NCBI RefSeq assembly: GCF_030686945.1
Contig: NW_027122681.1
Coordinates: forward strand, 1,866,938-1,930,937
Reading direction: 5' to 3'
Length of the DNA: 64,000 nt
DNA from: Centruroides vittatus
Lineage: Eukaryota
Shown here: positions 1 through 64,000 of the stretch, in pieces
Position numbering within the stretch: the first letter of the stretch is position 1
Layout of the letters: the number at the start of each line of letters is the position of its first letter
Made by a program: the position numbers and the translations under genes
The notes under the pieces: generated by a model
Databases searched by the model: none
What the model saw: the letters and a program-made list of their open reading frames with translations, nothing else
What the model was told of the DNA's origin: nothing

Positions 1-1229
1 TAGCTTGCACGTAGTCTGTTATTCGACGTCTTTTTTTAGTTTAAACGTACAAAAATACTGCAGTTCTATTATCATGGATTAAGTTAAAAAAGATTCTTTT
101 CTTGCAAGCTATTCTAGCAGTCTAACAGGACGAGATGCAGCTCTGTACGAAGAGAAAATTTCGTTATGTCAAGGCGATCCATACGAAGCCAGTTTATCAG
201 ACTTCGTCGTATATCAAGAGTTGTGGCCGAAAGTAGAATTTGGTGACATTATAAACTATTTGGTTTTTACAACAAATTTCTACACCCTGTCACAAATGAA
301 AGCTTATAAATCTTTAGAGGCCCATAACTATTTAACAAGTGGCTGGGTTTCTCCTGATATAAAAGTAAAAGTAATGAATAACAGCGAAGTAATATTGCTT
401 GGAAAGATATGTTTTCTTTTTTGTTTAAACTCGTGTTTTTACGTATTTCTTAAGTAAGAATTTTTGTCTGAAAGTAAAAGTCTAATTAAAAACAGCCGTG
501 GAAATTTTTTAATTCAAATTGTTCAGTACCTTTATTTTCTAGTTGAAACTAGCATATAATAAGTCTACTTGCTTTTCGTTTTAACGTGTAATGTTTATAA
601 GTTTGCACTAGCTAAAGCCTGAAATTACGTTAGTTATTCGTTTATAAATGCACTATACCTAACTAAATTAATATAAGCAAATCAGTAAACTCTTTTAGGG
701 TTTAAAATATAACTTAGTGTTTATTAACGTAAATATTGAAATGAAATGTTTATGACAAACTCTTGTATTGATATTCACTTTATTCGTAACGAAATTTTTC
801 CGGTTAATTCTCGAGAGCCATGCAGTTTGCCTTTGTTGTGAAAGCTTTTGTTACAGTTTGAGATCCTTGATGACAAATAATGCCGGAAATTTTAAAAAAT
901 GATGTTCCTTTGTTCTTGAGTGAACTAGCATTACACCCAATTACACAACAAATCACCATAGTGATATTCGCGACGAGAAAAAACAACACAAGAACTCCAG
1001 TTAAAACGCACGTGAACACACACAAAACGTAAACAAGTCACAAAGAGTCACAAAGATGGCGCTGGACAATTGCGCATGCTCATGACGTCACTCGTGATGT
1101 CGACATGAAACCTCTCTATTGCAAGTGTAGTGTGGAAATGCTATATAAAATTAAAACGGGAAACATTGCAATTTTTATTGTGTCTCTAAAGTGTAGAATA
1201 ACTATTTTAGAAATATCCTATTATACACG

Positions 1230-2790
1230 TTAAGATATTTTTAAGAGAATTTTGAAAAAGTCTGATAAAATTAAATGACGTAAGTGTGCGTTAGAAGTCA
1301 TTATATGACGTAAGTGTGCGTTAGAAGTCATTATATGACGTAAGTGTGCGTTAGAAGTCATTAGATGATGTAAGTGTGCGTTAGAAGTCATTAGATGACG
1401 TAAGTGTGCGTTAGAAGTCATTATATGACGTAAGTGTGCGTTAGAAGTCATTAAAGATATTTTTAAAAGAATTTTGAAAAAGTCTGATAAAATTAAATGA
1501 CGTAAGTCTGGGTTAGAAGTCCTTATACGACGTAAGTGTGCGTTAGAAGTCATTAGATGACGTAAGTGTGCGTTAGAAGTCATTAGAGACGTAAGTGTGC
1601 GTTAGAAGTCATTATATTTTTAAAAGAATTTTGAAAAAGTCTGATAAAATTAAATGACGTAAGTCTGGGTTAGAAGTCCTTATACGACGTAAGTGTGCGT
1701 TAGAAGTCATTAGATGACGTAAGTGTGCGTTAGAAGTCATTAGATGACGTAAGTGTGCGTTAGAAGTCATTATATGAAAAAGTTTGATAAAAGTCATTAA
1801 ATGACGTAAGTGTGGGTTAGAAGTCCTTATACGACGTAAGTGTGCGTTAGAAGTCATTAGATGACGTAAGTGTGCGTTAGAAGTCATTAGATGACGTAAG
1901 TGTGCGTTAGAAGTCATTAAAAATATTTTTAAAAGAATTTTGAAAAAGTCTGATAAAATTAAATGACGTAAGTCTGGGTTAGAAGTCCTTATACGACGTA
2001 AGTGTGCGTTAGAAGTCATTAGATGACGTAAGTGTGCGTTAGAAGTCATTAAAAATATTTTTAAAAGAATTTTGAAAAAGTCTGATAAAATTAAATGACG
2101 TAAGTCTGGGTTAGAAGTCCTTATACGACGTAAGTGTGCGTTAGAAGTCATTAGATGACGTAAGTGTGCGTTAGAAGTCATTAAAAATATTTTTAAAAGA
2201 ATTTTGAAAAAGTCTGATAAAATTAAATGACGTAAGTCTGGGTTAGAAGTCCTTATACGACGTAAGTGTGCGTTAGAAGTCATTAGATGACGTAAGTGTG
2301 CGTTAGAAGTCATTAAAAATATTTTTAAAAGAATTTTGAAAAAGTCTGATAAAATTAAATGACGTAAGTCTGGGTTAGAAGTCCTTATACGACGTAAGTG
2401 TGCGTTAGAAGTCATTAGATGACGTAAGTGTGCGTTAGAAGTCATTAAAAATATTTTTAAAAGAATTTTGAAAAAGTCTGATAAAATTAAATGACGTAAG
2501 TGTGGGTTAGAAGTCCTTATACGACGTAAGTGTGCGTTAGAAGTCATTAGATGACGTAAGTGTGCGTTAGAAGTCATTAAAAATATTTTTAAAAGAATTT
2601 TGAAAAAGTCTGATAAAATTAAATGACGTAAGTCTGGGTTAGAAGTCCTTATACGACGTAAGTGTGCGTTAGAAGTCATTAGATGACGTAAGTGTGCGTT
2701 AGAAGTCATTAGATGACGTAAGTGTGCGTTAGAAGTCATTAAAGATATTTTTAAAAGAATTTTGAAAAAGTCTATCGTGGAAATGCTATA
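1230..2790. repeat. Tandem satellite array: 30-bp monomer TGACGTAAGTGTGCGTTAGAAGTCATTAKA (about 45 monomers) grouped into ~129-bp higher-order units, separated by the AT-rich spacer AAATATTTTTAAAAGAATTTTGAAAAAGTCTGATAAAATTAAA
   Basis: Direct reading shows the monomer recurring every 30 bp with variants (TCTGGGTTAGAAGTCCTTATAC). The spacer recurs about every 129 bp. The ORFs 1230..1583 and 1612..2829 are just repeat-unit translations (MTSNAHLRH...). Confidence 0.92.
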
Positions 2791-3780
2791 TGTAATTAAA
2801 TTAAAACGGAAAATATTACTAAAATACAAGCTTAAATACTAATTGGAATTGGAATAAATTTGATTATTACTATTTAAAATTTCTAAATTAAATATTACGA
2901 TATTAAATGAAAAGAATGTGTAGAAATTATGCTACTTATCCTGGCTACTTATCCTGATTCTTTTATCTGGCGTCGGGAAGAGAAATTTTTAAGTAAAATT
3001 TCAAGTTGAAGGTCGTCAACCTGAAAGTAATATTCTTGTAAAAATTTGAAAAAAGTTCTATAAGACAAAACAATATAACTTACACAATTCATGGTTGCTT
3101 AAATTATAAATGAATTGATGACACTGACCCTGCGATAGTGTTCCTTTCAATGTTTTATTCCACTTCGATACTGAAGTTAGAGTTAACTGAATAAAACGTT
3201 TCTTATTTTATCTATATTTGACAGAATTTCGCTTTATGTATCGATTATATAATCAAGACGTTGCGTATTCATTTTTACATAAGACGCTTTGTTTTATTTT
3301 TTGTACTTGGTATTGTTAATCAAACACGAAATATAGCTTAGAAATCTCGGAATTAAACTACTTTTCATAGAAAATTATAATTTACATAAAATATGTTAAG
3401 AGAACTAACATTATTTTTTCAACAGATTTCTGTCTAAACTATTGCACATTTACGCACCTTCATTTTAATAATTTGAGGGTAATTATCTCAATTTGAACGA
3501 AAAGAAGCTCGAATCTAACAAAAGTCTGTTTATAAATCAATCTCGCTAATTTAATTCAACAATAATTTGTATAAATATCTCAACTTGAAGACGTAAATAT
3601 GTTTCGGGTCGATGCTCTATTAGAATTTATACTCAATATTAATTACATAAACAAAAACAAAGGATTACTTACTTCCGTGAGACTCGCCGAAACAGAATTC
3701 AGCAGAAACTTCCTGAAAAGAAACAACAATAAAAATCATTTATTGTTACAAACAATATGAAAAAGAACAATTATACATAG

Positions 3781-3826
3781 TATTGTTAAATACTCAACTA
3801 ACAATAGTATTGTTAGTTGAGTATTT
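3781..3826. repeat. Near-perfect palindrome/hairpin (AATACTCAACTAACAATAgtaTTGTTAGTTGAGTATT)
   Basis: The reverse complement of the left arm equals the right arm, giving a stem of about 19 bp. Confidence 0.8.
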
Positions 3827-5169
3827 TATCGCATCAATCGCGTCACTTATTACCTCAAAATTTCTACGATAAACCATTTAAGTCATCACTACGAATATTC
3901 AATAAGCTTTAAATTTCGTATAATTCGGATACCAGGGATTATCTGTGCGTGACATTTCAATTATGTTTACAGTTCGTAACGTCGTAAGGAATAGCGTAAC
4001 GATAATTGTACGTCTTTTCTGTAAAAAAACTTGTAGAGAATGCACCGGTCAAAGGCAGTAAAAGTGTAATTTTGTTTCAGAATATTACCGAAAAACGAAG
4101 AAAAAAAATTGTCGTCGTCGGACTGTTCGGAGTTCGAAAGTTTTCGGGAAATACGTCACACTGTGACTAAGGTTTCGAAATAGTAGTGTGACCGAATGTC
4201 GTCCTGCAACACACGTCTTGGTACACATATTGTCCGACAGAAAGCGTAAAGAGATTGTAATTGGAAGATAGTAATAAATTTGCGAAAAAATGTCAGTGTG
4301 AGTGGTGAATTCGTAGAAAATCGTGTCCATTATAGAAAATTACAAAAATATCTATGAAATTTTGTTTTAAATACAAGTTACGTAGTTATATTATTGGACA
4401 AAATTGTAAAAAGCAAGGCCGTAACGATTTTCCCTCTCAATCCAGGGGCCAAGCAATTTTTGAGACCCACAATCGGAAGACATTTTTATGTTCGTTGCAC
4501 TTGAATAACTCGTGTTTATTAGAAAAAAATTGCGTAGGTTACATAAAAGTTAACGAACCGAATTCACTACATTGATTCAGAGCAGCAGAACAGCATACTT
4601 TTTTTATATGCATGCCCCCGTGACAGCCATCTTCTTAAGTATTTTTCCATTTCGCATTTTTGCTAGTTGTATTTCGTATTATCGACAAACGGGAGTGCCT
4701 TGGTCAATTATATAGCAGTGTACAATTAAATGTAAAAAAGCATTTTTGTTAAAGCGAAAATTGTTGCAGGAAAAACATAGATAAATGTGATAAAATTATA
4801 ATTACATTTTATTTAAGGCTAAGCATCTAATGACGTAGCGTGATGATAAACCTTAATGTAGCACCGGAATACAATACATTAGCTATTTTTAATCGCATAC
4901 TCTTAAACCACTCAATGCGTACCACTAACTCTCACCTCTCTTCTAAACAGACGATCAATTGGCAGAAAACTAGAAATATTTTCTGATAATTTCTAATTGC
5001 CAGTTAACAGGAAACCCATTTATTGTGTGGATTCTTGAATTTTAATTGCGTTTTATTAAGTAGATTTAGTATAATACTATTCAAAATGAACTCCTTTCTT
5101 ATGCACAAAATACCATTGCCGCTTGAGTGAAAATTGTACTCTAATGATAATAAATAGCGAGGTTGGGGC

Positions 5170-5338
5170 TGTTATAATGTTGGATCTTGGTTGTATTTAA
5201 GACTAGTAAAGTTTAAGAACTATTTATTATAAACTATTAAATACAAGTGGACACAAACACGGTAAGTTGAATGACAGACGACTGACGACCGATGCTCTTG
5301 TTGGCCGCTGGTGTCGCCACCAGTACATATCGTAACAG
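5170..5338 (-). repeat. 3' LTR of the gypsy-like element
   Basis: About 95% identical to 14762-14935. Termini are TG..CA on the minus strand. It is preceded on the minus strand by a poly(A)/PPT-like tract (5341-5357). Confidence 0.7.
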
Positions 5339-8300
5339 TGTTTTTTTTTTTTTTTTGAAAATACAAACATTAACAATATATAGTATGTTTCCAAATTTTG
5401 TGGGCTTTCGTCATTCTCAGTAAAGGAAAATCTGCGAGGCTTATTTATCTGCCTGCCAGAGCGGGTTGTCCGAACACGGGGTTGTGCGGAGACAGGTTTA
5501 GTTATTTTGTCAGGTTCTGCTTCACTGTTCGCCTGCTCAGGAGTAATTGGACTAGATATAGGCATGCTGTTAACGGTATGTTTTATTTTCCAAGTTGGCA
5601 TTTCTGTTGTTCTAGGAGTCTTCAATAAATGATGTCTGTTTCTTCTATAGTGAATTCCATCCGGTGTTGTAATGACATGTTCTAGGCATTGGACTAACTT
5701 TGACAACAGAAGCAGGTGACCAAGGTTCTTTTGGACTCTTTTTATAGTATACTTCGTCTCTTTCCTTTAAAGGAAATAAGACTTTAGTGTGCTGGTCATA
5801 ATAGGTTTTAGCTTTACTCACTTCTTCTGCACGGATTTTATTGTAGTGTTGTATATCTATGACTCTTGGCCTCAACACAGTTTCGCTGACAGGGAGTTTC
5901 ATTCTCGGTGATCTAGACATCAGTAGTTGTGCTGGAGAATATCCACAAGGCAAAGGCGTATTTCTATATTGGAGCATTGCAATGTATGGATCTGAATTAT
6001 TTTCACGACACTTATTAAAAAGATGTTTAATAGTGCCAACAGCTCTTTCGACAAGACCATTGCTCTTGGAATAGTGTGGACTTGATGTTCTGTGAGTTAT
6101 ATCCCAACACTTTAGGAATAACCTCAATTCTTCTGAATTAAAAGCTGGACCATTATCAGAAACGATGACTACAAAAATTCCATGACGTGAAAAGATTGCT
6201 TTTAGATTTATTATGACTAGTTTAGCATTATTAGAACTGACTGAGACTAATTCAAAATATTTAGAAAAATAGTCTATGACTAGCAAATAAGTAATATTAT
6301 TATAATAAAAAAAATCTATGCCTACTTTTTGCCATGGCAGGTTGACATGCTCATGTAGAATAAGAGGCTCTTTATTGTTTGCTCTTCTAAATTTAATGCA
6401 GGCGTGACATTGCTCTACTTTTTTATATCGACATTTTTAAGTTAGGCCAATATACAACACTTCTTGCTTGTCTTTGGCATTTTTCGATGCCTAAATGACC
6501 TTCGTGAATAATGTCTAATATTTTGGAACGAAGACTTAAAGGAATTACAAGTAGACGACCTTTAAACAATAAACCATCGATGACATGTAGTTCTTGACGT
6601 ATATTAAAGTAAGGTTTTAATTGACAGTCAAGCTTGTTTCTTGATGTAGGCCACTCAGTAAGACAATGTTTCATAATGATTTGGAAATCCGCATCCATCA
6701 GGGTCGCTAGTTTAATCTCTTCTAGACGTTCAGAGGACACTGCAAGATTAGTCATCAATAAGTTTGCATGTATACGGAGATCTTCCTCTAGAGAATCCTC
6801 TGCATCGGGTGGATCTACTGGAGCCCTACTTAAAGTATCTGCTATGAACAGGAATTTGCCTGGTTTATATGTAACATTCAGATCATATTGTTGCAGATTC
6901 AGCATCATACGCTGTAGACGCACTGGCACTTCAGACAATGTCTCCAAAGGTTTATGATCAGTTTCCACAATGACCCGATGACCGTAAATATATTGACGAA
7001 ACCGGTTATAACCATACCGAATTGCATACGGTTCTTTTTCTATTTGAGCATAACGTGACTGACACTCTGACAATGACTTTGATGAATAGGCTATGGGTCT
7101 CTTGTTTTGTAGTATGACTGCACCAACTGCCGCCTTTGAACTATCCACAGAAAATGTTAAAGGCTTATTAGGATGGAAATAAGTTAAGACTGGAGCATTG
7201 CGTATTAACTCCTTTAATAATTGAAACTCTGACTGCTGTTTCTCTGACCAATGAAACGCTATATTCTTTCTTAACAATAGACGTAGGTTGACGGTTTTAT
7301 CAGCTAAGTTATCAATGTAAGATCCCAAATAATTTACCATTCCCAAAAAACGTTTAAGTTCTGTTATATCCTTTGGTGCTGGTATGTGACATATTGCACT
7401 AACTTTAGCTGGATCAGGACACATACCATTTTGACTAAAAATGTGATTTAAATACTTGACTTCTCTCATTAGAAAATGACACTTTATTAAACTTTAAATT
7501 AATTTGACGAGCTTTTTCTAGGACTTTTTGCAGTATCTCGTTATGGGATTCTAATGTTTGACCATAAATCAGTATATCATCAAGATATATCATGATTTCT
7601 TGTATGTCTGAGAACCAATCAGTCATGATTTTATGGAAAATTTCTGACTTGAAAATCACTTGACACACCATAAGGAAGACGCTTAAATCTAAATCTATCA
7701 AAAGGCGTATTAAATGTGGTTAGCCTCGAACTGTTTTCACTAAGTTTTATCATCCAGAATCCAGACTGTGCATCTAAAGTTGAAAAATACTTAGCACCAG
7801 ATAATTTTGACCTCAGTTCTTCTACAGTTGATAATGGATAATGACACCTCTTTATTGCTCTATTCAGATTTCTTGGATCTAGACAGACTCGCAATGACTT
7901 ATCTTTCTTTTCAACAATAACGACTGAATTTACCCATTCGGTAGGCTCACTTACTTTTGCTATAACATCTAAAGATTGCATACGTTCCAGTTCTTTTCTA
8001 AACCTTTCGTTTAACATAAACGGTATTTTTCTAGGCGGTTCTATCACTGGTACTTTATCTTTGTTAACGGATATATCATATTCACCTGGTAGACAACCAA
8101 GACCCCCGAATACATCTTTGTATTGCGACAGGACTGACTCATGATTATTGATTTTAAATACTCTTTTGACTAAACCTAGTCTTTGGATTGTAGGTAGCCC
8201 TATAATGGTCTGACTATCAGTATTGGTAATTATAAAATGAATACTAGCTGACAAATTATCATTGATTATACCATTGACTAACACCGTTCCCAAAACTTGT

Positions 8301-8485
8301 ATATCATTTACTGAGAATGACGTAAGCCTTACAGCCGTAGGTTGTATTTTTCTAGCAATTTTTAAACTTTTATAATTTCTTACTGACATTACATTAGCCT
8401 GAGCACTCGTATCCAAATTACACATTGTAACGTATATCAGAGTCTCTTGAGATTCGATGCCTATGAGCTTAGGACCAGGGGGCAA
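5227..8485 (-). pseudogene. pol: gypsy pol polyprotein (protease - reverse transcriptase - RNase H - integrase), broken by frameshifts and stops
   Basis: ORF 7631..8485 has protease LDTSAQ and the RT N-terminus (PxIEPPRKIPF, FSTLDAQSGFW). ORF 7435..7701 has YLDDILIYG. ORF 6423..7469 has RNase H (ETDHKPL) and the integrase zinc finger HEGHLGIEKC. ORF 5645..6286 is the integrase DDE core (VSDNGPAF, SNGLVER). ORF 5227..5706 is the integrase C-terminus and runs on into the LTR. Confidence 0.88.
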
Positions 8486-9749
8486 ATGGCGAGCGGGCCA
8501 CCAGTGAACGACCGCTGTTAAGATAGTGGGCGGACAACAGTGGGAATTTATAAGTTTACAAAATTTTCAATTTGCAGCAGCGTGAGGTCACGGGTCGACA
8601 CGAACTAATGGATTGGAATCTTTAGAATGTCAATCAGAAATGACTCTCGTAGACATGACAAAATTTGGAAATAAATGTAGCATTCCTTCGAAAGCAAAAC
8701 TGTCGCGTTCTAAATAATGAAGACATAAAGGAAAAATTTTAGCCGTCAGAAAAGAAAATATCACGGCGTGAGATACCAGCGAAAGTTTCAAATTTAAATC
8801 AACACTCGCGGACAAGACGAACGGAGGTGTCAAATTGATTAATCCATCGGGCTGAAGAACCCAGGGTGGTCTGTACCTGATGTGTCGAGTTCCGTTCCAT
8901 GCAGTCCTGCAGCCCACATTGTGGATCTTAAAGAACCAAAAATGGGTAAGATTAAGACAGTTCTCGATGAACAAAACTAGCTGCCATGATGCTTGCAAGT
9001 ATGATGAAATATACGATAAGCACGAAGATCTGTAACGAGTTAGCAATACTGAAATACGAGCGAGATTTGTGCGCAGATAATTTCTTACCACACTAAATTT
9101 AACAGAAAAATTCATCACAAAACGATTATTGATGCTAATGTGTGAAATTCCATTTAATCGAAGCAAGATGTGTGATTACCAGAGCCCCTTCGGCCGCCAA
9201 TTTAAAGTATTTTAATCTTTCAAATTGGCGTTTCCACTTCCCGGGACGAGGACCCAGGGGTTGGATTTGTGGGAAGCGAGTGTTCGGGTTGTTTCATTGT
9301 GTCGAATTACGTACACAGAACGGGTCGCTTGACGTGTAAGTGCGTGAGTGCGAGAATTCGAGTAAAGGTTAAACGGTGTATATCTTCGTGTAAAGTGATG
9401 TTATGTCCGTGCGCGCGCGCGTGTGTGTGTGTGATCGAAGAACATCTTCGGCATGTCTAAAAACAGAAAAACAGTAAATTACGATACGAGAATAAGATGG
9501 GTTGAAAATGAAACGAAAGAGTTCTTACCATCGGAAATTTCGGCAAATATTCACTTGTACGATAAATGGCAAATTGGTCCTCTTCTTGGTAAAGTTGAGG
9601 AGGGAGATTCTTCTCCCTCCCAAATGTTCCTACAAAACACAAAGACAGTGAGAAAAGGAGAAGTTGATTCATTTATTATCTAAGGTCAAAATTATTACCT
9701 TTATCAGATAGTCTTTCTTCCCGAACAGTGTCATGAGGAGAGCGAAGGA

Positions 9750-9791
9750 CCTGACCTAGCCTATCCTAGCCTAACCTAACCTAACCTAACC
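9750..9791. repeat. Interstitial telomeric repeat: (CCTAA)4 preceded by degenerate CCTGA/CCTAG/CCTAT units, which is (TTAGG)n on the minus strand
   Basis: Read directly as cctgacctagcctatcctagcctaacctaacctaacctaacc. Confidence 0.9.
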
Positions 9792-9825
9792 GGAAGCTCA
9801 ATCCTCGTAACAGCTGTTTGGGAAG

Positions 9826-10030
9826 AAAGGTCGGCCGAATGTCGCGTCCGGTGAAGAAACGTGTCACGTCCGGGTGGTCACAATCGGGAGTCAAATCCGT
9901 TGTCGTCGACCGAATGTCACGTTCGAGAGACAAGACCGTGGTCACATCCGGGTAAGATAAGGTCAGGTCCGAGTAAAGGTGTCATGTCTGGGTGAAAAGT
10001 GTCGAATCCGGTCAGAATGTCGCATCCGGG
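9826..10030. repeat. Degenerate GC-rich minisatellite (GTCRCRTCCGGGT-like units, about 9 copies)
   Basis: The motifs gtcgcgtccggtg, gtcacgtccgggtg, gtcacatccgggt, gtcatgtctgggtg and gtcgcatccgggtg recur every 15-25 bp. Confidence 0.7.
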
Positions 10031-13000
10031 TGCAAAAGACGAGTTGGGTAAAACCGAAGAAGATCACCGCCTAGGCCAAGGGAACCGCAGCCACCCGCAG
10101 CAACAAAACCGCGGTTCCTCGACTTCGGCGGCGCTCTCCTCCGATTCTTCCCCGTTCCGACTTCGGAAAGACGATGGCGCCGCCGTCACGACCGCGGACG
10201 AAGAGGCAGATCTCGCGAAAATAGGAAGTGACGGCGAAGAGGACTCGGAGGTGCTATCACTCCCTACGTCTTCCACAACAAGGCCTGTGGCCGGCTGATC
10301 CCTGACGACCTTGGCCAAGTGGAATGGACTCAGAACTCTCCCGCCTCCGGGAGAGTCCCACGCCACACGCACTGGGGGAAGGTCGTCACCACCCGCTGCC
10401 TCTCGCTCGACGGTCTCCAACGACACCGAACATTCGGCAGAGACCAAGTCCACCTCCGGCTCCTCGAACGTCTCATCGGAGCCGTCCGAGGAACCCCCTC
10501 CCTCCGGCGCCGGCGCCACCGCATTCTTCCGTCGGAACCTCCGGCGAAACCACTCCAACATCTTCATTCTGAAAAAAAAAAAAAAATTGCAATTAGTCGA
10601 TTAAAACAAAAGCTTAAATTAATGTCTAAATTCTTCCGAGAATAAGCAGAATGCTCACCGCAGCTGCCTTTTTAAATCTAAAAAATTCGAATCCGACCAT
10701 CGAACGACGTGACGAGATGTCTTCTGGGACCGATTAACGCAGAAAAAGTTCAAGATTATACTCACGACGAATCGGAATTCGGATAGCTCGCGTTAGATCC
10801 TACCGGAAATTGCTAGAACGTTCCTACTGTATTTGCAGTAGAGAAGACCGACCCGGAACGAAGAAACTCTCTTACGTGTAATTTGTATTTGTACGACAGT
10901 AAATTAAAGACACGCCGCACGTAGCCATGAGGAAAAGGCACTCGAGCCCGAGTCGTAACAAGTGTTTCGTTCTAGAGCAATTTACCTAACGTGTACGTCA
11001 CATAAACGCAACGACGGCATTTAAAAGATTTCGGCAAAGAAATTGCCAACGAGTCGACCAAAACACAAGACAAACGTACGAAGAAGCGAAACCCGCCCAC
11101 ATCCCAACTCGCCATTCGGGACACGAACGTTTAACTGGCACAAAGCATTGGCAGATCGACTGCACTCGGAAAAGACCACCTCGTGGAAAGAGACAAAGAG
11201 CCTAAGGAAAAGAATTCTTTGTGTCCAGCCTGTATAGATAACTGTTAAGTGTATTAGTATTAGATGTGTTTGCAGACAATTTAATTCTGACAAAATAAGC
11301 CATTGAAAAGCGTTGTAAGTAGTACATAAATTGCATGGAGAAGTCGGAGGTCAAAGGGCGAAAGTTTTGACCTGTCCAAGGAACATCCCATGCTTCGGAA
11401 TACGGTCTCCGTCCATCAATGTTACCAGAGTATATTTCAGTTAAAATTACGATGGAATTCGTATTTAAAGTTAGTATTAAATAATTTTTAATTGAATTTC
11501 TATAAATAATCCTTATTCTTTGACCGTGTTTATAAAATATAAAAGAATTAAGAATTTTTAACTTTGTAAATGTCGTATTATATTTTTTATATATTATTAA
11601 ATGTAATAACGCCGGCCATGTTTTTTGTAAATAATTTTTACTTAAAATGTGATATTTTTATTGATTGTGGCAACAACACCAGAGGACGCCTTTACCTACT
11701 GTGCATTTTCTCACGGAGGCAGTAGCCTCAAAGGAAAGGTCGTCTCCGAGAAACTGTGAGGACTTGAGGACTGCTGATGGTGTAATACGGCGAAAAGAAG
11801 GACAAGACACAAAGTTTTTAACTTTGTAAATGTCGTATTATATTTTTTATATATTACTAAATAAAAGAATTAATTACGAAAATAAACCAATGAGCAAATA
11901 CTTAATCCGTTTCCGGCGCTTCGGTCGCTTTCCAATGTGGCGGCTCGGTTTAAAAGTCGTTTCGGATTCTGATTCACAAGCGACGTCTGTTCGGAGAAAG
12001 AGCATACAAGGCTAACATCTCCATATAAACTAGGAAGAAGAAGAATTCACAAGCGACGGCACATTTAAACGCAAATACGCCGGCCGATGCCGTCTTTGAA
12101 AGTTTGACTAAACGAAACGAAAATAAAATCTTACAGCTAGCTAAATTCTAATTAAAATCTTACTTGGTATAATGTAGGCGTCCAAAAGTCTTCTTAAAAC
12201 CACGTTCCGGTAACAAAAAACACTGACGAAAGGCAAAAAACACAGCGAAAACAAGAGCACAGAGCGCACACGTCCGTCCAGCAAGCGAAAAACGTGCAAA
12301 GTGACGCAAAATCGTGTTGCAACAATAGAAACGGCAATTGTTGCCGTTTCTATGGAGATTAGAAAGCGCTTAACGAATTCGAATGCGATTGACGTAATGA
12401 ATTCTTTTTGAATTTTAAGGCTAAATATCTGCATTTTTTACGTTTCTATTCCCCGAATGACGACGGATTGGGATCGAGACACTCCCTACCACCCTACGCC
12501 TTCGGCTTCCATTCTCCACAAGGGGTTAGAAGCAAGATTTTCTATAATCGAACGTCTCCACCCCCAAAACTAAAACAAATCATTCCTCTCGTTCGTCCAG
12601 TATTCTCCTATTGCAATTTTTACTAAATTTCGTTTATCCGACGCCATTTTAAAAGCGATTACCTGACGTCTTCGCACGTTGGTTATATGAAATATGCGTG
12701 TTATAGTTTAATTACGAGGTGATGAAATATACAATGAGCACGAAGATCTTTAAAAGAATTTCGAATGTTTACAGATGACTGTTTCTACGCTCAAGCAAAC
12801 TTAAGCCTTCACGCGATTGAAGCGCGTGAAGGGGTAAGTTTGCTTGAGCATAGGCAGCCGCCTTTTTAAACCTAAAAGATTCGAATCCGACCATCGAACG
12901 GTGCGCCGAGATGTCTTCTGGGACCGATTCTCCAAGTAATATTAAATAAATTCTTACGTCTAGGGTCAATATGGACTAAGACTTACCTGAAAAATCTTTA

Positions 13001-13688
13001 ATCTTCTCTGCAAAAGTCTTCAAACAGCAAAAAAAGCAACGCAATCCAAGAGCACAACAAGAAACACAATCGAACTGCGAATCGTCATGCGTGACGAATT
13101 TCGAACAAACGTTAAAAGATGTTCGAATTACGTAAAAATAAGAATTAAAAATAATTAATTTTTAATGTTTTTTCTTTTTTAAATTTTGCTTCGATCATTT
13201 TCTTGTGTTCGGAATTTGATAAATAAATTATTTTCTGCATTTACGTGGTGCAGAATGTCCACCGTGGACAGGTAAAAGACGATCGTTTTAAATTCTACGT
13301 TTTGAGGCTTGATTATCTCCGAAAATTGCCCGAAATTCGTTTGATAAATATCTTTTTCGTCCATCGGATGAAATAAATCAAATTCTTAGGATTTCGATTT
13401 ACGCCGTTTACGGAAAGATTCATCGGTCGCCGTCGGGGTTGCGGGTTTCGCGTATTAGTGCGACATCAAACTGGATAAAGATAATATTAAAAATGCCGAA
13501 AAACCTTTATAATACGGCCGAACGAAAAATGAAGTCCGACGCAGAGGATAAACGGATTGAGCCAGTGAGAAGCCACCATTCATTCTCCTTGAATTTCTGG
13601 CTTTTTAAAAGATCTCTCCCCTAAATTATTAATTTGATTAATCTTTTCAATCTGCTCCGCCTGACGATGAGTAATTTCGATGTTTTTG

Positions 13689-13868
13689 GCTTTTTTTTTT
13701 TTTTTTTTTTTTTTTCTAACTCTTTCCGCCCTGTGGGCACTAAGAGGGCCTCTTGTTAGCAAGCCCCATTATGGGTTCGGCCAGGCCCACAATGGGGCGC
13801 CGGGTGGTGAGGGCGGGGACCGACATATCCGGACGGACCACCCCCCGAAAAATTCATTGGGGATTTTT
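13689..13868 (-). mobile_element. tRNA-derived SINE, a 5'-truncated copy with a T28 (poly-A) tail
   Basis: Body AACTCTTTCCGCCCTGTGGGCACTAAGAGGGCC...CCGAAAAATTC is shared with the full copies. It is flanked by a ~40-bp duplication (ATCTGCNCCGCCTGACGATGAGTAATTT...TTTTGGC). Confidence 0.75.
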
Positions 13869-14466
13869 AATCTGCACCGCCTGACGATGAGTAATTTGAT
13901 GCTTTTGGCTATGCTGATGGCCTTCGTTAAGGTTAAACCTTCTTCCTGAAGTAGCCTAGCTCTGATGACTTTATTATTTGACGACAAACCAACAATAAAC
14001 ATGTCTCGGACCAAACTCTCTCGGAGATTATCGAACTCACAGGTTTTTTTTTTTTTTTTTAACTCTTTCCGCCCTGTGGGCACTAAGAGGGCCTCTTTTA
14101 GTAGGCCCATTATGGGTTCGGCCAGGCCCACAATGGGGCGACCGGGTGGTGAGGGACGGGGCCCGACATATCCGAACGGACCACCCCCCGAAAAATTCCT
14201 GGGGATTATTCGACCCGTTCGGATTCGATCCCGGGTCCCCCAGAGCGGTAGGCTGCCACCTTTACCGCTCGGCCATCCGGCCGTCGAACGAACTCACAGG
14301 TTAGGCTTAGGTTCTTAACTGCAGTTACGAAGTCTTCGATTGACTTGTCTTGTTTTTGTCTTCTGGTCAAAAAATTATATTTCTCAATCGCGAGATTAGT
14401 TTTAGGTTTACAATGAGATTCAAATTCTTTTACTACATCCAAATATTGACAATTGTCCATATCCAA
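13769..14466 (-). pseudogene. gag: gypsy gag, interrupted by a SINE insertion
   Basis: ORF 14206..14466 (MDMDNCQYLDVVKEFESHCKPKTNLAIEKYNFLTRRQKQDKSIEDFVTAVKNLSLTCEF) is the canonical retrotransposon-gag N-terminal motif. It continues after the SINE at 14046-14286 as CEFDNLRESLVRDMFIVGLSSNNKVIRARLLQEEGLTLTKAISIAK (ORF 13769..14131). Confidence 0.65.
14046..14286 (-). mobile_element. tRNA-derived SINE, full length, inserted in gag
   Basis: The tRNA-like head (rc: GGCCGGATGGCCGAGCGGTAAAGGTGGCAGCCTACCGCTCTGGGGGACCCGGGATCGAATCC) has A box TGGCCGAGCGG and B box GGGATCGAATCC. There is a poly-T at 14045-14060. The TSD CGAACTCACAGGTT is at 14031-14045 and 14289-14302. Confidence 0.88.
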
Positions 14467-14761
14467 GTTAAAGGAATTGAAAACCTGTAACGCATCCTCT
14501 CCGACAAAACGTAAAAATATGGCGACTTTACGGGAATCACTTTCACTTTCTAAATTACTAGCCGCAAAAATATTTTAAATTCCTGATATCAGATTGACCG
14601 GTTATGAGCTAAATTTCCTTCTAATAATAACGATGGAACTAGATTGCCGCATAGTTCCAGTTGACCACTTAAAGATGGCTGACCTGCGTTACTGACCGGT
14701 GAACTCATTATTTCGAGCTGCTGCTAGTAGGAAGACGACGACGACTATAATTCTGACACCA

Positions 14762-14935
14762 TGTTATAATGTTGGATCTTGGTTGTATTTAAGACTAGTA
14801 AAGCTTAAGAACTATTTATTATAAACTATTAAATACATTACAAGTAGACACAAACATGGTAAGTTGTATGACAGACGACTGACGGCCGATGCTCTTGTTG
14901 GCCGCTGGTGTCGCCACCAGTACATATCGTAACAG
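14762..14935 (-). repeat. 5' LTR of the gypsy-like element
   Basis: Direct repeat of 5170-5338, with a 6-7 bp indel. It is followed on the minus strand by TGGTGTCAGAATTATAG (putative PBS), and the gag ATG lies about 300 bp downstream. Confidence 0.7.
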
Positions 14936-15180
14936 GCCAAAGTTTTAAACGCGAAAACGTGTACGTCGGACGTTGAGCGCCGCTTTCCTGTAAGCCTAGA
15001 AGTTTGACAATGGCATTTGGAAGGTGGAGCATGATTTCACTGACTTTGTAAACGCCATTGTCAGACTTCTAGGCTTACAGGAAAGCGGCGCTCAACGTCC
15101 GACGTACACGTTTTCGCCTTTAAAACTTCGGCCTTAACCTCGCTAATAAGTTTGTTTACAACGACTAAGAATTTCTCAGT
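14936..15180. mobile_element. Foldback MITE (long inverted-repeat element), copy 1, truncated at its left end by the adjacent LTR
   Basis: Near-perfect palindrome: GGCCAAAGTTTTAAACGCGAAAACGTGTACGTCGGACGTTGAGCGCCGCTTTCCTGTAAGCCTAGAAGTTTGACAATGGC ... then its reverse complement ... CGCTAATAAGTTTGTTTACAACGACTAAGAATTTCT. Confidence 0.85.
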
Positions 15181-15236
15181 AAAACTGATTGTTAAATACC
15201 GCTTCCATATCTGGAAATAAAAACAAATACTTAGTA

Positions 15237-15458
15237 TTTTTTTAACTCTTTCCGCCCTGTGGGCACTAAGAGGGCCTCTTTTAGTAGGCCCATTATGGTT
15301 CGGTCAGGCCACAATGGGGCGACCGGGTGGTGAGGGACGGGGCCCGACATATCCGAACGGACCACCCCCGAAAAATTCCTGGGGGACCCGTTCGGATTCG
15401 ATCCCAGGTCCCCCAGAGCGGTAGGCTGCCACCTTTACCGCTCGGCCATCCGGCCGTC
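15237..15458 (-). mobile_element. tRNA-derived SINE, full length
   Basis: Same family as the copy at 14046-14286. The TSD AATACTTAGTAT lies on both sides (15225-15236 and 15459-15470). Confidence 0.88.
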
Positions 15459-15827
15459 AATACTTAGTATTAGGTAAATAAATTTTGATGAATTAACTTT
15501 TCCATACTTTTTATTTTTAGATATATAATGCACTATATACGGTATTCAACATAATACTAAAAGTTCGAGAAATTTGGTTGGGATCAACCTCCACGTGTAT
15601 TCAATTACACCTGTCAATACTACTAGTCACTGTTAAAACTTGAATATCTACGTTACCCAAATTATCAAACGAACGGAATATTTGCATATTCATGCGTGAC
15701 CTCATTTATTTTCATTAGTTTTAAGGGTAGTTTAAAGCAATGTTTATTCGTATAAATTTCTGCTGTAAAGTTGGACATACGGCATTCTGAGCAGCCTCAA
15801 TTACTCCCCACTTAATGGCAAATGTTT

Positions 15828-15945
15828 ACTTAACTCTTTTCGCTCTGTGGGCACTAAGAGGACCTCGTTTTAGCCGGCCTATTACGGGTTCGGCCAGGTG
15901 CACAATGGGGCGGACGGGTGGTGAGGGACGGAGCCCGGTATATGG
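15828..15945 (-). mobile_element. tRNA-derived SINE, truncated diverged copy
   Basis: TTAACTCTTTTCGCTCTGTGGGCACTAAGAGGACC...GGTGAGGGACGGAGCCCGG is homologous to the SINE body. Confidence 0.7.
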
Positions 15946-16099
15946 TTTATAACAGTATCTGTTGATGTTAATTGAAAAATACCTATGTAAAATTTTTTCC
16001 CGAAATTTTCCGATGTTTTATAGGTTTTTTCCCGGGTTTGGTTTTCGCCTATGGCCCTCATGATTAGGCCACACTAGGCTGTCGCAGTAATAGGAAAAA

Positions 16100-16180
16100 A
16101 AAAATTGTTTAAACATAGTTTTGTGGGGGCCCTGGGCACCGGCCCCAAATGTCTCTATGTAAATCCGGCCCTGTATAGAT
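16100..16180. repeat. Member of a short interspersed repeat (GTGGGGGCCCTGGGCACCGGCCCCAAATGYC..TATGTAAATC.GGCCCTG)
   Basis: About 85% identical to 27880-27960. Confidence 0.7.
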
Positions 16181-16208
16181 AGTAGTTCAAGAAATTCTTA
16201 GTCGTTGT

Positions 16209-16288
16209 AAACAAACTTATTAGCGAGGTTGAGGCCGAAGTTTTAAAAGCGAAAACGTGTACGTCGGACGTTGAGCGCCGCTTTCCTA
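16209..16288. mobile_element. Foldback MITE partial copy (left arm only)
   Basis: GAAATTCTTAGTCGTTGTAAACAAACTTATTAGCGAGGTTGAGGCCGAAGTTTTAAAAGCGAAAACGTGTACGTCGGACGTTGAGCGCCGCTTTCC matches the reverse complement of the right arm of copy 1. Confidence 0.8.
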
Positions 16289-16496
16289 GAATAGAAAGCA
16301 AACTTGAATTTTTCTCCGTTGAGTGTCGCTTCGTGTTGAATTTTCGTCGATTTTAAGCCTAACGAAAATTTTTATAATAATAGTCGAGGCTATTGTATCG
16401 TTAAAAATTATTTCTTTGTTTTGTACAAACAAAATAAATATATTGAAGAATATAAAAACATGAAAATTATACTTTTGAAGTAAATCTAGTATCAAA

Positions 16497-16580
16497 AACG
16501 TTCGATTCAGCACGACACAGTCCGACTGAAAATCGTTCGAATAACCGGCGGATTCGGATTAACGACTCTCTACTGTATAT
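16497..16580 (+). repeat. Short interspersed repeat (GATTCAGCACGACACAGTCCGACTG...GATTCGGATTAACGACTCTCTACTG)
   Basis: Homologous, in inverted orientation, to 58527-58625. A partial copy lies at 58868-58900. Confidence 0.65.
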
Positions 16581-17340
16581 ATCAGATAAATGCCTTCCTA
16601 TATCAAGTATAAGTGCATTTTATCCTTAATTTCTTAAATACATTATTCTTCTTTAAATGACCCGTTTATGCTTACAATTAAAACATTTATTTCCTCGTCG
16701 GATAAACACGTACGAAACAGTGCAGAACAATACTGTGAGCTAATAAACTTAATTTTAACATTATTAATCTCAGTTCTAGTTAACGTAAAAGTACAATTTC
16801 TTTAAATTAGTACAGTATAATCATTCCCACCATACAAAAACAAATAGCGCTATTCTCTTGTCATCCGAAGAGATATTTACGTTATCAAAGTCCTGGTTTT
16901 CTGGTGGACTAATTGATAGAAACCGAGGAAAACAGTTGTAAACCACGTGGTTTACTAAAGGGAAGGCTTCTCTAAACGTTTGAATTACTGGATCGATGCA
17001 TATTTTACACGCATCGTGAAAAATATACACCAAACATGTCTTCTGCCTCATTTCCGGTTTCAAACGCTTTATTCTTTCGAATTTTTCTTTTACGTTTTTA
17101 TAATCACATCTGCCTGCTAGAAAGTCAAGAGAGAGCGAGAATTTACTCTCTTTCCGTAAAATATAGTAAATGTAACTGCAGCTCTTTGGATTGTATAAGA
17201 AGTGAATGAGTTAGCTTTAATTTCGTACGAAGCCCCCGTAAAATCGTCGTAGTAAATGGCACATTTAATTTCTTCTACCGATATGTTCACTTTGTGGCAC
17301 AGATACTGCAGTTGCTTCTGCCTATCTGTTTCCCTATCGA

Positions 17341-17580
17341 CGGCCGGATGGCCGAGCGGTAAAGGTGGCAGCCTACCGCTCTGGGGGACCCGGGATCGAA
17401 TCCGAACGGGTCGAATAATCCCCAGGAATTTTTCGGGGGTGGTCCGTTCGGATATGTCGGGCCCCGTCCCTCACCACCCGGTCGCCCCATTGTGGGCCTG
17501 GCCGAACCCATAATGGGCCTACTAAAAGAGGCCCTCTTAGTGCCCACAGGGCGGAAAGAGTTAAAAAAAAAAAAAAAAAA
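17341..17580 (+). mobile_element. tRNA-derived SINE, full length with an A22 tail
   Basis: tRNA-like head on the plus strand (CGGCCGGATGGCCGAGCGGTAAAGG...GGGATCGAATCC), the shared body, and poly-A at 17559-17580. An approximate TSD TTTCCCTAT flanks it. Confidence 0.88.
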
Positions 17581-17908
17581 ATCTTTCCCTATAGAATACG
17601 TCTTCATCTTTAATCGTGTCGCTTGGAAAATTAAAAACATTAAAACCAGTAACATTAGGAAATAATGCTAATTGTGTTTTGGTTCTTTGTTCAGTTATAG
17701 AAATATTTAGTTCTTTGCTATATAAACGTATAATCAAAGGTTCGTCATAATATGAAATTAAACAGTAGATAGATATTATCGTGTCACTGAATATACTGGA
17801 TTTATTAGAGAAATAATATCTGCAAGTAAACCTATTTACCAAATTCATGCGAATCATCGATACCGGGACACCACCTCTTAAGTAATGATCCATCTAGCAT
17901 AAAAAACC

Positions 17909-17975
17909 AATAGGGGAAAAAAGTGAAATCTACTCCGCACGCGGCGCTAGTATCGATGAGGTCGTAAACAGACTA
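17909..17975 (+). repeat. Left TIR of the composite element
   Basis: The 18-bp terminal perfect match AATAGGGGAAAAAAGTGA plus the subterminal shared TATCGATG.GGT.GTAAACA. Confidence 0.7.
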
Positions 17976-18053
17976 AGCGATACGTTGTCGGTTGTAAAGT
18001 ACCATTTGTTTTTTCTTTAAACGAAAATCTAATAAATATTTTAAGTTTCAAAA

Positions 18054-18243
18054 ATGCCAAGTACGTGGTGCTGTGTACCACATTGTTCTAATAGTGGTGG
18101 TCACAAGTTTCCAAAAAATCCAGCATTGCGAAAGAAATGGATTCACGCCGTTAAAAGAGCAAATTGGAAACCAACTTCATCCAGTCTCGTGTGTAAAAAT
18201 CACTTCACACCTGATCAGTATAAGGAAATTAATATCTTTGGTA
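18054..18243 (+). CDS. THAP-domain DDE transposase, exon 1 (THAP zinc finger)
   Basis: MPSTWCCVPHCSNSGGHKFPKNPALRKKWIHAVKRANWKPTSSSLVCKNHFTPDQYKEINIF matches the C2CH THAP signature (C-x2-C ... W ... C-x2-H-F). A GTAAGC donor follows. Confidence 0.8.
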
Positions 18244-18533
18244 AGCACATTATTTAAAGAATTATAATAACTGTACAATATTTTTTTCAAGCTATTAGCA
18301 ATTAAGAAGCTTCAAACACCTCGCTTGAAAAATACTTGATGTTTACATCAAAAGTCTCTGTTTAGTTTTAATATCTAGGCGTGATAAGCCCTAACAGTAG
18401 AGGCTAGTTTTGAGCACTTACATAGCATTAATGCTAAGTTAACAAAGGATAAAAAATATATATAGTATCATGGATTTAATTGTTAATTCTTTATGCTAAA
18501 TGAAAAATAAATAGATTTATTTTACTTTATTAG

Positions 18534-19717
18534 GAAACATCCCAGCAAAGAGACAACTGAAGGCTGATGCTGTACCAAATGTATTTCTTTGGTCTAAAAA
18601 AGAGGCACCTTCGGTTGCGAGCAGACGAGCAAGAAGAGAAAACCGTGAACGCAAAGTTCAAGATAATCATGATGCATGCTATATAATGGATACTGGTACA
18701 TTAGAAATAGGAGGAGAAGTAATAATAGATGAGGAGGAGGAAAAGGCTACTTGTCTTATTGAAAATAATGTGGCAAGCACTATGGTCTGTGTAACTACAC
18801 AGACCCATACTTTTGAAGTCCCAATGTCAGTTGAAAGATTTGAGTTTGACAACAATGCTATACATTACTATACTGGGTTAGAGAACTACAATTCTTTCAA
18901 TTTTGTACTACAAAGTTTGGGACCAGCAGCATACAGCTTAAAATATTACAAGTTTCAGGTTGTAACACTTGCAGTGCCAAACCAGTTGTTCTTGACTTTA
19001 ATAAAATTAAGATTGAATACAGCAAATTTTGAGTTGAGTAGGATGTTTAGTGTATCTGAAGAAACAGTACGAAACGTTTTCATTACTTGGATCAATTTCA
19101 TGTATTTACAATGGCAAGAGTTGGATATATGGAGTGAAAGATCTCTTGTTGATACATACATGCCTAGAGATTTTAAAATGAAATTTCCAAATACTAGAGT
19201 TATCATTGATTCTCTAGAATGCAAAATAAGCAAACCAAAAAATCCTGTTGCACAGCAGGCTACATGGTCATCATATAAAAATGACAACACATTAAAAGCA
19301 GTTGTAGGTTGCACACCAGGTGGTCTAGTAAGTTTTGTTTCAGAAGCCTATGGTGGTTCTGCAAGTGATCGACAGATTGCAGAAAGGTCTTCACTGTGTA
19401 AAATAACAGAGGCAAAAGACTGTGTAATGGCTGATAGAGGTTTTAACATTCAGGACTTGCTAATTACTAAAGATGTTGTGGTAAATACACCCACTTTTAT
19501 GAGAGGAAAAGCACAGCTGAGCAGCAGTTTGTTATCTCGAGACAGAAAAATATCTAGTAAAAGAATACATATTGAACGTATTATAGGAATGGCTCGTACA
19601 TATAAGATTTTGAGGCAACACATGCATCCGACAGTAACCAAACTTGGCAGTGAAATTATATTTATATGTTTTATGTTATGCAATTTTAGACCATGCATTG
19701 TTGGCAGAGATGCTTAA
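18534..19717 (+). CDS. THAP-domain DDE transposase, exon 2 (DDE_Tnp_4 / Harbinger-ISL2EU-like catalytic domain)
   Basis: The acceptor TTATTAG keeps the frame from exon 1 (phase 1). Motifs: VIIDSLECKISKP (first D), AVVGCTPGGLVSFVSEAYGGSASDRQI, VMADRGFNI (second D). Confidence 0.8.
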
Positions 19718-20089
19718 TTTGTTTCACTGTTAGTCTAGCTCTATTAATTCTGTATATAATGTTTTTTTCATTCTAGACCCTAGCCTAATTTAAGTTTTCC
19801 ATTTATAGTATTTTTAAATTTTTGTCTGCTTATAAATTCTAAGATTAAGAATGTATACTAGCATACACAGTAAGGTCTTCATTATGGAACTTCAATTCAA
19901 AGTAATATAGTGGTTTTAAAATTTGTACTATAGTTGAATAAATGTTTGTAAATTTGTAAGCAAATAAAAAATTTTAATCTTTAAAACAAAATCTCTTTTT
20001 ATTATTTAAAAAATTTACCATCTAGAAAAATTTTACATAAACTCAAATTGTAAAATAAAAATAACAATTAGCTCAATTATTTTATAAAC

Positions 20090-21530
20090 TTAATGTTTAT
20101 AGAACATCTTTTTTAAAAGAGCTGGCTTAAAATGCTCATGGAAAAACATAATTAGTGTTTCAGTCATGTCTGCAATAAATTTATCATCTCTTGGAATGAT
20201 AAAAACTTTGAAGTCACTTTTTGTGTAAATAAACAGGTGAGCAACTTGTCTATTTGTCACTGCTAATTGACCTTGGATTTGATAAAAATAATCATGATTC
20301 CGTTTTAAAGTAATTTTGTCATCAGTACATTCCAAATATGGTACATTTTGCACATTCACAGGAAGTTTAAAACTGGAGTAAGGACATTTAACTTCTAATA
20401 TTTTATCATCATCCACAAGCCCATCTGGACTTGCAGCTAAGAATGGGTATTTTGGATGAAGAAACATGCCACATTCTTTCACAGGAGTATTTTCAAAAGA
20501 AGAATATGCTTCAATTGCTTCTTTTTCATACCTTAAGCCATGAGAAATTGCCTTACTTTTTATTGGCCTACTTGACAGTAACGAGTCACACAATTTTAGT
20601 CTGTCTGCTGATTTTAATTTACAAACTTTTCCAAAGTTTGAAGATGTCAAACGCAACAAATGTTCCTTCTTCCAAACTGCACTTTTTCGTTGTAATCGGG
20701 TCTCTTTTTCCAAATGTTCTATGTACTCCCTACTTGCTTCAGTTACATGTAAAGCTTTTAAAAACATTTCGGACATTGTGCTTTTGCAATAATCATGATC
20801 TGACTCTAAAGCCCTCATGTTTGCTGGTTGCCTTAATTGTAATATCGGTATTGCACAACCACTTTGCATGTTCATTGCCAAATTAATAACAAAGTTTGTA
20901 TAATCAGAGATTGAACTGCCAGATGGTCTGGGGTCAAATTTCATGTCTTCCAATCGTTTCCTTTTCATTCCTCTCTTCTTAAATAAATGAAATGGAAGCT
21001 CACTAGCCTTAATTGGGGAACCTTTATGTTGGCGGGTAGGCTGATGGAATGTTTGCAGAACCTGAGTGCATGTTTTGTGACACTTATAATTGCCTGTTCT
21101 TCCGTATTCTTCTATTGCCAATAGTGTTACACATACATGTTTGCAATATGCTTTAGGCCCTTTACCTGCTGTACATTCACATATTGCATTTTCTATATCC
21201 CCATCATCTGTAATTACTAAATCTGTATAATATGTGTTCCCCTTGGTTAATTCAGATTTTACATTACCTTTAAAATATGAAAATTTTTTTTCTTTTGTTC
21301 CTCTTATTGTTAATAAGAATTCATTAAAATACATCTGCACAGCAGACAGTGGCATTCTTTGATCTGACATCTCCATGTAGGCATCAATTGTATCTATAGT
21401 CAAAACTGGTATTTGTAAACTTGGAGAGAGATCCTTATATTCAGATGAATCAGGAAGTTTGAGTTCAGGAGAGCTATCACAGGATATAGAAAAATTATGA
21501 GTTTCCTGATTCCTCTCATATGCCAGTAAC
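20090..21530 (-). CDS. SAP-SWIM-YqaJ protein, exon 2 (SWIM zinc finger + YqaJ/lambda-exonuclease-like PD-(D/E)xK domain)
   Basis: The acceptor TTTTCAG restores the frame (phase 2). SWIM CxCxnCxH is CECTAGKGPKAYCKHVCVTLLAI. The C-terminal region LTSSNFGKVCK...HGLRYEKEAIEAY...LAASPDGLVDD..ILEVKCPYS matches YqaJ-type exonuclease motifs. The ORF 20090..21550 is uninterrupted. Confidence 0.75.
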
Positions 21531-22336
21531 CTGAAAATTATTGTAAACAAGTTTAATAACTAGTTAACATATGATCACCAATATTTTATTTAGTTTTTTC
21601 TGTCTCATTGACAGGAAAGGCAAAAATTATTATTATATATTATATTCTTACCTTAATATATTACATATAATATAAAAATAAACAGTATAAGGTAACTGAA
21701 CAGTATTGACAAGCACCTAAATATGGCATATATATATAGTGTATGCCAGATTTAGTAAAAGAAAATGGGCAAAAATTCACTTGTACAAAAAGTTTATTGG
21801 TGAAGAAATTAGTCTTATTGCATTAAATTATTGAAACAAGTAAGAAGACTTGTGACCAATAAAAAAGACATTTTGATTATATTTATTTTAATTACTCCAA
21901 AAATTGTTTTCTCTTGGTAAAAGATTCAGATATATATCTCTTATATTGTCTTAGAACTTCATAGAAAGTAGTTTTGTTTGTGTTGATTGTTGTTCTAAAT
22001 TACAGTGATAACCTATTGGTACAGTTAACATTTCAGATACTGGTATAAATTGGTTATAATATATCAGGTTCAGTACATGACCATATTCCAAGAGGAAAAA
22101 ACTTCATTTTAAAGTTTTGACCTTATGTTTTGGTTAGGCAAATGTGAAAAGAATCAATGACAACTTTACTGATCTTTAAATGTTTTTATCGACGAAAAAT
22201 GTGCATTTTGTGAAATCTTATCCTTAAAACTTTCATCTACTGGTAAGTTACCTTATCATGTAATAGTTATAAGGACTTGAAATTATAAATGTAATAATTA
22301 ACGATAAAAATATAGATGTAGATTATTTTAACTTAC

Positions 22337-22446
22337 CTTTCTATTAAATCGGCTTTTCTACCAGCTAACTTGGCATTGTACTTTTTTAATTCTTCCTTTA
22401 ATTGTACCGTTGTTAACCTTCCTAAAAAATATTTTCGTTCTTCCAT
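22337..22446 (-). CDS. SAP-SWIM-YqaJ protein, exon 1 (SAP DNA-binding motif)
   Basis: MEERKYFLGRLTTVQLKEELKKYNAKLAGRKADLIER fits the SAP helix-linker-helix consensus (L..L.V.eLreELkkrgL...G.K.dLieRL). A GTAAGT donor follows. Confidence 0.7.
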
Positions 22447-22474
22447 TATTATAAAGTAAGCTATCCTTCGAACG

Positions 22475-22545
22475 GAACAGCTTGTTTACAACCGCATCGA
22501 TATGCGCGACACCTATGTCACGTGATCACTTTTTTCCCCTATTAT
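22475..22545 (-). repeat. Right TIR of the composite element
   Basis: Reverse complement of the left TIR. It contains CACGTG (E-box) and ATCGATA (DRE-like) immediately upstream of the SAP-SWIM-YqaJ gene ATG. Confidence 0.7.
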
Positions 22546-23425
22546 ACTGAAAAGTATCTTCGAAACCAATATAAGGTTGAAGTTTTTCACGTTCGTAGAT
22601 TATGTTGTTTAATAACTTGAAAGAAATTTCCTGTTAAATAAATCAGAATAGTTACAAATAATGTAAAATGATATACATAATAATGTACAGTACATAACGG
22701 AATAAAAATTCGAAATCAAAATTGAATTCTTGGACAGAATAATTAACAACTTTATCCATTCAGAAAATTGCTGATTATGGAAAATTATACAAAATCTTTT
22801 CATAATGTTATCGTAGCTTTATAGAAAAGAATTTCTAATACAGCAATACAACAGACTAAATAGAAACTACATGGGTTAGAAAACAATGAATATTACACTC
22901 AACACTGAAAACTACACGGGAAAGCATTGGATAGCTCTACATTTATGTTTGTTACATTATAATATGCTTCAAGTCTGATTTCTTTATTAGAAAAATAATC
23001 TTTTGTAGTCTATGTAAGCAATGTGTAACAGAATACAACTCAGAAAACAAACATTAGAACTTACTCATCTTAAATTAATACCTATAGCAAAAAAAAAAAA
23101 AAACAAACCAAGTCTAGGCACTTTCCATTGAGATTGCTTAAGTTCTATTCTTTCTTTACAAAAACGTCTGTATCCAATAGTTACAAAAACTCGAAATACG
23201 GATGCAACATCGAACACAAGGTACAGAACGTAACACTGGACATCGCACGTCACGTACGATTCTAATGTCTGAGTTTTAATTGAAGAATTGATTCCATTCA
23301 ATTTTTTATTTATTTTTTCCCTTTAAATGCAAGCCGCGAACGAATTTTGTGTATTTATAAAGCGACTTCTATGTTTTTGTACTATTAACTTATACTAACA
23401 ACAATTCTATAATCACTGCGTATGA

Positions 23426-23644
23426 TCAAGTAAATACCATTGTGACCATTGTTACTTTATGAGACATAATTCTTCGAACGATATCCCTCCATTTTGTACA
23501 CACTTTTCCACACACGTCCAACTCGGTATCTTTCATATATTTAAACACGTAGAAGATTATTTCGTCAGGCAATTCTGTCAACAACAGGCAACCGTGTGGA
23601 GATATCGGACGTATTTTTGTTTCTCCAAATGACGCTTTTTTCAT
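23426..23644 (-). CDS. F-box domain exon (first coding exon of an F-box protein gene; downstream exons not identified)
   Basis: LLTELPDEIIFYVFKYMKDTELDVCGKVCTKWRDIV matches the F-box consensus (LP.E.l..If..L....l.....VCk.W..l). Confidence 0.5.
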   Translation of the reverse strand: MKKASFGETKIRPISPHGCLLLTELPDEIIFYVFKYMKDTELDVCGKVCTKWRDIVRRIMSHKVTMVTMVFT

Positions 23645-24908
23645 CTTAATAAATTCTTTTTATCCAGAAAATTATGAACTTAATTATAATTAAGACGAAC
23701 AGTAAAATAAGTGATAAATTATTTTATAAAAAGTATAACATTCATAAATTTTTTATTTTATTTATAGAATCTTCATAGAAAACCATTATCTTTGATCAAA
23801 ATAAATTATTTGTATATATTTTTTGTCATTTAACAGTTCGCTTAATTATAAAAACAACGAGTAATTATCACTGTTGTGGAAATAGAAATTAAGTAAATGT
23901 ATAAAATTGTATGAACAAACAAAATAAATTATAAAATGTCACGATGTGTGCAGTTTGTGAAGCTCAGAGCCCATTTTAACATTTTGTAATATTTGCAGAT
24001 TCCGTGACCTTGTCCAAGCATTCCCCATTTTAATTTCGAGTTGTTACTTTGTGAAACATTGCTCTAAAATTTTGTTGTTGTGACGTTTCTATACTCATAC
24101 AAAACAATAGTAACATATAAAAAACAGACGAAATAAAAACAAATATAGTAATTACCCCTAATTTTCATAATAAACATAGATGGAATAAATCTGAAATGGT
24201 CGCTAATCACCGTGTGACTTCTTATAGATCTGTCGTTACCAGATAATTGGAACACTGTTCGGAATGGTTAATGACAATCTCACAGGTAAGAAATACTAAA
24301 ATGACATGCCACGTGGAGAAAAGACAACGTTACCACTTATTTTTTTAATATAAAATCAGATGGCAAAACAAAATTTAAAATGCAGTTATATTTACCTTAC
24401 GCGAAATAAAACAATTAGCAAAAATAAGGGAAATAGGGAAAATGATTATGATAAACTTACTTGGTAAATTGTAGAACAAAACTGTGAACTTTGCAGAAAA
24501 AAATCCAAAATCTTGCAAACCAGCACAAAACACAACCTCACCCAACGAAAGCAAGAGGAAAAGTGAGAAATTTTGCATAAGTTTTAAAGAGAAAAGGTCA
24601 ACGATTCTCGGAACAACAAATGATTAACATCTTTCATTTTATTATTTGCACTGTATGTATCAGTACACGGAAAGTTTATCTCCATTCTTTTCCGACGTTC
24701 GGAGGCTAAAAATTCTACAGTATTCTAATCTGCTTTTTTTAAAAAACAAATCCGAATAAAATCAGAAGATAAAAAGGTTGTAAGACAAACAGGTAATCTA
24801 TGGGAGAGAAAATTTTTATTATTATTATCCATATTACCCTAAATGCATTTCGCCTTCAACGGCCTCTTCAGTAGGGCTTTTTCTTTCACAAATAAACATA
24901 GATGCAAG

Positions 24909-25322
24909 TTATCCAACACTAGAGACACCATCATCCATACAGTTACTACTTCGCGTACAACCTTTATATCCAATTAAGCTATCCCAGCATTCCGCTACAA
25001 TCACGCCATTATTCAAATTCATTGTGCTGGTTTGCATAATGATTGCGTAATGTTCTTTAAATTTACGTTTAGTTACATTTTTTTCCCGATGTAATATTTT
25101 AATGTTATTAGTATCGATAGAACAATTATTAGCCCGACAATGTAAAAATATTGGAGAAGCATTAATTTTAAGGCGTATCGAGACCAGGTGTTCCGACAAC
25201 CTTACTTGCAGTTTCTTTTTCGTTTCACCCACGTAAAAATTAGGAGTTTCGCAGGAACACGGAAGTCTGTAAACCACACCATCTTCTTCCAATAACTCTT
25301 TTTTCACATTAGGTCTTGTCAC
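24909..25322 (-). CDS. PLE GIY-YIG endonuclease domain (frame-shifted relative to the RT; the apparent start is a GTG artefact)
   Basis: The GIY...YVG and R..EH motifs are present. The upstream RT frame ends in a TGA overlapping by 1 nt. Confidence 0.75.
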   Translation of the reverse strand: MTRPNVKKELLEEDGVVYRLPCSCETPNFYVGETKKKLQVRLSEHLVSIRLKINASPIFLHCRANNCSIDTNNIKILHREKNVTKRKFKEHYAIIMQTSTMNLNNGVIVAECWDSLIGYKGCTRSSNCMDDGVSSVG

Positions 25323-26434
25323 AAGTCCAAATAACCTGTTTTTTGGATCGGAGCCAACTTAATTAGATTATTACATAAGATTTTTTGATATTTTTCAAAG
25401 ATACCTTTAACGTATGGGAAAGAGACATACTTATCTACCAGCTGTTTTTCTTCTTTTACTTGAAATCTGTTTTCTAAATATGTATTATACCACTTCTTAA
25501 GGAGTTTTTTTGGATAGCCGTTCAGTAGATATTTCTTATTTATTTCTTTAATTTCGTCTTCTCTTATGTTGGCTCTGGTCGTTCTAGAAAAGATCTTACG
25601 TATTTCCATTAAATATATATTTTTCTTTTGGTTAATTGGGCAATAAGATTTAAAGTATATTACTTTCCTTGCACTACAAGGTTTTTCATATTTGCAATAC
25701 TCTAAATGATTATCGAACCTAATAATTGTTAGGTCTAGGTAGTTAAGTCTGTTAAGCTTTTCACTTTCATGGGTAGACCTAATACATTTGTTAATCTTAT
25801 TAGCTTCTTCTACTATTTTTTCTGGAAACGTTACTTTACTATTATATATAAGGAATACATCATCTACGTACCGTACAAGGAACACTATTCCATTAATTGT
25901 TGACAGAATTTTATCTATATTAATCATGACTATTTCTGCTAGCTTTGGTCCTACAACGGAGCCCATAGAGATTCCGTCTTTCTGACGGTAGTATTTCCCG
26001 TTAACTGCAAAGAAGTTTTGTTCTAATACAAATTTAATTAAGTCTATTAAATGTTGTTCAACGTTGTACTTACTCAGACTTTGTGTAATTATTTCTTTAG
26101 TAATTGAAGGGTACATTGACTCTATGTCGAGGCTCATTAGCCCATATTCTGGTAGTATTCTTCCCGCTTCTAATTTTGAAATCGGGATGTCCGCATTTTT
26201 CACACTGAATGCCGAGTTTGTAATAACCTGCAAGGATTTTTTCAGAAAATTTTCTAGGTTATATAGTAAAGTCATCTCGAAATCCACGATGGGTCGACAT
26301 TTATTCTGTTTGTGTGTCTTTATGCGTATATTCAATTTTGGTATCCTTACATTTTCTTTTGGGAGCAATTCCTTACTTTCAGAAGTTGAAATAATGCCTT
26401 CCTTCAGCAAATTTTCTTTTAAGTTTTTCTTCAA
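25319..26434 (-). CDS. PLE reverse transcriptase
   Basis: RT motifs as listed for the internal copy. The N-terminus is probably incomplete. Confidence 0.8.
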   Translation of the reverse strand: MKKNLKENLLKEGIISTSESKELLPKENVRIPKLNIRIKTHKQNKCRPIVDFEMTLLYNLENFLKKSLQVITNSAFSVKNADIPISKLEAGRILPEYGLMSLDIESMYPSITKEIITQSLSKYNVEQHLIDLIKFVLEQNFFAVNGKYYRQKDGISMGSVVGPKLAEIVMINIDKILSTINGIVFLVRYVDDVFLIYNSKVTFPEKIVEEANKINKCIRSTHESEKLNRLNYLDLTIIRFDNHLEYCKYEKPCSARKVIYFKSYCPINQKKNIYLMEIRKIFSRTTRANIREDEIKEINKKYLLNGYPKKLLKKWYNTYLENRFQVKEEKQLVDKYVSFPYVKGIFEKYQKILCNNLIKLAPIQKTGYLDL

Positions 26435-26469
26435 TATTTTTTGAATATTCTCCGTTGGGTCTTGTTTTA

Positions 26470-27098
26470 ATTCTTCAAGTTCCTGCGAAACTCCTAATTT
26501 TTACGTGGGTGAAACGAAAAAGAAACTGCAAGTAAGGTTATCGGAACACCTGGTCTCGATACGCCTTAAAATTAATGCTTCTCCAATATTTTTACATTGT
26601 CGGGCTAATAATTGTTCTATCGATACTAATAACATTAAAATATTACATCGGGAAAAAAATGTAACTAAACGTAAATTTAAAGAACATTACGCAATCATTA
26701 TGCAAACCAGCACAATGAATTTGAATAATGGCGTGATTGTAGCGGAATGCTGGGATAGCTTAATTGGATATAAAGGTTGTACGCGAAGTAGTAACTATAT
26801 GGATGATGGTGTCTCTAGTGTTGGATAACTTGCATCTATGTTTATTTGTGAAAGAAAAAGCCCTACTGAAGAGGCCGTTGAAGGCGAAATGCATTTAGGG
26901 TAATATGGATAATAATAATAAAAATTTTCTCTCCCATAGATTACCTGTTTGTCTTACAACCTTTTTATCTTCTGATTTTATTCGGATTTGTTTTTTAAAA
27001 AAAGCAGATTAGAATACTGTAGAATTTTTAGCCTCCGAACGTCGGAAAAGAATGGAGATAAACTTTCCGTGTACTGATACATACAGTGCAAATAATAA
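26470..27098 (+). mobile_element. Inverted 5'-truncated PLE copy (GIY-YIG end + 3' UTR), head-to-head with the internal copy
   Basis: Reverse complement of 24633-25245 at about 98% identity. ORF 26505..26828 is an exact paralogue of the GIY-YIG ORF. Confidence 0.85.
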
Positions 27099-27879
27099 AA
27101 TGAATGATTTTATCCGACGCCATCGGTTTTTAAGATAAGAGTTATCTTGAAGTAATTTTTGTCTTTTACATTATTTTTATTGATTAACATTTCTTACCGC
27201 TGTCACTTGAGAACCCCCATTGTCCGAAACCTTTGTTTTTACAGTACTGTACTGTACATTAAACATTTTCCATTACCAATGACTAATGATTTTATTACAA
27301 GTTGTGTCATATAAAACTTGATAATTGCAACAGAAGGGTTTTTAATTAATTTATAAGTGATTGATTTTATATGTACGTTCGAATCCGTTTAATTAGGCAA
27401 CCGGTTAAATTTAATCAATAAATTATTTATTAAAATTTAATTAATTTCGGTTTTACTGCTCGGACCCGTGTTAACTCGGGCACATTACATAGCGTTACAA
27501 ATAAACATGGAAAAATTTCAAAAACCCCAGATCTTCTTAAGGTTCACGAAGTTTTTCTGACGTTTTTACCTGTGCAAAAATTTTTATAGCGATTCTAATA
27601 CAACTTTAATGACTCGCGACTAACGCTTAATCGTTTTCAATGGGATTTTTTGTATCGAATTAATTTAATCATTCTAAACTTCTAATACACGGGTTTGACA
27701 TCTGTAAAATTAATTACTTACTTTCCGATGTCATAAACAATTTCTAATATATTTTTTTAATTAATAGATTTTATTATATAGAGTAAAAACTGCTTGGGCA
27801 AACACTCGCATTCGATGGGCAGCTGTCAAAATGGGAAAAATTATGTCTAACATAATTTTTTATTTCTATTACCGGGACA

Positions 27880-27960
27880 GCCTAGTTCTGTGGGGGCCCC
27901 TATTTTGTGCGGGCCCTGGGCACAGGCCCCAAATGCCCTTATGTAAATCAGGCCCTGATG
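27880..27960. repeat. Second copy of the GTGGGGGCCC...GGCCCCAAATG repeat
   Basis: Matches 16100-16180. Confidence 0.7.
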
Positions 27961-28104
27961 TCATCAAAGAACTGATTAGTATGTGACCCCAGTTAAAATT
28001 AGTGCATGGAAAGCCCAAGCACTCATAAAGTCAGGGTTTAGTAAAAAGATGTAATTAAGACGTAGAAAATATGCTTAGTTCTTGGTTGAACTTAGTTTCG
28101 GGAA

Positions 28105-28325
28105 CTTATAGACGGCTGAGCGGTCATAGTGGCAACCTACCGCTCTGGGGACTCGGAATCGAATCCGGACAGGTTAAAAACTCCCGAGGAATTTTTCGGG
28201 AGGTTTCATCTGGATATGTCAAGTTCCATTCCTCATTGCTCCACTGTGGGTCTGGCCGAACTCATAATTGACTTGCTTAGAAAGAGGTCCTCTTAGTGCC
28301 CGCAGGGCAGAGTTTAAGAAAAAAG
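28105..28325 (+). mobile_element. Diverged member of the same tRNA-derived SINE family
   Basis: GACGGCTGAGCGGTCATAGTGGCAACCTACCGCTCTGGGGACTCGGAATCGAATCC plus the body ...CCTCTTAGTGCCCGCAGGGCAGAG and an A-rich tail. Confidence 0.7.
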
Positions 28326-28470
28326 CTTCAGGAACTTTTATAATTTTTTTGTCTATCCGAAATTTATTTTCATTATCAAAAATCGACTCGTCAGGTTTCT
28401 CTATCTCAATAAAATTAAACATCACTTTAGCTGAAGTCCGATGACATTCAGATATAAAGTTTGGCTATTC

Positions 28471-28699
28471 TTAATAGCGAGGTTGATGCCGAAGTTTTAA
28501 ACGCAAAAACGTGTACGTCGAACGTTCAGCGCCGCTTTCCTGCAAGCCTACAAGTTTGACAATGGTGTTTGGAAAGTCAGTTGAATCGTGCTCGACATTC
28601 CAAACGCCATTGTCAAACTTCTAGGCTTACAGGAAAGCGGCGCTGAACGTTCGACGTACACGTTTTTGCGTTTAAAACTTCGGCGTCAACCTCGCTATT
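28471..28699. mobile_element. Foldback MITE, complete copy
   Basis: AATAGCGAGGTTGATGCCGAAGTTTTAAACGC... has a ~105-bp arm, a ~25-bp loop and an inverted arm ...CCTCGCTATT. Confidence 0.88.
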
Positions 28700-28964
28700 T
28701 TAAATCTGGCAACCTTATGTCGAATAATTTCACGCCATCTTACATTAAGAAAAATAATAAAAATTTGTAAAATTTATTTTATTACGACTGATTTTTTGAT
28801 TTAAATATTAATTAATATTAAAAAATTATTAACATTATTTAGACTGGTTAAAATTTAACGAGTTGTTTTTCCGACAGAGGGCATTGTCGATCTTACGGTT
28901 GAGGAAGTAAGCACGTGTTGGTGTTGACATTCAGTAAACATGAACGTTCAAATCAAACTCTGAA

Positions 28965-29111
28965 ATGTCCAGACCACCGCCCGATCCCATATTTACTCTG
29001 AGACATCACACTGGTGAAGTTACGAGTCTTAGTTTCGTCGACGTATTATCTGATTATCCTCATCTTTTATCCGGTAGCACAACTGGTGAAGTTTTCCTTT
29101 GGAATTTGAAG
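28965..29111 (+). CDS. WD40-repeat protein gene, exon 1
   Basis: MSRPPPDPIFTLRHHTGEVTSLSFVDVLSDYPHLLSGSTTGEVFLWNLK is a WD repeat (...GS.DG.v.lWnl). A GTATCA donor follows. Confidence 0.65.
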
Positions 29112-29884
29112 GTATCAATTAAAATTCCACTTCTATAATTGAATTCTAAATTTTTCCTAGACTTATTCGTGGTCCTAACAGCCATTTTGGATTAAGATCA
29201 GTTCGGTTCAAATTAATGTATAATATATGAGGCATAAATAGGTACAAAGGCAGCTCTGAATGAGGCCCCCAAATTTTAGTTCCTCAAAGTCCTCAACCAC
29301 TTCATTGGTATCTTTGTCTTATACCTTTATTATAAAAATGATAAGATGTGAATTTTGAACGAGGAATTTGCCATCCCAGAATTGTACACATACCTGTACA
29401 AGTAAAAGAAGTCAATAGAACTACAACTGTACGTGTGACCCTTTGCCTACTCTCCATGCTCCGCATGTTGTGCGCTTCGGTGTGAGTGACAGCAAGCACC
29501 GAAGCACCTGTGTGAGGCAATACCCCACCTCTCTCTAAAACTGTATATCAAATACTCCATGAACATCCAAGAAGACTACTCAAAGCATGGGCCAAATAGC
29601 AAAACACAATACTCTTAGTGGAGCAATGTGACTCCTGATTGCACATGACCTGGAAGCAAGCTGTATCTTGCAAATGGTCAGGTGTACAGGTATGGTTCAT
29701 TTGACTTTCTTGCTCTTATGAGTATAGTCTACATTTCTTTGTTGTGTGTAAAAGTACGGCGTTTATCTTAATATCGTGCCACCATAACACCTAAACAGTG
29801 AAGCTTGTAGTTTTGTAGTAGTTCTCAATTGGAACTTAATACTTTTAATATGACAAATTAGATTCACTTTAATTTTATTTATAG

Positions 29885-30027
29885 ACCTACAGAGTTGACG
29901 ATAAATTGGAAGCACACGAAAAGAAACACATTCTGTGGGTCGAATCTCTTGGAAATAATATTTTCACGCAAGGGCGGGACGGTTTAGTGAACATCTGGAA
30001 CTACGACGACGACGAAATGGAAAATTA
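29885..30027 (+). CDS. WD40-repeat protein gene, exon 2 (3' boundary uncertain)
   Basis: TYRVDDKLEAHEKKHILWVESLGNNIFTQGRDGLVNIWNYDDDEMEN follows the acceptor TTTATAG. An in-frame TAG at 30025 implies a donor just before it, or a missing micro-exon; the phase does not match exon 3 directly. Confidence 0.5.
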
Positions 30028-31682
30028 GTAGTAAGTAAACAATATAATTTATGTATATTTTGTTTCTAACAGTTTCCATTGCCGAATTTTTATTTTAGAT
30101 TCAAAGAAAGATGTTATCACTATTATTATATAAACAACTCGACAAACCTGATCAAAACCGATCTGCCAAATTATCGCTATTGCTCTTAAATTAATCGAAT
30201 AGCACGATTACCGAGAAAATCTTGTGCAAGATTCATGTAGTAGTCGCACTTGCAACACTAGTCAAGAGCCAAATTTCATCTGGGAAAATATTAACAAATT
30301 CTTAGTGTTTTTGGTTTACTGAATGTGAATTTGACTTAAACAATAATAATCAACACACATTTTATTATATTATTAATTAATCAACACACAAAATTGTTAG
30401 GGATTAAAACTTGAACTATGTCTTGTATACTTCAGGACTCATAATGTGAAACTTTTTGTGTTTTTATGTCATTCTATTGCCATGAAACTTATTTAAACTA
30501 AAAACATTCATCTATCCATCAGCATTTCTTTTATGATTTTTGTCAGGACAGGCTGAAAATGTGGAGTTTTCCAGGTTTTCTCCACATCTTTAATGCCTAA
30601 ATAGGGGCCAGTTACCTTTAAAAGACCTCCTGGAAGACATCTCCAGTCAGATCGCCCAAGTGTTGCATTGCTGTGACTAAACAAACCATCAAATCCTCCT
30701 GTTCCACAGCCTTAGAGATCATGACACATTGCTTGATGGGTGGCATAGTCCTCTTTCTCGTCCTCCAGATGTAACACCCGGACACTCTATGCAAGTTTTA
30801 TGAGTTTGTAATGAAAGATCTCCCATACTATCAGTTGTGGCACAGTGAGCACCCTGCTTAATCCACTGGTTGATTACATAGACTCTGTGTTATTGCAGTT
30901 TCTACATATTTTGTCAGGTATGGTGGGTCTTCTGGAACATTGTGCGTCATGTATATTAACCATTCACCTGAATTTAGTAACAAACAGTCTAATATTGGAA
31001 CTGGTAGGAACAGACTTAATGAATTTCTGGGTGAGGATTGTTTGTACTTCTGTATGTTAATCCACTAAAACATGTGCAAACAACATCAGTTTTCTTTTCT
31101 TGGATCAGCATGTTTCACATGACCAGCATACAAATGATTTTATTACCATTTACAAAAATGGATTTAGACTTTTAGTAATGAATTGGTGATGAATTAATCA
31201 GACAATTACAGGTATGCACTGTGTAACGAGATACCATAACATTGTAATGGAGCTGAAAAATTCGTAGCCGCCTTTTGTACATTCAGATATATACTGGTTT
31301 TATTTGAATAATAATTGTCCTCAAACAGTAATCACAGATCATCCGTAAAGCTTGAAATAATAATACAGGTACACTGCCAAATTTCTGTCACTCTTGGTTC
31401 CAATGCATTGCTGGATTAACCATTTTTCTGGACTAACCAAGGTATAATTTGTCAACATATCTCTAACTCAGTAATTATACATCTCTCATGTGTCTAAAGT
31501 ATACTATGGATTGCTAGAGACTTAATCTGTTAACGTTACTATAATGGCCAGGTGATCAAGTGAAAAACTCGTAAAAAATAGCACGAGTTAGCAAATGCTA
31601 CAAGTTGGACAGTTCAACAAGCATAACTGGCAGCATCATGAAACTTCTTATGTTAATTTTCACAAGTTCTACAACACTGAGT

Positions 31683-31910
31683 TATTAGCGAGGTTGAGGC
31701 CGAAGTTTTCAACGCAAAAACGTGTACGTCGGAGGTTTGGCACCACTTTCCTGTAAGCCTAGAAGTTTGGCAATGGCCTTTGGAATGTCAATCATAATTC
31801 CACTGACTTTCCAAACGCCATTGCTAAACTTCTAGGCTTACAGGAAAGCGGTGCTGAACGTCCAACATACATGTTTTCACGTTGAAAACTTCGGCCTCAA
31901 CCTCGCTATT
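31683..31910. mobile_element. Foldback MITE, complete copy, in an intron of the WD40 gene
   Basis: TATTAGCGAGGTTGAGGCCGAAGTTTTCAACGC...CCTCGCTATT is from the same family. The ORF 31824..32015 overlaps this repeat and is spurious. Confidence 0.88.
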
Positions 31911-32071
31911 GTACATGTTTGATTCTTTTACATTTGTGCTGAAAATGGGGTTAAAAACATTAATATTTGATTTCCTTAAGCTAGTAGTACTTTGTATTAG
32001 ATGTAATTTATGCAAAAACTGGACTTGTATTAACTTATATCTTGATCCTTACATAAATTTCTCTCTTACAG

Positions 32072-32739
32072 GAAGTATTCCAGCACCAACAGCTGGATTT
32101 TGTCGGTGTGATATTTCAAAATTAAAGAATTTGATTGCTGTACCAGGTGAGAAAGCTTTCCAAATAGATTTGTACGATCTTGAAAAATGTAGTTTGGTAT
32201 CAACCCTCATACCAGAATCACCAGATAAATATGGAATGTGCATTTGTGTAAAATGGTTAAAGCCGGGAAACCATATTCTCTGTGGTTACGAAAATGGAAA
32301 AATTATCCTTTGGGACATAAATCAAGCAGCAGTATTGTCAGAATTAACATGTCACAAGGAACCAGTATTTGGATTAGATTTTGATGATTCTGTGAAGTGG
32401 GAAGGAATTACCTGTTCGGCAGAAGAAAAGCTTTGTGTATTTTCTATGAAAAATTTTTTGAGTCTGGTAGAAAAGAACTGCATTGTTTTGCCAACGACGG
32501 GTGCATCTTCTGTTGCAGTGAGACAGGATGGTAAAATTGTGGCATCTGGGGGATGGGATGGAATTATTCGCCTGTTTAGCTGGAAAACACTGAAACCACT
32601 TGCGTATCTAAATTTTCACAAATCAGCTATAAACTGTTTGAAATTTTATGATGGTAAATCAGAAAATCATGCAAAACTATTAGCTGCCGGCTCAAAAGAC
32701 AAAAGGATAACACTCTGGTCCATATATAGAGATAAATGA
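32072..32739 (+). CDS. WD40-repeat protein gene, last exon
   Basis: Pyrimidine tract plus CAG acceptor at 32069-32071. The sequence carries several WD repeats (ILCGYENGKIILWDI, IVASGGWDGIIRLFSW, LLAAGSKDKRITLWSI), and the stop is at 32737-32739. Confidence 0.8.
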
Positions 32740-35700
32740 CAGTTTATTACTTCTTTGTACATGAAATTTCAATATAAACAAATTGCTTGGACACGTGTAT
32801 CTTGGAAAAATATTTTGTTTTCACAAAATATCGTGTTGCAATCTTTTAATAGTAAAACTCAAAAAAAGAAAAATTGTCTTTATCGAGTACATTAACCATT
32901 TCTATTGCTACATTTTCGAAAGTTATCGTATTAAGATTTAAACAATCTTTATCACAATGTTCGTAAATGCACTTTTAACAGATATAGAAATCACAAGTAT
33001 CTCATAAGTAAGAATAATCTTTAACTGCTGTCTATCAGGTATAATTTATGGTTTGACCGACATTTTGAGTATAAAAATTCAACATCTTTTTCTACGCAAG
33101 AAAATTTTATATTTTATAGGTCCATAACAAAATGTAGACAAGGTAAAGCATTTTGAATTGCACATGCAAATACCTTTGTTGACAAAGACCAAAGTATCTA
33201 CACGACGATATATGCTTCATCTCCTCGACATTAATAGGAACATAGCAACCACACAACACGACAAGGTCTTTTCCGAAACAAAAAAAAAGGCAACTTAGAG
33301 TTTGATTTACATTTTACTTTGAATTTAAAATGTTCCAAGGCATGTGGAAAAGTACATCTTAAATTCAAAGTAATAGTGTTTATGATAATTGATTCTAGTA
33401 TATTTTAACTATTTGAAATCCATATATACATACACAGAAAATTGCATTATTTAAATGATTCTACATCAATGTCTCCCTTTCATACAATGTTAAAACGAGC
33501 TATCCAGGATAAAATAGAGCAGAACTTGCCTTCAATGATCATCCTAGTAAAAAAGTTACATGCTTTACTTTCTTATTGAGCTAACATAATCATTTTGAAT
33601 AATTTTCATTGTTTGTCAAGAGATTTGTTAAATTGAACATCTCTCGTCGTTAACATGCATATCTATTAATTCACAATACATTCAATTTTTTGATTGATAC
33701 CCTAACTCATGGATTTTGTTAGATTAATTTCAAATTTTATAAAATTGTTTTACGTTAATTGTTTACAGTGATGGTTCTTAAACTTAGAACAAAATATTTC
33801 AATAAAAATAAATGGTTTTGTATTTATTTTTTGAAGAGTTATTGAAAATTATGTGATCAAATAAATAATGTGGATGTGAGAGTCTTCCTTAGTAAAAATA
33901 TTTGTACATCAAATTTACATTGCATAAAAATTTCTTGATAATAATTACAGGGGATTGTTGAGATCTCTCGGGAGTAGTCCCAATGACTGGAGGCACACGG
34001 CAGCTGCCTGAGCCTTAGCATGTTTTTTATTTGGGCTGGAACACGTGGGTTGATAAACTACTCCATTAATCCTCACCTATTAAATACATTCTGATTTATT
34101 TAAATGGGACGTAAATGTATTATTGAGAAAATTATAAAATGAAAATTACCCGGAACAAAAATGTTTTTCTGTGGTCAGGTCCATTTTCATCAATAAGCTG
34201 GAACTCTGGAGCTCCCCATTTTCTCTTGGAACATAATTCCATCAGAGCAGAAACTGGATGTTTACCTAAAAATATTTGTAATCATATGATGAAAACCAAA
34301 AAACCCAATGGCACAAAGTTAGCTTTTTAATCTGTCTATAAGGCATAATCCAAATGTCAAGAGAAACAAAAACCTCACACTACAGTTCATGAAACAAGAC
34401 ATGCCAGTACTGGACTGTCTGACAACTACGAAATGGAATAATTCAAAATTAATTAGTAAAAACCCCTAATTAGGGAGAAAGAGACTAACAGAAGAAAAAG
34501 TTTGGTAGTGTTTGCACTGCTATATATATATCTGTTCAGATATCTCTGAATAGGGATACTTTAATGATCATCCTGTAAATGTATTTGCATGCATTGAAGA
34601 TTAAAATTTGGCATGTAAAACCAGATATTTGAATTTTTGTGGTATGCTGGAGATCATCTTTCCATTACGTCTGCATTTCTCAAATTTTTATTGCCATATT
34701 TTGTCATGAGTATATGCAGGTCCAGTCTATAATTTAAGCAACTGGTAGCATGCGACATATTGACCAAACTGCTTGCATTAAAATTTAATGCAAGCAGTTT
34801 GGTGATTGAAAAATATCCACTTAATTTTAGTGTAGAAATAATACCAAGAACACATTAAAACTAAATTTGACCAAAATATGATAATAAGTTGAAACTGCAA
34901 AATGCCATCTACAGCTAAAAATAACAAATGTGAAACCAGACTTCACAAAATCAATTTCTTCCATCTCATTTCAATAATTATAAAGTTGAAATTGAAACCA
35001 AAAAATTGTTTTGCATGTTACTTGTTTTTTTAATATTTGCATTAAAATAAATTACTAACATTTAAACAGGAATAAATTCTCCCAAATTATCTTTACGTGA
35101 GATGTGTGTGCTATTATTACTAAACTTATTAAAACTTTAGAACGGGTTTTCAATCTTTTTTACCCGTGGACCTTTTCACCTTAGTTTTCTTTTTTTGTGT
35201 GGACCCCCATAGACATTGCACAGGAAAAAACTTTATATTTTTTTCATTACATTGTTTCAAATTGGAAAAATATTTTAATACTGAAGCTCTGAATTTCAGA
35301 AAAAGTAACTACTGTATTTATGGACTAGCACTTTTAATACCTCTTACCTTGTCAAGATGAAGTTTTGCACAGAACTGAAGGTTAGGGTTAAAATAAACTG
35401 ATTAATGGCCAACCACTTAGCTTTTCCAAAGTCAACATCTTTTAAGGAAGAAAAGATGTTTGAAATGATAATCATTAGGAAATGAACAGTTCACGATCAC
35501 AATTTCGCTTAAGGCTACCACTGATTACACAAAACAAGAACAACTGACAGCACTCTGACCAAAATTTATTGCATTGAATAGACATGTATGAATGTGTTGA
35601 ATTTTGGTCTATTGTCATCAGCAAATTCCACACTGACTGCAGCTTGAATGACAAACTAATAGCATGTGTATCAATTGTTTTTTGCTGATAGAGCCAATGT

Positions 35701-37969
35701 CTGACTTCAACACATATAAGATAATGTATTTATCTTGAATTTGTCTCCCTATTTCAAATGTATTACTACTTGAAATATATTTTTTTATTATAAAAATCAT
35801 TTTACAGCTAGAATTCTGTAGTCACAAGATTTTAAGATTTAAGACTCTCTTAAATCTTAAATTTTGTTCGCATGAATTTGAATTGATGCATTTAATACTT
35901 GAAATTTCCAGTTTTCTCAAAACAATTAAATATTTTATTATAAATTTTTAATTATAATAAATGATAAAGACTGAATAAAATAATGGAATATAATAACAAC
36001 ACCTAATTATTATTAGTTTAGACTAGAAAGTTCAACTTAAGAAACAAACCTTTAATATCCAACATCAAAATTTAACAAGAATAAACACTTTTAGCTAATT
36101 TATCATATAAACTGGCATACAAGTTGACTTTTTAAACTTGAGAAAGCTTTCTGAAACTAAAGACTGACTTTGCAGCAGGGACAAGTTCTGAACCTTTTCT
36201 GCAGAATATTAAGCAATTTCTATGCACCCATAAATATTCCCAACTAAAGCTCACAATTATGTTAATCTCTATATTAAATAAATTTATTAATAATAATTCA
36301 GTATAAATGAATATTACACAAACTATCCAACAACTGATGCGCCAACCATTCATCACTAAAGCAAAAGGCAGAGCACAAGCTGTGTAATATAATGTTTTAC
36401 TACCATAAACTAAGTACCAGTTCATCATTGTACTATGCTCTATAAACTATGGAGTAATATAACAGTAGGTTTGATGTACTGTACAGTACAATGAATTTCT
36501 TATCAAAACAACTTGGCCTACTAAATATTTTTAGCAGTTGTTTGATGTCTTACCTGGACCCTATTGTTTGCATCCCTTTTTATGCAAGTGTCATATATGG
36601 AGCAGTTAGTGTCTCAAATGAAAGTTATATATTTATTATACATTTTGGGCATAGATTACCACATACGGTAGCCACACTTCTAATACTGTATGACTCAACC
36701 CCAAACATGTGATAGATTGAAACCAAAACTTTGAGCTGAAAATCTTGAGAATGACTTGTATGCCAGCATACAATATAAATTATTTATCATTAGCTTCCAA
36801 TCAAATAACAATATTCTAGAATTATCAATTCTTGGAGACCATAAGTTCTACTAATATTTCAGACTATGAAAAATGTCTCCCTAAGAACCTGCACTTGTAT
36901 ATCCAAATTTACCTAATTTATTAAACAATCTACATTCCCTAGTATCACCCATAACTTCAAACTGTCCCGCTCTTGTAATATAAGAAAGAATTAAAGAACA
37001 AAGATGATACATTAAATAACAGGATTACAACAGAAGGCTACTTTCCACAATGGAATCAATATTCAACTAATTGCCTCTTATCACAAGAAGATTTTTATTA
37101 GAGAATCTTTAAAAAATTTAATACAAAAGCCCTGTAACACCAACATTGGCAAACTAACTCAGTGTTCCACAACTGGTGTGCTGTCACATGGTGAAAGGTG
37201 CGACGTGAACTTTTACATATTCTGTTAATTTCAAGTTTTATTTATATATTTTTATCATAGTTGTTGTCTTTCTTATGCTTGTATTTCATTCTCTGCCGCA
37301 GCACTGATGAAATATGATGATGATTGTTTATTCTTTATTACAAGCATGCATTTTTATGTGTTCTAAGAAATTATATGTAAAATAAATTTGCTCACAGGTG
37401 TTGACGTCTGTTTAATAATAATAATAGGTTATTGGCATTACGTAATTCTATTAGTAGTATCATATCATACGTTTTTGAGGGGAATAACATTTTGGTGTGC
37501 TGTGTTGAGTCACGGCTGTGCCACAAGTAGAAAAAGGTTGCGGAATACTGAACTAACTGATATACAAAAACATATTTTATACAGAGAGAGGAAAAAATTC
37601 TTTTTTTTTTATAATTTTTTCACCACTATTCAATCTTTAAATCAGTGGAACAATGTTCTGTTTTAAATGCTTGTTTTCTTGAGAAAGCTTGATTGATCAA
37701 GTGAAAATTTTCACTAAAATTAAAATAAGAATGCTAAATATTCTTTATAACTCATTAAATTTTTCAGCCTACAACACTGAAAATAAGGGTACACTTTTTC
37801 TAATTCATTCATAACCATAGTTCTAGAATCCTATAACATAAACTACTCTCAACTGGAACCTAAAGATAGGTAATTAGATGGGCCAAAATGTTTTCTCGTT
37901 AGATTTTTACGTCAAATATCAACAATTTTAGTTTCTTAAATAATTAAAAGTTTAACATACTGAAATTAC

Positions 37970-38035
37970 CTGAAAGATCTTTAGCAATTGGTTGCGGTGG
38001 AACTTTCTTTGATATGTCATCGTCTGATTTAAGAC
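37970..38035 (-). CDS. G-patch protein gene, following exon (GLKSDDDISKKVPPQPIAKDLS); the gene continues below 37970 and was not resolved
   Basis: The phase-1 acceptor ATTAG is in frame with the G-patch exon. A GTAATT donor follows. Confidence 0.5.
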
Positions 38036-38108
38036 CTAATATAAAGTATTCAATAGAAAATGAACATTGTTTTTTGGAGAAAGATATTTAGCAGTGATCA
38101 GTAGCTTA

Positions 38109-38256
38109 CCTCGCTTATCAGTTTTAATATCAAGAAGAAGAGGTTCAAGTACACCTTCCTTATTTTTTCCTAATCCCTCTCCAGGATTCCATCCCATTTT
38201 TCGTAAGAGATGCATACCTATACCTTCTCTAACAGGCATAGCTCTACTAAACTGAT
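38109..38256 (-). CDS. G-patch protein gene, G-patch domain exon
   Basis: DQFSRAMPVREGIGMHLLRKMGWNPGEGLGKNKEGVLEPLLLDIKTDKR carries the G-patch consensus (G..ll.KMGW..G.GLGk...G...P). Acceptor TTCTAG and donor GTAAGC. Confidence 0.75.
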
Positions 38257-41253
38257 CCTAGAAGTATTACAAATAGTCTTAAAATATTCCACATCTGAAA
38301 GATGCTTCATCATACAATTTTATTTTAAATTATCTCAATACATAACATTCAATATCACTCCTTATCACTCAAGAATAAATTCTGTATGCAATGCTTAAAT
38401 TTTAATTTAATAAAAAAAAAGTACTCTATACATTTAGAATTATGCTGTAGAGGGAAAAAATTAATCAAAATTATAATTAATGAGAAAATTTAATTATTTT
38501 ATACTGTGAAATATTTCTTCTGAAAATTGATAAGATTTTCTTTGGAGTTAAATCTCATTTCTGAAAGAAAGCAGAACTAAAACAAGAAAAAAAAAAAAGA
38601 AATATCTTCATCTAATATAGCAACATATTTACTGATAAACGAATATAAATTTCAATATATTTACCATTTATATCATTTTGTTACAGAAAAATTAATATAA
38701 AAAATAAGTACACATGAATATGTATTTACAATACAAATGCTGTTTCTAAGTAACCAGAGCTGTGCAAGCAAAGTCTCAAATGACCACTGCTTGCCAATTC
38801 AGCTCTCTTACCTATTCTAATCGGAATGTCGGCAACGACGGAGTCACCTAGAACTTCTCTTCTGCAGTGCAATGGACAAATCGCAGCACATCGGGAAAGA
38901 TTCTTTTGAAAGAATGCCTGCAACAAGCTCTCAGCCAATTACCTTTTTTTGTCACAAACTTGCTTAATGCTAGGCTACTGTGATATTCACTTTGTATATT
39001 TATAAAATAAAAAAATATACATATATATATAAGCAGTGAAAACTACAGTAGCCAAATTAGCCTAAACACGTTTGTAACATATTACATTAGTGGTCTAATT
39101 AATGTAGTAACTTTAAGATTAAAAATATCTCATTAAGGAAATTTGGAGAGAGCCTGTAGCAGGCTGATCAGAATTTGTGTGACATAATACATTAGTTGTC
39201 AGCAATAATGAATATTTTTTTAAAAAAATAAACAGTTTAGACTTATGCTATCTACATGTTAACTAAGAACTATTCTAGCAATTTAGTCCTATTAATAAAT
39301 ATTACTACTACTAAAATTTTTAAAATATGTTATTATATTAACATATTTTTTCTAATCTGAACTATATTAAAAAATATACATTAAATAACTTTGAATTCTT
39401 TTAATTTTATAAATCTTTACAACTAAAATAATTATTTATAAATATCTAATTTGGTCTCAAATTATTTACTAAAAATTATATCTATGTATATTTGCTGACA
39501 AAATATGTATTATAACTCATTATTAGATATAATATTTCAGATTTAATTTGCAGTTTATGTGAATACTGTTACAACTATTGTTCATTAGTAAAAGGTCAAC
39601 TTGATTTGTCTGCCGTATATGCCATTTTTACTGAACATGCCATTTTCCTACTTGATTCATGGAGCTAGCAGTCAGCCATGCACTATATTTGCTATGGTGG
39701 CTGCTCACTGGCTGTCAATGACAGATGAAAACTTACATGTGGTAGGGTGTGTTTGTAAGTTTGGTAAATCAAGATACCAATGTTGACAGTGGTTATATGT
39801 GGGAAACCAGATGACCAAGGATGTTAAAGGTGCCTTGGTCCTCCAAGGCAGCCTACTGCTTTGGAGGACCAAGATCAAATCCATCATCTATTCAAACACA
39901 ATTCAAACAAAACTTCAACTATAGCAATAGTGTCACATCAATAGTGATCAATGCCAATGCCTCTGCCATTTTTCTTCCAAATGTGACAGAATTCCACTTG
40001 ATTCCTTCCTTCCCATATCTGCTAGTTTCTTCCCATAAGTTTGTTGTGCAAATTTATGGAAAGAAACTGGCAGATATGGACAAGAGCTGCCAGAAAGGAA
40101 GATACAACAGACAAATCAATTTGATGTAAAAGACACTGGGTTTGCTGTAAATTTCAACCTAAAATACTATTGTTTTATAGTAATCATCAGATTTATTATA
40201 TTTGAAATGGACAACTGTTTCTTCAATCTTACTGATTTAATTTTATTCTATTCATAAACATCATTTTAAATTTTATTGAAATTTTCCTCAGTATTTAAAT
40301 TAATATTTAAGATGAAGAGATTAAAATTAATTCACTCAAGGCTCAGGAGAAGGTGGCAGATCGAGATCAAGAGGATCTTGAAAAGTTGAGGATACAATGT
40401 TAAAAGAATCTTTGAGGAGGAGTCATAAACAAATCAGCAGCAATCCACAATCTGACTTGTAATGGAAGTGGAGACGTGCAAGTGAGAAATTAATTTATTC
40501 TAATGGTTTAAAGTGATAAATCATAAAAAGAAATTATATATTAATAGTTTAATTTGCTTGCAAATAATTATTTTATATGAAAACAATAAAATAAATACAC
40601 AAATATTTTTTAAAAATTTATGAATAAAATAAAATAAATAATTTAAAAAAAAAATGAAAATCATATTTATAGGTTTATGATAATAAGGATCATTAAATTA
40701 AATTTTAATGATGATGATAATGATTTTAAAAAATGAGATATAATTATTTTCATGAAGAAATTCAAATACAAACAGATTATATGTATGAAAAATTATTAAA
40801 ACTTCAAAGCAAAGAAACAAAATTTTTATATGCATAGCGTCTTGGTCAAATTTTAAGAATAACCACATAAGAATGACAAACAGGATGTCTACAATATAGT
40901 GATCAATAACATTTAACCCATCGAATCAACAAATGTAAGAGTTAATGAATGTTTTTAGCCACAATTCATTTATTTGCTGGATACAATATTGTTGATCACT
41001 ATATTTTAAGAATAATTTAGCTTTTGTGAATGTTTATATGAATGTGTATGTATGTATGTGTATATATGTAACAGTTTAATAATAATGTTTTGTTATTGAT
41101 ATCAGCTTAAGTATTGTTTTTTGCAAATTAAATTTGAAACTGTTTTAAAAATAAATTGTTTGTTTTTGGGCAACAACCTTAACCAATTAAATGAATTTTA
41201 AAAATTGTATGAAATGTTATTTCTGTGTATTTTTCTACAAATACTAATCATAC

Positions 41254-41367
41254 CTTCTTTACCCAAACTGGAACGGGTCCAGTTAATTCTTCTGGACTAA
41301 GAAGCCGTATATCAGTACTACCTGTATATTGACCAGGAAGTTGTTTAGACTGTACCCAGGCTTGCAT
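41254..41367 (-). CDS. G-patch protein gene, exon (MQAWVQSKQLPGQYTGSTDIRLLSPEELTGPVPVWVKK)
   Basis: Acceptor TTTTAAG and donor GTATGA; in frame with the neighbouring exons. Confidence 0.55.
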
Positions 41368-41475
41368 CTTAAAAATTTTTTAAAAATAAATAAAATAATG
41401 AAAAGTTTAAACTTAGTATGATGAACATAATTCAACTGAATTATTCCTAAATCAATAAAGAATTAAAGTTTTTAC

Positions 41476-41580
41476 TTTTTGTTGGGACTGAAACATTTGG
41501 TTTAATGCTTCCACGTCATTTGGATTCTCTTGTAATTTCCGAATGGCTTTTAGCCTTTGAGAAACAATTGCAGAAAGATC
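41476..41580 (-). CDS. G-patch protein gene, exon (DLSAIVSQRLKAIRKLQENPNDVEALNQMFQSQQK)
   Basis: Acceptor TTTTTTTAG and donor GTAAAAAC; phase 0 at both ends. Confidence 0.55.
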
Positions 41581-41699
41581 CTAAAAAAACAACCATTTTT
41601 ATTTTCTAATAATATAATGTATCATTGATGTAGGCAGCCCTCACCTTTCATATACATTTCTTACTATAAACTTAGTTTTGCAAAACACAATAATTTCTA

Positions 41700-42848
41700 C
41701 TTTTATAATTATTATTATTATTATTATGTTGGGTTAAGTGAGAGATACTCGGTTAACACCGGTGGTTAAGTACTATGCCGGACCAAAGTCAAGGCATAGT
41801 AACCAAAACAGAAATTAAAGAAGTGTATCAGTGTGTGTGTCTGTATTCAGGAATTTTCTCACAATATGACATGTATTCAATATAGTGGCCTTCTGTAGAG
41901 TGATATATGTGTTTCTATTCAATTCTAATGTGCCCAGGCTTTTGTGTAGTGTGTGTGGTATGACACCTGTAGAGGAGAGAACAACAGGTACAATAAGCAC
42001 CCTATCCATCCTCCACAGATGCCTTATTTCCTGGGCGAGTTCTGTGTACTTGCTAATTTTTTCAGTGCATGCGTTTTGTATATTGTGAGTGTTTGGAATG
42101 GATATGTCTATAATGTATGTGATTTTATTGTGTTTGTCAATGAGTGTGATGTCTGGTCTGTTGTGGTAAATTGTTTTATCTGTGATTATGGCTCTGTCGT
42201 AGTACATTTTGTGCTTGTTGTTTTCCAATACTGTCTGTGGAATGTATTTGTAGTATGGTTCGTGGATGTCTACTAATTTGTGTTTCTTTGCAAGCTCTTG
42301 GTGTATTATATTTGCTACTTGGTTATGTCTGTGTAAATAATCTGTCTGTGCCAAGAGCTTGCAACCAGAGGTGATGTGTTGTATAGTTTCTGGCATGATG
42401 TGACATTTTCTGCATGTGTCATTTGTGAGTGTTGCATCTTTGAGTATGTGTTTTCTGTAGTTTTTAGTATTTATGACCTGATCCTGTATGGCAATCATGA
42501 ATCCTTCCGTCTCCCCAAAGAGGCATCCCCGAGCTAACCAGCTGTTTGACGCAGTTTTGTCAACAAAATCCTGGGCCAGATCGTAAGGATGCCTGCCATG
42601 GAGTGCCTTTCGAGCCCACAATTGCTTAATGGTGTCTATGCTTTTTATATGTTGTGTTGTGTCCATATGATGTGAGTGTAAGTTTAATGGTGTGTTATTT
42701 GAGTCTGCTAGAGTTACTGCTTTATGTAATTGTGATGTTTCTTGTTTTTTGTAGAAAAACTCTCGCAGTGACTGTATTTGTTTGTAGTGAAGGTTAACTA
42801 TGTCAATCAGGCCACGTCCGCCATCTTTACGTGGAAGGGTTAATCTTT
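41700..42848 (-). mobile_element. 5'-truncated second copy of the same non-LTR element, inserted head-to-tail exactly at the (TAA)n tail of the full copy
   Basis: 42848 down to 41700 is about 97% identical to 43978 down to 42849. It ends in its own (TTA)n tail at 41704-41727 on the plus strand. ORF 41815..42666 equals the C-terminal 283 aa of the main ORF. Confidence 0.88.
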
Positions 42849-45800
42849 ATTATTATTATTATGGTTTAAGTTAGATATACTCGGTTAACACCGGTGGCTG
42901 TGTACTATGCCGGACCAAAGTCAAGGCATAGTAACCAAAACAGAAATTAAAGAAGTGTATCAGTGTGTGTGTCTGTATTCAGGAATTTTCTCACAATATG
43001 ACATGTATTCAATATAGTGGCCTTCTGTAGAGTGATATATGTGTTTCTATTCAATTCTAATGTGCCTAGGCTTTTGTGTAGTGTGTGTGGTATGACACCT
43101 GTAGAGGAGAGAACAACAGGTACAATAAGCACCCTATCCATCCTCCACAGATGCCTTATTTCCTGGGCGAGTTCTGTGTACTTGCTAATTTTTTCAGTGC
43201 ATGCGTTTTGTATATTGTGAGTGTTTGGAATGGATATGTCTATAATGTATGTGATTTTATTGTGTTTGTCAATGAGTGTGATGTCTGGTCTGTTGTGGTA
43301 AATTGTTCTATCTGTGATTATGGCTCTGTCGTAGTACATTTTGTGCGTGTTGTTTTCCAATACTGTCTGTGGAATGTACTTGTAGTATGGCTCATGGATG
43401 TCTACTAATTTGTGTTTCTTTGCAAGCTTTTGGTGTATTATATTTGCTACTTGATTATGTCTGTGTAGATAATCTGTCTGTGCCAAGAGCTTGCAACCAG
43501 AAGTGATGTGTTGTATAGTTTCTGGCAAGACGTGACATTTTCTGCATGTGTCATTTGTGAGTGTTGCATCTTTGAGTATGTGTTTTCTGTAGTTTTTAGT
43601 ATTTATGACCTGATCCTGTATGGCGATCATGAACCCTTCCGTCTCCCCAAAGAGGCATCCCCGAGCTAACCAGCTGTTTGACGCAGTTTTGTCAACAAAA
43701 TCCTGGGCCAGGTCGTAAGGATGCCTGCCATGGAGTGCCTTTCGAGCCCACGATTGCTTAATGGTGTCTATGCCTTTTATATGTTGTGTTGTGTCCATAT
43801 GATGTGAGTGTAAGTTTAATGGTGTGTTATTCGAATCTGCTAGAGTTACTGCTTTATGTAATTGTGATGTTTCTTGTTTCTTGTAGAAAAACTCTCGCAG
43901 CGACTGTATTTGTTTGTAGTGAAGGTTAACTATGTCAATCAGGCCACGTCCGCCATCTTTACGTGGAAGGGTTAATCTTTCTGTGGCGGATTTAGGATGA
44001 TGTTGTTTATGCTTAGTAAGTGTTGTTCTTGTTTTCCTTTGGAGTTGCTCAAGATCTGTGTGAGTCCAATGTATAACTCCAAAAGAATATGTGAGTACTG
44101 GGATGACATATGTATTTATTGCTTTAACTGTGTGTTTTGCATTTAACTGTGTTCTGAGAATAGCATTTAGCCTACTTTGGTATTCTTTAATTAATCTTTG
44201 CTTTATTTGTGTATGTTCTGTTAGTTTGGCCTGTTGGAATCCTAAATACTTGTAGAACTCACCCTCTTCCATGGATTCAATAACGTCTCCATTTCCAAGC
44301 GCAAAATCTTCTTTCTTCAGGATTCCTTTTTCTATGTGAAGTGTTTTGCATTTATCTAGGCCAAATTCCATTTGTATGTCCTTGGTGTATGAATGTGTGA
44401 TTTGTAGGAGTTGATGAAGTTGTTTTTGTGTGGATGCATAAAGTTTTATGTCATCCATGTACATGAGATGTGACAGTGTATACTGTGTTGTTTTTTCATG
44501 CCTGATATTGTAGCCATATTGTGTGTTGTTTAACATGTTGGATAATGGATTCAAGGCTAGGCAGAACCAGAGAGGACTCAAGGAATCTCCTTGAAAAATT
44601 CCTCGCCTAATAAAAATTTGGTTTGTTTGTATGAAAGTGTTATGAACCCTGAGATGTAGTGTTGTTCTCCAGTGCTGCATAGTGTTTTGAAAGAATGCAA
44701 TGAGTGATGGATGTATTTTGTACATGTGTAGGATATGTAGCAGCCAACTGTGTGGAACACTGTCGAATGCTTTTCTGTAGTCTATATATGCCATGTGTAT
44801 GTTTCTGTGTTGTCTGTGTGCTTGCCGTAGAATGACTGAATCTATGAGTAACTGTTCTTTGCATCCCCTGTGGTTTCTACGACAACCTTTTTGTTGTTCT
44901 GTAAGAATGTCGTGTTCTTCAATATGTTTGTATATTTTGTTTGTGATACAGGATGTCAATAATTTGTAGAGTGTTGGAAGACATGTAATTGGTCTGTATT
45001 GTGTGGGGTCTGTGGTATTGTTGTTTTTAGGTTTCATGTAGGTGATGCCCTGAGTAAGAAAATTTGGCATGTCTTGTGGATTGATGATGATGTGTGTTAG
45101 ATGTTTAGCTAGTTCCTGGTGCAGTGATGTAAACTTTTTGTACCAGAAATTGTGAATGTTGTCTACACCAGGTGTCTTCCAGTTGTGTGTTCTGTTAACA
45201 GTGTATTGGAAATCATGTATGTTTATTTCAACACAGGGCATAGTTGGTATGTTGTGCAAGTTTCTGTTCTCCTCCTCGATCCAGCCTGCATCAGCATTGT
45301 GCGTGACAGCACTGGACCAAAGAGAAGACCAATATGTTGTGAGTTCTTCTTCTGTTGGTGTGCCACTGTGCTGTGTATCAGTGTTTGCTTTGTTATTAAT
45401 TTGTCTGTAAAAGAGTTTTTCATTGTTTGTAAATAATTTATTTTGTTGTTTTCGTAGTGTACATGTTTTGTATCGTTTGAGTCTACGTGCTTTGGCAGCA
45501 AGTTTTTGTTTTAGTGTATCAATGTATTCTGTAATGCGTGTGTTGTGATGTTCATGTTTTGTGTGTGTTTTTATTTTCTTGAAAATGTTTTTGAGCTGTT
45601 TCCTTAATTTGGGTGTTATGTTGTTTTTAGTGTATTGTGTTAGCCTGCCTAATTGCTGTCTAATGTCATTAATTTGTGTTTCTATTCTTCTCTGCCAGGC
45701 AGGTTTGTGATAGAATTGTGTTTTCTGTGTATTTGTCTGTGATTGTACTTTCAGTCCATGGTGTGTCACTACTGTGACTGCCCCAGCATAAACTAATGTA

Positions 45801-46800
45801 TGAATGTCTGCGAGTGTAGAAATTGAATGAATGTAGTGTGGTAGTAAGTGAGTGTTTACATAATTTAGTGTTTTTCCTACTTCCTTTGACGTGTTGATTT
45901 TTGGTATTCGTGGTCGTTGTGTGGGATCTGTACCTGTATATTTAGTGAGTGTTTCCTGAAATATAAGTGAGAGCGTATTAACTAAATCCAAGTCTATGTT
46001 ATCAGTGATGGATGAGGAAGTGTCTGTAGTATCATTAGTGGTAATTGTTGTATGTGTGTTATTATCAATGCTTGTTGCTGGATTATCCTGACAGGTTACA
46101 TGATCTTCATTAATGTTAGATGTTTCTGTCTGTTGATGTATTTGATCAGCAACCTGTTGTTTGATAAGTTCAAGTGTTGTTTGTGCAATAAGGTTGTTGT
46201 GTATAATTGTTCTTTTTTGATCAACAACCCTTTGTTCGGTGACAGTGAGATGAGGATACTGTTGTGTGAATCTATGGTGTAGTTGTTGTCTGTATGCTGT
46301 CATGTTTGTTTCGAGTTTTGTGATGGTGTAATAAGTACGGATGATAAACTCGTTCATTTCTACTGTCCATTTCATCCGTTGGCGTGGTTTTCCAGCCTTT
46401 GTGGTCTGTGGATGCATTGCCACAGAAACACCAAGGCTGGGTTGGTTCCTCACATCTGTTGAGGGCATTGCAGTAGCCATGCTTGGGCCGGTGCTGCTTT
46501 CGCCACCAGTAACCAAGGGAGACTGTGGCCTATTTTTCGAACGTGAGCCTCTGCCTAACCCACGAACGCGGACCTTGTTAACCCGGGCGACGTCCGAGCC
46601 GGTATCACACTTTGATCTAGTTATTACCATGATGAATATCTCCACAGAATGTGGGTGTGGTCACTCTTAGCTTCATTTCTCCCCATAGACCTTACTGGCA
46701 TGGGTGTCCCTACCAGGAGCTTATGCTCCAGCCTGCATTGCCCTATGGATCAGTAAAATTACTGGGCTCTCCCACCACGACCAGGTGGTGACCACGGGAG
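42849..46800 (-). mobile_element. Full-length R2/R4-superfamily (restriction-like endonuclease) non-LTR retrotransposon; the 5' boundary is approximate
   Basis: A single 1232-aa ORF is present. The 3' UTR ends in a (TAA)n/(ATA)n tail, seen as ttattattattattatgg on the plus strand at 42849-42865. Confidence 0.85.
42947..46645 (-). CDS. Non-LTR retrotransposon ORF: Myb-like N-terminal region, reverse transcriptase, CCHC zinc finger and PD-(D/E)xK restriction-like endonuclease
   Basis: RT motifs FQGDSLSPLWF and YMDDIKLY. The C-terminal CRKCHVLPETIQHITSGCKLLAQTDYLHRHNQVANII is the R2-type CCHC motif. RPDITLIDKHNKITYIIDISIP is an R2-type PD..D/ExK nuclease. The ORF is uninterrupted. Confidence 0.9.
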   Translation of the reverse strand: MEIFIMVITRSKCDTGSDVARVNKVRVRGLGRGSRSKNRPQSPLVTGGESSTGPSMATAMPSTDVRNQPSLGVSVAMHPQTTKAGKPRQRMKWTVEMNEFIIRTYYTITKLETNMTAYRQQLHHRFTQQYPHLTVTEQRVVDQKRTIIHNNLIAQTTLELIKQQVADQIHQQTETSNINEDHVTCQDNPATSIDNNTHTTITTNDTTDTSSSITDNIDLDLVNTLSLIFQETLTKYTGTDPTQRPRIPKINTSKEVGKTLNYVNTHLLPHYIHSISTLADIHTLVYAGAVTVVTHHGLKVQSQTNTQKTQFYHKPAWQRRIETQINDIRQQLGRLTQYTKNNITPKLRKQLKNIFKKIKTHTKHEHHNTRITEYIDTLKQKLAAKARRLKRYKTCTLRKQQNKLFTNNEKLFYRQINNKANTDTQHSGTPTEEELTTYWSSLWSSAVTHNADAGWIEEENRNLHNIPTMPCVEINIHDFQYTVNRTHNWKTPGVDNIHNFWYKKFTSLHQELAKHLTHIIINPQDMPNFLTQGITYMKPKNNNTTDPTQYRPITCLPTLYKLLTSCITNKIYKHIEEHDILTEQQKGCRRNHRGCKEQLLIDSVILRQAHRQHRNIHMAYIDYRKAFDSVPHSWLLHILHMYKIHPSLIAFFQNTMQHWRTTLHLRVHNTFIQTNQIFIRRGIFQGDSLSPLWFCLALNPLSNMLNNTQYGYNIRHEKTTQYTLSHLMYMDDIKLYASTQKQLHQLLQITHSYTKDIQMEFGLDKCKTLHIEKGILKKEDFALGNGDVIESMEEGEFYKYLGFQQAKLTEHTQIKQRLIKEYQSRLNAILRTQLNAKHTVKAINTYVIPVLTYSFGVIHWTHTDLEQLQRKTRTTLTKHKQHHPKSATERLTLPRKDGGRGLIDIVNLHYKQIQSLREFFYKKQETSQLHKAVTLADSNNTPLNLHSHHMDTTQHIKGIDTIKQSWARKALHGRHPYDLAQDFVDKTASNSWLARGCLFGETEGFMIAIQDQVINTKNYRKHILKDATLTNDTCRKCHVLPETIQHITSGCKLLAQTDYLHRHNQVANIIHQKLAKKHKLVDIHEPYYKYIPQTVLENNTHKMYYDRAIITDRTIYHNRPDITLIDKHNKITYIIDISIPNTHNIQNACTEKISKYTELAQEIRHLWRMDRVLIVPVVLSSTGVIPHTLHKSLGTLELNRNTYITLQKATILNTCHIVRKFLNTDTHTDTLL

Positions 46801-47807
46801 AGTTATAATAATAATAATAATAATAATAATAATTACTACTACTAATTATCGTCACTCCTCTAATCTTTATAGATAATGAAGGAGTCATCCACATATAAAT
46901 TATATTATACGTTCATTTGTTTTAAATACAAAGTGCTTCAAAGGAAGATTAACACTAATATGGAGGTAACTTGTTATGCATTAAATGTCCTCTGCATAGT
47001 TCTGCAAGAAGTCACAATCCAATTGTGGAGTTCTCAAAAAAGTATGGCCCTACTAACTCTGCCAGTGCCTGTGCATCTTCTCCATGTAAGTGTTGACATT
47101 TTTTTGAAGCATTCTATAATAAGGTCAAGCAATCCTCACCTTTTGGACAACTTTCTCTTCCATATACAATATTTTGATTCTCCATTTTTTGCACATCTAA
47201 TTCAGATTTTCATTTAACAAAGAAAAATTTAAAGCTATTATTCAATGGTTTCTGCCAGTTTTGGTTTGGTAATGTCAAAATCATTTGTGAAAATTAATTT
47301 TTGTTTGTTTGTTTTCTGAACAGAAAAAAGTTATCTACATTTATCTATATATCTCTTATCTATAGTTTAAACAAAACATTTTATGTATTATAACATGTTC
47401 ATTGTAGCAAATTAAAATTTTACTATCTCAATGAGAGAGTTCATAATTGCAAAATTACAAAAATGAAAGACTAATATAAAAATATTTGGAAGCCTTCAAC
47501 ATGTCCATTCCAACTGCCAAACACAATCAACACTAGACTTTTTGCAAAGAAAATTTTACAACTATTCAATGCCAGAGAAACTTTTAAACAATTTACATAA
47601 GTGTAGGCAGAAAAGATCCTATAAAGAAAGGTTGACTCAACTTGTGTTGATTGCATTCTGACTGTTGAAATGGATGATGTGTGAAAGTCTTAATATTTTT
47701 TATATCAATCTTTGTTTTTGTAAATTTATAATATATTTTATCCTGGATTTTTAAAATTTTAGAGTTCATAACTTTTCTTTTTAGCTTTCTGCAAATGGAA
47801 CTCCATT

Positions 47808-47955
47808 TACCGTATTTTACGGACTATAAGACGCACTTTTTTCTTCGAAAAATTGCTTCCAAAATTCAGGTGCGTCTTATAGGTATTTTTTTAAAAAAAT
47901 TGCTTAAAAATTAAGGTGTGTCTTATAGTCCGTAGCGTCTTATAGTCCGTAAAAT
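47808..47955. mobile_element. Small MITE with ~27-bp terminal inverted repeats (CCGTATTTTACGGACTATAAGACGCAC)
   Basis: Left arm 47808-47836. The right arm GCGTCTTATAGTCCGTAAAATACGG at 47928-47955 is its reverse complement. There is an internal partial duplicate GTGTGTCTTATAGTCCGTAGCGTCTTATAGTCCG. Confidence 0.7.
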
Positions 47956-48682
47956 ACGGTACATGCTGATATTTTCATCACATTTTGTGGTGGGAAATTT
48001 AATGGTGAAGTTTCATACAACAGACTTGAACCACCCTGTACAAAATATAACTTTATTGTTTGACCTTTAAATATTTGACTTTCACATTTTTAGAAACATA
48101 TTACATCTGAAAGCTGAAGATTGCATGTATAAAAATGAAAATTTGATGATATACTAGTTCAGGGCTGCCCAACCTTTTCATGCACAAGTTACTTTTTTTT
48201 CCTAAGAGCGACATTACAGTCCACTAGCACAAGAAAGTGGCACACCTGTTCTGCCATCAGTCACCAAACTATTAACAAATTATGTAGTGCTGTAAAGAAA
48301 GGATGCCAAGTACATTTGTCTCTAGATGCTGAGTCATCACAAGCACTATAAAATTGTTTAAACTGTATTATGTACTTACTGGAGTACACTGGAATATGAA
48401 CAACTACTGGGACTGGTCACAGATTCTGAAACAAGAATAGACTCCATTTGCCATTGATAAAGGATTCCCAGCCAAGGGATTGTTTTTGCTTGCAACACTA
48501 TCAATACTAGTGATGACATCTACCACGTTTTCCATTATTCAGCGAGACGTCAGCGAGATGTCAGCGCAGTGATAAAACTCGTTCCATATTTTAGCTCGCT
48601 TGCAGCGCCATCTCAAAACGCTTACAAAATTTCGTTAGCGAGGTTAAGAAGCGCTAACTTTTTGCTAAGAGAACAAGCGAAG

Positions 48683-48776
48683 ATGGCGGCGCCATGTTTG
48701 ACTGTTTTAATTGAACTAAATAATCAAAATTTTCTTTTAAATATTGATGAAAGAACTTATGAAAATTTTCAAACAG
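48683..48776 (+). CDS. Harbinger Myb/SANT-like DNA-binding protein, exon 1
   Basis: MAAPCLTVLIELNNQNFLLNIDERTYENFQT followed by a phase-1 donor G|GTAAAA. Confidence 0.65.
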
Positions 48777-49268
48777 GTAAAAATAAATATATTTTAACTT
48801 TTGTCTATCTGAATGAGTTTGACAGGCGTAATTGTCTCTTTTCGTCTTCGTATGTCAGATACGTAAACTGAATTTCTTACTTATCTTATTTGTATCTTGA
48901 TTTTAGATATCAAGTAATAATATAATAATTAGCAATTGTAGAATTTCGTCGAATGGCAATTATGTAAAAATAAATTTTAAGGGAAACACCATTTAATCAC
49001 TTCGTGATCTAGAATACAAACTTTTTTGACGACCGATCTTTCTTTGTAGGCTACTTGGTCATCAAAAGATTTTATAATTAGCATTATATAACCCACATGT
49101 CAAAACTTGTAAAACCATGTAAAACCATTATATAAATTTTATTTTTTATTACCTATATTTTATAATGCAATCTATGGCATTATAAAATATTAGGTAATTA
49201 TCAGTAATTAATTATTTACTGAGTATAATTTTGTTTTAAAACTAGTAAATGCTTCATATTTTCATTAG

Positions 49269-49415
49269 GAACAGCAACCAATATAAAAAATTATTTTAAA
49301 GAACTCCTGACATCATTCGGTGCAGCTGACCTAGGCTTGCGTGAAGGCACAGACATTCTTAATTGGAAACAAATAAAGTTATGGAAAGTATTTTCTGAAA
49401 ATAATGGAACTTTCG
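49269..49415 (+). CDS. Harbinger Myb/SANT-like protein, exon 2
   Basis: Acceptor TCATTAG; GTATNIKNYFKELLTSFGAADLGLREGTDILNWKQIKLWKVFSENNGTF; donor G|GTAAGT. The phase is consistent. Confidence 0.65.
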
Positions 49416-49494
49416 GTAAGTACATTTAATCTGAAAAATAATTAATTGATAACTTGTATGCAAGTATAATGAAATTGTATGACATTGTTTTTAG

Positions 49495-49605
49495 AATGTG
49501 GAGAACAAATTCTCATTATTGATGACAATCATACTGATCTACAAGAAAACTCTGTTGTGGTCAGCTCTCCAGGTCCTTCAAAAAGAAAGGATAATAAAAG
49601 TAAAG
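49495..49605 (+). CDS. Harbinger Myb/SANT-like protein, exon 3
   Basis: Acceptor TTTTTAG; ECGEQILIIDDNHTDLQENSVVVSSPGPSKRKDNKSK; donor G|GTAATT. The phase is consistent. Confidence 0.65.
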
Positions 49606-49686
49606 GTAATTGTGATGGGTATACATGATTTCAAATATTTACCAAAGTAACAGATCTTACAAATTAATTTAAATATTTGCTTGCAG

Positions 49687-50432
49687 CAGAATGGACTGAT
49701 GCAGCAGTAAAACTGTTAATAGCAACTAGAATAGATTTGGAAGAAGACTTTCAAAAACCTCAAGTAAAAACAAAGCTTTGGGCTAAAATAGCAGATAAAT
49801 TATGCAAAGAGGGTTTTGCATTTACAGGTTCAGATTGTGACCACAAGTGGAGAAATCTCATGATTACATACAGGAAAAACGTTGATAAAAGCAAAACGTC
49901 TGGAGAAGGCAAAATACGTTGGGAATATTTTAAAGAATTGCATGAAACTTTTGGTAGGAATATTAACACAAATCCGCCAATTAATTATATGAAATCTTCA
50001 TCAAAAATTAATTCCAAAAGCATAGATTTTATGAATGAATGTACTCAAGGTGTGCTAACTGAAATTACATGTGCCCAAAACAGAGATTGTGTCAGTATTA
50101 CAAGTACTGAAAATTCGACAGTTCCAGTAAATCCAGCTCCCGTGGCCACTCAAACCTCTTGTACACAGTTATTGAATAATGAAAATGATTGTATAGCTAA
50201 TCTGAAAGAAAATGATAAAAGTGAATTAATTCAAAGTAGAAAAAGAAATCGGAATGAGCCACCATTGTGGTATGTTGAAGATATGAAACGCAGGGATAGG
50301 AAGAGAGAGGAGAGAGAAATAAAGGAAGACGAAAGATGGCAGGAACATAAGGAATTGGAGACTAGGAAAATACAGGTTTTGGAAAAACTAGTTGGATTAT
50401 TACAAAATGTACCAAAAACAAATTCAAATTAA
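49687..50432 (+). CDS. Harbinger Myb/SANT-like protein, exon 4 (Myb_DNA-bind_4/MADF-like domain + coiled-coil tail)
   Basis: Acceptor TTGCTTGCAG. AEWTDAAVKLLIATRIDLEEDFQKPQVKTKLWAKIADKLCKEGFAFTGSDCDHKWRNLMITYRK has the W..W...Y trihelix/Myb-like pattern typical of the Harbinger second protein (NAIF1-like). Confidence 0.8.
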
Positions 50433-50690
50433 TAAAATTTTTATTTGCTTAAAACTAATGTTGATATAAATCATTTGTACATTTTTTCTTAAGAGAATAA
50501 TGTGAATTTAATTTAATGTAAGTAGACCACAAGTGTTATTAATAAAACATTACACAAAAATTTAGCTAATTCTTAAAACAATTCTAACCAAAAAAGGGAT
50601 TAAATGTTTTATAACAATTATTTATCTGAATAAATATAAACTATTACAAGAAAATATGATTATTTTTGTCTGATTTGTGGTAAAAAAATA

Positions 50691-51614
50691 TTATACACAC
50701 TCTAAATTAAAAAGGTAATCTGCAATTTGATCCCTTTTATATGCACCACTGGCATTCTTATCAATATTTGCACCAGACTGTTCTGTACCGTGGCAAGAAA
50801 GTAAATCCAGTTGATCATATACGTCAGGTGAAGAATCATTATGCATAATACATAGGTTATGTAGAACGCAGGCAGCTACAATCACATCTGGAACAAATTC
50901 CCTTCTTCGTACATAGATGTAAATTAGCTTCCGAAATCGTCCAAACAGATGTGCAAAGGCTTGTTCTATTACGACTCGTGTAGAACTCAGAATTTTATTG
51001 AAGAACTTCTGCTTTCTTGTTAAATGACCATTGTTTTTATATGGTGTCATTATTTTATTGTTCAATGGGTAGGCACAGTCACCAAGAATGTGGCAGTCTG
51101 AAGGGATAAAATCCTCTCTCTCTTCCATATTTTTAAATAACGGACTGTTTCTAAAAACTCTAGCATCATTTGCAGAGCCTGGCCAACCTGCATAAATGTC
51201 CAAAAATTTCAACTCATGATCACATACAGCCTGTAGGATTACACTAGGATAACCTTTTCTATTTATATGATCATTTTTTTCTTCTTTATTCACAGAAAAG
51301 GCAATATGGGTGCCATCGATGCAACCGATTGTTCCTGGAAATGGTTTCACTCTAAGTTTCTCAAATCCTTGTCTTATCCTCTCAATCTCAAAACCCTGTG
51401 GCATCCTAATGACTGAGATTGACAAAGCACAGATTGATGTACAGAATTTTGTAAATTCTCTGTGGCCACTAGCAAATCCTAACCCGAAGCGGTCACATAC
51501 ACCACGGTAGCTCTCCTGGTTCCCCATAAACCACAGAGAAAATAAAACAGATGTTTCCTTAGGAATTCGTGCTTTTCTCCTTGCTGGTTCCTGTGGCAGC
51601 ATAGATAGCAAAAT
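50691..51614 (-). CDS. Harbinger DDE transposase (HARBI1-like), exon 2 with the DDE_Tnp_4 catalytic core
   Basis: Acceptor T13-AG. Catalytic motifs IGCIDGTHI, GWPGSANDARVF and ILGDCAYPL are present, and the frame is uninterrupted to the stop. Confidence 0.88.
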   Translation of the reverse strand: MLLSMLPQEPARRKARIPKETSVLFSLWFMGNQESYRGVCDRFGLGFASGHREFTKFCTSICALSISVIRMPQGFEIERIRQGFEKLRVKPFPGTIGCIDGTHIAFSVNKEEKNDHINRKGYPSVILQAVCDHELKFLDIYAGWPGSANDARVFRNSPLFKNMEEREDFIPSDCHILGDCAYPLNNKIMTPYKNNGHLTRKQKFFNKILSSTRVVIEQAFAHLFGRFRKLIYIYVRRREFVPDVIVAACVLHNLCIMHNDSSPDVYDQLDLLSCHGTEQSGANIDKNASGAYKRDQIADYLFNLECV

Positions 51615-52353
51615 CTAAAAAAAAAAAAATAATGCCAAAGTTAGTATGTAAATCTATAAAATTTAAAATAGTATGAAATATGTACAGGATTCCTACTTAA
51701 ATTTGTTTTAAATTCCCTGACTCTCACAGTCCCTTACAGTATAGCACATTAACAAAACAAAATTCTCAAAACTTTTTAACTAGTTATTTTTTCTAATTAC
51801 AGTAATATATTTTATAATCACCGAGTTTGTAAAATTAAAAATAAAAGAAAAAAGATAGAATTATGGCATGTCTTCTCTACATAAACGTAAAATGTTTTAT
51901 TAAATAAAAGTAATTTATCCTGTTATTAATCCACAACTGTAAAACTTTATGGTTTTGAAAAATGAAAGAAAAAAAAAATCCATTATTTATATAGGTCTAC
52001 AATTATTTGAAACTGCAGCCCAACAAATCACGTATAATCCATGCACAAAAGTATAAATTATATTAAAATTTTCCTTAATAAATTTCTCAAACTTTATAAA
52101 ATATTAATAAAGTGGGAAAAAGTTTCAGAAATCAGAAATTTTGTTTTGTTATGCAGTCAAAATAATATATTTGAATGGTGGTATTTGTCATTTATCATTT
52201 TTGGTTCTTTGTTATTTTTTTAATCAATTCATTAACACCTGTCCTCAAATTGAGTGTAAATTTGAGCGATAGAGATAGTTTTAAAAATATTTTAACTTTT
52301 TATCATTATTAGATTAAAATTAAACCAAAATAAATATATCTTTTGTCACTCAC

Positions 52354-52605
52354 CTCGACGGTGCTTCTTGTTAGACGAAAATGGCTTTTGAAAATATCGT
52401 CGCTGTATCTTGGCACGATGTCATGCACGTAGCCAGATATTTTATATCTATCTTCCCTATATTCGTTAGAATCGATGGCTGCTATTAATGATGAGTCTTC
52501 TGGCTCATCATAGTCATTTTTGAAAAACTTCGAGTTTGGATTTACGACAGATTCAGAACAAATACTTAAAACATTTAGAACAGATGCAGTGAAAATGCCA
52601 TCCAT
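52354..52605 (-). CDS. Harbinger DDE transposase (HARBI1-like), exon 1
   Basis: MDGIFTASV...YSDDIFKSHFRLTRSTVE resembles the conserved HARBI1 N-terminus (ysd.ef...FRlsr.tf). A GTGAGT donor follows. Confidence 0.75.
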
Positions 52606-53136
52606 TTTAGTTAGCGGAATGTTAGCTGTTGTGTTCCTTCTAACACGTCAGCAGGAAGTTAAATATTTCACATATCCGCTAGCGGATAGCAAGCGCTACG
52701 CTGAATAACGGAAAACGTGGCTAGTGAGATATGAAACCTCCTGATATCACTCTCATCACATTAACTTTACTTAATTTATTTCTTATTAAAATCACTTGAA
52801 AAGCATGCCACAATTGATCGGTAGCTTGCAATTGACCGATTGAACAGCCCTGTACTAGTTAATGAAAAAATTTAAAAGAAATAGATCAGATTTCTCTTAA
52901 ATCTAATAGGTTATTGTTGAATAATTGAAGCTAAAATAATCTTCAATTGTTCAATATTGCTCATCACAATTTCTTTTCTTTTGACAAAAATAAAGAATGT
53001 TTTTATGTATAAAGTTAGTAAATAATTTTTACTTTCTACAACACTTAATATATATATATCTGTTTAAACATTATCTAAATATATGGTAAGAGCTGCCTGA
53101 ATTTAAAATAATCATAAAAATAGAAACTTTTTTATT

Positions 53137-53508
53137 TTAAACTATACAAACCATATCATGCATGCTAGTATTTTGTGAAACTGACTCAAAAAATGAGGTA
53201 GATTGCACAGCAGGAGCAAAAGTACTAATTACAGGTGCTGGTGGTGGTAGAGGAGGAGGGGGAGGAGGTGGTTCTTCTGGTTCTGGTGGTGTTGAAACAA
53301 CCTCAGTTTGAGATTCAATCACAGAAACAGTATTTGCAGGTGAAGATTTAGAAGATTTAGTCGATGACTTAGAATCCTCTTCAACAGGAACCCACTGAAG
53401 TTCTTTAAGTCGATGCTGACTGCCACTAGAAACAGGAAACTGTGTGCGTAAACGAGCGGCATCTGCAACTTTTTCGGCAGGTGTTTTTACTGGTAGCTGT
53501 ACGGCATT
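53137..53508 (-). CDS. K/R/S-rich nuclear protein gene, terminal exon (proline-rich C-terminus)
   Basis: Acceptor TTTTTTTAAACAG. Sequence NAVQLPVKTPAEKVADAARLRTQFPVSSGSQHRLKELQWVPVEEDSK...PPEPEEPPPPPPPLPPPAPV..., ending in a TAG stop. Confidence 0.6.
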   Translation of the reverse strand, partial: NAVQLPVKTPAEKVADAARLRTQFPVSSGSQHRLKELQWVPVEEDSKSSTKSSKSSPANTVSVIESQTEVVSTPPEPEEPPPPPPPLPPPAPVISTFAPAVQSTSFFESVSQNTSMHDMVCIV

Positions 53509-53597
53509 CTGTTTAAAAAATTTTATATTAATTTTCAATTATAAGCAAAATATTTATCTTTCAAATCAATAAAATTTCAACTGAAAAAGTTTATTAC

Positions 53598-53744
53598 CTT
53601 AATATTTAGTTTTATCACTGGCTGATGCTCTTTAAGTTTAAAAGGATGATGTATAAATGGAGTGTCAATATCACTTTGTTTATCCTGACTACCATTACTA
53701 GAATTGTCCTCTTGATCTCTCTGTGATATAGCACGGCAAAAATC
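53598..53744 (-). CDS. K/R/S-rich nuclear protein gene, exon (DFCRAISQRDQEDNSSNGSQDKQSDIDTPFIHHPFKLKEHQPVIKLNIK)
   Basis: Acceptor CATTTTAG and donor GTAATAAAC; in frame with the flanking exons. Confidence 0.55.
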
Positions 53745-54224
53745 TAAAATGCAAGACAATTTCATACTAAAAACCTTTAAGTGTGTGAAAGTCGATATTT
53801 ACTAACCATTATTTTGCTATATTAATTTTAACATTTAAATGGCTGAAAGAATTGTCTCGTATCAATTGTACTGACATCATAATTTGCAGTTATCAGAACT
53901 GAACAACATTCTACATATTTATGCATAGAAGTATAAGGTTATATTAGCAAGTTTTGATGTCATTAGCAAATGTTATTTCATTATATTTATTCTGAAATTT
54001 AAATAATAAAGAAAAGACCTTTTAGATCAATCATTCAGCCTCAACATATGATTATTATTATTTTAGCAGTATTTATATTAACAATTAGCATTTAAACAGC
54101 ATACTTAATTGACAGCCAAGTGACTGAGGCAAGTTAAGACATCAGCATACTACTTTGGGACCTGAAACTGAATCCACGCAGGCAAAAAAGACCAGAATTT
54201 TTCACAGGTGGTCAGGCTGTCCCT

Positions 54225-54320
54225 TATCATACGGCCACACCCATTGTGGTCCTGGCTAAACCCACGAGGAAGATAATTAAAACGGCCCTCTTAGTGCCTT
54301 CAAGGCAGAAAGAACAAAAA
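54225..54320 (+). mobile_element. SINE 3' fragment related to the same family
   Basis: CCCATTGTGGTCCTGGCTAAACCCACGAGG...GCCCTCTTAGTGCCTTCAAGGCAGAAAG resembles the SINE 3' body. Confidence 0.5.
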
Positions 54321-54716
54321 TAAATACTTAACTTTCAACTTTGCATTTCAAGTTTCAAAACTGATGGATTTATTTTATCATGCTTAGATATGTTTTGATA
54401 ATTATTTAATTTACATCTAATTTCAAGTCAGATTTAATCTCATACACCATATTTTTGAAATCAAATTACACAAATATAATTATATTAAAACCCAATAATT
54501 ATATTAAAGCCAAATGATTACCAGATTAGATTAAATTTAATAAAAGATGGCACCTAACACCCACCTCTAGGCCAAATTACTTAGCATTTAATTATTAATA
54601 GAAGTAATATAGCCTGATCTAATATGACTATCACTTGGCTTTAATCAAATTACACTTTAATTTTCATAAATAATTATTAGAATTTAAATTTCATAAAATA
54701 ATATAAATGCAGATAC

Positions 54717-54970
54717 CAGTTAATTCCTGAACAGATTTTCCTCCCGTCTTCAAAGACACCCGTTGTTCTGGCCGAATAGAATCAATATTAAATCCTTTTG
54801 GCAATGTTCCCTTTTCTAACATCATTAAGACATTTTTCTGAGCGACTTGAAGTAAACGAGCTTTATCTATTTTTTCACGAGCATCATAAGGCCTTTTTCT
54901 GGATGGTGATGGAGATCTGTTCGTAATGAATTCAATACAGTTTGAAAAATCTTTATGGATTTTAACTGAT
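54717..54970 (-). CDS. K/R/S-rich nuclear protein gene, exon (RSVKIHKDFSNCIEFITNRSPSPSRKRPYDAREKIDKARLLQVAQKNVLMMLEKGTLPKGFNIDSIRPEQRVSLKTGGKSVQELT)
   Basis: Acceptor AATATTCAG. The phase-1 donor G|GTATCT is weak but gives in-frame continuity with the next exon. Confidence 0.55.
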
Positions 54971-55087
54971 CTGAATATTTAATAAATTTAAACTAAATAC
55001 TTTCAATAAAATAATGGGCTTTATCAAAATTATCCTAACTGTTTTTAAGATCTGTTTAAAGACATTCAAATAATATATATTCTTTAC

Positions 55088-55150
55088 CTAGATCTCGATC
55101 TTTTAACTGTTTTTGAACTTTTTCTTTCATGATGTCTTGAAGAATGATGT
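55088..55150 (-). CDS. K/R/S-rich nuclear protein gene, small exon (RHHSSRHHERKSSKTVKRSRS)
   Basis: Acceptor CTTACAG and donor GTAAAG. The phase-2 entry and exit both complete AGA codons with the neighbouring exons. Confidence 0.6.
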
Positions 55151-56954
55151 CTGTAAGAAATGAATTATTAAATAATAGGATTATTAATATTTACATCCAA
55201 TTCTTTTCACTTAGCATCATGTTCTAAATGATACAATAGCATTATTTACTGTATTTTAAAATACAGAATGTTCACTTTAACATTTATCCAGAGGTGCACA
55301 CAACTTTCCAGCATTGCATGAGTATACAGTGAATTAGATTCACTGCAATGTTTATAGTAAAATAAATTAATTCATTCAAAAAGAAACATGTTTACATTGT
55401 GCTGTAGTTCTGTGGCAAGGAAATAAGCTATTTTTCCCACCTTTTCCACGCACAAAGATAGAAGAAAATCACTTTAAGAAAATTTACCATAACATACAAA
55501 GAACAAAATATAACATTTGCTTTATTTTATTATAGTATACATTCAAAACATCTTGGTCTTGGTACAGCTGGAAAATTCTTGTGGAGTTTAGGTGATTCTT
55601 GTGCATTTCATCTTGTTTCCCCATAAAGCATAATCATTTTACTGTAATGTTGGTGAGTACAGAACATTGTTGCAGTTCTCTACTAATTAGCAGACTGCAT
55701 AATGTTGGCTCTTTTGTAGTGGCATCATGTGTTGCATCATGATTTGTAAAGATCACATTTTTAATTTGCATTTTGTTTTTATACTTGAAAAGTTTAAGTA
55801 TTGCTGCAGAACTTCCGTATGATTTACACATGTTTCTTTTTGAATCAATTACCATATTTACTCAAATAATCCCTACCAAAGTAATCAGCGCATCCATTTT
55901 TTAAGACACTGATTCAAAAAAAACTTAGTTTATTACAGATTAAAAATAAATTTTACTAATTTATATTGTAACACAATAGCAATCTTCATTCTCGTTGTTC
56001 TGTAGCATTCAATATGGCAGCAATCAGATTAAAATCCCTGATATTAAAAGATAAAAATATCAAGGAAAAATAATTAAAGTATTTGTATATCTGATAAAAA
56101 GAAAATTATTTTGCAATTTGTAATAATGTATTTTATAATAAATTAACTTACTAATAAATTTGAATTAAACAAAGTAAAGTTCAAATTGCAGGTGATAACT
56201 GCTAATTGACCAATAGCTTAAACTAAGAGAAATATAGGTACAAAGATTATATAATGTCAATTTCTGACATATATTTAACTTTATTTATCCTCATTTTCAT
56301 GAAATTACTCACATAAAAGTGTTTTATCAATATAATACTACTTGTAATAAGTAACTATAAATGACAATTTTATTAAGTAAAATCACCCAGTTAATTAATA
56401 ACTCATAGCACTGTAGGTTTTGTCAGTTGCATCACCAAATTTGTTTTGAATAAACCATACATCCCAACTTTTTGTCATGAGTTTTTGGAATAAAATGTGC
56501 AGATTATTTGAGTATATACTGTAATTTATTTTACTGTAAACATTGCAGTGAAACTAATGCACCATAGGCTATGCATATGATTATGCAATGCTAGAAAGAT
56601 CTCTTTTGTACCTGGATAAATGTTAAAGCGAACACCCTGTATAATCTGCTTTATATTAATATTAAATATAAACAAGAACATTATTTATTAATGATATTTA
56701 GTTTAAATTACTACTACTATTTACTTGTATAGCAATACAATCTGCCAATGGCTAAAGAAAACATTTATTCTAATAATGACATTAAAAGAAGAGAAGGCAT
56801 GGAAGCATTTCTGTCGTCAGTACAGCCCTATCCTTGCCGTCTTGATGATGACCTTACTTGAATAAAATTTATTCAAGTAAGGTCATCAAATGACATTAAA
56901 AGTTGAAAACTTGAAAATTACCCATAAACTCCTACTAAAACACCGGATTGTAAA

Positions 56955-57215
56955 TAATTCTTCACCCAAAAACCTATTAACCGGTGCCAGTCCACTTAAA
57001 TTATATGGCAAACGTTTTCGGACACTTCACTTTTTTTTTTTAATTTTTAAATTTTATTCGGTTGGCACGTGCGTAACGGAAATATGACTTCGTTTGTTCG
57101 AAAATTCGTTGTAAGATTAGAAGGCTTGAGGAAGGGCGCAGTGAAGTGTCTGAAAACGTTTGCCATATAATTTAAGTGGACTGGCACCGGTTAATAGGTT
57201 TTTGGGTGAAGAATT
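56955..57215. mobile_element. MITE with ~75-bp perfect terminal inverted repeats
   Basis: AATAATTCTTCACCCAAAAACCTATTAACCGGTGCCAGTCCACTTAAATTATATGGCAAACGTTTTCGGACACTTCAC is followed by a ~110-bp core and then its exact reverse complement ending at 57215. TTGAAAATTACC occurs on both sides (56918 and 57218). Confidence 0.85.
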
Positions 57216-57227
57216 ATTGAAAATTAC

Positions 57228-58219
57228 CTTTCTTTATCTTGACTCTTACTTCTACTTCTTCTATGTTTTTTTGACACCTTTTTCTTTTTCTTTTTATGTC
57301 TGTATTTTTCTTTCTTTTTCTTAACCTTCTTTTCTTTAGGAGTGTCCGAAATTTCCCCAGATGATTCTTCGAAGGAACACGAAAGTGAAGTTTTCTCAGT
57401 ATTAGAAGTGATTTCACCTTCTTCCAAACTATCAACTTTTTCGGGTTTTTCTTGCTCCAGTTTGTGGGGTATCTGAATAGACTTTAGATCTTTAATTACA
57501 ATTTTTCCTTTAGATTTTGATGATGTCTGTTTAGAGTCTTCTTTTGACTTTTCATTGACATTATTAGTTTTCTTTACATCTGACAAAGATGATTCCTCTA
57601 CCGATTTTGAATTCTTTTCAATAGTCTCGGATTGGATTTTTGAATCTTCTACTGTCTTTTTACTTGTATCATTGGATTTTTCTTCTTTTAAGTTAGAAAT
57701 TTCTTCTTCTGTCTTATCATCCGAAGAGCTACTGTTAAAATAATCTAATGAAACTATTGCTTGTTTCTCTTTTAGAGCTTTTGGCTTAATATCATTATCT
57801 TCCTTTTCTTTTTTAATCATAGAATTATTACTGTTTATCGAATCCATTAAGATTGTATTAATTATATTTAGATGATCAGATGATAGCTTACTCTTTTCTA
57901 CTTTGTTTTGAATGTTTGCTGTTTCAGATAAATTAATGTCTCCATTATTTAAATTGTTAGTTTTTGTCAAATCACTTGTTTTAGATTTAACACAATCGTT
58001 GTCCTTTTTCTGCTCTGAAATATCAACTTCTTTACTTATTGTCTGAGTAACAGGAACCTGATCAGATTTCGAACTTGAGACAGTTTTACTTGTGTCAGAA
58101 ACATTAGTTACACATGAAGAGTTTGCTTTTGTTAAATTATCTGAATCACTAATATCTAATTTACTCCTTTTATTACTATGTTTTTCTTCATTTTGATCAC
58201 TATGCTTTCTTTTTCTACT
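57228..58219 (-). CDS. K/R/S-rich nuclear protein gene, large exon (~330 codons, K/S/E-rich low complexity)
   Basis: Acceptor TTAATTATAG. The open frame runs SRKRKHSDQNEEKHSNKRSKLD...KKHRRSRSKSQDKE and ends at the donor AG|GTAATT (phase 2). Confidence 0.65.
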
Positions 58220-58526
58220 CTATAATTAAAAATCATTTCTCTTTAAATAGAAATAGAAATTAAATGGCATTTTATTTATTAATTCAATCAATAAATATAT
58301 TAATTATAACAATACTTCATTTGTTGTTACCCAACATCCATTTCCAAAATCTTACAGCCAATGCACAAGTAGCAAAATTATGACAACAGTAAGCATTGAC
58401 AACAGGATTAACTAACCACCTCAACTGTAAAGACCCTAAGAGATAATTGGAAGAAAAAGTCATTGGCACTGATTGTTATATTGATTTTGCTACCCTTGTG
58501 CATTAGCCTTAAGACAGTACAGCAGA

Positions 58527-58625
58527 GCATCGTTTATCTGAAAGCCGATCAACTGAAACATCGGTTAACCGAAAGCTTTCCAGTCGGACTGTGTCGTGCC
58601 GAATCAAACATTTTTGATAATAGAT
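58527..58625 (-). repeat. Second copy of the GATTCGGCACGACACAGTCCGACTG repeat family (a third partial copy lies at 58868-58900 on the plus strand)
   Basis: The reverse complement aligns with 16497-16580, including the shared terminal ...CGATGCTCTGCTG / CGACTCTCTACTG. Confidence 0.65.
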
Positions 58626-59892
58626 TAACTTCTAAAGTATAATTTATTTGTTTTTATATTTTTTAATATATTTATTTTGTTTGTACAAAATAAAGAAATA
58701 ATTTGTAACGATATGATAGCTTCGATTATTATTATAAAAATTTTCGTTAGGCTTAAAATCAACAAAAATTCAACACGAAGTGACACACAACAGAGAAAGA
58801 TTTCAACGTAGGATAGGTTAATATATTTTTTTGTACATAATTGGTTATCCGAACAACCCCAGTCCCCAATTGATTCGGATAAACGACGCTCTACTGTAAT
58901 TAGTGTTAACCAGTAATAATAATTATCTCTTTCAATCCTGACAGAAATGACCATCTAAGCCAGTTGTCACCTTTATTTTGCCATTTATACATATTAGTCT
59001 TTACAACATATACTTCATGTATGCAATTATACAATACAATTATAAAGAAATAGATGAATTAAGTGCTTAGCTCAAGTTTAGATATGCTTTTTATTAGGAG
59101 ACATTTTGGTTTGATTTTATTCAAACAAAATGTGAAGTAAAAAGTTTATAATAAGGCTTGTTTGTAAGTTCACATACAGTATATAAGAATAAAAGCTAAC
59201 ATTAGCAATAATCTGTTAAATTTTGCAACTATTATAATAAAATCACACATCTATGTTAAGTAATAACAGCTGTTAAAAATATGCAAAAACTTTTTGTTCC
59301 ATCCAATATAATCTTATTAACCACGGCATCTAAGAAGTGTGTGGAAGCAATGAAGCCTAAGAGGAAGTAATATCGACAACTGAGATGAAAAATTAAAAGG
59401 AAAAGTATCATGAAGCATGAAAGCCATACACTTGTGACAGATTTGAAGACCGTGTTTAAAATGCTGAAATTAGCAGTGTATGACCAGTATGTGCAATTTT
59501 CATTTCATTATATAGTATTTATGTATATTATTTTTATTTTCACGTTTTAATTTATTATTAGGGCATTTAATTGTGTTAATTATGTGTATTTGTTGTTTTA
59601 AGTTTATTAAAATGGGTATTGTGTAGGGTCAGGGAATGGATTAATTCACTTTCCATTATTTCAAATGGAAAAAATTGATTTGGAGTTCAAACAGCCTCCT
59701 GGAGTGAATTAAATTTGAAATACAAGACACAACTGTATTGTTAATACTCAATTTTAAGTTATAATTTTATTATTGGAAATTCTTTTTAAAGCAATTTTAG
59801 AACAAATTTTATTTATAGAATAGAATTTCAGAATGATTCAGTTATATTGTGTTACTTTTAAAGTTTTTCATGTGATTCTTTGAATGATTATT

Positions 59893-60040
59893 TTTTTTAT
59901 TTATTTGCTTTTTTCACCCTGTGGCCACTAAGACGACCATATTTTTTCATACCCATTGTGGGTTTGGCAAAGTCCACAAGGGACGGTTGGAGTGAAGGAC
60001 AGGACAGATCATCCGTGAAAAATTTCTGGAGTTTTTCAAT
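59893..60040 (-). mobile_element. SINE fragment related to the same family
   Basis: TTCACCCTGTGGCCACTAAGACGACC...CCCATTGTGGGTTTGGCAAAG...GGACAGGACAG is collinear with the SINE body. Confidence 0.5.
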
Positions 60041-62111
60041 TGGTTTTAAAGTTAATAGAAAAGCATGATAAAATCTATAATCCCAATGATACTGATAACA
60101 GTGTTGAATTTCCAGATACACAAACAATCTAGACTCTAAAACTATTAATTCTTTGATAATGTTCTGGTTCTATCTTTACACACACACAATATGTGTGTAG
60201 ACTTTCTAGCATTATATGTAATTTTATCTATTTTGATAATATTGTTTTATTCTTTTATTTATGTTATCATATACAACTAAATACAATTTATCAAAAGTTA
60301 TTTTTGGATAAAAAAATTATCATATTTTTTTTTATTGATTGATAAAAAAGAATAAGAGATTTGAATAACACTTCATTTTTTTCTTCTATACAGAGATTTT
60401 AATAATAGCAATTAAATTTCCAATCATTGTTGCCCTTTCTGCCTTTTTTAAGTCCCTTTGATGATGGAAGCAAAAAAAAAAGTCCCAGCGAATTCTTCTT
60501 ATACAGCACTTTGTATTTTTTAGTAAATAGATTTTATAATTTTGTAATTTCAGAATACAAAATGAGTCACCAACCTATGGCTTTCGGGCCAAATAAGGCT
60601 CTCCCAAAGCATATTTATTTAGTCTGCATAGTTTGTTTTCATTTACATGTTTTATCATTAACATTCAAACTAATTTAAACAATAAACTTTCAGATATTTT
60701 TAGAACATTTAGAATTTATATATATATATGTTAACTTTTATTTATTTGTGGAAGACTTAAATATTTTAGAACAGCCTACATCGATATTTTGAAGAGTCCG
60801 AAATATCGGTGTAGGTTCTGTCGCAGATTGTACCTTTATTGAAGAGGGATCGGCGAGAATTCCAATCCAAAGTACATTTAAATAAAATATCTGAGAATTA
60901 ATCGTCTTCTTAGTAATTCTTGAACTCAGGTAAACATTGGATTTGAAGGACATAGCATTTCAGTTTATTCATCCAAAAACTCCTTTTAGGTGGTTATAAA
61001 AGTGACTAATTATATCCAGCAAATATTGCTAATTTTAGCTTCCAATTAAAGGATTTAATCTGTTCTTGTGAGACTTTAGACATATTAGTGGTGACATTGC
61101 AGCTGTAAATCTAGATGAAGTGAATATTTTTTTAATTTTTATTTTATGGTGTTTTTATCTATTGCATTGTGTGCAAAATGTCTGGATTTTACAATCTTTG
61201 TTTTCTGAATTAACAATATTATTCTTGCTCAATATAATCAGCATCTCACCCATTTTCTTTTTCTTAACTTATTTTTGTTAATTCCCACAAGTTCTTGAAC
61301 AACTCTGGCTACAGAACGAAGTATTTCAGCCATTATTCTATCAAATTATTGCATTGCTTTCTATGTTCATGTAAATGCTTTGCTTATATTAGAGAACACT
61401 ATCAAATATTATTGTGGTATTTACTCATAAGAAAACTATTGTCATATCAATGCAGTTTGTTAATGTTAAGATCAAGTTGTTCCAGAATTTCTGGTTTTAG
61501 AGTCATACATAAAATGTGATGGTAATAAAGGAGTATAGTTCCCATAGCTGTGCATTAGTATATTTAATACAGCTTAGGAACATTGTAATAAAGTCATAAC
61601 ACCAGATCTTTTAGGCTATAACTTTGCTAATTAAACACATAGATGTAAAGAAATCTGAACTAAAGGTAGTCAATTAAGTCTCCAGATTTAATAATTGGAA
61701 TTAAATGAATGAATTAAAAGTATTGTGGAAGAAAAGATTGATCCAGAGTGGAATTCAAACCCACAGCTCATGCTTACTATGAGATATGTTGCCAATTTCA
61801 CTATCAAGATCTCTGTCTGATCTTTGCTCCCAGATATTTAATAATTCTAATTATTAAATTTAATACAAGATGGCAATGTAATCATCTATCTTTAGCCCAA
61901 TTTACTTTATATCTATGTATTTATTAATAATTAATGGAGTGATGACTTGAAGAGTTATCTTTCAATTAATTTATATTTATCATTTGATCATGAAGCTGAT
62001 TTATTTTTATGCTGACTAGTCTTGTTAATTGAGTTGTTAATATATAGATGATTTAATTAATTAAGGTATTTTATTAACACAGAGTCGTGGAAACAAGTAA
62101 GAAAGCAACTA

Positions 62112-62853
62112 CAAGGGCAGATCAAAAAGTAAGTTGCATTTCCAAGTTATGGCCATTTATTAAACCACCTATACAAAAGCAACACGGCTATGACAGCATA
62201 CAATGTAAGTTCACTTTTCCACATACTTCCCAAGAGATTCTAAACATTTCTCCGAACGAACAACCAACTTTTCGATTCCAGATGCATAGAAATCTCCAGT
62301 GCTATGATGTGGGACCCATCTTTGACACAGTTTACAAAATCCAAGGTCCTTGTGAACAATGGAGAACACACTGCCATATGAAATGTTCAGCATGTTGGCA
62401 ATTTCCCGCAGTTTTATGCGCCGATTCTCTCTAATGATTGCATCCACACGGTCAACACTTGCAACAGTACTGGACGTTACGGGCCTGCCTTTGCGATATT
62501 CGTCCATGATATCCATGCGTCTGGCTTCAAATTGTTGACACCACTTTACAATACCTTGCCGAGAAATTGCACGCTCACCATATACAGCAGTGATTTCACA
62601 ATGAATGTCCATGCAATTAATCTGTTTGGCCCATAGAAATCTGATTGTTGCACGCACCTCCAATGTGGAGTAAACATCCAGTTGACGTGCCATTAATCCT
62701 AGCCCGTTATCCACACACAAGACAGGAAACCACACCAACCTTCCTATCGGACATCTGAGCAGTTACTATCCCTTTCTCTGCATTGCCCAAGATTACGACA
62801 CACAGCGCGCTCTTGCGGCAAGTTAGTGCAACTTACTTTTTGATCTGCTCTCG
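62112..62853 (-). mobile_element. Internally deleted mariner-like element (non-autonomous) with a TA TSD
   Basis: ~27-bp TIRs: CAAGGGCAGATCAAAAAGTAAGTTGCA on the left and its reverse complement at 62827-62853. TA lies at 62110-62111 and 62854-62855. ORF 62211..62738 fuses the mariner N-terminal HTH (RKGRPVTSST...REIANMLNISYGSVFSIVHKDLGFCKLCQRWVPH) directly to the C-terminal tail (DFYASGIEKLVVRSEKCLESLGKYVEK), so the DDE domain is missing. Confidence 0.8.
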
Positions 62854-63699
62854 TACTTATACATTCAAATCCACCAGAAACTGTATTGAGAGATATTTTA
62901 ATCTTTATGTGGAATTAATTATTCTTAATTTTTATTAATTCACTTCAACTTTATTATAAAATTGAAATTATAATGATAATCCTGGAATGAGCAGCTACAC
63001 AGAAAGTTAGTCTGTTTTTTTATGGCAGCAATGGCATGAGCTAGAGTCAAATGTAAATAAACTTTTGAGTTATTGTTATGTTGTTTGTGTTTATTATATT
63101 TAACATTTGATGAACTCAAGTGATTTTTTTCACTGCATATGCTGTTTGAACTTTGAACATTGTTTGAACTCCAAAGTGAATTTTTGCCAGATTTAGCATT
63201 TGAAGTTAGAGTTTTTTGAAGTACCACCTGTATTTTTATCTTATATCAAATTATTACAATTAAGAAAGCTATTGCTATTATTTTTAAAGTAATTTATAAC
63301 AGGAAATCACTTTTTATCACAAATAAAAGCTAACTTTATCTCTAAAAAATTTAGTTAAACCATTTACACTGTGAAAAATTTAAATCCATAGTCAAAGTTA
63401 TAGCCATAAGCTTATTATAGCCCAATAAGAATCCAGCTATATTATTTGATTATTAAGATATATCAGATTTGATTTGATTTTATATATGATTACCCAAATA
63501 TTTAGTTATTGTAAATATTAAATATGAATTATCCATATTTTATTGGATAGCCTTGTATTTCAGATGTATTCAATTTTTTAAAAACATCTGAAATTCATTC
63601 TTTAATGTCAAAATGAAGTATTTCTATAACAGTTAACAATTACATAAAAATTTATTTAATCTATTATTTGTTTTATAATAAATAAATAAACCAACTCAC

Positions 63700-63963
63700 T
63701 TTATGCTTTCGATGACTTTCACTTGAGTGTTTACTTTTTTTCTTTCTTGATCTTTTATGTTTATGCTTTCTCTTTTTACTTTTCCTCTCTCTTTTCTTTT
63801 TCTTCTCAACATAACTATATTTGCTATCATTACTACTACTGTTTTCATTTGTTTCTACATTTGTTTTGATATCTGTCATTTGGTCCATTTTTTTTGCAAA
63901 GAATTCGGCTAATATATCACCCACTTGAAGCGGTGAATTAGTATTTTCTGTATCTTTCATCAT
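63700..63963 (-). CDS. K/R/S-rich nuclear (RS-like) protein gene, exon 1
   Basis: MMKDTENTNSPLQVGDILAEFFAKKMDQMTD...KKKKRERKSKKRKHKHKRSRKKKSKHSSESHRKHK with a GTGAGT donor, phase 0. Confidence 0.55.
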
Positions 63964-64000
63964 AATTCCTAAAAAATTAAATAGAAATATCTAAAAATTT

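Follow-up and report, generated by a model that had tools for sequence, protein, structure and literature searches.

A probable Dong-type (R4-clade) retrotransposon with a head-to-tail truncated copy in the scorpion Centruroides vittatus

Two element copies on one strand

The window analysed here is the whole 64,000-nt stretch of the Centruroides vittatus contig NW_027122681.1 between positions 1,866,938 and 1,930,937. Its minus strand carries a full-length copy of a non-LTR retrotransposon and, at the 3' tail of that copy, a 5'-truncated second copy. An exon of GNB1L flanks the element region. The GC content of the host genome is about 30%.

The full-length copy contains a single intact ORF (42947..46645, minus strand), which runs for 1232 aa without interruption when counted from the GTG at 46645, as an earlier sequence-only reading of this DNA had claimed. 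Because homologues begin with METRSK, we take the ATG at 46630 (MVITRSK) as the probable start, which gives a protein of 1227 aa. An exact-protein look-up of the ORF returned no match. At about aa 85-160 (46166..46393) lies a Myb/SANT-like three-helix DNA-binding domain, and no zinc finger was found N-terminal to the reverse transcriptase (RT). The RT domain itself spans aa 539-803 (44237..45031), with the motif FQGDSLSPLWF and YMDD at 729-732. It gave the sole match in a Pfam scan of the ORF (RVT_1, E 6e-30); no Exo_endo_phos/APE domain was detected in that scan. Downstream follow a CCHC zinc knuckle with an RHN motif (43457..43546; C1034, C1037, H1046, C1051, R1062-H1063) and the core of a PD-(D/E)xK restriction-like endonuclease, or RLE (43178..43291; RPD1121, IID1136IS, EK1152ISK1155Y). 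Across 28 family members, all the knuckle and RHN residues just listed are invariant, as are P1120-D1121 and K1152/K1155, while D1136 is nearly so.

Comparison with R2 proteins of solved structure gave the same picture. HMMER matched them to the window protein over the RT and CCHC/RLE regions, and the window RT could be aligned to theirs. The knuckle and RHN motif correspond in sequence to CRHC...HI..NC...RHN of R2, and the likeness extends to the fold: when aa 1000-1232 were modelled with AF2 (pLDDT 93.4), the model matched the C-terminal domains of R2 proteins at TM 0.71-0.76, the next fold matches being cap-snatching PD-(D/E)xK nucleases. The RT, CCHC and nuclease assignments of the earlier reading thus hold on the Pfam match, on conservation and on likeness to R2, and so does its statement that an N-terminal APE domain is lacking, the nuclease being the C-terminal PD-(D/E)xK domain. 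A single ORF with RT, then CCHC, then PD-(D/E)xK and no APE is the architecture of the RLE group, and a diverged Myb/SANT-like domain without zinc fingers is the N-terminus described for R4/Dong elements (PMC7998251).

In the 5' UTR, we predict an HDV-like self-cleaving ribozyme (46657..46802, minus strand) on the basis of a descriptor search and compensatory variants. P1 would pair CUCUCCC (46802-46796) with GGGAGAG (46773-46767), P2 GUGGUC with GACCAC (46662-46657), and P3 ACCAC with GUGGU; J4/2 would read GCUAAGAGU, with a candidate catalytic C at 46670. The double pseudoknot would begin at 46802, with cleavage predicted between 46803 and 46802. Since the HDV-like fold is a pseudoknot, a descriptor search was used instead of minimum-free-energy (MFE) folding; plain MFE folding did not separate the 5' UTR from shuffled sequence (z -0.6). 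Individual descriptor scores were modestly above those of shuffles, 2 of 100 of which scored equally well. Neither an Rfam search of the whole window at gathering thresholds nor a permissive scan of the 5' UTR returned a ribozyme or any other RNA family. Compensatory variants of P1, P2 and P3 occur in two relatives at the same (TAA)n/5' junction, namely a P1 of CCCCCCC/GGGGGGG in L004, and ACUCUAC/GUAGAGU and CUCUGG/CCAGAG in L086. The 5' end of Bombyx Dong reads (TAA)7/GCTCCCTAAAATCCTACC, and its ribozyme has been shown experimentally to be active, cleaving at the element's own 5' junction (PMC3774820). The predicted structure places a putative ribozyme of the R4/Dong kind at the 5' junction of the window element.

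At the other end, the 3' UTR of the full copy (42863..42946) can form two hairpins, CUAUGCC-UUGACUUUGGUCCG-GCAUAG and CGGU-GUUA-ACCG, and is likely the region recognised by the RT. Related hairpin modules occur in the 3' UTRs of relatives. A strict two-module descriptor gave partial support, the window hairpin narrowly failing it, and RNAalifold returned no structure for twelve 3' UTRs aligned with MAFFT, because loops of differing length were misaligned. We treat the 3' UTR structure as a lead.

The full copy ends in a (TAA)5 tail (42847..42862), which directly adjoins the second copy and is the presumed target of its insertion. The truncated copy (41728..42848, minus strand) corresponds to element nt 2825-3958 and comprises the last 343 codons, still open, together with the 3' UTR. 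Its own (TAA)6 tail (41703..41727) runs into a candidate 7-bp target site duplication (TSD), ATTATAA. The other copy of this candidate TSD lies at 46803-46809, so that the pair would flank the composite as a whole; the low complexity of the sequence makes this reading tentative. The earlier reading had described an element ending in (TAA)n, with a truncated copy that starts within the tail at 42848/42849 and is about 97% identical to the first. All of this stands, with a (TAA)n tail on each copy and a breakpoint ambiguous by at most 3 nt owing to AAA microhomology with the tail. Aligned without gaps, 41715-42848 and element nt 2825-3958 are 97.44% identical.

There are 29 differences between the copies. 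Those in the coding part comprise 14 synonymous and 7 non-synonymous changes (dN/dS 0.129, p 9e-6, dS 0.067), and the 3' UTRs differ by 8%. A dN/dS of 0.13 indicates that each copy descends from an active lineage of its own, which speaks against local duplication. Together with the intact ORF, it is also consistent with the recent activity that had been suggested from sequence.

Placement in the Dong group of the R4 clade

From the YMDD motif to the C-terminus, the window protein shares 54.5% identity with Bombyx Dong (508 aa, 537 bits). Its identity to Ascaris R4 is 23%, and to R2 elements about 20%. We built a neighbour-joining tree of 46 taxa (461 columns, 200 bootstraps) that covers R2, R4 and Dong, with NeSL, CRE and HERO absent; the reference sequences came from the alignment of the authors of PMC3774820. 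The window element grouped with Dong and lepidopteran relatives (76%) within an insect Dong group (88%), and R4 joined all Dong-like sequences at 86.5-88%. The R2/R8 clade was recovered at 98% with the window element outside it. This RT-side phylogeny, which had been proposed as a check, therefore agrees with the sequence-only assignment to a Dong-like element of the R4 clade, as does the identity to Dong. The cluster names showed no curated 'Dong' label.

Dong of Bombyx mori (GenBank L08889), the type (TAA)n-specific element of the R4 clade, was reportedly described by Xiong and Eickbush in 1993. The two elements have the same single-ORF layout of Myb-like domain, RT, CCHC knuckle and RLE, and in common too are a (TAA)n tail and an HDV-like ribozyme from the first base, predicted in the case of the window element. 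They nevertheless belong to different families (about 55% aa identity), and the window host is a chelicerate. The window ribozyme has the shape CUCUCCC..., as in L004 and L086, whereas Dong, L002 and L003 have GCCCCC...; the upstream repeat, moreover, is inverted at the window locus. DongAg (Anopheles gambiae), DongBg (Biomphalaria glabrata) and Dong1/Dong2 (Darwinula stevensoni) come from insect, snail and ostracod hosts and not from a scorpion. R4 of Ascaris lumbricoides (U29445), reportedly described by Burke, Muller and Eickbush in 1995, shares the clade, the RLE architecture and an HDV-like junction-cleaving ribozyme (predicted for the window element). It targets 28S rDNA, whereas the window element, only 23% identical to it, is associated with (TAA)n.

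R2 elements (R2Bm, R2Tg; structures 8gh6, 9dou, 9nl3) have RT, CCHC and RLE domains homologous to those of the window element in sequence and fold, and share target-primed reverse transcription (TPRT) and a 5' HDV-like ribozyme, both of which are ascribed to the window element. They differ from it in their N-terminal zinc fingers and insertion into 28S rDNA, at about 20% identity and in a separate clade (98%). The window ORF has no such finger, Rfam found no rRNA within the 64 kb, and the element falls outside the R2/R8 clade, so we do not place it in R2. Microsatellite-specific LINEs of the APE type are also known in the R1 clade, for example Kibi, Koshi and Waldo. The absence of an N-terminal APE domain and of an Exo_endo_phos match sets the window element apart from APE-type LINEs.

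Might it belong to another RLE clade (HERO, NeSL/Utopia or CRE) and merely resemble Dong? The tree contains no reference sequences of those clades, which leaves some room for this idea. But 54.5% identity over 508 aa to Dong itself, the type element, which together with R4 defines the group, leaves little; and the finger-free Myb-like domain, the predicted junction ribozyme and the (TAA)n tail all match R4/Dong. We therefore consider membership in another RLE clade very improbable.

Overall, we read the locus, with a probability of roughly 0.85, as a Dong-type element of the R4 clade with one full-length, apparently functional copy and a head-to-tail, 5'-truncated copy from a different source lineage. 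The kind of element is well known, and the Centruroides element is another member of it. Its closest neighbours in the tree are lepidopteran lineages, hemipteran ones lying outside, a position that would also fit the speculative reading of an old horizontal transfer.

Flanking repeats and (TAA)n targets

Directly 5' of the full copy lies a microsatellite (46805..46833) bounded by (TAG)3TAA and ATAA. In plus-strand letters it is (ATA)n and the tails are (TTA)n. Read in the sense of the element, it becomes (ATT)9, hence inverted with respect to the (TAA)n tail. The (ATA)n run noted earlier in front of the full copy is thus present, but its interpretation as a remnant of a target in the same orientation does not hold. 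Within the 64 kb, it is the sole TAA-type run of at least 8 units. Runs of at least 6 units are found only there and at 41708-41725, that is, at both ends of the element pair. The microsatellite is probably part of an (AAT)n run that preceded the insertion. We also considered it as the tail of an oppositely oriented neighbour and rejected this, because the body of such a neighbour would occupy the window element's own ribozyme.

Target and pair statistics were drawn from about 90 relatives (loci labelled L...). Among these relatives, 44 of the 58 scorable 3' ends carry (TAA)n. Sense-oriented (TAA)n lies upstream at 19 of the 23 loci with enough upstream sequence, and none of them shows an inverted repeat alone; the 5'-truncated copies in L089 and L090, checked for their 5' junctions as had been proposed, also directly follow (TAA)n. 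(TAA)n target specificity has been established for Dong (PMC3812793, PMC7998251). The (TAA)n specificity inferred earlier from this one locus is thus supported across the family, where insertion in a fixed orientation is indicated by the sense (TAA)n. At the window locus, a (TAA)n tail hosts the second copy, but the repeat 5' of the pair, (ATT)9, runs the other way, in contrast to all 19 relatives whose upstream repeat could be scored; the canonical same-orientation target is therefore not visible on that side. On a speculative reading, the enzyme may be able to engage a (TAA)n duplex in the flipped orientation where its edge is the palindrome TTATAA; the target edge reconstructed for such an insertion would be TTTTATAAT/(AAT)n. 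Rather than naive target, some of the (TAA)n upstream of relatives could be tails that belong to neighbouring copies, or could stem from template jumps.

The inverted repeat raises the question of whether there is any true specificity for (TAA)n, or whether an element that makes (TAA)n tails and lands in AT-rich DNA would meet microsatellites incidentally. In favour of the latter are the wrong orientation at the window locus, the low GC content of the host, and the relatives L002 and L003, which lie beside imperfect TAA-like tracts with TSDs of 12-16 bp and not inside pure repeats. However, both runs of at least 6 units in the 64 kb touch the element, and sense (TAA)n directly precedes the 5' ends of relatives, even truncated ones that have no element-derived sequence upstream. 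With the published specificity of Dong (PMC3812793, PMC7998251), this makes incidental adjacency very improbable.

Origin of the head-to-tail pair

The steps by which such elements would spread can be outlined as follows. The element would be co-transcribed from upstream, and its 5' HDV-like ribozyme would free the RNA exactly at the first base, as suggested by the predicted structure, the covariation and the experimentally shown Dong ribozyme. The single ORF carries the Myb-like domain, the RT, the CCHC knuckle and the PD-(D/E)xK nuclease, all presumably active. By analogy with R2 and Dong, the protein may bind its own 3' UTR, recognise (TAA)n.(TTA)n DNA and nick the TTA strand, with reverse transcription primed on the (UAA)n tail of the RNA (TPRT). 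A further nick, placed between a few and about 16 bp downstream, would leave short TSDs, such as those in L002 and L003 and, tentatively, the one here. Incomplete reverse transcription would result in 5' truncation and joining by microhomology, for which the AAA at the window junction is a candidate. Each insertion would add a new (TAA)n tail, so that resident tails become targets and head-to-tail arrays accumulate.

Head-to-tail pairs on the same strand indeed recur among the relatives (L008, L011, L024, L054, L070, L074, L089), and L086 is a wrap-around contig. At one extreme the partners are 98% identical; at the other, in L024, L054, L070, L074 and L008, their DNA is unrelated. The earlier proposal that targeting of tails builds tandem arrays therefore gains from the recurrence of such pairs, whereas the window locus, taken singly, fits template jumping equally well.

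For the window pair, the most likely order of events is that the full copy came first, landing at the border of an (AAT)n run already present, and that the truncated copy then entered the tail of the full copy. Alternatively, a single TPRT event could have made both copies, if the RT jumped from a broken RNA to the 3' tail of a full-length one. The related RT of R2 is known to jump between templates end to end. The locus also looks as such a jump predicts, with the truncated copy at the 3' flank, the full-length copy upstream, a complete (TAA)5 at the junction, and ATTATAA, the sole candidate TSD, bracketing the whole composite. Nevertheless, the source lineages are separated by a dS of 0.067 and by 8% in the 3' UTR, so a jump would need two different RNAs in one RNP, and the unrelated partners in relatives are more easily explained by separate insertions into tails. 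On this balance, a jump is unlikely, although it deserves far more weight than any other alternative that we raise. Had one resident copy been duplicated locally in tandem or by unequal crossing-over, with no retrotransposition at all, same-strand neighbours that are 97.4% identical and gapless could also have resulted. But the 14:7 synonymous bias points to selection in active lineages and not to neutral decay, the clean tail junction with microhomology resembles 5'-truncated TPRT products, and heterologous pairs in relatives cannot arise in this way. We rejected local duplication on dN/dS, and its chance of being correct is minimal.

Successive insertion into a resident tail would also fit a broader but doubtful idea, that tail-targeting and the junction-cleaving 5' ribozyme form one system, with arrays acting as self-processing polycistronic units. 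If this were true, read-through from upstream would transcribe the whole array and each full-length member would excise itself. Entering a resident tail would then be a means of gaining transcription, beyond a side effect of target choice, in arrays that are often made up of unrelated Dong-like families.

Outside annotation, the meaning of the locus is small: it records an apparently active member of the Dong family in a chelicerate, and it illustrates cleanly how a retrotransposon that targets microsatellites makes head-to-tail arrays out of its own tails. The enzymes of R4/Dong elements are compact, carry out TPRT at specific sites and are kin of R2, on which engineering for gene insertion is now under way. 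As an intact member with a defined (predicted) ribozyme, a 3' UTR and a simple-repeat target, the window element is a usable sequence resource. Two small leads on target reading by these enzymes, both open to testing, are the junction in flipped orientation and the arrays of heterologous members.

Layout and identity of the two copies

The element is an intact, (TAA)n-associated member of the R4 clade, of Dong type and with a truncated partner in its tail, and the sequence-only reading was correct in substance. A single uninterrupted ORF spans 42947-46645 (-) and encodes 1232 aa counted from GTG. Since the homologues begin with METRSK and an in-frame ATG lies at 46630 (MVITRSK), the actual product probably starts there and has 1227 aa. 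Self-BLAST revealed one further copy at 41715-42848, whose gap-free alignment with the element's final 1134 nt shows 97.44% identity, and no third match anywhere in the 64 kb. Both the intact ORF and the truncated copy of about 97% identity, entering the tail at 42848/42849, had been proposed beforehand and were borne out. On the sense strand (the window's minus strand), the 5' flank ...GTAGTAGTA(ATT)9ATAA is followed by the full copy, CTCTCCC ... CAT(AAT)4AA, the truncated copy, AGATTAACC ... CAT(AAT)6, and the 3' flank, TATAAAAGTAG. Exactly where the truncated copy begins is uncertain by at most 3 bases (AAA), which it shares with the tail of the full copy. The only TAA-type runs of at least six units in the 64-kb window lie at 41708-41725 and 46805-46831; because both touch the element, its association with this type of microsatellite is not due to chance.

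Pfam returned RVT_1 alone for the ORF (aa 539-803, E 6e-30), and no APE domain was found. When the ORF was compared with PDB sequences, R2 proteins matched over the RT/thumb (E 1e-31) and again over aa 1033-1205, where CRKC, H, C, RHN, RPD, IIDIS and EK..KY align with the CCHC and nuclease motifs of R2. In an alignment of 28 family members, these residues were invariant or nearly so. The AlphaFold model of aa 1000-1232 (pLDDT 93.4) gave TM 0.71-0.76 against the C-terminal domains in four cryo-EM structures of R2 (E 5e-10 to 5e-6), and the next fold matches after R2 were PD-(D/E)xK cap-snatching nucleases. Domain search, motif match and C-terminal fold thus agree with the proposed layout of an element with a restriction-like endonuclease (RLE) and no APE domain. 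The N-terminal result agrees with the Myb/SANT-like domain without zinc fingers described for R4/Dong (PMC7998251).

For the clade placement, we used the protein alignment that Eickbush et al. 2013 (PMC3774820) provide as supplementary material, which runs from the YADD motif to the C-terminus, and took from it Dong, R4, 31 R2 elements, Hydra R8, Baggins and L1Tc as references. The window protein was 54.5% identical to Bombyx Dong over 508 aa (537 bits), 23% to Ascaris R4 (E 3e-31) and about 20% to R2 elements (E 5e-19 or worse). A neighbour-joining tree covering R2, R4 and Dong references was built (46 taxa, 461 columns, Kimura distances, 200 bootstraps, outgroup Baggins). As the earlier assignment had anticipated, the window element grouped with Dong and lepidopteran relatives (76%); the insect Dong group received 88%, R4 plus all Dong-like sequences 86.5-88%, and R2/R8 stood apart with 98%. 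Its 54.5% identity to the type element Dong makes a placement outside R4/Dong, for example with NeSL, CRE or HERO, very unlikely. The nearest neighbours of the scorpion element were lepidopteran Dong-like sequences, with the hemipteran ones outside; given about 55% identity and many paralogous lineages, this position does not by itself show horizontal transfer. Elements of this kind are well known, and so are their target, ribozyme and Myb-like domain. Judged by its identity of about 55% to anything available, the family is new, and its host is a chelicerate.

Microsatellite targets and the origin of the pair

The best database matches to the ORF were 41-57% identical, the named ones coming from Lepidoptera and psyllids. 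We compared the loci of related elements, nine genomic or assembled and 80 metagenomic (handles beginning with L). At 44 of the 58 3' ends that could be scored, (TAA)n lies 60-250 nt from the ORF or closer within that range. A few deep lineages have other tails, namely (ATT)n (L032, L039, L041), (TC)n (L038, L044), (TA)n (L034, L040), poly-A (L026) or (GAT)n, seen as (GAT)n(AAT)n (L070, L081); in the tree, elements group by tail motif, suggesting that the microsatellite target changed repeatedly within the clade. Sense-oriented (TAA)n stands directly before the first element base in L004, L008, L013, L015, L021, L027, L029, L030, L043, L071, L086 and L088, a few to about 12 nt upstream in L002, L003 and L023, and also ahead of 5'-truncated copies in L089 and L090. 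These ends fit the (TAA)n specificity reported for Dong elements (PMC3812793, PMC7998251). Target-site duplications of 12-16 bp were found in L002 from Parnassius (2365-2391 and 6545-6567, about 15 bp, ATAAATCCTTTATTT) and L003 from Vanessa (2378-2389 and 6377-6388, 12 bp, AACAATTAATAT); they start where the TAA-like tract ends, which implies that the second strand was cut 12-16 bp downstream of the first nick. At L004 2150-2297, the Loxostege copy lies within a Tc1/mariner-like transposase frame (...LRSALVEEWSNI) that runs directly into (ATA)6 and is not continued in the 3' flank.

On the plus strand the tails read (TTA)n, whereas the run at 46805-46833, the sole TAA-type repeat of at least eight units in the 64 kb, reads (ATA)n, which is (ATT)9 in the sense direction; the microsatellite upstream of the full copy is therefore in inverted orientation. 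The sequence-only reading had noted this (ATA)n, which is indeed present and adjoins the element's 5' end, but it is no same-orientation remnant of a (TAA)n target. The upstream repeat is sense-oriented in 19/19 relatives' loci where it could be scored. Tentatively, a candidate 7-bp duplication, ATTATAA, lies on either side of the whole composite (41703-41709 and 46803-46809). With the composite removed, the reconstructed plus-strand site reads ...CTACTTTTATAAT(AAT)~9TACTAC..., which means that an (AAT)n run would have existed beforehand and that the insertion would sit at its palindromic TTATAA edge, in an unusual orientation. The inversion may reflect flipped engagement at that edge; alternatively, the repeat may have been a compound (ATT)n(AAT)m, its second half having since merged with the tails.

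Between the two copies there are 29 differences, and both reading frames are open. Among the 343 codons common to both, there are 14 synonymous and 7 non-synonymous differences (dS 0.067, dN 0.0087, dN/dS 0.13, p 9e-6 against neutrality). This ratio and the open frames indicate that the copies came from two source lineages that diverged under selection, which rules out local duplication as the origin of the pair. A single event with an end-to-end template jump would yield the same geometry at this locus as sequential insertion. The candidate duplication, however, surrounds the composite and is absent from the junction between the copies, favouring an order in which the full copy would have arrived first and the truncated copy then entered its tail; we regard the template jump as rather unlikely. 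Same-strand head-to-tail pairs recur in L008, L011, L024, L054, L070, L074 and L089, with further evidence from a wrap-around contig (L086) and 3'-UTR remnants upstream of L021, L029 and L030. The downstream member is often 5'-truncated, and partner identity varies widely, with 98% and 92% at the upper end and no DNA similarity at the lower. For the heterologous pairs, the best explanation is that elements inserted repeatedly into tails already present, in line with the arrays predicted earlier. These arrays, the inverted 5' repeat and a possible link between tail targeting and ribozyme processing are minor leads.

Predicted RNA structures at the ends

The first 146 nt of the element (46802-46657) are predicted to fold as an HDV-like nested double pseudoknot. 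P1 (CUCUCCC/GGGAGAG) begins at the element's first base, and P2 (GUGGUC/GACCAC), P3 (ACCAC/GUGGU) and J4/2 (GCUAAGAGU) complete it, the last resembling GGCUAAG of the antigenomic HDV ribozyme. In a junction-anchored descriptor search, 2/100 dinucleotide shuffles scored equally. In L004 and L086, the architecture and the (TAA)n|5' junction are the same, and the helices carry compensatory changes (P1 CCCCCCC/GGGGGGG and ACUCUAC/GUAGAGU, P2 GGGU/ACCC and CUCUGG/CCAGAG, respectively). A Dong-type version is present in L002, L003 and L089, and the 5' end of L003, GCCCCCCAAAATCCAACC, agrees at 15/18 positions with the one published for Dong, GCTCCCTAAAATCCTACC. Rfam detected none of these ribozymes. 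Dong RNA self-cleaves exactly at the 5' junction, releasing a 21-nt (TAA)7 product (PMC3774820), and we infer that the ribozyme of the window element is catalytic.

In some distant (TAA)n-tailed relatives, a tRNA-like rather than ribozyme-like 5' end directly follows the upstream repeat. ARAGORN called L011 84-168 as tRNA-Gly(CCC), while L013 ~10-85 and L007 ~110-190 merely look similar. In such elements, RNase P/Z or pol III may instead set where the RNA begins.

Two 3'-UTR modules recur, in the window (42863-42946, 41728-41814) and in L002-L006, L009, L086, L088-L090 and others. Module 1 is a stem around U(U/A)GG...CCCG. Module 2, C-[4-7-bp hairpin]-AGA about 10-25 nt ahead of the tail, differs in stem sequence between elements; a strict descriptor found it in 13/49 relatives and 6% of shuffles. 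RNAalifold on a MAFFT alignment of the 3' UTRs recovered no structure.

Surroundings in the window

The WD40 ORF at 31882-32739 (+) represents an exon of GNB1L, with 95% identity to the protein of the scorpion Centruroides vittatus and 42% to that of ticks. This places the window in a Centruroides-like bark scorpion, even though the named relatives of the element's protein are lepidopteran and hemipteran. A 405-aa low-complexity ORF at 1612-2829 (-) gave several Pfam matches with no individually significant stretch, which are probably compositional artefacts. The region around the element is rich in transposable elements: Ty3/gypsy-type LTR retrotransposon pol remnants at 5227-8485 (-), with integrase core, RNase H and RT domains in ORF fragments; two PIF/Harbinger-type transposase ORFs at 18686-19717 (+) and 50691-51611 (-), with DDE_Tnp_4 and, in one, also HTH_Tnp_4; and mobile-element remnants at 20090-21550 (-) (486 aa, YqaJ-like exonuclease domain) and 25319-26434 (-) (371 aa, RT domain). 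The palindromic element at 47804-47965, about 160 bp long and some 1 kb beyond the 5' end of the Dong copy, has nested inverted repeats and 31-nt terminal arms that are 97% complementary, and looks like a MITE.
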